This document shows, in pieces, positions 1 to 62,442 of a DNA stretch of 62,442 nt. The DNA is taken from contig NIVC01004056.1 of the NCBI GenBank assembly GCA_002269645.1, positions 1-62,442 on the forward strand, given 5' to 3'. Below the pieces are notes generated by a model. It was not told the DNA's origin. It made no database searches and worked only from the letters and a program-made list of their open reading frames with translations. Origin of the DNA: Macrostomum lignano (Eukaryota). The first letter of the stretch is position 1; the number at the start of each line of letters is the position of its first letter. Made by a program: the position numbers and the translations under genes.

Positions 1-372
1 CCCTCAGGCGCAATGTACATGTACAAATTAATCGATAAAATAAGAGTATCGTGCCAGAATACCATAACGTCAATACATGTACATAGATGCATGGAACTAC
101 TTTACGAGAAATAATACACAATGCATGAAATACAATTAATGAAATAAATACATACGAGGCTACAAAAACAAAGTATTCAACAGTAACGTAAGCGCAATAA
201 TAATACGTATAGATTGTTGTTACAATGAAAGAAAGAATACAAGTGGTACGGTGTGCATGCGAGATAATCGAAATACGATACATATGCTTTCTACGAATTA
301 CACTGTCACACATATACTACTGGACTTTTAGACACAACATGATCAAAACAGCTTTACGGGCGTATCAAGATT

Positions 373-500
373 AGGCTTGTATTCTTTTCAACAAAACTTT
401 GATCGCATCTGATTGTCCTTTCGTGCAGGTTTATAATTATTGCATACATAAAAAACAGCCAAGTTTTTTACTCTTTCTTCACTTTTATGAAAAATATATT
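373..500. repeat. Degenerate dispersed repeat, copy 1 (similar to 14787-14900)
   Basis: GGCTTGTATTCTTTTCAACAAAAC...TTCTTCACTTTTATGAAAAAT aligns by eye with GGCTTTTATTCTTTTCAACAAAAA...TTCTTCACTTTATGAAAAAT at about 14787-14900, in the same orientation. Confidence 0.55.
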
Positions 501-678
501 CATAAGCGCTAGGGGCCTCATCGTGGTTCAAATCATCATGCTTGGCTTGGCCAGGCTTATTCAGTCAGCCAGGCTAAGTGGGCAGCAGCAGTGCATCGAT
601 CAACCAAGCTCGCTCAAGGCCTCACTGTACCGCTAGACTACTGACTTAGGTAACACTGACAGCTTAACCAAAGCCGGC

Positions 679-860
679 ATGCAGGAGATTATCACCATCC
701 ACATTGGTCAGTGCGGCGTCTGCGTCGGGCTCAAGTACTGGGAGAGCCTGGCCGACGAGCACGGCCTGGACTGTCAGGGCCAGTTTTTCGGCTCCAGCCC
801 GTTGCAGCTTGAAAGATCGGCGTGAACTTTGCGGAGTCGGGGTCCATGAGAAATGCCCGC
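679..860 (+). pseudogene. TUBB-like: Divergent beta-tubulin-like N-terminal fragment, frameshifted and truncated
   Basis: ATG at 679 gives MQEIITIHIGQCGVCVGLKYWESLADEHGLDCQGQFFGSSPLQLER. After a 1-nt shift near 816 it continues IGVNFAESGS. This is collinear with the beta-tubulin N-terminus (GQCG, W, DEHG, LQLERI; E45 at the same residue number). No later tubulin motif such as GGGTGSG was seen in the window. It is not in the ORF track. Confidence 0.75.
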
Positions 861-876
861 AGACGAATTGCCTGCC

Positions 877-916
877 GAGATTTGCCCACAGGAGATTTGC
901 CCGTGGAGATTTGCCC
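877..916. repeat. Three copies of GAGATTTGCCC
   Basis: Direct repeats at 877-887, 892-902 and 906-916, between the tubulin fragment and the LTR stub. Confidence 0.7.
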
Positions 917-927
917 GCCAAGCTTTA

Positions 928-987
928 TGTAGTCTCAGTGACAAGTACTTAAATAATAAATCAAGACACAACATCTTCCCCCTCTCT
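928..987 (-). repeat. 3' LTR stub plus polypurine tract of the Gypsy element
   Basis: The minus strand reads AGAGAGGGGGAAGA (PPT, 987-974), immediately followed by TGTTGTG (973 downward). The next ...ACTACA end is at 928. Confidence 0.55.
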
Positions 988-3800
988 GAGAGGTTCACCA
1001 GCCGTAACGTTGCACCGGTCGCCACTGACGGTTCGAACGTCTCAGCGGTGGAGTCGCAGGTCCCGAGGCTGGTCCTAGTATTTGAACGTTGGTCTCTCCG
1101 CCGCATTGTGCAGGTTGTTGCCTTTGAATGTCCACGAGGGGGGGTCAAGCTCGTTTGGCCCTGGTGGCTCAGAATTCGGCCGCAAAGACGTTGGTACAAG
1201 CGCCTGCTGATTCCAGGTGCTGCCGTCCGTTAGTCTACACACGGTGTTCGTTCTCTTGACGATCTGTAGTGGTCCAGAAAGCCGCGTCCCCAGCTTTCCC
1301 TTTCGAACTGGACGATGCACTCGAACCCAGTCACCGGCGCACAATGTTGGTGGTCGCACCCCCGCCGCCGGTCGGTATAAGCTGCCGTTCGCTGCTGTCT
1401 CTCCTAAATTCGCTGGGCGATATCTGGTTGTGCCGCCGTGGTGTCCTTAAACGGGCCAGTAGAGACAGTGCAGTGCGCCAACGTCTTCTTAGCATCAGCT
1501 CCGCTGGACTCTTGCCAGTCAGGGCGTGCGGCGTACTGCGGTAGGTCTCAAGGAATTGCAACAGCGCGTCTTTCATTGGGACATTCTCTGCCCTGGCCGC
1601 TCGTATGCTGTCTACCAGAGTCCGGTTGAGCCTCTCCGTCTGGCCGTTCGTGCTCGGACGGTACGGGCTGGTCTTCTGATGCTGGATGCCGCGCTCCGCG
1701 CAGGAACCCCGTGAGCGCATTGCCGAACTGCGGTCCGTTGTCCGTGAGCACCGTCTTGCAAAGACCCCAGCGAGCGAACAGGCTGCGTAACACTTTGCAG
1801 ATCGTCTCGGTGGTGATGTTTGACGTTGCAAATACTTCCGGCCATTTACTATGCAGATCCGTAATGACCAAAAGGAATCGTGACGATGCTGGTGCTGCCT
1901 GTAGCTCACCCACGATGTCGATGGCGATCTGTGTCCACGGCCCATCTGGCCACCGCAGAGGCTGCAGAGGAGCCGGTCGCAATTTGAAATTCTTTTCTGC
2001 GGTCTCGCAGGCACTGCAGTTTCTGACAAACGTTTCGACGTCGAAGTCCATCTTTGGCCACCAGGCAAACTCGCGGAGCTGCTGCTTAGTACGAACCACA
2101 CCCGGATGTCCGGCGTGCGCCGATTCCAGTAGGTTACGCCGCAGCTGATGTGGAATGACTGCTCGCTCTTGGAAAGCCAGGCAATGTGCCATCCTGCCAA
2201 ACGCTGAGGTGCTCTCTGACTTTGAAGAACGGGTGCAACTCTGTATCCTTCGTTGAGCCCCAGTTGCCGCTAGTCACTCGCTTAATCACCTCGCGCAGAA
2301 CCGTGTCCTCGGCCGTTGCTGTCGCTAGCTGGGTAGGTGTTACTACTCGGACTCGAGGCATCGCAGTGTCCGGTAGCTGTACGATATTCATGTCCGACCC
2401 ACAGCTCCACATTGACAACATGTCGGCCACGAAGTTCCGATTGCCTGGCGGATATATTACGTGGAAATCGTACTGTTGAAATCTGTCACACCAGCCATGG
2501 ATGCGCAGCGGCCGATGTCCCGTGCCGCTGGGTCCCAACAGTAGTTGACGTACCGCTTGATGGTCTGTTCGCAGCTCAAAGTGACGCCCATATAGGTAGT
2601 AGTGCCACTTCTCCATGGCCCACAGACTGGCCAATGCCTCCTGCTCATTTGCAGCGTATCGCTTCTCGGTGTCGGTCAAGGCTCGGGCGGCAAAGGCGAT
2701 TGGACGCTCGACGCCGTCTTGGATCTGGGACAGGTTTGCACGAGAGACTCCGCACTGGCGTCGCTGGTGACAATCGTCTCGGCCTCTGGGTCAAAGTGCG
2801 CCAGGATTGGTGGATTACAGATTGCTGCTTTTAGCTCTTGGAACGCTCTTTCGCAGTCCGTCGACCACTCGAACTCCGCATCCCCCTTCAGTAGGGCCCT
2901 CAGAGGCGCTGTGACTTCAGCAAATTTGGGCACAAAGCGCATCAGGTAGTTTGCAGATCCTAGGAACGCCTGCAGCTCCAATTCCGGTTAGACGGTGAGC
3001 GCAACTGGCTGAATGCCTTGGTCTGGGACTCTGAAGGTCGCATACCGTCAGCTGAGAAGATGAGGCCAAAAAATTCTACCTCCGTCTTGCGTAGCAGGCA
3101 TTTGTCCTTATTGGCCGTTAGGCCAGCGTCGTTCATACGCCCTAATAGCGCTCGCAGTCTTGAATCATGTTCAGTCATGTTTGCTCCGAAAACAAAAAAA
3201 TCGTCCAGAATATGTTCGACCCATGAAGTCCGGCTACTAAGTCGTCCAACATCCTTTGGAAGGCTGCTGGCGCTGACGCTAAGCCGAAAGGCACTCTGCA
3301 ATACCGATACAACCCCAGGTGCGTGATGAATGCTGTCAAGTCACGCGATGCCTCATCCAACTGCATGTAGCCAGCTTTGAGATCGATCTTTGAAAATACG
3401 CGGCCACTTTCTGCCTTGATCTTTGCCGAAATCTCGTCCAGCTGAGGCATCGGATGTCGATCGATTACAAGCGACTTATTCAGCTCTCGCACGTCGATGC
3501 AGATTCGAATGTTGACGTCTTTCTTGTTTGCGACAACCATGTTGGATATCCATGGGCTGGAGTTTATTCGTTCAATGCGGTCAAGTTCTCCATGCGGTCA
3601 AGTTCATTGCCTATTTTCTGTTGCTTTGCGAGGGGAAGGCGGCGCAGCGGCTGCTGCACTGGTAGCACAGCTGCATTTACTCTCGGCTTGTGCACCGCCC
3701 CTTTGCAGAGTCCGATTAGACCACTGAAAACCGCTGGGAACTCCTCCGCTATGTCTACACTGGCGATACTATTCTCAACCTCCGGAGGCTGCAGTTGTAC
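928..3800 (-). mobile_element. Ty3/Gypsy LTR retrotransposon, 5'-truncated, pol broken by several frameshifts
   Basis: Domain order is RT-RNaseH-IN. RT: RICIDVRELN, FSKIDLKAGY, YCRVPFGLASAPAAFQR, ILDD. RNaseH: SDAS, YAANEQEALA, FELRTDHQA. Integrase: HAGHPG..C..C zinc finger, IDIVG, LTDNGPQF, PSTNGQTER, and a GPF/Y-like GDWVRV...GPLQI. gag, protease and the 5' LTR were not seen. Confidence 0.92.
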
Positions 3801-4280
3801 CCGGAATCCATGATGCTGGGCCTGACTGCCTGCGTCCGGTTTCCTGGACAGCTAAACCTCAGTCCGGGCAAACTTTCAAGCGCGCTGGTGCCCCTGCCCA
3901 GTGCGACCGGCTGTGCAGTCTCTACTGCGAGACCGCGACTGCCTGAGCCGCGCACCCAGCGCATAATTTTGTTTAAAACATGAAAACTAAAAAATTCTGG
4001 CTGAGTTGGGTAAATTTGGATGCAAAGCGTCATCTGAAGTAAAACTATAGACGGCTCAAAGCAGAGACCGAAACGCTCCATTCGTTTCTTTTTCAATTTC
4101 AAACTGTTTTCTCCGCGTTTAGTCTTTTATTTGACAATACTGGTGGTCTTGCCAGGAAAAGAGCTGCTGAATAACGTGCACTTGTCTAATGACTTGTCCA
4201 ATGGGCACTTAAGGAGCATCTTTACCAATGGGGAGAACTATAAACAGAATTAAGGACATCTTTATGAGTGAGAGGACATT

Positions 4281-4976
4281 TCCAACAGTTTGGGAACATG
4301 TCTAACAGTTTGGGAACATGTCCAACAGTTTGGGAACATGTCTAACAGTTTGGGAACATGTCTAACAGTTTGGGAACATGTCCAACAGTTTGGGAACATG
4401 TCCAACAGTTTAGGAACATGTCCAACAGTTTGGGAACATGTCCAACAGTTTGGGAACATGTCCAACAGTTTGGGAACATGCCCAACAGTTTGGGAACATG
4501 TCCAACAGTTTGGGAACATGTCCAACAGTTTGGGAACATGTCCAACAGTTTGGGAACATGTCTAACAGTTTGGGAACATGTCTAACAGTTTGGGAACATG
4601 TCTAACAGTTTGGGAACATGTCCAACAGTTTGGGAACATGTCCAACAGTTTAGGAACATGTCCAACAGTTTGGGAACATGTCCAACAGTTTGGGAACATG
4701 TCCAACAGTTTGGGAACATGCCCAACAGTTTGGGAACATGTCCAACAGTTTGGGAACATGTCCAACAGTTTGGGAACATGTCCAACAGTTTGGGAACATG
4801 CCCAACAGTTTGGGAACATGGGAACAGTTTGGGAACATGTCCAACAGTTTGGGAACATGTCCAACAGTTTGGGAACATGTCCAACAGTTTGGGAACATGT
4901 CCAACAGTTTGGGAACATGTCCAACAGTTTGGGAACATGTCCAACAGTTTGGGAACATGTCCAACAGTTTGGGAAC
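4281..4976. repeat. 20-bp satellite TTTGGGAACATGTCCAACAG, about 35 copies
   Basis: Directly visible tandem array with few variants. Confidence 0.97.
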
Positions 4977-5366
4977 TGTTATTAGGACGTTAGGAGTTGG
5001 AGCACTGATCGGCCCAAGACTGCAGCAGAGCTATCGCTGCTCTTCCCTGTCCCCCGGATGCTTCGGGTAAACGTCCGGCTTCGCGGCCGGAACGCTCGCC
5101 AGTTCTGCGCGTACGCGCCACCTGCCACCCGCCCAGATGAGGCTCAGGACTTCTTCGAGCAGCTCTCTGCGCGCGTGGAGGAGACTGCGCAGCGCGACAC
5201 GGTGGTCGTACTCAGAGACCTAAACGCAGTTCCGCGTAGGTCCGAGCGGTCGCTGTTTGTGACGCCCCGCGAGAACGGCATCAAACAGGTGCTGCAGGAC
5301 TTCCTGGAGAGGCAGGATATGGTGTCGGCCAACACCCGCTTCCGCAAGCCACCCAGCAGGCTCGCG
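4977..5366 (+). mobile_element. Non-LTR retrotransposon (LINE) APE-type endonuclease fragment
   Basis: Translation gives GVGALIG...RMLRVNVRL...CAYAPPA...FFEQL...VVVLRDLNA (GDxNA-like)...SANTRFRK, typical of LINE endonucleases. It is frameshifted near 5050, with no RT and no 3' tail. Confidence 0.75.
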
Positions 5367-5500
5367 TTTGGGAACATGTCCAACAGTTTGGGAGCATGTC
5401 CAACAGTTTGGGAGCATGTCCAACAGTTTAAGAGCATGTCCAACAGTTAGGGACAGGTCTAACAGTTCAGGAACATGTACATCAGTTGGGGAACATGTCC
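5367..5500. repeat. Resumption of the 20-bp satellite, degenerate, about 6 copies
   Basis: TTTGGGAACATGTCCAACAG units restart right after the LINE fragment and then decay. Confidence 0.9.
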
Positions 5501-6381
5501 ATAAAAACTAATAAAAGGTGTCGGACAGGGCAAAAGCATGCAGATCAAGAAACACTTCGTTGCATGACAAACCAGCAGTTTCTCAGGACTGGTGATTGTT
5601 AGGTTAATGTTCGATTTTTGATAAAAGAAAGTATAAGCCAGTTAATCAAAGTAGATTAATTTTTTCAGCAAAAAATATCGTATTAAGGCTTTGTATTAGT
5701 TTGAGTAAATAATGGAAACACAGATAAAACAGGACAGATCGGGTGCCAGCAGTGATCAAATAATCGCAAATCAGAGAGAATTCTTGAACTATCAAGAACA
5801 CATCGCTTAGTTTGTACTGTAAACAAAAAGACAAACTTATAAATAAAAAAATTAATCCAGTAACAGTTTAAAGTTAAAAATGCGATAAAAATCGTGTAAG
5901 ATTAAATTTTTTATTAGTCTATCTGTTGACTTGATTTCTAGTTACAGAATGTTGTTTCAACAATCTCTTAAATAAGTTTGGGCCAAAAAAACACAACGGT
6001 TGCAGTGATGTCACCTGACAATTTTAAGAGCTTGGTATAGAAATGAGCTGAAAAATATCTGGGAATGTCTTCTGTGCTAAAGAGTTCAATAAGCAGTAGA
6101 TATAAGCACAAGTGAATAAAGGGAGATTAGCTTTTTAGTAAAAAGAGGTAAAATTAGCGACTCCGATTGAAAAGTAATTTGAAGGGCAAGCGGCCAGTGA
6201 AGGTCAAGCAGTTTTTTCCTATTCATAGCTCGTATTTGTAATCTTCTTTAGCGTACTGTGAATTCTTCAAATAAATTTAATCAATTGACAGCTTGACCAA
6301 CTTAACCAGAGTGCAATTAATAAGGCAAGGCGCACGGTCAGTAAGCTTCAAGACAGCGAGTCACATCAAGGAAATTCAGCT

Positions 6382-6506
6382 TCAGATATCTGGCTGCTGG
6401 CTGTCGCACTGCGCCTTGCAGCGCAGCAGACACTGCGCCAGGAACTCGATCGGGTCCACGGGCCTCGCGTTCGCTACCTCGGCCATTGAGCTGGCCAGTG
6501 CTGGCT
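6382..6506 (-). CDS. NWD-type NACHT gene, exon 6 (terminal): Dpy-30 motif core
   Basis: Strong acceptor ccccccattttctcattccAG (6508-6507), phase 1. It encodes (K)PALASSMAEVANARPVDPIEFLAQCLLRCKAQCDSQQPDI* with TGA at 6384-6382. An ATTAAA lies on the minus strand at 6281-6276. Confidence 0.75.
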
Positions 6507-6559
6507 CTGGAATGAGAAAATGGGGGGAATTTTGTAGTGCTCAACATGTTCCGTAGGGT

Positions 6560-6760
6560 AAAGACTCTCAAGACACCGCTCTCTGAGGAGGCTGGAAACA
6601 CCGCTTTCTGAGCAGGACTCTGAAGACAATACTCTGGGAGAAGGACCCAGAAGACACCACTGTGGGAAGGACTTTGGGGACACCAATGTGTGAAGGACCC
6701 TGAAGACACCACTCTCTGGGAAGGAATGAAGGAATCTGAAGACACAATACTGAGGATTCT
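6560..6760. repeat. Degenerate minisatellite of about 30 bp in NACHT-gene intron 5
   Basis: Recurring GAAGACAC(C/A)..CTCTGGGAAGGA-like units. Confidence 0.6.
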
Positions 6761-6915
6761 GAAAATCCCACTGGGATGAAATATTAAAATAAAATCAGTA
6801 ATTTCCCTCAGCGAAGAATCCCAACTTCAATTAAGCCTTCCGGAATACATCTAGGGCAATAACGCTTATTAACTACCACGTATTAAGTTGTAATCAACAA
6901 CCCCTTGAATCTCAC

Positions 6916-7198
6916 TCAGCATGTCCAGGTATTCCGGTCTTGGACCAGGTGCTTTCGCCGGCGAACCTACACTCGAGTCTGCATTCGCCGTTGCATCGAT
7001 CGCCTTCATCGAGTGCATCTGGGCAGCTCCATCAGCAGCAACTAGCGGTTGCGGGTCGTGAAGCTCAAACAGCATGATTGGTGCGTTATGCGTCAGCACC
7101 AGCAGGTCCCGACCATCTTCCCCAACCAAGCAGAGTCCGAAAGGATCCGACTCAAACAGGTAGTTTGCAACGCGGCGTCCATCACTGATTACATAGAC
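6916..7198 (-). CDS. NWD-type NACHT gene, exon 5
   Basis: Acceptor ttctgcactccAG (7200-7199). It encodes VYVISDGRRVANYLFESDPFGLCLVGEDGRDLLVL...PRPEYLDML. Phase-1 donor A|GTGAGA at 6915. If unspliced, the frame stops at 6871-6869. Confidence 0.75.
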
Positions 7199-7313
7199 CT
7201 GGAGTGCAGAAATTAAACGCAGTCATTGAGAAAAGGCATCTTTAGATCGGATTCTTATAAGCGTTGGCATTAAAAGATTTGCCATTCCCAATAACAATCG
7301 TTGCTAATCTTAC

Positions 7314-10300
7314 CTGCAAGCCTCGAGGTGGAACAATTGCGAACATGTCCGAATTGTTCATGGATTCGTCATCGAATACGGCGAACTCCACCTCGTAGGC
7401 GGGAAAGTACACCTGGCCAACAAGCAGGCTGCAGTCTGGCGTGGCCTGCAATCTAACAAAGTACAAGTCCTCGTCCTGACTGAGACAGCGGATCACTTCG
7501 CCTTTCATGTAGTCCACAATCTGAAGCTTGTAGTTGACCAGGTGCTGGTTGTCGTGGAGGAAGGCCACTGCGGGTCCCATGTCGAACACTTTGCCGATGG
7601 AGTGCTGGAACTGGATCTCGCTGGTCGGAGCTCCTTTCTCCACGTCGCTGTAGTCGAGGCGCACAACCGCGCCGAGCCAAATCGGAGGAACTCCGACGCC
7701 GACGCGAATCTCCTCGGACGCTTTGAGGTGTTGGCTGAAGGCCAGGTTGAGCGTGCACTTCTCTGGCAGGAACTGAATGTCGACGAGGTCATTGCGATTA
7801 TTCAATCGCTTTTTTAGAAACTTTTCTTCCTTCGCTTTCTTAGCCGCTTCCGTCAGCTCTTCTTCATCGCCTTTGGTTTCGGTTGAATTCTCTTCCTTGG
7901 TCTCCTGGTTTTCGGAAGGCTCCTTCGTCTCTTCCTTCTTGCCTTTCTTCATCTTTTGCTTTTTACTGCCTTTCTTCTTAGATGTCGCCTTTAAGCCGCC
8001 ATAAATGACCTCTGAAAACTGCTCGATAAAATCTTGTGAGAGCCTGTCTGAGCTATCATCGCCGCTGTCTAGATGATTATTTTTCGTAAACTTGAATACC
8101 ACGCTCTCCATTGTGGGGAGATGGACAAGTGAGACAAAACTCTCTTTGAAGCTGTACTGAACGTGGCACTTAAGTAAAATTAAGCACTGTCGAGATTCAT
8201 CAAGAAATCCTAATTCTAGAGAATTTGATCCATGCGAAATCGGAGTCTGGGCGAAGATGTTGTTTTTTGAGATACACAGTGAAGCCTGTAGTTCCATTTC
8301 TTTGTCACTTGATTCGTTTTCTGCGTCAACGTGAAATTTGAACTCGACCCCTCCAACTGATTTGGACTTACGACTTCGAAGGAGTTCCTCCTTTGATGTG
8401 CTACCAAAAACTTTTTCTACCAGCTGGTTGCTGATCACTGAGATGCCAACAGAAAAAGGAGCTTTCGGATCGCGGCGAAGCTCGATAATGGGAGGCTGAT
8501 CCGACAGCCTAAGCGTCTCTAACTGATCGTCTTCTTTCGAGTCGCGTGAAGAGGACTTCTTGACCACCAGTGTCCGAGTGTTCAATGAAATCAGAGCCTC
8601 ATTAGTGCGAATGTCCACCGTGTGACAATCGGTGAGTCCTGTCGCATTCTTACACGGCTTGACCTGAGTATACATGGGAAGCAGTGCATCCTCTTCGCTG
8701 TGGTGACTAAGCTTGTCGGTGAAGTGTTTCAAATTGTACACCTTAGTCATGATGAACATTCGCTCGTCAGAGTCGCCAGCCGACTCGTCAGGAAAATGAC
8801 AGATAGTGAAGAAGTCCGTGCCTTTCGGCTGGCCACAAAGAAAGCTTTCGGCCGTTCCTAGGGAGATTCCTTCCAAAAGTTCGCCAGTTTGCACGGACCA
8901 CACAAGTAGAAGCACCTTAGAACCAGACGTAACTAGCAATCGCTCGTCTTCGGTAAATTTAGCCTGCGTACCGTCACCAAAACTTGATGCAGCCTTTTTG
9001 AACTTGTCTTGCTCAGGTGATATTGTCATCCCAACAGCGCGCTTTTCGTCACAGTCGTACAGCAGACCACGAAGAACGCTTGTTTGACCGTATAATCTGG
9101 ACTTTCTCTTCAGAAGGAAAGTCATTCGACGACGACTTGGGCTTACGAAATTTTGACTGTACTTTATATCGAAGCTTTCCTGAAGGTCCACAATACAAAT
9201 GGGCTTGAGGCTTTCAGAGATGGAGAATGTAACGAAAAAAGTATTGAGTTGTTTCGCCCTCCCTTCTTCAGCTGAGTTTGTTGCGTTTACAATAGCAACG
9301 ATGTTTCCCTCATGATCAATGAGACAGGAGCTAGCAGAAACTTCCTCAGCTTGCTGAAGTAACTCGATGGCCTTCGATTTCAAGTCGGCTTCACTTGCTG
9401 CCGGACTTTCGTCCGCTTCTGTCTTCTCACAATTTTCATCCGGTGTCTTTTCTTCTTTCTTATTGTCAGGTTGCTTCAGTTGTGAGTACCGCCACATGGA
9501 CTCAAGTTCCGCTTTGTCAGCTGACTTGAAGATGTCAGGCAAAGAACCTCGAACGATCTCTTTCGTGTTTAAGTTCATGAACACGAGCAATGTTGAGTGG
9601 TTGCTGCCTGCCTCGATCCCAAAGCACAGCAAGTTGTTTTTGCTATCGAGGTTTTGGGTGCCGATTCTCGACGTTCCGCTTGTATTTTCTTCATAAAGCG
9701 CAACAAACTTCTTCTCTCCGAGTGACAGCAGTCTAAGAGTGCTTGTTCCCGTTGAGTCACTCTTTCCCTTGCAACAAAGCACATAGTCCTTTGTCACATA
9801 TTCTACGTCATCAGATGAGACACTCCATGATGGGTCCAGAGTCATCAGTTTCGTCACCCTGCCGTTTATGAAGTCGACTCGAACGAGATCTTGCGACTTC
9901 TGCGCCTCTTCCTCTCCAGACATCATCTTCTTCATCATCCCGTCTACGTCCAGCTTCTCCATGATGCTGTCTGGAATCTCTCCAGCGTTGAGCGATTCCA
10001 TCATGTCTCGCAGCTCTTGCGGCACATCCTTGTTGCACGCTTCGTATTCTTCGATCTCCTCTTGGATCTTCTTCCGACCCATGTTAAGGACAAGCGCTTG
10101 TCTGTCGTCCTCGGTGACACCGGCATTCTTCGAGCGCATCGATAGCACGTGCATTACGCAGTCGTCTGGGATGTATCCAGTCGACATGTACTTCATGCTG
10201 AGGAACAGGTTGTAGTCGGAGCTGAACCGTTTGATCTCATTTCCCTCGATGTCGTACCAGGTGACTTCGTTGTTGATGAGTGAGAAGGACACCAGCTGAC

Positions 10301-10838
10301 CGTTGGGCATGACCAGTCCCATTCCGAGTCCGAGATCAAAGCTGGAGTAGAGAACTCCAGACCCGGAGTCGAAGCACTGCACCTTCGGGATGAGGCAGCA
10401 GTTGCTGAGAGCCTGTTTCGACTGGCGACACTGGTTGAGCAGCAGCTTCACTCGAGGACAGTCCTTCTCGTACATGATGAGCCGACCGATGAGATCAACG
10501 CTCAGATTGACAGGGTCGTATACGAGACTCTGAGCGGAGAGTCGGATTGCATTGTACACGAGCTCGGCCTCTTTGATGTACTCGACACCGAGCTTCTGCG
10601 GGAGGTCGAGGTCTCTCAGCAGCAGGTAGCGAGACGTGCTCTTCAGCTTGTTGAACATGAAGTCGTAGTCAAACACAATGTAGTCGTAGAACTCGTTCAC
10701 TCGACCGGACTTGATGAGGTGCCACGGCAGCTCGTTCAGCTTTCGCAGGTTGTACTGAGCAGTGCCGTCCTCATCTTTGCGGAGCACGAATGGCTGCTCG
10801 GGAACGGCTCGGTCCTCCATTGAGAACTCCGGAAGATT
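7314..10838 (-). CDS. NWD-type NACHT gene, exon 4 (1175 codons; helical region, then a divergent beta-rich C-terminal region)
   Basis: Acceptor ctcactccAG (10840-10839) and donor CAG|GTAAGA (7313). It starts NLPEFSMEDRAVPEQPF...YNLRKLNELPWHL, a motif typical of NWD proteins. Confidence 0.85.
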
Positions 10839-10915
10839 CTGGAGTGAGAACGAATGCATAAACGGCTCAGTAAGTCGGTTCAGAGAACAGATCAATTTCA
10901 GTGCTCATCACTTAC

Positions 10916-11293
10916 GAGCTTCTTGCGCAGATAGGCTGGGTACACGAACTTCTTTCTCCTGCCGCTCCACAGACCCAAGAAGTAGTCTGCCATGATGGAG
11001 TGAATGTCCCGTCTGGTCTTTTCGTCCGACAAGAAGTACTCCTGAGCCACCTCGATGAACTGTCGGTGGTACCAGAACACTACCCGGATGTTGTCCGCCT
11101 CTCTCTCGACCAGGTAAGAGCCAATGTCGTGACGCAGTCGAGCCCAGCAGATCGGCGGGATGCGGATGAAGGGCGGCAGGTGATGCTGGAACACGTCAAT
11201 GAGGACGGCGTCATCCAGACTGAGCAGATCCTCCAGCTCCGACTCTGACAGTCCGTTTCTCGATGCAGTGATGAATGCCAGGGCGTGAGAGGT
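10916..11293 (-). CDS. NWD-type NACHT gene, exon 3 (winged-helix region)
   Basis: Acceptor ttttccAG (11295-11294) and donor GTAAGT (10915). It encodes [28 protein letters not shown]...[13 protein letters not shown]...WYHRQF, typical of NWD1/NWD2. Confidence 0.88.
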
Positions 11294-11380
11294 CTGGAAA
11301 AACAATTCACTGTAGATAAATGGATAGTTGTGGAATATTCTCACTAGCCTGGGCTAATGTAACTAACACGAAGTACTTAC

Positions 11381-12802
11381 AAAAAGCCTGCCGTGCTTCA
11401 ACTCGAGTTTCTCGAACAGCTGAAAGATTGCCTGACGAACGGTGTAGCGCAGAGACGGCTCATCTACCTGTTGGTAAGAGCGCCATCTCAGAACCTCGTG
11501 GTACAGCAGGTGAACATAGATTGGCAGTGAGCACTTGGAGAATGCATGCTCAACCAGAGCCCATTGCTGCTCGTTCAGAGTGCGACCTTGTTCGCTGAGC
11601 AGAGCCGACAAAATGCTGGTGCATAGACTGGTCTCCAGTGGCGTCACCTCCACGTAGAAGTCTGGGTTAGGCAGCTTCCCTTTGAATGTCTTCAGCAGGT
11701 CGAACATGTTGGGCAGAGTGGACACAACCATCTTCACGTTGGCAGGCAATGGCGTCCGCACCCAAGTCAGATGGTACGCACCGTCAGAGCTGTCCAACTG
11801 ATCAACACTGTCAAGGAACACCAAGATTCTCCTGAACTGGCCCATGCGTTCGAGCATGGAGTAGAAGGTATTCAAGATCTCCTTGAAGTCGTCGAGTGAC
11901 TCGCACTTTTCCTGGTCGTCCTCGTTGCCGAACACAGCGAGCTGACGGCACAGGTACTTGAGTGTCTGTCGAATGCTCGACGTACCGGGACTGGTACCGA
12001 GGAATCGCAACAGCACGATAGCATCTTTGGCATCGGACTCTGGCAGCCAGCTTCGCACCAGACTGGCGGCCTTGCCAAGCAGAGAGGTCTTGCCGCTGCC
12101 CGAGTCGCCGTACACCACCAGAGGCTCAGTTGTGTTGCTCGCTTGCACATAAGCTTTCACCTTGTCGATGATCTCTTGCCGACCCTGGAACTTCTTCACG
12201 TAGTTGACGCATGCAGTCGAGTGCTGCAGCACCTCCGAGTAGAGGTCGTCCGATCGGAGCCGCATGCTCTCCCGCACGGATTCGGCCACGAGGCGCTTCA
12301 CATTATCGCAGTAGTCGCTGCCAAACTTTTCCAGATAGTCTTTGTGGCTACTCATGCCCACACCCTCAGCGTCATTGGTCCATTTTAGTGAGTAAGTGAA
12401 GGAATTGGATCCCACCATTCGAGTCAGAACGTGTCTGTTCAACTCCTTGACCATCGCGTTCACAGCTTCATCAAGAACCTTTACTGCCTCGCCATCTTCG
12501 TTCACAGAGTCGGTCAGGTCGATGAACTTGAACATCTTTCCTCGAGAGAAGTCGCGCTGAGACTCCAGATCAGAGAACTCTCTCACGAATGCGAGAGCCT
12601 GAGCCAACTTTTGCGGAGGTTTTGACAATATTCCGCTGATCACCTCCATCTCGGTGACAGAGGCCGTGAACTTCTTCATTGTCGCGTGCGAGATCAAAGT
12701 CTTTTGAAGACACAACTCGGCACCTCTCTTCATGAGTCCGATGATGGAGTCTTGGACAGCTTCCCACCGCTGTCGAGCAGCTTTCAAGAGCTCCTTGTCC
12801 GC
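11381..12802 (-). CDS. NWD-type NACHT gene, exon 2 (NACHT/STAND NTPase)
   Basis: Walker A VYGDSGSGKTSL, Walker B LVFLDSVDQL, plus LRFLGTSPGTS and WVRTPLPANVKMVVST. Acceptor ttccAG (12804-12803) and donor GTAAGT (11380). Confidence 0.9.
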
Positions 12803-12899
12803 CTGGAACAATGAATTACGAGATTAGAGGTTATTAAATTTATCCTGTTGCAAACTCTGAAAAACAAGCGCTGCAATAATCGCAAAAAAGCACACTTAC

Positions 12900-13424
12900 C
12901 GCCTCTGCTAGAGTTGCAATCGGTCTCAGGACACAGATTGGTGGCTTGTTGTTCTCGTCGATCGTGTACCACTCGTGTAGACACGAGACGTCGCGTCCGT
13001 CCTCCTTCAACGCTTCCACGATGTTGTTGAACACGTCGACCTCGACAAGGGCTGCAGGCGGCTGGTTGCCATAGCGCTGACCCAGCAGACAGATGAAGTA
13101 GGGGCCGGCAGACATGATGAGCGAGTTGTCGATCTCTTGGTAGCACATGTACGGACCCTGGTGGTCGAGCTGTACCTCGTCACCGACTCCCCATCGCATG
13201 TCGATGGTTTGAAACTCGAGTCCGAAGGAGTCACGGCAGAACTTTTTCAGCCTTGGATTGACGTGCTGCATGAGGTAGTTGCGCTCCGTTCCCATGTCCG
13301 AGAAGGTGGACGACAGGAAGATGCGCACGACGCGGCTGTTCATGATCGGCAGGTCGTCCAGACGGCCTTTCATGACTTTTAGGTAGACTGCTAATGGGTC
13401 AAACTCTGTGAGCGCTCCTATCAT
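12900..13424 (-). CDS. NWD-like: NWD-type NACHT gene, first coding exon (DUF4062-like N-terminal domain); whole protein about 2085 aa
   Basis: VRIFLSSTFSDMGTERNYL...LEFQTIDMRWGV...YFICLLGQRYG is the DUF4062-type start of NWD/TEP1-like proteins. Donor GTAAGT at 12899. The start codon is inferred (ATG at 13424); an upstream acceptor at 13552-13551 could mark a UTR, trans-splice site or additional coding exon. Confidence 0.82.
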
Positions 13425-14786
13425 TTCTGAGTGTTTGGTTAGCCGTTTGTGCAGCGCTGGCCGCTTGGCTGACCGCGCTGGCCGCGAGTGGCGGCTGTGA
13501 GCTGAGCCGATCCGTTCGGCCCCTCCCACATCGGAAGGCTCTCGTGAATTCTGCAACAGGTTTAGTAGCTGTTATTGATTTTTAGACAGATTTTTAGACA
13601 TTTTTAACAGAGGAATTAAAGAATTTTTAAATAGTTTGCAAATCTACGATGAAAATAAAGGTTCAAATGGTTTTCCAATTTTATAAGTCTAAAATATGTA
13701 TTTTTACTAGGTTCATGAGGGGATTGCACAGTTCGAATGTTTGTTATTTGCATTAGCTATTAAAATTCTGTTTATCAGATACCTACTTAGATCCTATAAG
13801 GAAATTTTAGTTATCCATAGTAATTATCTAGATTAAGTAGATTTATTATGGATGAGCTACTTTTTTATCTTTCTCGCAGCTCCAAGGAAGACATTAAAAA
13901 ATTTATGCATTGTATGTACTTAGTTAAATTGAAATTTGTCAAATAATATAATTTTTGTATTACCTACTTATTATATCTAAATTTTATTTTTCAAGGCAAA
14001 AATCTATGGAATTGAAAAGGAAAAATTTGATTTTTAAAATATTTTCTCTTAATTTTTAAAAACAAAATATTGGTGTTGGAATCTTTTGTTATAAACACGA
14101 GAATTTTAGTAAATGCTTTGAAACAAAAGTAAATTTTAGATAATCGGGTCCCTTGTGTATTCGACTTTAGAAGCCAATAAAAAAGTTTCTGAGCACAATT
14201 TTTTGTGACAGTATAATTAAAATTAGTCAAAGTTAATTCTGGTTCTTTGAATTATGTCAATTGTTTTGTTGTGCATAGATAAACTGTTGCAGTAAAAAAT
14301 ATGAGTTAAATATGATTTAAATCGATTAAAGGCAAACTTTCAATATACTTAAATTGATGCTTTTGTAAGAAGTAACAAAATTCTTTTTCTTAAGAAATAA
14401 GAAGAATTAGGAATTGAGAAAAACTGCAATCTATAAATATGATAAGACTTCGTTGACCTCTTACGACTTTACTTGGATTTCAAAATAGTAAACCTTCATG
14501 GTTACTTGTTGTCATTAGTTTTACAAGAGGTCTAAAAGATCCTTGTAAAAAAAGTGTAATATTTTTCTGCGTTGCACTGTTATTGAACTTTTTTACCGTG
14601 GTTTCGTCATTATCAAACTAGTATTTTTGTTATAACTAAAACTAACGTTAATGCGTATTGAAAAACCCTTTTCCACAGATCATAATGCTTTAATCAATAC
14701 AATACTGCTGGACGGACAATACAATGCAATACTGGACGGACTTGTAGAACTCACAACATTAATAAAAAACTCAAATGATCAATATT

Positions 14787-14900
14787 GGGCTTTTATTCTT
14801 TTCAACAAAAATTTGTTTGCATTTTGATGTCATCTTTCATTCGGGCTTATATTTTTGCATGCAAGCAACCAGTTTTTATTTTCTTCACTTTATGAAAAAT
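14787..14900. repeat. Degenerate dispersed repeat, copy 2 (similar to 373-500)
   Basis: See copy 1. Confidence 0.55.
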
Positions 14901-16150
14901 TGTTAGGAATATATTCAAACTCGCTTTTTTCTTGCATTTTCATGCATGTATAAAACCTACTTTCACATACCACTTAATGCATTTAAAGATAGGCAGCTTA
15001 TAGATGCGACTTTACGTTAGTCTATTGTCAATCAATATATACATACATGTACAATAACAGTTAATCTTTCTCGCAGTATTTTGTTATTTGTTTATTTAGC
15101 TCATGGATTTGGTTTTGTGCAGTAAAAGCTGAAACTATATACCTTGTTCGAAGTTTTTAGACTTTTATGCCGTGTTTTCACGTTCATCCGCGTAAATAAA
15201 TTATTTTCGCTTCGCAATTCGAAAAAAACAAATCGCTTAAAACAAACACATTTTATTAACTTTATGATATGGTACCTGAGTGTCAGATCGGTGTGAAATA
15301 TACATGTAATCGCTATATGATTAAATAGATCACTAATAGATACTATCACTTGCCTTGTAGTACATGCAGTACATGTAATGGCCGCGCCCATATACTGTAT
15401 GGCTACGACTAGAGCCCTTGGCAATAGCGGCCTTTGTACTGGTGCCCACGGCGCTTTCCACGAAATCATAAATCAGCGTAACATGGCTCATCTGGCTTTG
15501 ACACCCATGCAAATGAAATGGCGCTAAAGAAGATCGGCTGCTCCCAAGAAAAAATCCTGGCAAACGTCTCTGAATAGCAGACATATAATATTAATGTGTA
15601 TCACCGCATGTTTTGTAGCATTTTTTCTCCTAGAATCCGAACTCGATTCCATGCATTAGCCACATCAATTGAGGGAGGGAACTAGGTGCGAAATTCCTGG
15701 CACCAATTGCGCGTCACCTGCTGGGTCAAATCGTCTTCTCTATGGCTGCCACTAACAAGGAGAGAAATCCTGGAAATTTAACACAGAGCACAGGCTAAAT
15801 TTTTCTACAGGGGTGCATCTTCATGTAGGAGCTATTATAGTGCCTCCACGTACAGTCAGTCAGCCTTAAATGCTTTCAACCCAAGAGTATCGCATGCAGC
15901 TCTGTACTCGCCACCACTCAGATAACAATGGAGCCTATTCAAGCTGAGCCAGCATTTTCACTAGCCGAATTCAGTTTATGCATCTTATTTAACCCACCCA
16001 TCTCTGCTAGATTTAATCTTCTATGTTGTACGCTTAAGCACACTTTATAAAAGTAGGGTGTGCTGCCGACGGGTTCTAGAGAGAGAAAATAAAAAAAGTT
16101 GTGTAGCCTCAAAAGACGACTCTAACTCGACTACAGTCTCACGCCAGATA

Positions 16151-18646
16151 ATGCTGGCTGCACCAGTGCCAAATCGACCCTCGACATCCATCGGCCAGCA
16201 GAGGCCACCATCTACAGAGGCTGAGCCGCAGCACAGGGCAACGTCCTCTGTAGGCGTCCAGGATCGATCGAGCTCGCAAAATGCTTCTACTAAAAGCGAT
16301 GCCAATTCAGCGTCAGTGGCCACCTATCCTAAATCTACCAACGCTAAATCGTTGTCATCAAGTACCACTAAAGGCGGTTCAAAGTCGGATGCCCAACGAA
16401 GTCACAGTCGGGCAGCTTCTGGCATTTCGCGGGCTACTGGGCCGCAGTCTGGGAGCGGCACAGGCGGCGCAGTTCCTGCTAGTCTTCAAGAACCGAACCT
16501 TCCACAGAGTCCGGCTAAACCGGCGCAGAGCAAGGACGCTGTCGACGCTAAGGATGGAAATGTTTCCAAAGGCGGGGAGGTAAGAGTAACTGATTTGTCA
16601 AGTGCCACACCGACAGAACGGAGTGACACCTCTGTGACGGACGAAGACGTTTTTGCACCTGTTGGCGAGCAAGTGCAAACGATCGACTTCACGAAGATAC
16701 TTACTCAGGGTATTCCGGTAACCAAGAATGAGCAGAAGAAGAAATCTAATTTAATCGGGTCGCTAAAAAAGCAAGTGAAGAACTTCTTTCATGAGGACAG
16801 ATTTGGACAGATAACAGACGAGCAGGGCAACGTTGAATTACCGATGGACCCGTACTTGCAGGCCAGAGATGATCACGACTCCGGCCTGCTGCCGAGTCAG
16901 CGGCTGTTCCGCCTAGCCAGATACGAGCAGCTGCAGCTACAGGATCGCAATCTCCAGCACAAGCAGCGGTTCAAGCACCTTCCAACTCCAGGTGAAAGCG
17001 TCGATGACTACGAATTCGCTTGGCTGGTTAAGCTCCAGACTCAGAGCGCCGCGCCAAGCGCAGAAGACGGTTGGCGCAGCCGTGGTCCCCGAAGCAGAAT
17101 CGGCGTAGACCAGTCTGATGGCGTGATTGCTAATGAAAACGAGGACGAAAATCAAGGCGCAGATGAGCCTGTTGAGACGACGAAAACAATTGGCAACACG
17201 CACTCGTCGAAGGTTGGGACGGACACTGTGGACTTTAACCAGCGTCTAGAAACATCGCTTGAGCCAGCAAAGCATGGATCGCAGGGAAAGCGCAGCGAAT
17301 ACCAGAGAGAATCTGAGCAAGAGAAGGCACGCAAAGCACAGCTGCTCAGCCTCTGCGGCCTCGTAGCGGCGCCAACTTCCGAAGTATTAAGCCCAGAAGA
17401 GCAAGAAGCACGAGACAAGCTCTGCAGAGAGCTTCGCCAGGATTTCGTTGATGGTAGCGATGGCAGGTATCCATGCGATTGCTGCGAGTTAAAAGAGGCA
17501 TCAGCTGCCAATTCGCCCTTCAATAGTGTTGCAAAGTACTACGATCTGCTGTTTGCGCGCAGGAAGAACGACAGCTTCACGGTGCGATTCGATCTGGTGC
17601 ACTGCCTGCCCAGGTTCCTGCTGCACTACAAGTTCCACAAGCAGCTGTACGACTGTCTGGACGCAGAGGAACGGCAGGACCTTGTGAAGGCGGCCACGGA
17701 CATCACCACAAGCTACAACCTTGGCCACTGCACGCTGCAGGTACCGCACGGAAAGTATCGCACCAATGCCTACCCGGCGTTCTTCGCTTACATCATCGTT
17801 CCGGACCACACCAAGTACCTGGAGATTTTCGAGGTCTGCAATCCGCCTGTAAAGCCGGGCGTGCGCCAGAAAAAGAGCAGCTGTGCGATCCCCAACTGGC
17901 CCGACAAGAGCTACGTGACCGAGTTCTGGACCTACTCCAAGGAGAGCTCGAGCTCGAGCGACAAGGATCCCCGTCTTACAATGAAGCTGTACGAGAAGAA
18001 CGTGCTTCGCAGGCTGCAGCTGGTCAAGATGCCGGAGCTGCTGGTGACGCGCCGTAACCCGCCGTCGGAAGTTGCAAAACGGAAGCCCGCGAAGCAGTTG
18101 CGGGGAGAATTCGACCTGTTTGAGGACTTTTTGCTCATCCCGCACCAGGAGCAGCCAATGCTCGGTTTCGGCTCACTTGAGCACCCAAAGCACGCCTTGG
18201 AATCGAGATCACCAAAGCCAGACATCAAGTTCCTGGACCGCCTGCTGCAGGCGATGAACAGCTACGTCAGGCAGCACCTCAACACCCGACAGAGGCGACT
18301 GGATGGTAGGGAAGACCTGAGCTGCACTGTGAACCTCAGCCTGCACCACAGCTACGCGTTCAAGGGCCACCAACGGGTCTACGGCTTCATCGGCTTCCCC
18401 CCAGCCTCCACCTACTGGGCGGCTCTGGTGCAGGAGCAGCGGAAGAACGCCGCCCTGGCTGAGACGGCCGTCACCCAGGAGGACATCCGGCTTATGCGGG
18501 CTGCAACTGCCAAAGCGAAGTCAAGCATCGACAACAAACAGGACCAGAATGATGAAACACGAACGCAGACCAGTGCTGACCGGACGATTGACGGGCATGA
18601 CAACGAGGAAATCCGAGAGAAGTTGAAGTCATGCAACTTTTTGTGA
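16151..18646 (+). CDS. Intronless uncharacterised protein of about 831 aa: long disordered N-terminus and a folded C-terminal half with two possible degenerate RRM-like motifs
   Basis: The ORF is 2.5 kb, non-repetitive and open, with GC3-rich codons at 17520-18500. AATAAA lies at 18661-18666, just after the stop. The first in-frame ATG is at 16151. Confidence 0.75.
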   Translation: MLAAPVPNRPSTSIGQQRPPSTEAEPQHRATSSVGVQDRSSSQNASTKSDANSASVATYPKSTNAKSLSSSTTKGGSKSDAQRSHSRAASGISRATGPQSGSGTGGAVPASLQEPNLPQSPAKPAQSKDAVDAKDGNVSKGGEVRVTDLSSATPTERSDTSVTDEDVFAPVGEQVQTIDFTKILTQGIPVTKNEQKKKSNLIGSLKKQVKNFFHEDRFGQITDEQGNVELPMDPYLQARDDHDSGLLPSQRLFRLARYEQLQLQDRNLQHKQRFKHLPTPGESVDDYEFAWLVKLQTQSAAPSAEDGWRSRGPRSRIGVDQSDGVIANENEDENQGADEPVETTKTIGNTHSSKVGTDTVDFNQRLETSLEPAKHGSQGKRSEYQRESEQEKARKAQLLSLCGLVAAPTSEVLSPEEQEARDKLCRELRQDFVDGSDGRYPCDCCELKEASAANSPFNSVAKYYDLLFARRKNDSFTVRFDLVHCLPRFLLHYKFHKQLYDCLDAEERQDLVKAATDITTSYNLGHCTLQVPHGKYRTNAYPAFFAYIIVPDHTKYLEIFEVCNPPVKPGVRQKKSSCAIPNWPDKSYVTEFWTYSKESSSSSDKDPRLTMKLYEKNVLRRLQLVKMPELLVTRRNPPSEVAKRKPAKQLRGEFDLFEDFLLIPHQEQPMLGFGSLEHPKHALESRSPKPDIKFLDRLLQAMNSYVRQHLNTRQRRLDGREDLSCTVNLSLHHSYAFKGHQRVYGFIGFPPASTYWAALVQEQRKNAALAETAVTQEDIRLMRAATAKAKSSIDNKQDQNDETRTQTSADRTIDGHDNEEIREKLKSCNFL

Positions 18647-19099
18647 GACAATGGCGCATGAATAAAGCATTACGTTTGCACGTTGATATGCTCTTAAACC
18701 AACTCAAGGCGTATCACAAAACGGTTAGCTTATTATTATAAAAAGGTTGCATGCACAGATAACTACTCGGACTCTGATATCAGACTAACTTGAATATTTT
18801 ATTCAGATAATATGCTTGTTTAGATATTGAAGTTCTGAACAAACGATTTCATTCTTAAATTTTCAACTCTTTTCAACCCAACTAATATAGACAATTTTAT
18901 CCAGATGCAAGCAGTTCAATTTAGCGGGAGAATTAAGCTATTGAAGACTTGCTTTCCATTGTCCATGGCCCAAGAAGGAGACTTCTTGAACTTTGCGGTA
19001 TACTAGCAGGTTGACCCGCTGCTCGGGTTCTAAACAATTGTCTGAGCAAGCACTTTTCTTGCTGTTTGACAACCCACAAGAAGACAGAAAAATCAGCCA

Positions 19100-19738
19100 G
19101 AGACAACCCGCTAGGAAACAAACACATGAAGCAGAGACTACCCGACAACCCGCTAGGAAACAGACACATAAAGCAGAGACAACCCGACAACCCGCTAGGA
19201 AACAAACACATGAAGCAGAGACAACCCGACAACCCGCTAGGAAACAGACACATAAAGCAGAGACAACCCGACAACCCGCTAGGAAACAAACACATGAAGC
19301 AGAGACTACCCGACAACCCGCTAGGAAACAGACACTTAAAGCAGAGACAACCCGACAACCCGCTAGGAAACAGACACATAAAGCAGAGACAACCCGACAA
19401 CCCGCTAGGAAACAAACACATGAAGCAGAGACTACCCGACAACCCGCTAGGAAACAGACACATAAAGCAGAGACAACCCGACAACCCGCTAGGAAACAGA
19501 CACATAAAGCAGAGACTACCCGACAACCCGCTAGGAAACAGACACATAAAGCAGAGACAACCCGACAACCCGCTAGGAAACAGACACATAAAGCAGAGAC
19601 AACCCGACAACCCGCTAGGAAATGAAACAGACACATGAAGCAGAGACTACCCGACAACCCGCTAGGAAACAGACACATAAAGCAGAGACAACCCGACAAC
19701 CCGCTAGGAAATGAAACAGACACATGAAGCAGAGACAA
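19100..19738. repeat. 42-bp minisatellite (GACAACCCGCTAGGAAACAGACACATAAAGCAGAGACAACCC), about 14 copies
   Basis: Directly visible. It explains the repetitive ORFs at 18933-19738. Confidence 0.95.
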
Positions 19739-20872
19739 GCTAGTAAATTAGCTGCAATTTTGATTTGAGTATTTATTTGAGTCTCTATATGGGCTTTTGA
19801 TTTCAAATTTAAGCTTTGCTTTCATGTAGCTGGGGCATGGGGAATAGGGGGTTCTAAGGTGGGATGATTCTTCATGGGGATTGCTTTTATATACCTAAAC
19901 TTGAATTGAGACATGGGTACCTATTGAAGAGATTAGGGGTACATAAAAGCTTACCCATAAAATGTAACTTGAATTTAAAATTACCCTATTTGAAGCCTAC
20001 ATAGAAAAAAAGTTAAGATCGTCTAATTCTCATTGACAGCATCAGCCCAGTGGCAAAAGTGGACTGGCGAATGTACATTATTGCTGAACCAATTAGCAAG
20101 TTGTTTACGCCTGCAAGCTTGGGCTTCTTAAACTTATCAAAGTCATTTCAGCCGCCTTTATTTAAAAAAAATAGCTTATGTATTCTTCTTTGCTACTGAA
20201 CTGAAAGTAGAAAGCTGTTTTACTAAGTATATATGCCTGAGTGGCCCATCTAGCCATTTTAGTATCTGTGGTCTGAATAGGTGTCCAGTGATGAAAGAAG
20301 CAGTTGCTTGTGTTGCTCGATCTCCGCAACCCCATGATGTCGTAGCGTAGAATGCACTGCTTTTCTATTTACGTTCGGCCATCGCAAAATATTCTCACCT
20401 CTCTCGACGTCTCTAAATTATTCGTCATTTGCCATATCTCTGTTTGTCTAATAAAATCTGTTATTTCCTTATGGTCTAAGAGGCCTGCACAATTGCATGC
20501 CAAACTTCTTAAATTGATCGCTTCACAGACCTCCTTTTGGACCATTGACAATGAAAAGCAAGTCTTCAATATCTTAATTCTAACTTGCTTGCTCCTAGAC
20601 TAAACTGGCTCATATATAGATTACTCTTTTCATTATGTTTTTTAAAGTTGTACAAAATTGAAACTAAGACAAATTCAATAAAACTGCGCAACTCTCTGAA
20701 CTTTTTCGTGTATTTTACAGCTTTTCGGGAAAAATGTTCTTCCTCAGCTGATTGTCACAGTGAATCAGAGATGGAGTGCCTTCAGCTTGGTTTGATTCTT
20801 CAGCGGCCAAATCTGAAACAGAATCGAGGAATGTGTAACAGATGCTTATTATTTTGAATAGCCATAGATTGT

Positions 20873-21151
20873 TCACCTCATCTGGCCGGACCATCGCAGG
20901 CTATTGAGCAGGCTGGACATCAGCTTGGCTCGCTGCTCATCCGGGTTCTCCACCGTTCGTCGGTTCGGAGCTCGCATCAGTCGCTGCGGCGGCGGTGGAG
21001 GCGGCCGCGAAGCCAATGCCTCGTCCACGGTCTCTTCGACGTCCTTGAATTTGGCGTTGGTGGGTCTGGCTGAGGCCAGGTGCTGCGTCAGCAGGGCCCC
21101 GCCGAGAAGAACGGCCATCAGCAACGTGTACTGCCGAGCTGGGGCGGTCAT
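20873..21151 (-). CDS. Small secreted peptide precursor-like protein (92 aa)
   Basis: Signal-peptide-like N-terminus (QYTLLMAVLLGGALLTQHLASA-RP), acidic and polyproline pro-region, RR site, C-terminus ...NSLRWSGQMR*. It forms a GC-rich coding island in AT-rich flanks. Confidence 0.7.
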   Translation of the reverse strand: MTAPARQYTLLMAVLLGGALLTQHLASARPTNAKFKDVEETVDEALASRPPPPPPQRLMRAPNRRTVENPDEQRAKLMSSLLNSLRWSGQMR

Positions 21152-21989
21152 ACTGCCTTGTTAGGGCTTATTAGCTTGCTGAATCGAGATTGACAGAATC
21201 CAACAGATGAGTCTCTGGACAGAATTAGAAGCAGACCCCAGCAGAGTCCTTAGTGCAGCTCAGTGAAATAGTCCCCCATCCTAGCCAAAGTCATAATCGG
21301 CTCGAGTCACTCTGGCTCGCTCGGCCTATCGCTGCGGTTGGGGGTGAAAAACTTCCCAATTGTGGTTTGTCTCGGCTAGCGGATACGATAAATGCAATTT
21401 CTCTTCGGCTTTATTTTTGGCATGAAAACTTATCCATCAGGAGGATAAAAACTGCCGAATTAGAGTGGAAGCAACGCATCATGTTTGGGAGAACAGCGAA
21501 CGTGGAGCTTTGATGGAGGCAAATGGAAGTCCATTATCTCGGCCGCGCTCTATACTTAGCGCACCTGGTGCAGTGTGGGTGGGGAAAATCTTTCGCATTT
21601 CCAATATCTTGCCCGCTCTCTGAGTCAGTCAGCTTGTTTGTTTCCTCAGCTGGAATGGTTGGCAACCGGGGTTAGTGAAACAATTTGCCTGCTGAAGAAG
21701 CCAACAATCTTTTTATAGCTAGCTTCAGTTTCTTCTGGCAGAATCTTTAGTCTATTTTTAAGGGACAGAACTGCCTTGCAATCGGCTGATGACGCAAAAA
21801 AGATTAATGCAGAGGAATTATTGAAAATAAATTTTACCACGAAGCTTTAGCATGGAGCATTTTGGATCCATACAAAGACTTGGTTGTACATTGTGCTGTA
21901 CACTTCATACTTCTGTGCGGCCATCCGCTATGCATTTTTACTTACAAAAGTCAGCAAACAGACCCGTGTTCAAGGACTGCTGGCCATGG

Positions 21990-22075
21990 TAGGACCCCGA
22001 ACCGAACATGTTTCCAAACCCCGAACCCCGAACCCGGTACCAAAACCCGACCCGACCCCGAACCTAACACGAACT
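21990..22075. repeat. CCCGAA/CCCGAC short-motif cluster, resembling DNA-transposon subterminal repeats
   Basis: ACCCCGAACCGAAC...CCCCGAACCCCGAACCCGG...ACCCGACCCGACCCCGAACC. No TIR pair identified. Confidence 0.35.
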
Positions 22076-22836
22076 TTTTGATACTGAATCATTTTAATCA
22101 ATAAATACACAGTTTATCTCCTTATCTTACGTTAAATAAAAAGTAGATAGAAAGTTAGAAAGCGATATCGACGAGTGAATATTTTTAGTCAATTCAAGTC
22201 ATACCACAGCAGGCAGACATCATACACTTGCCGGCCCGACTGACTCAGAAGTACTTATTTAATATTATTTAATTAAATATGAATAAAACATGCAGTTCAA
22301 ACCAATTGTTAAATTTCCAGGTGACGTTTTAAACATCAACATCAACGACTTTCGTTATTTTTAAAAAGCTCTGCACGCATCTGTGATACTAAATTGCTAT
22401 TTTCATTTCTAACCCGATGCAAGCTTGACGTATTGAACAAGTTAGCTGTATACATGTATATAGCCCAGGTGCCTGGTTCTGACTTGAGACGGAAAGGTGA
22501 TGTAGAGCGACATAGTTCATCTTTGTCCCTCTCAGCCCTTTGTTCTGTCGCTAAATGTATATTTTAGTCATAGTATTAGCATTTCTTGAAACTCTGCAGG
22601 AACGGAATAGTACAATTGTACCTCAGCCTCAACGGTCAACGGTAAGTTATTTTAATGCTGCAGTGTAAGTCATTAAGCACGGCACACTGCCTTTTACGAG
22701 GTAAAATGTTTTTTTTATTGGTACCTGGTAACAAGTAAGCAGCGAAATTGAAGAGTTCAAGCAGTAGTGCTGCAATTTTTTGTTTAGCTGATTTGCGCTT
22801 GCTTTCTGATAATTTATTTAGTTTGAATCCTAAAAA

Positions 22837-23124
22837 TTACAGCTTGATGCAGCTGAGAATCTGGATGGCGCTGCCGCCGCACTTGTTGGCCAGGCAGCCG
22901 GCCAGCTGGCTGATGTTGGTGCCGTGGGCGAAGTAGCAGGAGGCCAGGTTGGAGATCAGGCAGTTCACGGAGCCGATGCCGTTCTGCAGCAGGCAGTTGG
23001 TGTCGATGCTGAGCACGGGAACGACCTCGTGAATGATGTCGTTCACGACCTCGTTCTTCTGCTCCGGAGTGTAGGCGGCGGCGGCGAAGGCCACGAGAGC
23101 GAACAGGCAGATGAGCTTGTACAT
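22837..23124 (-). CDS. Small secreted cysteine-rich protein (95 aa)
   Basis: ATG at 23124. Signal peptide MYKLICLFALVAFAAA, six mature cysteines, GC3-rich codons, and AATAAA on the minus strand at 22818-22813. Confidence 0.82.
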   Translation of the reverse strand: MYKLICLFALVAFAAAAYTPEQKNEVVNDIIHEVVPVLSIDTNCLLQNGIGSVNCLISNLASCYFAHGTNISQLAGCLANKCGGSAIQILSCIKL

Positions 23125-23874
23125 GGCTGCTGAGCTGGGTGCTTTGGTTGCTGGCTTCTTGAGACTGGCTGCTGGGTTGAGTTGCTGATTGGGTCTCGGG
23201 CTCGGTCGCTGGGCTCTCATTTATGGTGCCGCTGGTGGCGCTGCAGGTGACGCGGTCTCGGCCTGTCAGAGCTGTCAGACCAAAACTTATAGATCTGCAT
23301 AACTTTGATTTACTCAAACTTGTAAATGCTCACATTTTGTACGGACTGATAAGGATTCGAACAGGCTTCATGCCTTGGACAACTATTGCAAATCAATTTT
23401 TTTGTTCCACAGAGACGCGCACTCCAAGCCTTTGTCGGGTACGCAACCGATTTTTCCCAAATCAATTACCGCCTTTCTGCTTTCTGGGTCATCCGGCTCT
23501 CACTGCATGGATACTGCGTGACTTGTGGCGAAAACTACGCACTTGAGGCATGCATGTTTATATGCGGAATTGTGGAAGGCTTGTTCATGGAGTTCCGCAA
23601 GGATACCCCTAATACACACTTTAACTCTCCTCATATGCTGACCCAAGGACCACTGCATAGTAGTATAGAAGTCCTTGCACTGAACCCGTTACACAAATAA
23701 CTCTGTTTGACTCGTTGTATGTCTTCGCTTGGCTAGATTTGGCCGAGACTTGACAGAATCGAAAAAAATTACAAAAGTTTTGCGGTAAACAGAGCTTCTG
23801 ATCCAGCTGTAACTGTGGCAAGCACGCAGCAAGAGAGCTACCTCAGTCACTCTCACTCTCTAAATGTAAATTTA

Positions 23875-24590
23875 GATGGACATTGAACCATCGGAATTGA
23901 CTGTAATAGGAAGCGGCAGATGGACATTGAAGCATCGGAACTGACTGTGGAAGGAGGCGGCAGATGGACATTGAGGCATCGGAATTGACTGTGGAAGGAG
24001 GCGGCAGATGGACATTGAGGCATCGGAAATTACTGTGGAAGGAGGCCACAGATGGACATTGAGGCATCGGAACTGACTGTGGAAGGAGGCGGCAGATGGA
24101 CATTGAGCCATCGGAATTGACTGGAAGGAGACGGCAGATGGACATTGAGCCATCGGAATTGACTGGAAGGAGACGGCAGATGGACATTGAGCCATCGGAA
24201 TTGACTGGAAGGAGACGGCAGATGGACATTGAGGCATCGGAGTTGACTGGAAGGAGACGGCAGATGGACATTGAGCCATCGGAGTTGACTGGAAGGAGAC
24301 GGCAGATGGACATTGAGCCATCGGAGTTGACTGGAAGGAGACGGCAGATGGACATTGAGCCATCGGAATTGACTGGAAGGAGACGGCAGATGGACATTGA
24401 GCCATCGGAATTGACTGGAAGGAGACGGCAGATGGACATTGAGCCATCGGAATTGACTGGAAGGAGACGGCAGATGGACATTGAGCCATCGGAATTGACT
24501 GGAAGGAGACGGCAGATGGACATTGAGCCATCGGAATTGACTGGAAGGAGACGGCAGATGGACATTGAGCCATCGGAATTGACTTGAAGG
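23875..24590. repeat. 42/44-bp minisatellite (CAGATGGACATTGAGCCATCGGAATTGACTGGAAGGAGACGG), about 16 copies
   Basis: Directly visible. The left units carry a 2-bp TG insertion. Confidence 0.95.
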
Positions 24591-24852
24591 AGGCGGTATG
24601 ATAGCAGTAATATCAGAGCATCAATAATTTGTCATTTTAAATTGCTTACATGAAGAAATAGTTGTTATTGTGTCAATATAGCCAATAAAATTATTCAAAC
24701 GGACTATCCCCATTATACTACTGACAGCAATAGGCCAGCTTAATAATCTACCAAAAACGATAAACTAGCGGCTTAACTTTGCCATTGGCTCCTGCCTTCA
24801 TTGGCCAGCGGCCTCTCTGCACTCAAAAGTGCTGCCCCCTTTTCTGCCGCAG

Positions 24853-24956
24853 CTCCGACTTCTCGACATCTTGAGCGTTGTCGGAAACACGCGAAGTTCG
24901 GCTTGCTTCTGGTTGAGGATTCTTACTATAGGGATTCAATGAGCCAGCCGCATCAG
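24853..24956 (+). other. Candidate non-coding 5'UTR exon of the dopamine receptor gene
   Basis: Flanked by ttttctgccgcAG and CAG|GTGAGA (104 nt). Support is from splice signals only. Confidence 0.3.
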
Positions 24957-25389
24957 GTGAGAAAACGGTAAAGCTATTTATATTATTACCTAGAACCTGC
25001 TATCAAGTATAATACTGTAGCCGGGTGATTGACAGGCTGCTTGAAACTGCTCGCATGGTAACCCGAGAGTCGCTTGGGAGTGAGTGACTTGCTACGGGCC
25101 CGACTCAAAGCTCAGCCCAGCCAAGCTTGTAGCAAGAGCTATAGCTGGCTTGAGTATACGCGCACCTCATCAGTGAAGTAGCGTCAGATTTGTGGAGACC
25201 GCCATCCCCCCTAGCAACCAAACTCCTATAAGTGATGAGCGGTCGGCAAAGCAAATCGAACTCACCCCCCCCCCTCTTCGATATCCGCGGGTCCGTCTCG
25301 AGCCACTGTCGCTATTTCCGTTTCAGTTGAAAATCGAGAACAACATTAGTATCTTTTATCGTTCTTATTAAGTAGTCCTTGTTTGAAAA

Positions 25390-26046
25390 TGGCCTCATCA
25401 CCAAGGCTGCAGCCTCCTCAACCCCGCTGACACGGTAGTTGAGCAGTCTCTGAGAAATGAAACTGGCCTCATCACCAAGGCTGCAGCCTCCTTAACCCCG
25501 CTGAGACGGTAGTTGAGCAGTCTCTGAGAAATGAAACTGGCCTCATCACTGAGGCTGCAGCCTCCTCAACCCCGCTGAGACGGTAGTTGAGCAGTCTCTG
25601 AGAAATGAAACTGGCCTCATCACCGAGGCTGCAGCCTCCTCAACCCCGCTGAGACGGTAGTTGAGCAGTGTCTGAGAAATGAAACTGGCCTCATCACCGA
25701 GGCTGCAGCCTCCTCAACCCCGCTGAGACGGTAGTTGAGCAGTCTCTGAGAAATGAAACTGGCCAAATCACTGAGGATGCAGCTTCCTCAACCCCGCTGA
25801 CACGGTAGTTGAGCAGTCTCTGAGAAATGAAACTGGCCTCATCACCGAGGCTGCAGCCTCCTCAACCCCGCTGAGACGGTAGTTGAGCAGTCTCTGAGAA
25901 ATGAAACTGGCCTCATCACTGAGGCTGCAGCCTCCTCAACCCCGCTGAGACGGTAGTTGAGCAGTCTCTGAGAAATGAAACTGGCCTCATCACCGAGACT
26001 GCAGCTTCCTCAACCCCGCTGAGACGGTAGTTGAGCAGTCTCTGAG
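25390..26046. repeat. 74-bp minisatellite with internal palindromes, about 9 copies
   Basis: Unit GAAACTGGCCTCATCACCGAGGCTGCAGCCTCCTCAACCCCGCTGAGACGGTAGTTGAGCAGTCTCTGAGAAAT. The period is 74 (25459 to 25533). Confidence 0.95.
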
Positions 26047-26630
26047 ATCAAAAAAGAAAGCAAGCAAAAACAAGATCAAGAGGCTGGGCGATCAAACCGG
26101 ACGGTCTCCAGGGATCCATAGTGGCGGGATGCGCTGACACGATGCATACATCTTCTCTGACGGCCAGCCGCCCCGTCCCCACCCCCCATCTTTCCCCAGT
26201 CTTGTGCTCCCGGAAACCTTCAGATCGGGAGGCAGGGGGAAGGCAGGGCCTGTGGAACTCTCAGAAGTCATTACCGGCGCTCTTCGTGGGGCGCCCGGCG
26301 CCGTGATAAATCTGATTGCTCTGGGGGGAAGAGGCTGCGGGGGCGGTGCAGTTGAGAAGGAGGAACAAGCACTGGAGGGCCAATACATTCTTGGCTCAAA
26401 TTTCAACTTGTTTCCTGCGAGAATGGCAAACGAAAAAACTTGTCAGCATGAGCTTGAGGAGCCACCTGCAGAACAGAGGCCTTTGCTGCCCATCTACTCC
26501 TGTTCCAGAGAAACCCAGCTGAGAGCATGACTAACGAAGTTCTGGCTACTGACTCGCATCATATAGAGAATTCACGACATAAACTGGTGCAGATTAGACA
26601 CGGTTTTTCTGAGCTTCTCACAGGGTTGGG

Positions 26631-27004
<374 letters not shown>

Positions 27005-28593
27005 GGAAGGAATTTTTTGGTCTATCCTGAGCATTGCATGCTTCCTAAACTAATTCAGCTCATCGCACTGGCCTGGCCGGACCCACCAAGATTTCCCCAG
27101 CAGCAAACAGAAGCAGGTGCCAGCCTGTGCGGTGGCTGGTGCGGGACTTGAGACTATTGTTGTTGGAGCGGGCAAACCTCTTCTTGGTCAATAAGTTTCT
27201 CCTCTTTCCGCGCTCTGCCCCCCCCCCCAGCCACGGCCGCTGCCCTCCCAAGTCTAAAATTGAGTCCCCCTTCTTCCTTATTTTCCATAATGCTATAAAA
27301 TACAGCCGTCTCCAGCGCTCGCTCAGGTGCAGCACAGAGAAGGCAGCAAAAGTTTTTTAAGTCGGCGATTTAATAACGCGCTCTAATCAAGCGTTCGTCC
27401 CCCTCCCAGTCCCAGTAGCGCGGCAAGCTCAGCAGCTCCTCGGAGCAGAAATTCAATATCGGCCTCTTAAGATAGAGAGACGCTGAGAAGAAGAGAGAAG
27501 ATCGGACAACGGATGGAAGAAGATTGATAAAAAAGTTCTTATTGTAGCTATATATAATAAAACCGGTGTAATATCCTTCGGCTGAGCGGCTCTGCTAGGG
27601 GTTGAGGGGGGGGGGGATTTTTCCTCAAGATAACAAAAACGCGCAGACCTAATTCTGCGCTTCGCTGCCGACAAGCGGCCTACCTAATATTTCATCATGA
27701 GCTGCCGGCCCTTCCATAACGGCGGGGAGGGGAGACACTTTTGAGGGAGAAAAGCGAGCTGGGGCCCGTCCGGTCCGGACTTTGCTGAGGCTTTTCATGA
27801 GTAGAGCCGGCCGTGTAGAGCGGGGACCGGGGCGGAACCCGGAGTCACCGCCGTGAACTTTTAGCTTGAAGGAATTCAATAGAAAGAAATGGAAGTTTTA
27901 GTTGACTTTATAAGCGGGGATGCAAATAATAGCTGAAGCCTGAAAATAGCAGGATCCTGGCCATAGACTATCGCGGCCAGTACTGGTGTCCCAGAAAAGC
28001 GCACCATTTTAACTGACTACTGGGGGTGGGCGTTAATCATAAATGCTACAAGTTACTACACCTTCTTACCTTTTATTTTGAGCAAACTCCCTTGTTATTC
28101 CCACAAGCGGGACACCAATTCAAACACTGATGCAGACGTGAAGGTGTTTGAGTAGAGACGTAAAGAACCTTTTTAAGTCAATCAGAGCCAAGCCTATGGG
28201 CTGTTGACCCTCTGCGTTTTGTGGGTTTTCGTTTTCTTCAGCCTCCTCTTCATCCTCTGTCCACTGTCCTCCAGAACTGCTCAAGCTTGTCGAGAATCAA
28301 TCGCTATTCACTTCTCATGAAGCGATGTCTATGAAACAGCTTTTTTAGTGCATTAGTTGCATTGACCAGCTTAGTTGTCGAGCTAGGCATGTAACTAACA
28401 CCCTGTGGAACTGCTGGGCTCGTGTACGCATGATATAAAATTGGCGAGCCGTTGTCAAGCAGGATCAATTCGTTCATCGCCTTATCTGACATTATTTTGC
28501 ATTTTTTTCTCAAAAAATTTGGAACACAAAAACGTACTTTTAAATATTTATTTTGCAGTTCGCCTACTAAAGAAGTCGCAACAGTGTCCGGAT

Positions 28594-28626
28594 ATGGGCG
28601 CAGCTGACACCCCAGACCGGAACTGA
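28594..28626 (+). promoter_or_regulatory. Upstream ORF ([10 protein letters not shown]) in the 5'UTR of the D2-like receptor
   Basis: It lies between an acceptor (ttttgcAG, 28557-28558) and the main ATG at 28650, out of frame with the CDS, and stops 23 nt before it. Confidence 0.4.
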
Positions 28627-28649
28627 ATCCGCCTCATCTCTTAGCGAAC

Positions 28650-29054
28650 ATGACCGCCTTGGACAGGCAAAGCTTCCTGCAAGCTCTGCAGTCGAACTCA
28701 CCAGAGCAGGCTCAGCAGTCTGCCTCATCACTGCAGCCTCAGCTGGGCAGAGGCCGCAATGTCAGCAGCTTCGGCAACCTGACCGGCCTCGAGAGCCTGA
28801 CCAACTTCAGCCAGCAGCTTGTCAATGCCACTCTGCTGACCAATTCAACGACCAATGAACCGCTTGAAAGGCGGTACTGGGTGCTCGGCCTGCTGCTGTT
28901 CCCCTGCTTCACCATATTCGGCAACATCCTGGTGGTGATGGCGGTGTACAGGGAACGTAGTCTGCAGTCCGTCACCAACTACTTCATTGTGTCGCTGGCG
29001 TTTGCCGACATCCTTGTTGGAGCCATCGTGATGCCGATTTCTGTCTATGTTGAG
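28650..29054 (+). CDS. DRD2-like: D2-like dopamine receptor, coding exon 1 (N-terminus, TM1-TM2); whole CDS 1596 nt, 531 aa
   Basis: [60 protein letters not shown], then donor GTGCGA in phase 0. Confidence 0.92.
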
Positions 29055-29081
29055 GTGCGATGTTTATCGATAAATGAAAAA

Positions 29082-29714
<633 letters not shown>

Positions 29715-30487
29715 CGGCAACATCAATAGGAAAGAATTCAAATAGCTGACACTTGAATGGCACCCTCGCACGCGGAGGTCAAGCAGGAGACACTCGCAGT
29801 GCTCCGAACCATTGCAGTCAAATAGATTAAATTCTCGCTCGTAGAAAAGCGGGAGTTTAAGGCCAATTTGAATCCTTGAGAGAAAGGAGACCGGGAGAGT
29901 GGGCGGGACGCCACCCATTCAAATGAGCGGCAGGCAGCAGTTGGGATGCAAAGCAGCGTGAGGGAAGAGGCCTCTGGGATTTTCTTGCTCAGATGAAAAT
30001 TGCTTTCTTTATTCTAGCAGGATGCTCACCCGATCCTGCCACTCTCCCTGCCATGTCTCCCAGCATGCGCTCCGCAGTCCAGTCCCTCTGTGTCCCTCCG
30101 TTCACAAGCCTAGAGAAACAATGGCCGCTGCGCGCTGGGCAAACAGGACTGGAAGGGCCATGCGGGAGCAGAGATTTTGCTGTTCTGCTGCTGTGTTTTC
30201 TGGGCCTCCCATCCATGCCAGCCCGGGGGCTTTTAGCCGGCGGTCGGTCGATTGATATTGATACGGCGGGCTCGAGGCCTGGCTATGAGGCAGAGCTCCC
30301 CCACCCGGAGCCGCCCCCGGGGTTAAAGCACTTTTGCACCAACAAATCTGATTACATGCGGTTAGATACGCATTCTGCAGCCTTTACTCATGTCTGTGTC
30401 CCTCTCTACCAGACCTCCCTCCCGCTATCGTCCCCTGCCCAGCGATTTCGTCTCCGGAATCTGCGTGTCCGCAAGCTGGTGGGGGTG

Positions 30488-31005
30488 GCAGAGATGGGGG
30501 AGATGCAGAGATGCGGGAGATGCAGAGATGGGGGAGATGCAGAGATGGGAGAGATGCAGAGATGGGGGAGATGCAGAGATGGGGGAGATGCAGAGATGCG
30601 GGAGATGCAGAGATGGGGGACATGCAGAGATGGGGGAGATGCAGAGATGGGGGAGATGCAGAGATGGGGGAGATGCAGAGATGGGGGAGATACAGAGATG
30701 GGGGACATGCAGAGATGGGGGAGATGCAGAGATGGGGGACATGCAGAGATGGGGGAGATGCAGAGATGGGGGAGATGCAGAGATGGGGGACATGCAGAGA
30801 TGGGGGAGATGCAGAGATGGGGGAGATGCAGAGATGGGGGACATGCAGAGATGGGGGAGATGCAGAGATGGGGGACATGCAGAGATGGGGGAGATGCAGA
30901 GATGGGGGAGATGCAGAGATGGGGGAGATGCAGAGATGGGGGACATGCAGAGATGGGGGAGATGCAGAGATGGGGGACATGCAGAGATTGGGGAGATGGG
31001 GAGAT
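30488..31005. repeat. 17-bp minisatellite GCAGAGATGGGGGA(G/C)AT, about 30 copies
   Basis: Directly visible. It explains the ORFs at 29993-31078. Confidence 0.95.
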
Positions 31006-32793
31006 GAGGATATGTAGTCATTTTGCAGTCAGGGAGGTGGCAAGTATTCATGCCCATTCCGCTGGCCCCTGAGCACACACAGGCTCACGGATGCGTACGC
31101 ACGGGTGTACAGCGGCCCCGACTCTCCTATCGTTAAGCATTGTTAAGCCTCGATTGCGATGAAGGATAGGTGGGCTAGAGAGTAGATAAATTGCCCATAA
31201 GTTGAAGCGGAGGCAGATTGGGTCGCGTCTTAAGAGGGATGAGACAGGCCAGTCTCTGTGACATTGTGGCGACTTCATTCGGGTGCCGTCCTCCAGCCTC
31301 CAAGACTCCGCGCTGATGCGCGCAGCAGCTTCCGGTCTGGTCGGCTGCAGAACCAGAGCTTCATCTCTCCCCCCAGACTCCCGCCCTCATCCATTCCGCG
31401 CCAGGGTTTATTAAAACGCACCCTTGCACAAGCCCGTCAAGAGCCTGAAGTTCTACCTTGCAGCTCCACCTGCAAGCTCAGCTGCCGACTTCCGGGTGAA
31501 GCACAATATATAATGATGAAGATGGCTATTCAGCTGCTGTACGGCAGGCTATTATTCAAGCAGTGGGCCTGTCAGAGGAATAATGAGAACGAAGCGGACG
31601 AGCGATAAAGCCAGTAATGAATCTTTATTTTTTATTTATTCTCAAGCAAGTGAAACTCTGGAGTCGCCTGGACTGCGTGGGGGAATTTCTGGGATCGTGC
31701 GGGCAGAACTGGAAGGGGGCAGAGGAGGCTGGGGAGGGAGTCCGGCGACACGGAACTGGTTAAATGACGTCGTTAGATGTCTTTGGGGGGTCCGGGGGGG
31801 GGGTGGGGCGGGGACAAGAAGCGGCGAGAAAAAGAGAAAACGAGGCCCTGCCCAATGCCCGAGATATCCCGCCCCCGGGGGCCGCTCAAATGGGATTTGT
31901 CCTCCCCCATGGTCGAGAAGTGGGAGATCTCGATGCTATTAGCCGTTGGGCCGGGGCGCGCACTGCCGAGTGAGTTTACATACATACACAGTTTTCCCAA
32001 ACTGGCGGCGGATTACAGCGATTTTTTCATCAGAGGAGTCCGCAGTCAGTACCTCGCAGGGAAATAAGGAAATCCATTAGGCCAGAGCTGCCTGCACTCT
32101 GGGTCCCCCGGCTTCCTGCGGGAGCTGCTCGCGGGATCCTTCCACTTGGGAGCTGTACGATGATTACTCAAATTCCCGCACTCTGCCGCTGATCTGCTGT
32201 TAATCCCCGCTAAGCCCTTCGGCTCAGACCTGGGGTCAAGTATCCAGCTGTGCTGCGGTGGAACTCTCCATGACGTCACTGGGTAGCGGACGGTCGATCG
32301 TGCTGCCTTTCTGGGCACTGCCGCAAATCAAGGTGTAGAGTCCATTCCGCTGTAGGCAGCGCATAGGGGAGGTGACCCCCGAGGCTTGAAGATCGATTGA
32401 AGATGAAGAAGGAAGAGACTCCGCAAAATTGGGGCCCCAGGTGGCCACCGACCCAGGCCAGCTCGTTGCCAAGAAGTATCTGGGCAAGATAGGCGAGGAA
32501 GACAGAATCCTCTCGATGATTTCCGAACAGAAATACAACAGATTTTGAAAAATTTGATTTTGCTTTAAAGTTGAATATGTTTTTTTTATAAATGACACAA
32601 GTTTTATTGGAACAGGGGCATGCAAGTTCAATAAAGTTTTGAGAAATGATAATTGGCGTGTGGTAAAAATCGTTAAAAAGATGGAAACTGATGTTATTTA
32701 TAGAAGCAAGTTTTTTTTAACAAAATATCGCGCGACTCAGGGAAATCCAGTCAGGAGTAAAAAAATATGATGACAATGTAGGCTTGGTAAACT

Positions 32794-33135
32794 ATCTATG
32801 TCCGCAAATTGTTTCCAAGAAACCGGAGTCAGTCTATGTCCGCAAATTGTTTCCTAGAAACCGGAGTATATCTATGTCCGCAAATTGTTTCCTAGAAACC
32901 GGAGTATATCTATGTCCGCAAATTGTTTCCTAGAAACCGGAGTATATCTATGTCCGCAAATTGTTTCCTAGAAACCGGAGTATATCTATGTCCGCAAATT
33001 GTTTCCTAGAAACCGGAGTATATCTATGTCCGCAAATTGTTTCCTAGAAACTGGAATATATATAAGTCCGCAGATTGTTTCCTAGAAGCTGGAGTATATC
33101 TAAGTCCGCAAATTGTTTCTTAGAAACCGGAGTCA
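32794..33135. repeat. 38-bp minisatellite (TATCTATGTCCGCAAATTGTTTCCTAGAAACCGGAGTA), about 9 copies
   Basis: The period is 38 (32823 to 32861). Confidence 0.93.
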
Positions 33136-33346
33136 CAAAGCTCTATTTAGTTTTTCTGCAAGGAAGCGATCAATTACACGCTGGGCAGGCACCGGTTGGC
33201 ATGGGGCGGATCGGTAATGCCAGTGCAAACGCGGGGACCGCAGTTTTTGCACCGAATAAATGTAGAGCAACCTCCAAAGTCGGCAATTCTTTGATCCTTT
33301 TTTAAATTACTTTTCTTCCCAAAATGGCAAAATCTTTTCTTCCCAA

Positions 33347-33460
33347 AAGGAAGCGGAGGGGTTCAGGAAGCGGAGGGGATCAGGAAGCGGAGGGGATCAG
33401 GAAGCGGAGGGGATCAGGAAGCGGAGGGGATCAGGAAGCGGAGGGGATCAGGAAGCGGAG
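33347..33460. repeat. 17-bp repeat CAGGAAGCGGAGGGGAT, about 6 copies
   Basis: The period is 17 (33364, 33381, 33398). Confidence 0.9.
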
Positions 33461-34362
33461 TAAAGGAAGACGAGGAAGCAAAGCAAATCAGGAAGCAAAA
33501 GAAGACAGGTCAGTCCAGACATTGTCTTATTTCGGTATTCGAACTGTGAACGCCTTTTTTGTTGAGTTTGTTTGCCCCAAGGCCAGGTGAGACTAGGCAC
33601 CTCTGGTTAGCTTTTTTACGTGGGTCAGAATTAGTCCAATGTAGCCGGGTGAAGTGCTAATTCTTTGATCGCTGCTGTAGGCTGCTGTGGAAATGCCTCA
33701 GCCTCCCTAACAGCCCTCCCCATTGTGAGGCCCGCCGCTGTGCCGATCAAGGACCTGATGTGATGCCTTGCAGCGAGAGAAGGGCAGAAGGGAGTCATGG
33801 GGAGCAGCCAGACCGGACAGTGTTGAGCTGTCCGACTAGGCCAGGTGGGTAATTGAATGGCTGGCATGGGGCCGCAGTTCTCTGATTGAGTCCGGAAATG
33901 GGTCCCAGCGGAGTTGTTGGAGCGGCTGAGTCCGGGGCCTTTGCCCTCGCTTTTGTCCCCGCTTGAGAAACTTTAACCTTTGCGCATTCAAGGTGGCCCA
34001 CAGCCAGCCAGACCCCTGGAGTGGCAGCTCTTCCCCGAACTGCCCCTTCTCAGACAGCTGTTTTCAGTTTACACCTTGCCGCAGAATTCGGCCTTTCATC
34101 ATTTTATGTGAAGTCCCTAATTTCCGAAGCGCCGGTGCTTCACAAGACCGAAATTTTGGCATCGCCAGAAAGTTTTAAACATCCACTTTTGCGTTAAAAT
34201 GAAACAAAATTAGGCGATGTAAATGGCCCTTTCCAAAGCCCCTTTAAAAAACTGTATATCGATTTTTCTTATCTGTACGTTGAACCCCATCCAAAGCGCC
34301 CTTCCAACCCATACAGCTTCCGTCTACGCTCGTATCGTCAAGTCGTGCCTTGCGTTCAAACC

Positions 34363-34830
34363 GCCCCAGCTTGTTTATTTTCTGTCTGCCCCGCTATCAG
34401 TGCTCCCCCCAACTTGTCTATTTTCTGTCTGCCCCGCTATCAGTGCCCCCCAACTTGTCTATTTTCTGTCTGCCCCGCTATCAGTGCCCCCCAACTTGTC
34501 TATTTTCTGTCTGCCCCGCTATCAGTGCCCCCCAACTTGTCTATTTTCTGTCTGCCCCGCTATCAGTGCTCCCCCCCAACTTGTCTATTTTCTGTCTGCC
34601 CCGCTATCAGTGCTCCTCCCCAACTTGTTTATTTTCTGTCTGCCCCGCTATCAGTGCTCCCCCCCAACTTGTCTATTTTCTGTCTGCCCCGCTATCAGTG
34701 CCCCCCAACTTGTCTATTTTCTGTCTGCCCCGCTATCAGTGCTCCCCCCCAACTTGTCTATTTTCTGTCTGCCCCGCTATCAGTGCCCCCCCCCCAACTT
34801 GTCTATTTTCTGTCTGCCCCGCTATCAGTG
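34363..34830. repeat. 41-45-bp minisatellite (CCAACTTGTCTATTTTCTGTCTGCCCCGCTATCAGTGCCCC), about 11 copies
   Basis: Directly visible. Unit length varies in the C-run. Confidence 0.93.
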
Positions 34831-35866
34831 CGCCCGCTGGTTGATTTTTCACCTCTTAAACCATCGATTTTAGCACCGACAGGCAAGATTTTAGCGCTAA
34901 TTTAGCGCCGCCAAGTAGTGCAATAAGTTTGTACTCAAATACCGTAAATTTATATTCAGCTTTAAAGTGAGACCAAGTGGATCAAAGCTCAGTTCACCTC
35001 AACTAAACCGAAGTTACGAATGTGTCACCCGCTCTGAGAGAGGGGGTCAGTGAGAGCACGGGTGCTCAATTTGATGGAGTGCATGACGCAGAGAATGAAT
35101 TTGAAAAAAACAACTTTTTATTCAATTTTTTATTTGGTTTTTTGAGTTTTGAGTTCGATTGACAGAGAGCTTGCTCAGAACAACGCGGGATCCAACTCAA
35201 ACCCATTGTTGAACAAGTTTATGGAGGCCAAGTCATAAATGGGATGATTTTTTCCCTGAGAGTTTTCTCTGCAACTGGATTGAAACAATTAAATTCAAAC
35301 GCATTGAATCGATTTTTAGAATTGGGTAAAGCAAAAAATTGCATGCTTGATTGGCAACAACTGGCAACAATTGATCCATCAATGCAAATTTTAATGGGCT
35401 TCTTTTTCAACTGGAAAAATGAAAAATAGAAATTAAATGGGGAATAAAATGAAAAATTGGCTGAAATGTTTGCGAGGTAAAGTTTGAAATAAAAATTTAC
35501 TTGCTTGTAGATTCAAAATTGAATAGCAAACGGTAGATTTAAGCTCGATGGTAGATATAAGAATGGTAGACACGGATTCAATGTTAGATATAAGAATATA
35601 AGCATGAATTCAGACTTCGGCAGTGATGCAAATGGAGACGCAACAAAGAATCTTTCGCACCTGCAACGGGTGCTAAACGACGCTTATCCAGTCGAAAATG
35701 GAAATTTTATTTTTGTTACATTAGATAGGGGAGCTGTTTCTGTTGCTCGACCGAGCGTGCCAGTATGAGATCGATTTGGGATAAATTTCTTTGAGTCCCG
35801 CCCTGTCAGTCTACAGACCGGTTATATTGATAATTATTTCTACTCATATTTTGTTACCATTGTCAG

Positions 35867-35979
35867 GTAATGGACGGAGTGTGGCCGTTAGCAAAGATTC
35901 TGTGCGACCTGTGGATCATGTGCGACGCCTTGTTCTCTACTGCGTCAATCCTCAACCTGGTTGCCATTAGCATCGACAG
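35867..35979 (+). CDS. DRD2-like: D2-like dopamine receptor, coding exon 2 (ECL1, TM3); missed by the ORF track
   Basis: Acceptor ttaccattgtcAG, then VMDGVWPLAKILCDLWIMCDALFSTASILNLVAISID-AG|GTGAGA. It is 113 nt, phase 0 to 2, and joins exons 1 and 3 in frame. It contains C3.25, D3.32 and D-R. Confidence 0.92.
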
Positions 35980-36048
35980 GTGAGAGACAGAATACACAAG
36001 TGATAGCTTCGCGAGGCTAAGGTAGTAAAACTACTGCGGAAAAAGTAC

Positions 36049-36597
36049 AGTTGCTATGGTGATGAAACAGTTGCTATGGTGATGGATCGGTTGCTATGGT
36101 GATGGATCAGTTGCTATGGTGATGGATCAGTTGCTATGTGGATGGAACACTTGATATGATGGATCAGTTGCTATAGTGCTATAACAGTTGCTATGTGGAT
36201 GGAACATTTGCTATGGTGATGGAACAGTTGCTATGGTGATGGATCAGTTGCCATGGTGATAAAACAGTTGCTATGGTGATGGATCAGTTGTTATGATGAT
36301 GGAACAGTTGCTATGGAAATGGAACAGTTGCTATAGTGATGGAACAGTTGCTATGGTGATAAAACAGTTGCTATGGTGATGGATCAGTTGTTATGGAGAT
36401 GGAACAGTTGCTATGGGGATGGAACAATTACTATGGTAATGAAACAGTTGCCATGGTGATGGATCAGTTGCTACGAAGAAGGTTCAGTTGCTATGGTGAA
36501 GGTTCAGTTGCTATGGAGAAGGTTCAGTTGCTACGAAGAATGTTCAGTTGCTATGGCGAAGGTTCAGTTGCTATGGAGAAGGTTTAGTTGCTATAGA
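36049..36597. repeat. 20-bp degenerate minisatellite (GGTGATGGATCAGTTGCTAT)
   Basis: Directly visible; it starts about 70 nt after the exon 2 donor. Confidence 0.9.
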
Positions 36598-36969
36598 AGA
36601 GTTACAAAAAGGGAACAATTCGCGGAACGCATTTTTACGATAAAATAAACAGCTCAGATAAAAATTGCTCATCCACGGTGTCCCTACCGAGCTCTTTCAC
36701 CTCTGGCCCGTGCCTGAAGCCAGTCCGAGTGCCCGGCAATGAGATTCTGCATACTTTTATCTGATTGTATCCGGGCTGAGGAAATTGCAATCTATCGAAT
36801 ATTTGATCGGATTGGTTCGCCCCCCTCCCGGCAGTCAAGGTAGAACGGCGTGTAAAAATAAACTCCGGAATGAAATCAGCGCCCCAAACTCTGTGGCTTA
36901 GGAAATTGCATTAGCTATGCAAAATCTGCCTGCCCCGCATTCATTAGCTTAATTGCAGCGGTGTCTTTT

Positions 36970-38395
36970 GCGTGTCTGTGTCTGCCTGTGTCTGTGTCTG
37001 CCTGTGTCTGTGTCTGCCTGTGTCTGTGTCTGCCTGTGTCTGTGTCTGCCTGTGTCTGTGTCTGCCTGTGTCTGTGTCTGTGTCTGTCTCTGTCTGTGCC
37101 TGTGTCTGCCTGTGTCTGTGTCTGACTGTGCCTGTGTCTGCCTGTGTCTGTGTCTGCCTGTGTCTGTGTCTGCCTGTGTCTGTGTCTGCCTGTGTCTGCC
37201 TGTGTCTGTGTCTGCCTGTGTCTGTGTCTGCCTGTGTCTGTGTCTGCCTGTGTCTGTGTCTGCCTGTGTCTGTGTCTGTGTCTGCCTGTGTATGTGTCTG
37301 TGTCTGTCTCTGTCTGCGTCTGTGTCTGCCTGTGTCTGTGTCTGTCTGCGTCTGTGTCTGCCTGTGTCTGTGTCTGTCTGCGTCTGTGTCTGCCTGTGTC
37401 TGTGTCTGTCTCTGTCTCTGTCTGTGTCTGTGTCTGTCTGCGTCTGTGTCTGTGTCTGTCTCTGTCTGTGTCTGTCTCTGCCTGTGTCTGTGTCTGTGTC
37501 TGTCTCTGTCTGTGTCTGTGTCTGTGCTGTGTCTGTCTCTGTCTGTGTCTGTCTCTGTCTCTGTCTGTGTCTGTGTCTGCCTGTGTCTGTGTCTGTGTCT
37601 GCCTGTGTCTGTGTCTGTCTCTGTCTGTGTCTGTGTCTGTGTCTGTGTCTGTCTCTGTCTGTGTCTGTCTGTGTCTGTGTCTGTGTCTGTGTCTGTCTCT
37701 GTCTGTGTCTGTGTCTGCCTGTGTCTGTGTCTGTCTCTGCCTGTGTCTGTGTCTGTCTCGATGCCTGTGTCTGCCTGTGTCTGTGTCTGTCTCTGTCTGT
37801 GTCTGTCTCTGTCTGTGTCTGTGTCTGTGTCTGCCTGTGTCTGTGTCTGTGTCTGCCTGTGTCTGTGTCTGTCTCTGTCTCTGTCTGTGTCTGTGTCTGT
37901 GTCTGTCTCTGTCTGTGTCTGTGTCTGCCTGTGTCTGTGTCTGTCTATGTCTATGTCTGTGTCTGTGTCTGCCTGTGTCTGTGTCTGTCTCTGTCTGTGT
38001 CTGTCTCTGTCTGTGTCTGTCTCTGTCTGTGTCTGTCTGTGTCTGTGTCTGTGTCTGTCTCTGTCTGTGTCTGTGTCTGTCTGTGTCTGTCTGTGTCTGT
38101 GTCTGTGTCTGTCTCTGTCTGTGTCTGTGTCTGTGTCTGTCTCTGTCTCTGTCTGTGTCTGTGTCTGCCTGTGTCTGTGTCTGTGTCTGCCTGTGTCTGT
38201 GTCTGTCTCTGTCTGTCTCGGTGTCTGTGTCTGTCTCGGTGTCTGTGTCTGTCTCGGTGTCTGTGTCTGTCTCAGTGTCTGTGTTTGTCTCGGTGTCTGT
38301 GTCTGTCTCGGTGTCTGTGTCTGTCTCGGTGTCTGTGTCTGTCTCGGTGTCTGTGTCTGTCTCGGTGTCTGTGTCTGTCTTGGTGTTTGTTACTG
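36970..38395. repeat. Complex (TGTCTG/TGTGTC/TGCC) simple-repeat tract, about 1.4 kb
   Basis: Directly visible. It explains four ORFs of over 400 aa at 36915-38439. Confidence 0.97.
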
Positions 38396-38956
38396 CCTGT
38401 GCAGAAACCAAGATGAAATATTGTAGCCCATTGAAGTGATTACGCTGGCTTCAAAAGTTTTGCGTACATTTTAAGTAAATCAGGAAAGGTCGTTTCCCTT
38501 CTTTGCCAAAACTAAGGACAGTGGGAACTCCTGTTGCGCTCTGAAACTTCTATAAGAAATATTGCTCACTTCTTGGCCGTCAGCCCTGATCGCAGGCTGT
38601 CACAGCTGTCTCAGTGACCCGCTGCTCTGGTACCGAGTTGGGAAGGTAGGGATGGGATATCTTCAATGCTCATCATGATTTACAAGCATTGCTGAAACAT
38701 CAATGTCCTGCCTGCCCATAGCAACAAATCTCGCTCCGCCATAGGTAAATCTGATGAAGCGGGCAGTTAATCAAGATAATTGCAGAGCAAGCAGGTTTGA
38801 ACTGCTCTCCACGCTACTCGTACAACTATAGGCTTTGCCTGCGCTGATTGGGCATCCATATGCGTCTAGCTGCACTGCTTGACATTCAACTGGCCAAACT
38901 GTACCAGACATACTAAAATTAATGCTAAACTAATCACCCAGGTAATGCAATATCCG

Positions 38957-39530
38957 GTGAGCTACTGACAGTGAGCAGTGAGCTACTGACAGTGAGCAGT
39001 GAGCTACTGACAGTGAGCAGTGAGCTACTGACAGTGAGCAGTGAGCTACTGACAGTGAGCAGTGAGCTACTGACAGTGAGCAGTGAGCTACTGACAGTGA
39101 GCAGTGAGCTACTGACAGTGAGCAGTGAGCTACTGACAGTGAGCAGTGAGCTACTGACAGTGAGCAGTGAGCTACTGACAGTGAGCAGTGAGCTACTGAC
39201 AGTGAGCAGTGAGCTACTGACAGTGAGCAGTGAGCTACTGACAGTGAGCAGTGAGCTACTGAGAGTGAGCAGTGAGCAGTGAGCTACTGAGAGTGAGCAG
39301 TGAGCAGTGAGCTACTGAGAGTGAGCAGTGAGCAGTGAGCTACTGACAGTGAGCAGTGAGCTACTGACAGTGAGCAGTGAGCTACTGACAGTGAGCAGTG
39401 AGCTACTGACAGTGAGCAGTGAGCTACTGACAGTGAGCAGTGAGCTACTGACAGTGAGCAGTGAGCTACTGACAGTGAGCAGTGAGCTACTGACAGTGAG
39501 CAGTGAGCTACTGACAGTGAGCAATGAGCT
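38957..39530. repeat. 21-bp minisatellite GAGCTACTGACAGTGAGCAGT, about 27 copies
   Basis: Directly visible. Confidence 0.96.
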
Positions 39531-40072
39531 TTTAGCTGCAAGTGACACAAAAGCAGCTAGTAGAAATATGGCAGGAGGCAAAATATTCCAATTGCTCATC
39601 CAACACGCAAAGCTGTAAAACAGTTTTTTTGCATCTCAATCGCCGGGATAACCCACATCTGCGCGGTCCCCCTTGGCCCTGAATTTACACGCGACTGTAA
39701 AACAGGGCTTTATCGTATTTGCTGCATACACACAGCTATGCTGGAGCTTATGCAAAATAGAAATGGCCGTACCGAATCTGCAGGATAACATTAAAACCTG
39801 CCTGTGCACAGCGTGAGCTATACCACAGTGCATTATTACTTAGTATATCCTATATGTCTTCAGTAAAGCATTGGTAACATAAACTTTGGGTCGTGCGAGG
39901 CAAAGGCACATAAAATAGTCAACTTACGATTGCCTCTTGCCTGAGAAAAGCTTTTTTAGAGTCCGATAGCGTCTAGAGCTGAATTTTTCAAGTCGTTTCC
40001 TTTGCTAAGAGAGCTAGTTGAAAAGTTAGGACCCAACGGTTTAAAAGTGCAAAGTGATTTATGGAGCTTAAT

Positions 40073-41115
40073 TAGCTGGCTGATGTGCATTTTGATTGGA
40101 GCTCAATAGTCTATGGCCTCATGTTAGCTGCCTGATGTGCATTTTGATTGGAGCTCAATAGTCTATGGCCTTATGTTAGCTGCCTGATGTGCATTTTGAT
40201 TGGAGCTCAATAGTCTATGGCCTCATGTTGGCTGTCTGATGTGCATTTTGATTGTAGCTCAATAGTCTATGGCTTTATGTTAGCTGTCTGATGTGCATTT
40301 TGATTGGAGCTCAATAGTCTATGGCCTCATGTTAGCTGTCTGATGTGCATTTTGATTGGAGCTCAATAGTCTATGGCCTCATGTTGGCTGTCTGATGTGC
40401 ATTTTGATTGGAGCTCAATAGTCTATGGCTTTATGTTAGCTGTCTGATGTGCATTTTGATTGTAGCTCAATAGTCTATGGCCTCATGTTAGCTGTCTGAT
40501 GTGCATTTTGATTGGAGCTCAATAGTCTATGGCCTCATGTTGGCTGTCTGATGTGCATTTTGATTGGAGCTCAATAGTCTATGGCTTTATGTTAGCTGTC
40601 TGATGTGCATTTTGATTGGAGCTCAATAGTCTATGGCTTTATGTTAGCTGTCTGATGTGCATTTTGATTGTAGCTCAATAGTCTATGGCCTCATGTTAGC
40701 TGTCTGATGTGCATTTTGATTGGAGCTCAATAGTCTATGGCCTCATGTTGGCTGTCTGATGTGCATTTTGATTGGAGCTCAATAGTCTATGGCCTCATGT
40801 TAGCTGTCTGATGTGCATTTTGATTGGAGCTCAATAGTCTATGGCCTCATGTTGGCTGTCTGATGTGCATTTTGATTGGAGCTCAATAGTCTATGGCTTT
40901 ATGTTAGCTGTCTGATGTGCATTTTGATTGGAGCTCAATAGTCTATGGCCTCATGTTAGCTGTCTGATGTGCATTTTGATTGGAGCTCAATAGTCTATGG
41001 CCTCATGTTAGCTGTCTGATGTGCATTTTGATTGGAGCTCAATAGTCTATGGCCTCATGTTAGCTGTCTGATGTGCATTTTGATTGGAGCTCAATAGTCT
41101 ATGGCCTCAATAGTC
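40073..41115. repeat. 52-bp minisatellite (GCTGTCTGATGTGCATTTTGATTGGAGCTCAATAGTCTATGGCCTCATGTTA), about 20 copies
   Basis: The period is 52 (40098 to 40150). Confidence 0.96.
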
Positions 41116-41694
41116 TAGCGGACATTTAAGAGGGGTTCGAATTCCTTGAGTTGGAAGACGTGGCGGAGTCGGTGAAGAGGAGTGGGACAGACAGGGGGAA
41201 AGTCTGTCTGAGTGGGTTCAGATAGAGCTTCATTGGGAGTCTGGTTTCGAATTTCAGTGGAGCAGTCAGTGGCTGCAGAAACGAAGTTGGATTTTTCTCT
41301 GCATTTTCCCCCTCTCGCTGCTGAATCTCAGATTGCCAAGGAAATCTTCTCGATTTTTTTAGTTTGTCTGATCGAGTTCTATTTGAGTAAACCAATCGAA
41401 AATATGTACTTCTTATTGCGCACTTTTATCGAACTATAGATGTTGACTGAACATTCGGTCAGAGGCTGAGGAGAGCCTCTAAAATAATAAACTGGGTTTA
41501 ATTGTTGAGCATTTGTTGAGCAAGCTGGTCAAATCTAAACAGTTCAAAAGTTGTGTCATTTAGCAAAAAATCTAATTATACTACTTAAAAAGTCAAAAGT
41601 TTAAAATCTATTGTGAAAAGAGTTTAACTGCCTAATTTTTAAATACAGTCTATGCCTGACAAAGTGAAATTCGGCCGCATCCACCGCGCCGCAG

Positions 41695-42539
41695 GTTCAT
41701 CGCAGTGACGCAGCCAATCAAGTACTCGAAGCACAAAAACTCGAAACGGACGCGCTTCACCATCGCGGCCACCTGGCTCCTGTCCATCGCCATCGCCCTG
41801 CCGATCGGCTGCGGCCTGCAGAACCTCAACGGCATTCGCAACCGGCCCATGTTCAAGGACACGTGCACCTTTTTCCACGGAGACTTCCTGATCTACTCCA
41901 GCCTGGGCAGCTTCTACATCCCCTGCTTCGTCATGCTGGTGCTGTACTACCGCATCTTCAAGGTCATCTGGCAGAGAGCCAGACGGGCCGCGGCGGGCAA
42001 GCGCGGCAAGATCTACCAGAACCAGAAGGTGGCCGCCGACGAGGACAACGACACGGACGGGCTGGATCCGGGTGGCGCCAAGCAGTCGGCGGCGCCAGCC
42101 AAGAAGGCGCTGCTGCTGGTCCGCGCCAATCCGAAGCGGCCGAACAACCTCAGCGTCAGCGTCAGCCGCGGCGAACCGCGTCGCAGCCCGTCCGGCGTCG
42201 TTGATCTTGAAGGCGACGACGATTTCACCTTGTCGACAAATAACTCGGCACCGCTAAACGAGAGCATGAACTTCGCCGGACCGTCGACCTCCGACAACAG
42301 CGGGGCCCAGAGCGACGCTTGCGAGACCCGCCTGACGGAGGGCCCGGTCGGCAAGAAGCAGCAGAAGCAGCAGAAGCAGCAGAAGCAGCAGAAGCAGCAG
42401 CCGCAGCAGCAGCAGCCGCAGCAGCAGCTCTTCCGCATGAAGATCAAAAAGAAGAAGCGAAAGTCGGCCGGCACGAAGGCCGAGAGGTCGGCGGCGCGGT
42501 TGGAAAAGAAGGCAACAAAAACGCTGGCGATTGTGCTGG
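41695..42539 (+). CDS. DRD2-like: D2-like dopamine receptor, coding exon 3 (ICL2, TM4, TM5, long ICL3, start of TM6)
   Basis: Acceptor gccgcAG, then (R)FIAVTQPIKY...TWLLSIAIALP...YSSLGSFYIPC (S5.42/S5.43/S5.46 catechol-binding serines)...EKKATKTLAIVL-G|GTGAGA in phase 1. Confidence 0.93.
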
Positions 42540-43194
42540 GTGAGAGAGCGGGCGGTTGCTGGGCGGGTGGCACCAGTAAGCCAGCTAACCGATTGCATTC
42601 CCCGATGAAGTGTACTCGTATTAAAAAGGCGAATTCCGTGTCAACTTAGAGCTTACATGTACTGCTACAATGGAAACTGTCACGGGGCAGAGCAGCTCAG
42701 CTGAGAAGTGTCTGACTCTCGCCCCATGACCCTTGGCTTGATTTCGTTTGCGGCCGCATTCGTTTATGGCTCGTGGGCACGGAAGGGACACAGAGTGTAC
42801 ATGCCTGACGATTAGAGAGTCAAAGGGCTGCAGTACACCCTGTGTGAGCGTGTGTGTGGCAAAAGTTTAGAATACGGACACCTTGAAATTAGCTTGAAAT
42901 AGGCAGAAGTCGATGCTCAGTTATAACTATGCAAGTTTGTCTAATAGCTTGTAAAATAGATTCCTTCCAACTGATGCACTTATCAGTTTATTGTCTGACT
43001 TTTGTACTGATCATTTTTCTCCGGAATCAACTGGCACGGCAGTCTGCGGTGAGTAGCCCCGCCTCTGCCTTTTTTAAGTTCGTTTGAGTTCCTTAGCTTG
43101 ACAGGGGTGCTTACAGTGAAGGAATGTTTTTCACTGGCACCATCCCTGACTGAGCTATCTGTCTCAATTTGATGTTTTACTCGCACAGTCCGAG

Positions 43195-43490
43195 TCTCCT
43201 GTCTGTGTGACAGCCTCAACCACTCACACAGCCTCAGACTCCTGTCTGTGTGACAGCCTCATCCACACTCACACAGCCTCAGACTCCTGTCTGTGTGACA
43301 GCCTCACCCACACTCACACAGCCTCAGACTCCTGTCTGTGTGACGGCCTCACCCACTCACACAGCCTCAGACTCCTGTCTGTGTGACAGCCTCACCCACA
43401 CTCACACAGCCTCAGACTCCTGTCTGTGTGACAGCCTCACCCACTCACACAGCCTCAGACTCCTGTCTGTGTGACGGCCTCACACACACA
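43195..43490. repeat. 43-45-bp minisatellite (CACACAGCCTCAGACTCCTGTCTGTGTGACAGCCTCACCCA...), about 7 copies
   Basis: Directly visible. Confidence 0.88.
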
Positions 43491-44254
43491 CACAGCTCGA
43501 GTCTCCAGTCTGTGTGACTCTCTAAGAACAATTGTTTCTATAATCTTACGCTATAATTTTGAGTTGTCTTATCCTTAATTTGATGACTCAATCTGTGATG
43601 CTTCCTTTTTTCTGTTGAAACTGAAGCCCATCATTCCTGGTTGATTGACCAGCTGTCTGTAAATGCGAAAGTTTCTCAGCTTGACAGTATTTATTAGAAT
43701 TATAAAATTAAATAACTAAAATTGCATTCCAAGAGTATATATACAATGAAGGTGTTCCCATTCCGCTTTCCTTACCATTGTGTTTCTCTGTCCGTTGCCT
43801 TATTTTTGCTTTCTCATATTTAAAGTACGGTTAAGACTACTATTTTGCACTAATATCACTGTTTTGTCGGGAATAGCGCCATGGGATACAAAACAAATGC
43901 AGAGCATGGGCTGCTGAAGTAAAAGAACGCTACACCCGACTTTCTTAGAAATGAGCTGTAAGGAACATGTACTTGTCCGTATCACCAGTGCATTTAGTAA
44001 TGCTCTCGAAAAATTGGTGCTTTAGTAGCGACCGAATTTGTCTATGGCAAAACCCCATCCAGCGCTATGCGCTCCCTAAAGCATACAAAATGCGCTAGCA
44101 ATACGACAAGCATGCGCTCCGTACCGGCCTCCAGTTCATTTCTTAGAAAATCGTGTGTTGCATCTTTTTCCAATGGTGGCTCTGGGTGCGCCGCTAAATC
44201 GATTGAAAAAGATGACAAAAATGCTGCATTATTCGATTCAACCACAATCTTCAG

Positions 44255-44487
44255 GCGTGTTTCTCCTATGCTGGCTGCCATTCTTCATCTCGAACCTCAT
44301 GTGGGCCGCCTGCCTGAAGAACATCGACGAGGAGCTGTTCAAGAGCCCGCTATGCAGCTACGACAGGAGAATCTCGGTGTTCATAGTCTGGCTTGGCTAC
44401 GTGAACAGCACTCTCAACCCGCTCATTTATACCATCTTCAACAATGAGTTCCGAAAGGCCTTCAAAAAGTTGCTGCACATCACCTGA
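44255..44487 (+). CDS. DRD2-like: D2-like dopamine receptor, coding exon 4 (TM6, TM7, helix 8)
   Basis: Acceptor caatcttcAG, then [14 protein letters not shown]...[33 protein letters not shown]. The protein ends right after helix 8, as D2-class receptors do. Confidence 0.93.
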
Positions 44488-47400
44488 CCTAATTAGCAGA
44501 GCAGAGGGGATGAATTGAATTGAGAAGACCTCGCGCGTGTACTCGGGGGACTGAACGACTTTGTGACACGCTACTTATTTACATTAATGTGGACGCTTTA
44601 GTACGTACATTCGGCTCATGCTTCTATTAATCGGATCTATCCCTGCTGCAGCTGCTGGCTAGGCTGGCTAACCAATCACGGTTATTCAGTGGCGAGTCAA
44701 CCCGTAGTCTTTAGAGCCTCCTTGTCCGATCGGGCAGCGCTGCTTTGCTCCATAACTAACGCTCGCAGTTCACCGCTCTGTCCAAAATAGTCCGCTATAA
44801 GCTATGCTTTCGTTTACCTGTACCTGCTCTTGGTACACGTTATTGCAGACTTAATGTCGTACTTCGCATTGCAACACTTCCATACTCTAATTTGCACTGA
44901 ATTCTTTGAAGCTTATCATGTCTGCGTATTTTTATCCATGAGATCCCAGATTATGATCTTTACTCAGCTCCTACATGTAGCGATTACAGCTCGTAGGTTC
45001 ATTCTCTTTTTCTCGGGCTACAACTGTCGGATATTTGAGCACAATTACATATTCACGCTGACCATCGATCTTTGTTAACTGTCCATTTTTTTCATTTTTT
45101 AATTTATGAAATTAAGGTCAAAATAAAGGCATATATAGAGAACATGGATATTGCCAGCACAGCTCTGTTTAATATTAAAATAAGATCGACTTAAACTTAC
45201 AGTTTGAATCATTTGAATTTATGAAAAAAATTCTTGCAAATAGTCTTGTTAGTTAATAACGACAACGAAATGCGATTTTTATTTGTTTGGACTATTGAGG
45301 ACTACCGACCCTGGAACTGCATATACATGCATGCAGTACGGCGAGTGATTTATACTGTACAATACTACTATTGTACTATCGTCACTGGGATGGCTTCTAA
45401 GCCGTACACACAAGAAAGGAAAAAATGGTGGTCTAAATCATGCCATATACATATAATAGGCATTATTAGTTGAGAACTCAGAAATTTTGAGTATGGAATG
45501 TACATTCAAATTAATCACTTACATGTACACAAGTATGGAAGCCCCAGAATCACTACAAGGTTAGCGACGAATTTATACAAATTGCTGGGTACACTTGCGC
45601 TACACAACATTTCAAGAGGTTGTACTCTTGAAGAGGTTGCATTATAGCATATGGCACAGTTAAATTCTTAGTTTTTCAGGTCTTTTTGCATTAACTTGCT
45701 TTTAGGAACTTCCACTACAGTAGATTGGCAAAAAATTGACATTCTCTAGTAAATTCAATAGATATATGGAAAAAGACGACCAATATTTTTATGATGACAA
45801 ATTGATGAAAGACGATTAATATGCAGATTTGTAGTCAATAGGTTCGTTCAAAAAGTTCTTCTAGTTCTAAAATTTCTTGTGGCTTTTAATTCAAACACAT
45901 TTTTGTTCCCTTCAACATCCATGTTCAAGTTGCTCGCGTGGTAACACCGTATTTTCGGATTACTGGAGTACAATAATAAACTTTTCTCGACAAATGAAAC
46001 CGTCTTCAATTTATATAAATGGCTTTCGTATCTAAAATCTGATCATTTATCCTCATAACCAAAAAGTCTTTTTTGTCTCTATTTTATTTTGTTTTACTAG
46101 TCGTGAACTAATAAAAATAAGGAGTTTAACTTTGATCGCTATTTATCGTAAGCCAACGTTCTGCCCACTTGAATGGTGAGCCTACGAAGATTTAAGAAGT
46201 ATAAATAACCCATTGTTGTGAATAATCGCGTCATGTATATTTGTTGAAAAATTCAGTATCTCTATAGGTTTTGCAGATCCTTATGAATCCAGCGAAAGTT
46301 GGAGAAAAGCAGATAAAAATGAACAAATGAAGTAAAAAGTGAGGTAAGAAATCTTAATAAAAATGGGCTTAGTATTATCATTAATTTGTCTTAAATTACA
46401 TTAACTAAATGTAATTTAGTTTCCTAAATTACATTTAGTTAGCCTTTCACTTCGAAGAAGTCTAGATGATTCTAATGAACATTTACATTGCTTCAAAAAG
46501 TATTCATGTGCAGCTTAACTCAAAGTAAAAAATTTTTTTTGAGATCTCTGGTCCATTTATTTATACGCTCGTAGATTAAAAAATCTCTTTAAAAAGTTTA
46601 AAAAAATAGATCTAGAGGTCTTGATAATGGATATTTAGTTATTTTACTTTTTATCCTAAATAAATTGTATAATTATACATATAAAATATGAAAAATTGAG
46701 AACATATAAAACAGTCCTTTATCAGGGAATAATAAAAACTGTGATAAAATAGCAAAGGAGCTAGAGTTTTTAGCTAAAGATATTATTTAAAAGAAATGTA
46801 AAACAGTAAATGTATTTTTAGTGTATGCATTTTTCTGCTATTGATCCTTAAGGTATTTTTTAAGTTATTATAAATCCAGTCAGAGTTACTAAAGTTTTTA
46901 TTAATGCAATGCTTTTGCTTTTTATTCTGTTTATTTTATAAACTGTCTTTATTTTCTTTCTCGCGTTTCATATTATTTCGCATATTAATCAAAGCTGAAA
47001 AAACTATGAGGATATTAATATATGCAATTACATAAACAAGTAACAACGATTCATTAATACTCGTAACTAACGGTTTTTGCAAAAAAGACCTCATCACATT
47101 AATGGCTTCAAAACAACACTGCAATTAGCTAAACCACTCAGAAATCTCTATTCAGTTCACTTCCTGAACCCCCCAGATCCACAAGATCCTTTGTCCGGCA
47201 GCAATTTTCTGTTCGGCTCTGAGCTCAAGTTCTGTCCGAGCTGCCGCGTCCTTCCCACTTCTGCATCGCTTGGCCTCCGCCTGTTCCGCATGCAGGAAGT
47301 TTCTTAGAAAGTCAGTCACACCGCACCCCCGGGGGACAGCCCCCAGCTGGTGTAGGTCGGACATATCCATGCCCCATCGACCACAATGTCAGTCTCCGCT

Positions 47401-47599
47401 GCCGTTCTGCTTACATATTTAATTGGGGAGCACTTCTGTCTTGGGCAAGCCTGCTTCTAGATTGAGGTCTGCGAGGCGAAAGGTTCAGTTAAAGTAAGTC
47501 CTGTCACACCAGGGAACACACAGTTTACAGATACTGCATTCAAGTCGCTTCTTATTTCCTTTGTTCCTGGTCGGTCATTACGCATTTTACTGTATTCTC

Positions 47600-47797
47600 A
47601 TCTCGTGGGTCATCTACCAAGCACTGTATTCACATGAGTCATTTCCCACTATATTCACATGGGTCATCTCCCACTGTATTCACATGGGTCATCTCCCACT
47701 GTATTCACATGGGTCATCTCCCACTGTATTCACATGGGTCATCTACCACGCACTGTATTCACATGAGTCATCTCCCACTGTATTCACATGGGTCATC
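47600..47797. repeat. About 26-bp repeat (CCACTGTATTCACATGGGTCATCTCC), about 7 copies
   Basis: The period is 26 (47661 to 47687). Confidence 0.85.
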
Positions 47798-47947
47798 TGC
47801 CTGATGAGTCATTGTTACTAATTGACGCGTTCACTGGTTAATCAGAAGGACCAGAACTCAGATTTTCTGATAGTCTCACAAGAATATTGCCAACCTGTCA
47901 CGCACAGGGAGCCGCTCCGATAGCAGCACAACAGACTGTCGACCCAA

Positions 47948-48338
47948 ATGACTCAGTGGTCGACCGGTCTGACTGACAGGGAGGTCTCCGACTTCATGTC
48001 AACGCCTGCGGCAGGCGGCAGTAGCGGAGGATTCACCTGTGCTCCGCCGCCGTTACTGACTCACCCTCTGGCGGGCCTCTGCGGCCTCGCCGATATTCCG
48101 TTAGACGCTGACGAAACCGACGAGCTCGAGCAGCAAGTCGACGGGGACGAAAACGACGAGGTTGTCGGAGCTCAGGCTGCCGGCGCCACTCCGGACGAAG
48201 GGGCTGCAGCGGCCACGGCTGGCTTGGCGCAGGACATCGCTTGCGACATCATCGAGATCCGGGCCGCTCTGGCTGTCGGCGGCGGGGGCATCGGCAGAGT
48301 CGGTTGCTATGGAAACAGAGACAAGGCGGAGAATAATG
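47948..48338 (+). CDS. APBA-like: X11/Mint/LIN-10 gene, putative first coding exon (acidic, disordered)
   Basis: GC-rich ORF from ATG 47948, with an in-frame stop upstream at 47921. The phase-1 donor G|GTTAGT at 48339 is compatible with the next exon. Assignment rests on splice phase and colinearity, not on homology. Confidence 0.55.
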
Positions 48339-48360
48339 GTTAGTACGAGCTAAAAAAATT

Positions 48361-49445
48361 AGGACTTGAGGGTGTAGAGAGCTGGGACTTGAGGGTACAG
48401 AGAGCTGGGACTTGAGGGTGTAGAGAGCTGGGACTTGAGGGTACAGAGAGCTGGGACTTGAGGGTACAGAGAGCTGGGACTTGAGGGTGTAGAGAGCTGG
48501 GACTTGAGGGTACAGAGAGCTGGGACTTGAGGGTGTAGAGAGCTGGGACTTGGGGTGTAGAGAGCTGGGACTTGAGGGTGTAGAGAGCTGGGACTTGAGG
48601 GTACAGAGAGCTGGGACTTGAGGGTACAGAGAGCTGGGACTTGAGGGTACAGAGAGCTGGGACTTGAGGGTGTAGAGAGCTGGGACTTGAGGGTGTAGAG
48701 AGCTGGAAGTTGAGGTTGTAAAGAGCTGGAAGTTGAGGTTGTAGAGAGCTGGGGCTTGAGGGTATACAGAGCTGGGACTTGAGGGTGTAGAGAGCTGGGA
48801 CTTGAGGGTATACAGAGCTGGGACTTGAGGGTGTAGAGAGCTGGGGCTTGAGGGTGTAGAGAGCTGGGACTTGAGGGTATACAGAGCTGGGACTTGAGGG
48901 TGTAGAGAGCTGGGACTTGAGGGTATACAGAGCTGGGACTTGAGGGTGTAGAGAGCTGGGACTTGAGGGTACAGAGAGCTGGGACTTGAGGGTGTAGAGA
49001 GCTGGGACTTGGGGTGTAGAGAGCTGGGACTTGAGGGTGTAGAGAGCTGGGACTTGAGGGTACAGAGAGCTGGGACTTGAGGGTGTAGAGAGCTGGGACT
49101 TGGGGTGTAGAGAGCTGGGACTTGAGGGTGTAGAGAGCTGGGACTTGAGGGTATACAGAGCTGGGACTTGAGGGTGTAGAGAGCTGGGGCTTGAGGGTGT
49201 AGAGAGCTGGGACTTGAGGGTGTAGAAAACTGGAAGTTGAGGTTGTAAAGAGCTGGAAGTTGAGGTTGTAGAGAGCTGGGGCTTGAGGGTGTAGAGAGCT
49301 GGGACTTGAGGGTGTAGAGAGCTGGGACTTGAGGGTGTAGAAAACTGGAAGTTGAGGTTGTAAAGAGCTGGAAGTTGAGGTTGTAGAGAGCTGGGGCTTG
49401 AGGGTGTAGAGAGCTGGGACTTGAGGGTGTAGAGATCTGGGACTT
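48361..49445. repeat. 23-bp minisatellite GGGACTTGAGGGTGTAGAGAGCT, about 47 copies
   Basis: The period is 23 (48362 to 48385). It starts about 23 nt after the donor. Confidence 0.96.
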
Positions 49446-50194
49446 AAAGGTAAACTCCGGACAGTCAAGGCCTATAAGATCGCAGTGACTTCGCGGCCAC
49501 TAGAATATCCCAGGCGGCTAAAAGTACCAGTTTTGATTGCCACAACGCATCAGATTTTAACAGGCCGAATTCCATCAGGTGTTGTCAATAATTTCGTCTT
49601 GTTTTATGATTTCTCTCTCTGAAACCTGTCCGTCCATCGTATCCAAGGCTGGAGATCGGTAACTTATGGCTGGCTAGAATCGAAGCGACGCTGATTAAGC
49701 TGCAACTGCGGGGCCCCGCCCGCTCAGCACCAGTCTGACTGCGACTCTAATCAGCATTGGAAACACTGTAGACCCCCATGTTCGCTCTGTAAACATTCCC
49801 CTAGGCCCCTAATCCCATAGGCCCCGCAAGTCCCTAGGAGATCTGCGCCTCTCTCCTAGTAGCAGCTGCTTCGACTTCGTATGTTTACCTTCGTCCTAGC
49901 CTTCATCTGCTGCTAGAATTGGTGTGGGGGGAGTCTGTGTGCGTGGGGCCTGGCCCAGTCCATCTGTTCGAATTTCTTCTCCGACCAGCTTGTTGCGCAG
50001 CTCGGAGGCTCTCGAAGGCTTGGATGGTTGAATAAAGCGGTAGAAGGTTTTTTAGTGTCGATGTTGCGTGGAGTGAAGCTTGTTGCGGCTCTGTACACAA
50101 TGTGGGGAATTTGTCCAGGGATGATTGGATTGATTTTTGGCATGTGGGAACAGTTTGCGCGACAGTTCTTGATTGTCGAATTTCTGTCAGTTTC

Positions 50195-50545
50195 GAATCC
50201 TGCATTCCGGATGTTATTCTTGAATCCCGGATGTTATTCTTGAAACCCAGATCTTATTATTGAATCCCGGATGTTATTATTGAATCCCGGATGTTATTAT
50301 TGAATTCCGGATGTTATTCTTGAATCCCGGATGTTATTATTGAATCCCGGATGTTATTATTGAATCCCGGATGTTATTATTGAAACCCAGATCTTATTAT
50401 TGAATCTTGGATGTTATTATTGAATCCCGGATGTTATTATTGAATCCCGGATGTTATTCTTGAATCCCGGATGTTATTATTGAATCCCGGATGTTATTAT
50501 TGAATCCCGGATGTTATTCTTGAATCCCGGATGTTATTATTGAAT
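50195..50545. repeat. 20-bp minisatellite TGAATCCCGGATGTTATTAT
   Basis: Directly visible. Confidence 0.93.
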
Positions 50546-50584
50546 CCCGGTTGCTATTCTCGAATCCCAGGTAACATTTTTGAA

Positions 50585-50912
50585 ACCTGGGTGTCAGTTC
50601 CCGATTCCCTGGGTGTCAGTTTCGAATCCATGGGTGTCAGTTCCCGAATTCCTGGGTGTCAGTTCCCGAATTCCTGGGTGTCAGTTCCCGAATTCCTGGG
50701 TGTCAGTTCCCGAATTCCTGGGTGTCAGTTCCCGAATCCCTGGGTGTCAGTTCCCGAATTCCTGGGTGTCAGTTCCCGAATTCCTGGGTGTCAGTTCCCG
50801 AATTCCTGGGTGTCAGTTCCCAAATCCCTGGGTGTCAGTTCCCGAATCCCTGGGTGTCAGTTCCCGAATCCCTGGGTGTCAGTTCCCGAATTCTTGGGTG
50901 TCAGTTTCGAAT
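50585..50912. repeat. 22-bp minisatellite CTGGGTGTCAGTTCCCGAATTC
   Basis: The period is 22 (50652 to 50674). Confidence 0.93.
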
Positions 50913-51006
50913 CAGCGGGATCGTCAGTATTCATTTCACTGTCTCCATCTCCACCTGTCCAAGAGCTTATATCATAAATTCATTTAATTATGCTGCTCCT
51001 AAGCAG

Positions 51007-51090
51007 GTGCCTGGCCGCCAGAGCCCAGCTGGCTTCATCAATCTGCAGCATCGAGCTTGTCATCCATCCCGTCCGCACCGAATCAAGAAG
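51007..51090 (+). CDS. Possible 84-nt symmetric cassette exon of the Mint gene
   Basis: taagcAG...AAG|GTTTAA, phase 1-1 and open (GAWPPEPSWLHQSAASSLSSIPSAPNQE). The donor is weak. Confidence 0.25.
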
Positions 51091-51459
51091 GTTTAAATCC
51101 GGCGCCAGGCCGCCCAGGCTGCTCCGCTAACCAGTTAATTGCGTTAGAGGCTCTTAAAATTTTTATCCCCTCCAGCAGCCTCTCTACTTAAAAATTTCCT
51201 TGCCCGACTCAGTCAATCCGCTTAGGCCGGTCGCCAGGCCGCACCGCCTGGGAAATGACGGGGAGGGGCTGGTGGGCCGCCCACAATTTCCAGAGTCCGT
51301 TTTTTCTGCGCTTGCGATGGACCCGCAATTTTTTTCTAGTCCGACTGCGCCTTATCATTAATGCATTGCGCGGCTTATCTCGCCTCGCGTTTCTCTCTGC
51401 TGCTGCTGCGATCGCCTCACACCATCCCTGCCTCCTCCTGCTGTCTCTGCGTGCTCTGC

Positions 51460-51998
<539 letters not shown>

Positions 51999-52560
51999 TT
52001 AGCGCCCTGGCTTAGCGTCTACCGCAGTGTCTCAGTGTCGGCTTGTCTCTCTTCTTCCTTCCCTTCGCCCTGGGTTTTCTATCTTGATCTTCCTTTTTCC
52101 ATTTAATTTCGCTAACTGATTTTGCCTGTGCTTTTTGGTCAAAGCAAAAGCGGGCCTTGAATAAACAGGAGCCTACTGGCTATCAAGTCAGGCTATCTCA
52201 ACCGCCCATCTACGAATCTGAATTATCCATTTCCCAATTGGATTTTTCAAATCGCAGTCAATGCAGCCGCAATACAAACTGACATTTCCCATTTCCTGTG
52301 CGCGAGATGCTGTGGAAGACAGGCAACCGGAAGCCACTGATTCTGCTGAATTTGCGATTCAAACCGAAATTTGTTTTAAACTGGGGGGGGGCTTGACTGA
52401 AAGTTTTTGTGAGAGTTCACCTGCAGACCATTCCGCTATCATAAGACCGCACCCGAAGAATCGAACCCCCGGGACCCCCGTACACCTGCTAAGCTCAATC
52501 ATGACTTGCGCGTTAAATTCTCTTGATTTCATTCCGTAATTTTAACTTCTTAACACTCAG

Positions 52561-52589
52561 AGCCAGCAGAGCAGCAGCAGAAGCAGCAG

Positions 52590-52627
<38 letters not shown>

Positions 52628-52827
52628 ACAACCCCAGCCTCCGCAGCAGCAGCGCAGCGGCGGCTCGCCAGTCAGGATCTGGACTTTCCCGACATCGCCA
52701 GCCATCGACTCCGACGACAGCGGCGCGGCTTCGCCAACCTCGGCGTCGTCAGGCGAAGAGGAGGCCGCCTCGTCGGAGGCTGTTTCTTCGTCTTCGTCGA
52801 CAAACACGACAGGGTCGAATCGGTTCC

Positions 52828-52872
<45 letters not shown>

Positions 52873-53037
52873 ACAGAGACAGCGGGAAGCGCAGCGGCGG
52901 CGGTCGCCTCGAAGGTGGCAGGCGCTACTTGACGTCTCTGCTGACTGGCGATAGGCAGCGCGGCCGCTACCGTCGGGTGCCTCTGCAGTGCGGCCCGGAT
53001 GACGCCGTCAGAAAATCAGAGGCTGTTGAGCCAGGCG
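52561..53037 (+). CDS. APBA-like: X11/Mint gene, internal exon (polyQ/K, Ser-rich, poly-Gly); frame absent from the ORF track
   Basis: Acceptor cttcttaacactcAG, a 477-nt open frame in phase 1-1 (EPAEQQQKQQKQ...SPVRIWTFPTSP...G13...AVEPG), and donor G|GTGGGT. Confidence 0.65.
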
Positions 53038-53366
53038 GTGGGTAGTAGCTCTGGCATGTTTTAATTGTTGTTTTGTCGGGTTACCAAGGCCTAACCTAAG
53101 GGTAAGAGTACCTGAATAGCTAGTACCTGAATAGCTAGTACCTGAAAAAAGAGTAGCATGCTGTACATGCTACATCAAAGGAATGGTAATCTTTACTGCC
53201 AGAGATCAAATGCAGTCATTGATTTTGTGATAAAAAATGATTTTTTCATATCTCTACAGTGTATTTTTTCCAAGAAATTGGCCTCCTAAAAATTACACGA
53301 ACTTTGGGTTTTACGTATTGTGATACTACAGGGCAAGTAACAGGGGTCCTTGCTGTATCGTAGGAA

Positions 53367-53505
53367 AAGAATCGGCGGAAAAGAATCGGCGGACAGGCAT
53401 CAATGGACAGGCATCAGTGAACGGGCATCAGTGGACAGGCATCAGTGGACAGGCATCGGTGGACAGGCATCGGTGGACAGGAATCGGTGGACAGGAATCG
53501 GTGGA
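53367..53505. repeat. About 15-bp repeat (GTGGACAGGCATCA/G)
   Basis: Directly visible, about 9 degenerate copies. Confidence 0.8.
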
Positions 53506-54814
53506 AAAGAATAGAAAATGTGTCAGTGGACAAGCTTCAATGGACAGCTAATATGCATATTGCCGATAAGCTGTAGTCAAAGACAAGAGCATCAACGGAC
53601 AAGTTCAGTAGGATAACATGTCAGCCAAACGGCTGATAAAATAACCGACAAGCGCACGGAGAAAGCTGACAAAAGCGTAGACAACTGCCTAGAACCGATG
53701 ACTTGGGCGATTAGAAACAAGGTTTTAAAAAGAATTTCACTTCTAGCCCGCGCGGCCAGCCGATCAGAAGCCAGACCGGAGAGAGGGAAAAGCACAAGGT
53801 CGAGAGATTTCCTGTCGAATCGGGAGTTTATCTTTCGTCCAGATCGCCCCGCCTTGCCAGACCGGCTGTCTGTCTGTCAATTGTCTCCCAGGCTGCCTCC
53901 AGCCTCCCAGCAGGGGGTTGGGAGTGGGGGGAGCGCGAGCGTTTAGAGGGGAATAAAACTCGGGCAAGATATCCCCCGCATAGTCCACTCAGCCGTCGCG
54001 TGCTGGAAATTCCGTGTCCGTTAAGTTTTTGCTGCTGCCCTAAGCTATCCGCTGCTCCTTCCGAATTTTTGTTTCACTCAGCTCCACTGCCGCGGGGAAG
54101 CCCGCTCTCAGCTGCTGCTCCCGGGGCATCGACTCGCCTCTCTCCGCTGTTATTCTCTTCCTTTTTGCTTTGCTAGCCCCAGCCTCGACAGCTCCGGGCC
54201 TAATTATGTTAATTATGCCGCTTACTGCCCGCCTCGGCTCCCAGTGCAAAGCGGATTACCCGACAGGCAGTCCGCTCCAAGCCAGCCCTGCACTGCTCTG
54301 CCCCTGAGCAATGGGACCAACACCAACACCAACCCCGTTCAAAAAAATCGCGCCACCCCCTATTCACAGCCGCTCTTCTCGGCATCATTCGAATCCGAAT
54401 GGGAAGCTGGAAATCCCTGTGTCTTCATCCGGCCGAGCCCCCCCTGCCCGATCCGCCTGCCTTAGATAGGCGTCCGACTCAATGACTCCGCGCTCTTTCC
54501 TCCCCACGTCCCCTCTTCCCCGCTCTTATCCCCGCTCTTACTCATCCGCCATGCTTGGCTCAGCCTCCCACTGACCTCGCTTATCCAAAACGCCAGCAAT
54601 TTATCTTACTCTGTCTGGGCGGGAAGGCCAAGCTTACAAATAAAAATAAACCGAATACTAAAGGAAGCACTTATATTTGTTGCCATTGAGTGCTTTGCTG
54701 TTTTGCAGCTTGGCACCCGCCATCAGTTTGCTGCCCAGCCATCAAGAGATGCTGAATTCCCTGTGTGCTAAACTGCGGCAGGACCACCGGCTCCGCTCAC
54801 TCCGCTCCTCCACC

Positions 54815-55190
54815 CACCCACTCCACTACCCACCCCACTCCCCCACCCACCCCATTCCTCCACCCACCCCACTCCTCCACGCACCCCATTCCTCCACGCA
54901 CCCCATTCCTCCACGCACCCCATTCCTCCACGCACCCCATTCCTCCACCCACCCCACTCCTCCACGCACCCCATTCCTCCACCCACCTCACTCCTCCACA
55001 CACTCCACTCCTACACCAACCGCACTCCTACACCAACCGCACTCCTACACCAACCGCACTCCTACACTAACCTCACTCCTACACCCACCACACTCCTCTA
55101 GCCGCCTCACTCCTACACCCATCTCACTCCTCCACCAACCTCACTCGATCCTACATCAAACTCACTCCTCCACCCACCTCACCCACATTA
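54815..55190. repeat. C-rich degenerate array of about 18 bp (CCCCATTCCTCCACGCAC)
   Basis: Directly visible. Confidence 0.85.
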
Positions 55191-55205
55191 ACCCCAATTG
55201 CGCAG

Positions 55206-55517
55206 ATGGCGGCTCCTCCAGACAGCCCGCATCAGCATCGACCGCTGACTGCTATGACAGCGACGGCGACACGGACGGCCTGTTGAAGAAGCCCTACTGT
55301 CGGGAGGTACGGCTGCACATCCCCGAGCTGCGGCGCCAGCAGACGCGCAGCGGCTCCGCCGGGTCGGCGATGACGTCATCCACCTCCTCTTCCACTTCCG
55401 CTGCCGGCAGTGAGCCCCGGATCCTCCAGTCGGCGAATACGGCGCAAGGTGGTGCGCAGCAGCAGCCGAAGAAGCAGCAGGAGTCCAATGATCAAGCCGA
55501 TGGCAGCAGCGGAGAAG
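55206..55517 (+). CDS. APBA-like: X11/Mint gene, internal exon preceding the PTB domain
   Basis: Acceptor ttgcgcAG, 312 nt in phase 1-1 (DGGSSRQP...GLLKKPYCREVRLHIPELRRQ...GSSGE), and donor G|GTAGGA. It joins in frame to VLIEG. Confidence 0.7.
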
Positions 55518-55574
55518 GTAGGAGCTGCCTGCCTGCTGCATGCTACTGTCTCTTTCTCCTTGTCTGGTGTCCTG

Positions 55575-56642
55575 TTTCTCTCAGTCTCTGTCAGTCTCTC
55601 TCAGTGTCTCAGTCTCTCTCAGTGTCTCAGTCTCTCTCAGTGTCTCAGTCTCTCTCAGTGTCTCAGTCTCTCTCAGTGTCTCAGTCTCTCTCAGTATCTC
55701 AGTCTCTCTCAGTGTCTCAGTCTCAGTCAGTGTCTCAGTCTCTCTCAGTGTCTCAGTCTCTCTCAGTGTCTCAGTCTCTCTCAGTGTCGCAGTCTCTCTC
55801 AGTGTCTCAGTCTCTCTCAGTGTCTCAGTCTCTCTCAGTGTCTCAGTCTCTCTCAGTGTCTCAGTCTCAGTCAGTGTCTCAGTCTCTCTCAGTGTCTCAG
55901 TCTCTCTCAGTGTCTCAGTCTCTCTCAGTGTCTCAGTCTCAGTCAGTGTCTCAGTCTCTCTCAGTGTCTCAGTCTCTCTCAGTGTCTCAGTCTCTCTCAG
56001 TGTCTCAGTCTCTCTCAGTGTCTCAGTCTCTCTCAGTGTCTCAGTCTCTGTCAGTCTCTCTCAGTCTCTCTCAGCCCTCTCAGCCCCTCACAGTCTTTCA
56101 CAGTCTCTCTCAGTCTCTTACAGTCTCTCTCAGTCTCTCTCAGTCTCTCTCAGTCTCTCTCAGTCTCTCACAGTCTCTCACAGTCTCTCTCAGCCCCTCT
56201 CAGCCCCTCACAGTCTCTCACAGTCTCTCTCAGTCTCTTACAGTCTCTGTCAGTCTCTGTCAGTCTCTGTCAGTCTCTGTCAGTCTCTGTCAGTCTCTCC
56301 CAGTCTCTCACAGTCTCTCTCAGTCTCTATCAGTCTCTCACAGTCTCTCACAGTCTCTCACAGTCTCTCTCAGTCTCTCTCAGTCTCTCACAGTCTCTCA
56401 CAGTCTCTCACAGTCTCTCCCAGTCTCTCACAGTCTCTCTCAGTCTCTATCAGTCTCTCACAGTCTCTCACAGTCTCTCACAGTCTCTCTCAGTCTCTCT
56501 CAGTCTCTCACAGTCTCTCACAGTCTCTCACAGTCTCTCTCAGTCTCTCACAGTCTCTCTCAGTCTCTATCAGTCTCTCACAGTCTCTCACAGTCTCTCA
56601 CAGTCTCTCTCAGTCTCTCTCAGTCTCTCACAGTCTCTCAGT
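55575..56642. repeat. CAGTCTCTCT-based array (18-bp units on the left, 10-bp units on the right)
   Basis: Directly visible. It explains the ORFs at 54677-56954. Confidence 0.95.
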
Positions 56643-57732
56643 CTTTTCCCTTTCTCTTTCAGTCTCTCATATGCTAAAGTACCTCTATGTATGCATACTT
56701 ACTTTCTAAACACTTATATAGTAACCGAAACTATAAAAGTGGTTAATAGTTTATTTAAGCAACCTCAACGTCTGTACTATGCGGCTTTTAAAAGACGCCT
56801 CATATGCTTTGAAATATTTCAGAGTCTACAGCCAAAACGTCAACTCTTTGCTGTTCAAAAAAGCCGTCGGCCCCTAAAATTAGAAATCTCATTCAGGAAT
56901 CAAAACTGCGGCATTTGCATCAGAGGCGAATGCAATTTAGGATTTCGGATTTAGAATGGAAGAGAATTTAGGGCGCAAGAAAAATAAAAAATTCAGAGGA
57001 ATTTCGACTTTCTTCTACTGTTCCTCAATTTCCCCTTGACTCTTTCAGGGGGGGGGATAAACGCCTTGAAAGCATTTCTGACGGGATTCTGGCTGTGCGG
57101 TCTCCATCTTTATTAGTCCTCTTTCCGGCCGCTGATAAGCCAATCTTTGAATTCCTTACCCGGGCCGGCCTCTCCCGCCACTATTTTACCCCCCCCTTCT
57201 CTGTGCTTTTCATTCCTCCGCAGCCTCTCAAAGTCCCGCCCAGTTTGTTCCCACGCCGAATTTTGCTGCCGAATTTCTCCCACTCTCTCTCTCTCCTGCC
57301 CCACCCCCCGTTTCCCGACTCCGGGCTCCCGGAGGTCAGGCAGCGGCGGCTTGCGCTGTCACGCTCGTTCGGCTTTCAGCAGATGATTATTTTCTCTAAC
57401 ACTGCCCACCCGCCTGTGTCCCCCAGCCCGCAGGCCGCCTGTCTGCGCAGATAGGGATTCCGTGTTCTGCACTTGTCTGTCAACTTTTTCAACTCTCATC
57501 CCTTCTTTTAGTGTTCTTCTTTCGCAGTTGTGACTCAACTTTTGCTTCCTATATGTTTCGGCTGCTATTCATTTCCTACTCGTAGATCGCTTTTTAGGGC
57601 GCCTTCCTACGAGTCTAGCTGCTGTGAACGATAAAATAACATTTTGCGAACAAAAATGTGCCTATCGCGTCAAAGTTTCCGATTACACTACTGGGACAAG
57701 TAGCAATCAACGATTTTCTTCATTTGCAACAG

Positions 57733-57854
57733 TGCTGATCGAGGGCCTGCTGTTCAGGGCGCTGTACCTCGGCTCTACCCAGCTGGTCACCGAGGGCCAG
57801 CCCGGCAAAGCCGCCAGGATGACGCAAGCGCAGGAGGCTGTGAACAGGGTCAAG
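57733..57854 (+). CDS. APBA-like: X11/Mint/LIN-10 PTB domain, first part
   Basis: [41 protein letters not shown] matches the Mint PTB start (YLGSTQL...RMxQAQEAVxRxK, recalled from memory). Acceptor gcaacAG, donor AAG|GTGGGT. Confidence 0.9.
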
Positions 57855-57911
57855 GTGGGTGTCCGAGCTGGAGCACTGATGAGCATCCTGCTACATCTTT
57901 ACGTCTCAGTC

Positions 57912-60900
57912 ACCAGCCTCCCAGATCTCCACTTACTGGGCCAACGCCACCCTCTCAGATCCTCAGTTGCTGAGCCAGCCTCCCAGATCCTCAGTTGCTG
58001 AGCCAGCCTCCCAGATCCTCAGTTGCTGGGCCAGCCTCCCAGATCCTCAGTTGTTGGGCCAGCCTCCCAGATCCTCAGTTTCTGGGCCAGCCTCCCAGAT
58101 CCTCAGTTGCTGGGCCAGCCTCCCAGATCCTCAGTTGCTGGGCCAGCCTCCCAGATCCTCAGTTGCTGGGCCAGCCTCCCAGATCCTCAGTTGCTGGGCC
58201 AGCCTCCCAGATCCTCAGTTGCTGGCCAGCCTCACAGATCCTCAGTTGCTGGGCCAGCCTCCCAGATCCTCAGTTGCTGAGCCAGCCTCTCAGATCCTCA
58301 GTTGCTGGGCCAGCCTCCCAGATCCTCAGTTGCTGGGCCAGCCTCCCAGATCCTCAGTTGCTGGGCCAGCCTCCCAGATCCTCAGTTGTTGGGCCAGCCT
58401 CCAGATCCTCAGTTTCTGGGCCAGCCTCCCAGATCCTCAGTTGCTGGGCCAGCCTCCCAGATCCTCAGTTGCTGGGCCAGCCTCCCAGATCCTCAGTTGC
58501 TGGGCCAGCCTCCCAGATCCTCAGTTACTGGGCCAGCCTCCCAGATCCTCAGTTGCTGGGCCAGCCTCACAGATCCTCAGTTGCTGGGCCAGCCTCCCAG
58601 ATCCTCAGTTGCTGAGCCAGCCTCTCAGATCCTCAGTTGCTGGGCCAGCCTCCCAGATCCTCAGTTGCTGGGCCAGCCTCCCAGATCCTCAGTTGCTGGC
58701 CAGCCTCCCAGATCCTCAGTTGCTGGGCCAGCCTCCCAGATCCTCAGTTGCTGTGCCAGCCTCCCATATTCTCAGTTTCTGGGCCTCTCCAGATACCCAG
58801 TTACTGGGCCAGTCTCCCAGATCCTCAGTTGCTGGGCCAGCCTCCCAGATCCTCAGTTGCTGGGCCAGCCTCCCAGATCCTCAGTTGCTGGCCAGCCTCC
58901 CAGATCCTCAGTTGCTGGGCCAGCCTCACAGATCCTCAGTTGCTGGGCCAGCCTCCCAGATCCTCAGTTGCTGAGCCAGCCTCTCAGATCCTCAGTTGCT
59001 GGGCCAGCCTCCCAGATCCTCAGTTGCTGGGCCAGCCTCCCAGATCCTCAGTTGCTGGGCCAGCCTCCCAGATCCTCAGTTGTTGGGCCAGCCTCCAGAT
59101 CCTCAGTTTCTGGGCCAGCCTCCCAGATCCTCAGTTGCTGGGCCAGCCTCCCAGATCCTCAGTTGCTGGCCAGCCTCCAGATCCTCAGTTGCTGGGCCAG
59201 CCTCCCAGATCCTCAGTTACTGGGCCAGCCTCCCAGATCCTCAGTTGCTGGGCCAGCCTCACAGATCCTCAGTTGCTGGGCCAGCCTCCCAGATCCTCAG
59301 TTGCTGAGCCAGCCTCTCAGATCCTCAGTTGCTGGGCCAGCCTCCCAGATCCTCAGTTGCTGGGCCAGCCTCCCAGATCCTCAGTTGCTGGGCCAGCCTC
59401 CCAGATCCTCAGTTGCTGGGCCAGCCTCCCAGATCCTCAGTTGCTGTGCCAGCCTCCCATATTCTCAGTTTCTGGGCCTCTCCAGATACCCAGTTACTGG
59501 GCCAGTCTCCCAGATCCTCAGTTGCTGGGCCAGCCTCCCAGATCCTCAGTTGCTGGGCCAGCCTCCCATATTCTCAGTTGCTGGGCCAGCCTCCCAGATC
59601 CTCAGTTACTGGGCCAGCCTCCCAGATCCTCAGTTGCTGGGCCAGCCTCCCAGATCCTCAGTTGCTGTGCCAGCCTCCCATATTCTCAGTTTCTGGGCCT
59701 CTCCAGATACCCAGTTACTGGGCCAGTCTCCCAGATCCTCAGTTGCTGGGCCAGCCTCCCAGATCCTCAGTTGCTGGGCCAGCCTCCCATATTCTCAGTT
59801 TCTGGCCTCTCCAGATACCCAGTTACTGGGCCAGTCTCCCAGATCCTCAGTTGCTGAGCCAGCCTCTCAGATCCTCAGTTGCTGGGCCAGTCTCCCAGAT
59901 CCTCAGTTGCTGGGCCAGCCTCCCAGATCCTCAGTTGCTGAGCCAGCCTCTCAGATCCTCAGTTGCTGGGCCAGCCTCCCAGATCCTCAGTTGCTGAGCC
60001 AGCCTCTCAGATCCTCAGTTGCTGTGCCAGCCTCCCAGATCCTCAGTTGCTGGGCCAGCCTCCCAGATCCTTAGTTGCTGGGCCAGCCTCCCAGATCCTC
60101 AGTTGCTGGGCCAGCCTCCCAGATCCTCAGTTACTGGGCCAGTCTCCCAGATCCTCAGTTGCTGAGCCAGCCTCTCAGATCCTCAGTTGCTGGGCCAGTC
60201 TCCCAGATCCTCAGTTGTTAAGTTAGCCTCCCAGATCCTCAGTTGCTGGGCCAGCCTCCCAGATCCTCAGTTGCTGGGCCAGCCTCCCAGATCCTCAGTT
60301 GCTAAGCCAGCCTCTCAGATCCTCAGTTGCTGGGCCAGCCTCCCAGATCCTCAGTTGCTGGGCCAGCCTCCCAGATCCTTAGTTGCTGGGCCAGCCTCCC
60401 AGATCCTCAGTTGCTGGCCAGCCTCCCAGATCCTCAGTTACTGGGCCAGCCTCCCAGATCCTCAGTTGCTGGGCCAGCCTCCCAGATCCTCAGTTGCTGT
60501 GCCAGCCTCCCATATTCTCAGTTTCTGGGCCTCTCCAGATACCCAGTTACTGGGCCAGTCTCCCAGATCCTCAGTTGCTGAGCCAGCCTCCCAGATCCTC
60601 AGTTGCTGGGCCAGCCTCCCATATTCTCAGTTTCTGGGCCTCTCCAGATACCCAGTTACTGGGCCAGTCTCCCAGATCCTCAGTTGCTGAGCCAGCCTCT
60701 TAGATCCTCAGTTGCTGGGCCAGTCTCCCAGATCCTCAGTTGCTGGGCCAGCCTCTCAGATCCTCAGTTGCTGGGCCAGTCTCCCAGATCCTCAGTTGTT
60801 AAGTTAGCCTCCCAGATCCTCAGTTGTTAAGTTAGCCTCCCAGATCCTCAGTTGCTGGGCCAGCCTCCCAGATCCTCAGTTGCTGGGCCAGCCTCCCAGA

Positions 60901-61030
60901 TCCTCAGTTGCTGGGCCAGCCTCCCAGATCCTCAGTTGCTGGGCCAGCCTCCCAGATCCTCAGTTGCTGGGCCAGCCTCCCAGATCCTCAGTTGCTGGGC
61001 CAGCCTCCCAGATGCTCAGTTGCTGGGCCA
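57912..61030. repeat. 28-bp satellite GGGCCAGCCTCCCAGATCCTCAGTTGCT, about 110 copies, with higher-order variant blocks
   Basis: Directly visible; it fills about 3.1 kb of a 3.24-kb intron. Confidence 0.97.
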
Positions 61031-61094
61031 CCGCCGCTTTCCCAGTACCGCGATTCCCTAAATCAAAGACCTCAACCGTCCACCGCCCGCCAAG

Positions 61095-61327
61095 GCGCCG
61101 GATGGAGAGCAGCAGCCCTGCGTCCCAGTCGACCTGTTCATCTCCAAGGAAAAGATCCTGGTGCTGAACGCCAACCTGCAGGAGATCATGATGGACCACG
61201 CGCTGAAGACCGTGCCTACATCGCAGATATTGGCAACCTGCTGGTGTTCATGGCCCGCAGGCGGCTCCTGCACAGTCCGGAGAAGAAGCAGGCCCGCGTT
61301 GTCTGCCACGTGTTCGAGACTGACGAG
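61095..61327 (+). CDS. APBA-like: X11/Mint/LIN-10 PTB domain, second part, with an apparent 1-nt deletion at 61214/61215; the gene continues beyond the window (PDZ exons not seen)
   Basis: APDGEQQPCVPVDLFISKEKILVLNANLQEIMMDHALKTV-[frameshift]-(S)YIADIGNLLVFMARRR...ARVVCHVFETDE|GTGAGT matches the Mint PTB motifs VDLFIS, MMDHxLxTxSYIADIG, MARRR and CHVFE. Confidence 0.88.
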
Positions 61328-61433
61328 GTGAGTGCGCACTGCCTGAGCTCTGCGTGTGTGCGCGGACATTCTTATTCATGGAAATAAAGCTTACTATTAT
61401 CTAATTATTGGAATAAAAATAGCTTTTATAGTA

Positions 61434-61515
61434 CAGGGGTCGGCAACTCCGGCCCGCGTGCCTCTCCATCCGGCCCTCGGTCCTTTGAAACTTCACCATA
61501 GCAATCCGGCCTGCT
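61434..61515 (+). mobile_element. hAT (Charlie-like) DNA transposon or MITE left terminus
   Basis: CAGGGGTCGGCAACTCCGGCCCGCGTGCC...CCGGCCC resembles Charlie-type termini. It is preceded by the 8-mer TTATAGTA, which has a central TA. The right TIR was not found in the window. Confidence 0.5.
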
Positions 61516-61529
61516 CAAGGTTTGTATCT

Positions 61530-62150
61530 CTTCTCAGCGCTCTTCTCTCTAATCTCCTCTCTACCCTTTCCTCTCTTCTCTCTCTCTTCTCTTCGCCCTC
61601 CTCTCTCCTCTCCTATCTTCTCTATCATCTCCTCTCCTCTCTCCTCTCTTCTCTTTTCTATCATCTCCTCTCTCCTCTCTCCTCTCTCCTCTCCTCTCTC
61701 CTCTCTCCTCTCTCCTCTCCTCTCCTCTCTCCTCTCTCCTCTCCTCTCTCCTCTCCTCTCCTCTCTCCTCTCTCCTCTCTCCTCTCCTCTCTCCTCTCTT
61801 CTCTATCATCTCCTCTCCTCTCTCCTCTCTCTTCTTTTCTATCATCTCCTCTCCCTCTCTCTCTCTCCTCTCCTCTCTCCTCTCTCCTCTCTCCTCTCCT
61901 CTCCTCTCTCCTCTCTCCTCTCCTCTCTCCTCTCCTCTCCTCTCTCCTCTCTCCTCTCTCCTCTCCTCTCTCCTCTCTTCTCTATCATCTCTCCTCTCTC
62001 CTCTCTCCTCTCTCCTTTCTCCTCTCCTCTCTCCTCTCCGCTCTCCTCTCCTCTCTTCTCTATCATCTCCTCTCTCCTCTCTCCTCTCCTCTCGCCCCAT
62101 CTCCTCTTTCTTCTTCTCTTATCTCCTCTCTCCTCCCTCCTCATCTTTCC
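61530..62150. repeat. (CTCTC/CTCCT)n polypyrimidine tract
   Basis: Directly visible. Confidence 0.95.
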
Positions 62151-62369
62151 ACTCCTTTCTTCTCCTTTATTCTCTCGCCTCTCCTTTTTCGTTTATCTCC
62201 TTCGTTTTTTTCTATTTTAAATCGAAACTTTATCCGAGATTTTCTGTTCAATTGATCACGGGAGAACTATAAAAGTTCCAAGTTCCACTGCACCTTAAAC
62301 AGGAAGTGAACTTCAACTTTCTGCCCCCACGTGACACTTTGTCTCCAGTGTCTTGTATATTCCAGTTCA

Positions 62370-62397
62370 AAATTGAGTCTTCTCAGTAAGAGACCGT
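62370..62397 (-). ncRNA. Spliced-leader-like fragment (truncated, not a full SL RNA gene)
   Basis: The minus strand reads ACGGTCTCTTACTGAGAAGACTCAATTT, 27 of 28 identical to the Macrostomum SL as I recall it (..ACGGTCTCTTACTGCGAAGACTCAATTTATTGCATG). It lacks the terminal ATTGCATG. The reference sequence is from memory and was not checked. Confidence 0.55.
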
Positions 62398-62398
62398 G

Positions 62399-62442
62399 GG
62401 TTGTAGCCTAGTGGTTAGAGCATTGGACTCATGGCTGGAAGT
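62399..62442 (+). mobile_element. tRNA-like head (A-box), probable tRNA-derived SINE, cut by the window edge
   Basis: TAGCCTAGTGG fits the Pol III A-box TRGCNNARYGG and is followed by TTAGAGCA. The anticodon stem does not pair, and the B-box would lie outside the window. Confidence 0.4.

Follow-up and report, generated by a model that had tools for sequence, protein, structure and literature searches.

The window analysed here is a stretch of 62,442 nucleotides from Macrostomum lignano (contig NIVC01004056.1, forward strand). On its minus strand it carries one copy of a gene that encodes an NWD-type STAND NTPase of 2085 aa (Table 1). From the N-terminus onwards, the protein is composed of DUF4062 (a TIR-like 'NIR' domain), NACHT, an NWD1-type winged helix, a helical spacer, a beta-rich WD-like region, a variable linker and a Dpy-30 domain. 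The exons join into an open frame and all of the introns (97, 87, 77, 115 and 409 nt) read GT..CCAG, which bears out the gene model, protein length and splice that an earlier note on this DNA had proposed.

Table 1. Features of the NWD-type STAND gene in the window (positions count from the first letter of the window)
Feature	Position	Strand	Description
Macrostomum lignano gene	13424-6382	minus	six exons, five introns, 2085 aa, without internal stop
Exon 1	12900..13424	minus	aa 1-175; first in-frame ATG at 13424 and N-terminal part of DUF4062 / TIR-like (NIR) domain
Exon 2	11381..12802	minus	aa 176-649; remainder of expanded DUF4062, NACHT NTPase, start of NWD1-type winged helix
Exon 3	10916..11293	minus	aa 650-775; bulk of NWD1-like winged helix-turn-helix domain
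Exon 4	7314..10838	minus	aa 776-1950; helical spacer, then long diverged beta-rich region
Exon 5	6916..7198	minus	aa 1951-2044 and first base of codon 2045; last WD-like strands, variable linker, start of Dpy-30 helix 1
Intron 5	6507..6915	minus	phase 1, 409 nt, GTGAGA...TTCCAG
Exon 6	6382..6506	minus	aa 2045-2085 and stop 6384-6382; rest of Dpy-30 helix-loop-helix
AG of probable spliced-leader trans-splice acceptor	13551..13552	minus	TTGCAG/AATTCACG; mRNA 5' end

At the last junction, the exon 5 donor reads CTG A/GTGAGA, with 6916 as the last exon base and the GT at 6915-6914, and the exon 6 acceptor reads TTTTCTCATTCCAG/AG, with the AG at 6508-6507 and 6506 as the first exon base. Once 6916 is joined to 6506, the split codon becomes AAG (Lys) and translation runs ...PRPEYLDMLKPALASSMAEVANARPVDPIEFLAQCLLRCKAQCDSQQPDI, closed by a TGA. 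The earlier note had the end coordinate right but let the peptide halt at CD, so that the last six residues, SQQPDI, were missing. Intron 5 contains a tandem repeat with a unit of 26-28 nt in about four copies (6610-6725). At the other end of the gene, the transcript-derived PAA55802.1 starts at codon AAT (window 13550-13548), from which we infer the spliced-leader trans-splice acceptor that probably marks the mRNA 5' end.

The last exon had been called hidden, which it is not. An identical C-terminal peptide is found in the GenBank CDS of the same contig, PAA48787.1 (BOX15_Mlig021732g1), and in UniProt A0A1I8HEY0, and the PF05186 (Dpy-30) assignment is precomputed in these public entries. The junction is used identically in PAA48787.1, PAA55802.1 and PAA61123.1, which are transcriptome-derived CDSs of three genomic copies; the M. 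lignano annotation was built solely on RNA-seq and transcriptome assemblies (PMC5730564). Public gene models already contain the fusion; what is new here is how it compares across flatworms, whereas the gene model itself was known.

The DUF4062-NACHT architecture of the N-terminus was confirmed by Pfam matches above cut-off for both families. DUF4062 (PF13271) scored 34.6 bits (cut-off 24.7; aa 34-123, window 13325-13056) and NACHT (PF05729) 36.3 bits (cut-off 26.7; aa 402-578, window 12124-11594), and exon 2 also gave an AAA_16 match of 43.8 bits. Walker A (GDSGSGKT, aa 407-414, window 12109-12086) and Walker B (ILVFLDSVD, aa 501-509) are both intact. HTH_NWD1 (PF25469) reached 41.6 bits at aa 632-740 (cut-off 27), and NPHP3_N gave a weak match of 23 bits, below its cut-off of 24.8. 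The TIR-like domain of TEP1 (PDB 11gz_A) aligns with aa 31-124 (E = 5e-10). In addition, SVTEMEV in exon 2 (aa 223-229, window 12661-12641) is identical to residues 110-116 of the TEP1 chain. If TEP1 residue 1113 is the last of the 220 residues in this chain, as it is in the constructs of both DUF4062 preprints, E228 of our model would correspond to the catalytic E1008 of TEP1 (chain residue 115). This second Glu of SVTEMEV is invariant across the flatworm clade described below. Recent work has identified DUF4062 as a TIR-like NADase fold, with TEP1 active and human NWD1, NWD2 and NPHP3 without NADase activity in vitro (bioRxiv 10.64898/2026.05.01.722283, 10.64898/2026.09.04.749371). Since human NWD1 and NWD2 are inactive in vitro, the N-terminal domain of the window protein may be non-catalytic.

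Exon 4 opens with the helical spacer, which is homologous to NWD2 until about aa 979. It is followed by about 1000 aa of diverged, beta-rich sequence with WD-like motifs (e.g. LLLVWSVQTGELL) and K/E-rich low-complexity inserts. The earlier note had spoken of a propeller. No WD40 or propeller family of Pfam matched the window protein at E <= 1; hhalign against the WD repeats of NWD2 gave a match at about aa 1880-2005 (67% probability, E = 5e-5), and BLASTP aligned aa 1947-2032 with the WD repeats at the end of Lingula NWD2 (E = 1e-4). The AF2 model of exon 4 was uninformative (mean pLDDT 33); with a low-confidence AF2 model as query, the top Foldseek matches were all WD40 propellers, at a TM of only about 0.3. 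A WD40 propeller in the window protein is therefore only weakly supported.

The C-terminus of the window protein is a Dpy-30 domain, created by the phase-1 junction 6916/6506 and mostly encoded by the last exon. Exon 5 contributes EYLDML, the start of helix 1 (window 6934-6917), and exon 6 reads KPALASSMAEVANA, then RPVDPIEFLAQCLLRCKAQ (window 6504-6409), then CDSQQPDI. The Dpy-30 signature of helix 1, RPxDP loop and helix 2 (PIEFLAxxLL) is present in the tail as EYLDMLKPALASSMAEVANA-RPVDP-IEFLAQCLLRCKAQ. Dpy-30 (PF05186, RIIa clan; gathering cut-off 22 bits) scored 30.7 bits with the whole protein and 33.9 bits with the tail alone (E = 2.5e-8). Exon 6 by itself reached 33.5 bits (E = 3.3e-8), so that the exon-5 portion contributes next to nothing (~0.4 bits) to the HMM score; the local Pfam alignment begins at profile position 9 and leaves out positions 1-8. 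The argument that a motif split across the intron backs the splice is thus weak at the HMM level, but strong comparatively, as the position and phase of the intron are conserved.

Using phmmer against the PDB, the tail (PRPEYLDM.LKPAL...KAQCDS) was aligned to human DPY30 (3g36) with E = 8.7e-6. The alignment spans the junction with a one-residue gap, and 21 of its 45 positions are identical (47%), four of them within the eight exon-5 residues. Together with the Pfam score above cut-off, this confirms the Dpy-30 identity that had been proposed for the tail, and the DPY30 sequence that the earlier note gave in support of it agrees with PDB chain 4riq_A. Further PDB matches after DPY30 were DYDC2 (0.004), DYDC1 (0.006), NDK (0.34) and AK7 (0.66). 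In an AF2 monomer model of the tail, two helices were formed by residues 266-286 and 291-308 of the 313-aa query, at a low pLDDT of ~52-60. Small canonical Dpy-30 proteins found by the profile search aligned solely to profile positions 256-305.

The same tail was found in at least five M. lignano paralogue groups, in four trematode families and in one monogenean, that is, in free-living and parasitic flatworms, and schistosomes as well as liver, lung and rumen flukes have members of the clade. Among the NWD matches listed, every trematode one, schistosomes included, falls in the Dpy-30-tailed clade. By sequence comparison, the NWD-Dpy-30 fusion is ancestral to a clade of flatworms to which Macrostomorpha, Trematoda and Monogenea belong. 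The motif RPxDPI occurs in every complete flatworm member and is absent from all of the about 100 non-flatworm NWD1/2 homologues examined. When Pfam was run on the complete flatworm tails, Dpy-30 was the only common family (11/11 tails, three classes). Paralogue tails scored 43.9 and 50.8 bits against it; trematode tails scored 12.5 and 17.9 bits, under the cut-off of 22 with Dpy-30 still the top family, and the tail is therefore unannotated in trematodes. Across the 11 flatworm tails and human DPY30, R and P do not vary, and conservation is at least 90% for P, D, I and A. The tail forms an island of conservation (mean pairwise identity 0.39 versus 0.13 for the linker and 0.18 for the C-terminal half), and the Macrostomum paralogue tails are 36-62% identical to each other. 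The phase-1 intron that splits helix 1 interrupts the same codon in the window gene, in a paralogue with 43% identity and in Schistosoma haematobium. The match of tail and junction lies far beyond chance; junction, phase and tail all recur in this paralogue and in Schistosoma.

The architecture is not unique to the window gene, since a whole flatworm clade carries it, but all of its members belong to this one clade, and within the part of the literature covered by our search for 'NACHT' with 'Dpy-30' or 'Dpy30', no paper on such an architecture was found. Many known proteins already built in this way had been named beforehand as a finding that would speak against the proposal, and the spread of the NWD-Dpy-30 clade is in part such a finding.

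Compared with known systems, the window protein shares DUF4062, NACHT and the NWD1-type winged helix with NWD1/NWD2 (DUF4062-NACHT-WHD-WD40). NWD2 of mollusc, brachiopod and rotifer is 37-39% identical to it over aa 16-979, and the terminal WD repeats of NWD2 are weakly homologous to its last WD-like strands. In contrast to NWD1/NWD2, its C-terminal 1100 aa are too diverged for the Pfam WD40 and NWD propeller families and carry large low-complexity and helical inserts, and it adds the Dpy-30 tail that is missing in the about 100 non-flatworm homologues. TEP1 (vault/telomerase), whose DUF4062 is an active TIR-like NADase, aligns in the N-terminal domain, including the identical SVTEMEV, but resides in vaults, has TROVE and vWA modules and lacks a Dpy-30 tail, and for the window protein NADase activity is putative. 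The COMPASS subunit DPY30 shares the pattern YLD...P...RPxxPIEFLA..LL..KAQ in the docking-and-dimerisation (D/D) region. The window protein is nevertheless not a DPY30 orthologue: DPY30 is free-standing, about 100 aa long and essentially Dpy-30 only, whereas in the window protein it makes up the final 45 of 2085 aa in a multidomain STAND NTPase, with a helix 1 that is one residue shorter. In the axonemal proteins AK7, NME5-type NDK and DYDC1/2, too, a terminal Dpy-30 D/D domain serves to anchor the catalytic or signalling body; unlike in AK7 and NDK, the body of the window protein is a STAND switch and not a nucleotide kinase. With APAF-1 and animal NLRs it has in common the layout of N-terminal effector, central NTPase oligomerisation module and C-terminal repeat sensor, but its effector is DUF4062 instead of CARD or PYD. 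To our knowledge, a RIIa-clan docking domain has not been described in any NLR or relative of APAF-1.

Our main reading, to which we assign a probability of roughly 60%, is that the window protein is an NWD-type STAND switch whose tail would make it a dimer and attach it to a partner with an amphipathic helix. If it works like APAF-1, TEP1 and NWD proteins, a STAND analogy taken from the two DUF4062 preprints, a cue would be sensed in the C-terminal beta region, upon which nucleotide-dependent NACHT oligomerisation would gather the N-terminal TIR-like domains, with NAD+ hydrolysis or scaffolding as the possible output. The Dpy-30 tail would act like the tails of DPY30, DYDC and AK7, forming an X-type four-helix-bundle homodimer whose groove takes an amphipathic helix. 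The resting protein might then be a tail-to-tail dimer on a putative amphipathic-helix (AKAP-like) partner, and docking might fix the position of the switch and perhaps hold back or prepare its assembly. Dpy-30 is a homodimer that binds ASH2L and AKAP95 helices (PMC8339350), and Dpy-30 domains are bound by the amphipathic helix of RSP3 (PMC3494852); from this biochemistry, pre-dimerisation or AKAP-like anchoring can reasonably be inferred. Points that weigh against the main reading are the shortened helix 1 and the Pfam alignment that lacks profile positions 1-8, the trematode tails under the cut-off, the low pLDDT of the tail model, the inactivity of human NWD1 and NWD2 in vitro and, for the sensor, the absence of a Pfam WD40 match and the pLDDT of 33 for exon 4.

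It is possible, if rather doubtful, that the tail serves for self-association only, forming homodimers, or heterodimers among the at least five Macrostomum paralogues, that regulate NACHT assembly without an external amphipathic-helix scaffold. Dimerisation is obligate for Dpy-30 and RIIa domains (PMC8339350), the number of paralogue groups and the similarity of their tails would allow mixed dimers, and TIR-like NADases are activated by oligomerisation (bioRxiv 10.64898/2026.05.01.722283). However, the characterised Dpy-30 domains that we reviewed bind a helix in the dimer groove (ASH2L, AKAP95, RSP3), and conservation within the tail is highest in PIEFLA..LL, the motif of helix 2 that forms the groove.

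The earlier note had envisaged a possible ciliary or axonemal sensor or, alternatively, an innate-immune receptor, the latter being a purely hypothetical role. In the ciliary reading, the tail would anchor the switch in cilia or axonemes via an RSP3-like AKAP. Cilia occur in flatworm epidermis, protonephridia and sperm, and NPHP3, a STAND relative to which Pfam pointed weakly, is a ciliary protein with a DUF4062-like domain adjoining NACHT. Axonemal DYDC2 and DYDC1, then AK7 and NDK, are the nearest solved relatives of the tail after DPY30, and RSP3 is known to bind Dpy-30 domains (PMC3494852). The tail is nearest to DPY30 proper, though, and not to DYDC or AK7 (29 bits versus 14-21), and the window gene is missing from the germline and neoblast-enriched lists (PMC5816591), which is weak evidence; we consider such a ciliary anchor decidedly unlikely.

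Less probable still, and pure analogy, is a link to chromatin, in which the tail would mimic DPY30 and attach the STAND protein to ASH2L/COMPASS or to further nuclear partners of DPY30. Across the D/D region DPY30 is the best match of the tail, and it binds ASH2L and AKAP95 helices (PMC8339350), but Pfam shows no chromatin domain in the window protein, and its NWD and TEP1 relatives are cytoplasmic machines (bioRxiv 10.64898/2026.05.01.722283). An annotation artefact, with exon 6 untranscribed or from a separate Dpy-30 gene and the true end a read-through at 6869 (...YLDMLSEIQGVVDYNLIRGS and stop), could draw on the length of the repeat-containing intron 5 (3.6 to 5 times the other four), on the minimal exon-5 share of the Pfam score and on a possible intron-retaining isoform, but is effectively refuted by the transcriptome-derived junctions of three genomic copies, by the tail in 11/11 complete members of three classes and its phase-1 intron in paralogue and Schistosoma, and by a read-through peptide without Pfam match.

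STAND/NLR switches are commonly portrayed as an effector, an NTPase and a repeat sensor, three modules in all. In the flatworm proteins a D/D domain of the PKA-RII/DPY30 type is conserved as a fourth, which would bring in anchoring in space or pre-dimerisation. The flatworm-specific NWD clade keeps the catalytic-Glu motif and adds the docking tail, and since the DUF4062 NADase fold is active in TEP1, this combination makes the clade tractable for the study of animal NWD function; transgenesis and RNAi are established in Macrostomum. Extending our main reading of a dimerised and docked switch, one could picture a flatworm-wide STAND receptor that combines a TIR-like, potentially NAD+-consuming effector with Dpy-30 docking, an NLR-like death or signalling switch kept dimeric on an AKAP-like scaffold and set free or activated in place, with cilia, protonephridia or sperm as conceivable sites; in this full form we regard it as unlikely. 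If true, holding a dimer on an AKAP-like scaffold would localise and regulate an NLR in a manner undescribed in any phylum.

The minus-strand six-exon gene of the window encodes an NWD-type STAND protein with a docking-and-dimerisation (D/D) tail. Using Pfam on the spliced protein, with cut-offs in bits for each family, we found PF05186 above its cut-off at the C-terminus (see table), and this check, called for in the earlier note, confirmed the tail as a Dpy-30 domain. The tail alone scored 33.9 bits, and the peptide of exon 6 by itself reached 33.5 bits, so the residues encoded by exon 5 contribute almost nothing to the HMM score. In a phmmer search of the PDB, the best match of the tail was human DPY30 (3g36, E = 8.7e-6), in an alignment that spans the exon 5/exon 6 junction with one gap; 21 of the 45 residues are identical, including the YLD from the exon 5 part. 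After DPY30, the next PDB matches were DYDC2 and DYDC1 (axoneme structures), followed by AK7 and nucleoside diphosphate kinase (NDK). An AF2 model of the last 313 aa had a mean pLDDT of 50 and was used for secondary structure and cautious Foldseek searches only.

Exons of the NWD gene (nucleotide positions in the window) and Pfam domains of its protein (aa)
Feature	Position	Strand	Score (bits)	Cut-off (bits)	Basis
Exon 1	13424-12900	minus			rebuilt from window sequence
Exon 2	12802-11381	minus			rebuilt from window sequence
Exon 3	11293-10916	minus			rebuilt from window sequence
Exon 4	10838-7314	minus			rebuilt from window sequence
Exon 5	7198-6916	minus			rebuilt from window sequence
Exon 6	6506-6382	minus			rebuilt from window sequence; stop TGA 6384-6382
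DUF4062	aa 34-123		34.6	24.7	Pfam
AAA_16	aa 379-515		43.8	32.6	Pfam
NACHT	aa 402-578		36.3	26.7	Pfam
HTH_NWD1	aa 632-740		41.6	27	Pfam
Dpy-30	aa 2043-2073		30.7	22	Pfam

When the whole gene was rebuilt, the six spliced exons gave 2085 aa with no internal stop, and all five introns read GT...CCAG (97, 87, 77, 115 and 409 nt). Intron 5 starts after base 6916 at the donor CTG A/GTGAGA (minus strand; slashes mark exon borders) and ends at the acceptor TTTTCTCATTCCAG/AG, where exon 6 begins at base 6506. Splicing yields the codon AAG and a C-terminus that reads ...PGPRPEYLDMLKPALASSMAEVANARPVDPIEFLAQCLLRCKAQCDSQQPDI, directly followed by the TGA. The coordinates proposed earlier were correct, but the peptide proposed with them, ending in CD before the stop, was six residues short. 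Intron 5 is the longest (409 nt versus 77-115 nt in the other four) because of a tandem repeat at 6610-6725, with about four copies of a 26-28-nt unit (plus-strand consensus AGGACCCTGAAGACACCACTGTGGGA).

A single GT lies near the donor of intron 5, which is the one used. On the acceptor side, a downstream candidate, CCAG/CACTGG, would remove two residues and the AG in between shifts the frame; both were rejected. The read-through alternative (...YLDMLSEIQGVVDYNLIRGS before the stop) yielded no Pfam match. The UniProt model P0003 represents a frame-shifting splice variant that loses the domain, and was rejected since the introns of the paralogue and of Schistosoma agree with 6916/6506. A separate DPY30 gene comprising exon 6 was considered and rejected as well. 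At the other end of the gene, TTGCAG/AATTCACG, with its AG at 13551-13552 (minus strand), resembles a spliced-leader trans-splice acceptor and is a putative one; the transcript-derived PAA55802.1 starts exactly at the codon AAT (13550-13548). From this codon the reading frame is open to the first ATG at 13424, and the public models are therefore flagged as 5'-partial.

According to the earlier note, the splitting of the motif across the intron supports the splice. At the HMM level this argument is weak (exon 5 adds about 0.4 bits), but it is strong in comparative terms. The window gene reads CTG A/GT...AG/AG (Leu, then a split Lys codon), the 43%-identical M. lignano paralogue locus L001 reads ATC C/GTGAGT...CAG/GT (Ile, then a split Arg codon), and the S. 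haematobium locus OX103965.1 reads TTA A/GTAAGT...CAG/CT (Leu, then a split Thr codon) with an intron of 1.5 kb. Intron position and phase are the same in all three, and it is this comparative evidence, not the HMM, that validates the splice at 6916/6506. Comparison of tail and intron across flatworms indicates that the fusion is older than the Macrostomorpha-Neodermata split.

Contrary to the earlier description, the last exon is not hidden: the tail is already present in GenBank in PAA48787.1 (BOX15_Mlig021732g1, same contig), with PF05186 assigned and a C-terminus identical to the previously proposed peptide. PAA55802.1 and PAA61123.1 come from near-identical genomic copies, and the former is colinear with the rebuilt model at all five junctions. 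According to Wudarski et al. 2017 (PMC5730564), the GenBank annotation of Mlig_3_7 (GCA_002269645.1) rests solely on RNA-seq (StringTie/TACO), TransDecoder and a transcriptome assembled de novo, so the junction at 6916/6506 has transcript support by way of the annotation. PAA48787.1 itself is imperfect. Its first residue is Met199, the NLP of the exon 3/4 junction (10830-10838) is absent, and it omits a 43-aa K/E-rich stretch (aa 1724-1766; 7866-7994), which has no GT..AG borders and is also missing from PAA61123.1. The departures of PAA48787.1 from our model probably arose as an artefact of transcript assembly or through polymorphism among the gene copies.

Upstream of the tail, aa 16-979 are homologous to NWD2-like proteins (37-39% identity). 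The N-terminal domain matched the TEP1 TIR-like domain in the solved structure 11gz_A (E = 5e-10), and the SVTEMEV motif at aa 223-229 is identical in TEP1. Two preprints (bioRxiv 10.64898/2026.05.01.722283, 10.64898/2026.09.04.749371) show DUF4062 to be a TIR-like NADase fold whose catalytic Glu is E1008 in TEP1; TEP1 is NADase-active, and in the conditions used no activity was seen for human NWD1, NWD2 or NPHP3. Provided that TEP1 residue 1113 is the last of the 220-residue chain, E1008 corresponds to E228 of the window protein. The Glu equivalent to E228, the second of the motif, is invariant in all flatworm members, while the first is His in some paralogues.

The C-terminal 1100 aa are beta-rich with WD-like motifs; Pfam returned no WD40 or propeller family at E <= 1 for the spliced protein. 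The region aligned with the WD repeats of NWD2 at 67% probability (hhalign) and with the terminal repeats of Lingula NWD2 at E = 1e-4 (BLASTP), and WD40 propellers were the sole Foldseek matches of the pLDDT-50 model (TM ~0.3). An AF2 model of the exon 4 region (1175 aa, 12-row alignment, mean pLDDT 33) was uninformative on a propeller. Since the hhalign, BLASTP and Foldseek evidence is weak, a C-terminal propeller is plausible but unproven. An acidic, helical, Macrostomum-specific insert (EEIEEYEACNKDVPQELRDMMESLNAGEIPDSIMEKLDVDGMMKK, aa ~1018-1075, ~10112-9939 in exon 4) breaks into the first WD-like strands and is the sole stretch of the exon 4 model with a pLDDT of 77-84.

At least five M. 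lignano paralogue groups share architecture and tail (Mlig013297, A0A1I8JC45, Mlig032501, Mlig012608 and the window gene), with Dpy-30 scores of the paralogue tails up to 50.8 bits. Orthologues with a recognisable tail were detected in six named Schistosoma species (S. haematobium, S. bovis, S. margrebowiei, S. spindalis, S. turkestanicum and S. guineensis), two species of Paragonimus, Calicophoron daubneyi, Fasciolopsis buski and the monogenean Cichlidogyrus casuarinus. The trematode tails are more diverged (12.5-17.9 bits) and for this reason unannotated in databases. Dpy-30 was the sole Pfam family common to all 11 flatworm tails tested. Models from S. mansoni, S. japonicum, Heterobilharzia, Schistocephalus and Protopolystoma stop before or within the tail. 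The public models P0011, P0014 and P0020 (S. mansoni Smp_145280, S. japonicum, Heterobilharzia) are cut at or before the Dpy-30 exon, and Smp_145280 reads through the conserved intron past YFEESGL; these three truncated models could be corrected.

The RPxDPI motif was absent from all of the roughly 100 NWD1/2 homologues of non-flatworm phyla. A profile search covering 1.84 billion representatives gave 13 matches at E < 1e-30; those with a retrieved source organism were all from flatworms, and one of the 13, P0136, is closely similar to the Schistocephalus protein. Most remaining matches were small canonical Dpy-30 proteins aligned to the last 50 profile positions only. The tail is a conservation island: its mean pairwise identity of 0.39 compares with 0.13 for the linker before it and 0.18 for the C-terminal half as a whole.

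Public databases already contain the gene model with its Pfam architecture. The claim that no such protein was known does not stand as worded. In our literature search, no paper described a combination of NACHT and Dpy-30; the eight publications naming both NACHT and Dpy30 (one to three times each) were unrelated by title and abstract, and the sole match for NACHT and WD repeat proteins in Schistosoma was a cervical gene-expression study of the human host. Main texts and the PMC5816591 supplements provided no expression or functional data on Mlig021732, Mlig026330, Mlig023669, Mlig007565, Mlig013297, Mlig022598 or Smp_145280. The clade-wide conservation and the conservation of the intron appear to be new observations.

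Elsewhere in the window, minus-strand ORFs at 1331-2679 match an RT-associated RNase H (55.7 bits) and an integrase core (20.8 bits); they form an LTR-retrotransposon pol remnant about 3.7 kb downstream of the NWD gene stop codon. A 314-aa plus-strand ORF at 41705-42649 matches rhodopsin-family 7TM receptors (PF00001, 49.8 bits) and probably represents a GPCR gene exon. Strong GC/AT skews (up to +/-0.36 and -0.47) and long ORFs overlapping on both strands at 28000-33000, 36000-38500, 48000-50000 and 54000-62000 suggest simple or low-complexity repeats.

The domain order of the window protein and its conservation are direct observations. By analogy with APAF-1 and TEP1, the protein would most likely work as a STAND switch. 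A cue would be sensed by its C-terminal repeat region, upon which the NACHT domain would oligomerise and bring the N-terminal TIR-like domains together, with NAD+ hydrolysis or scaffolding as the possible output. Like other Dpy-30 domains, the tail would pair into a homodimeric four-helix bundle and bind an amphipathic helix; binding of this kind has been described for DPY30 with ASH2L and AKAP95 (PMC8339350) and for the RSP3 helix with Dpy-30 proteins of radial spokes (PMC3494852). Alternatively, the tail might serve dimerisation alone, or it might anchor the protein in cilia, as suggested earlier and for which precedents exist. It might also mimic a COMPASS subunit. An annotation artefact is effectively excluded. 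If the tail both dimerises and binds a helix, the window protein at rest would be dimeric, joined tail to tail and docked on a scaffold.
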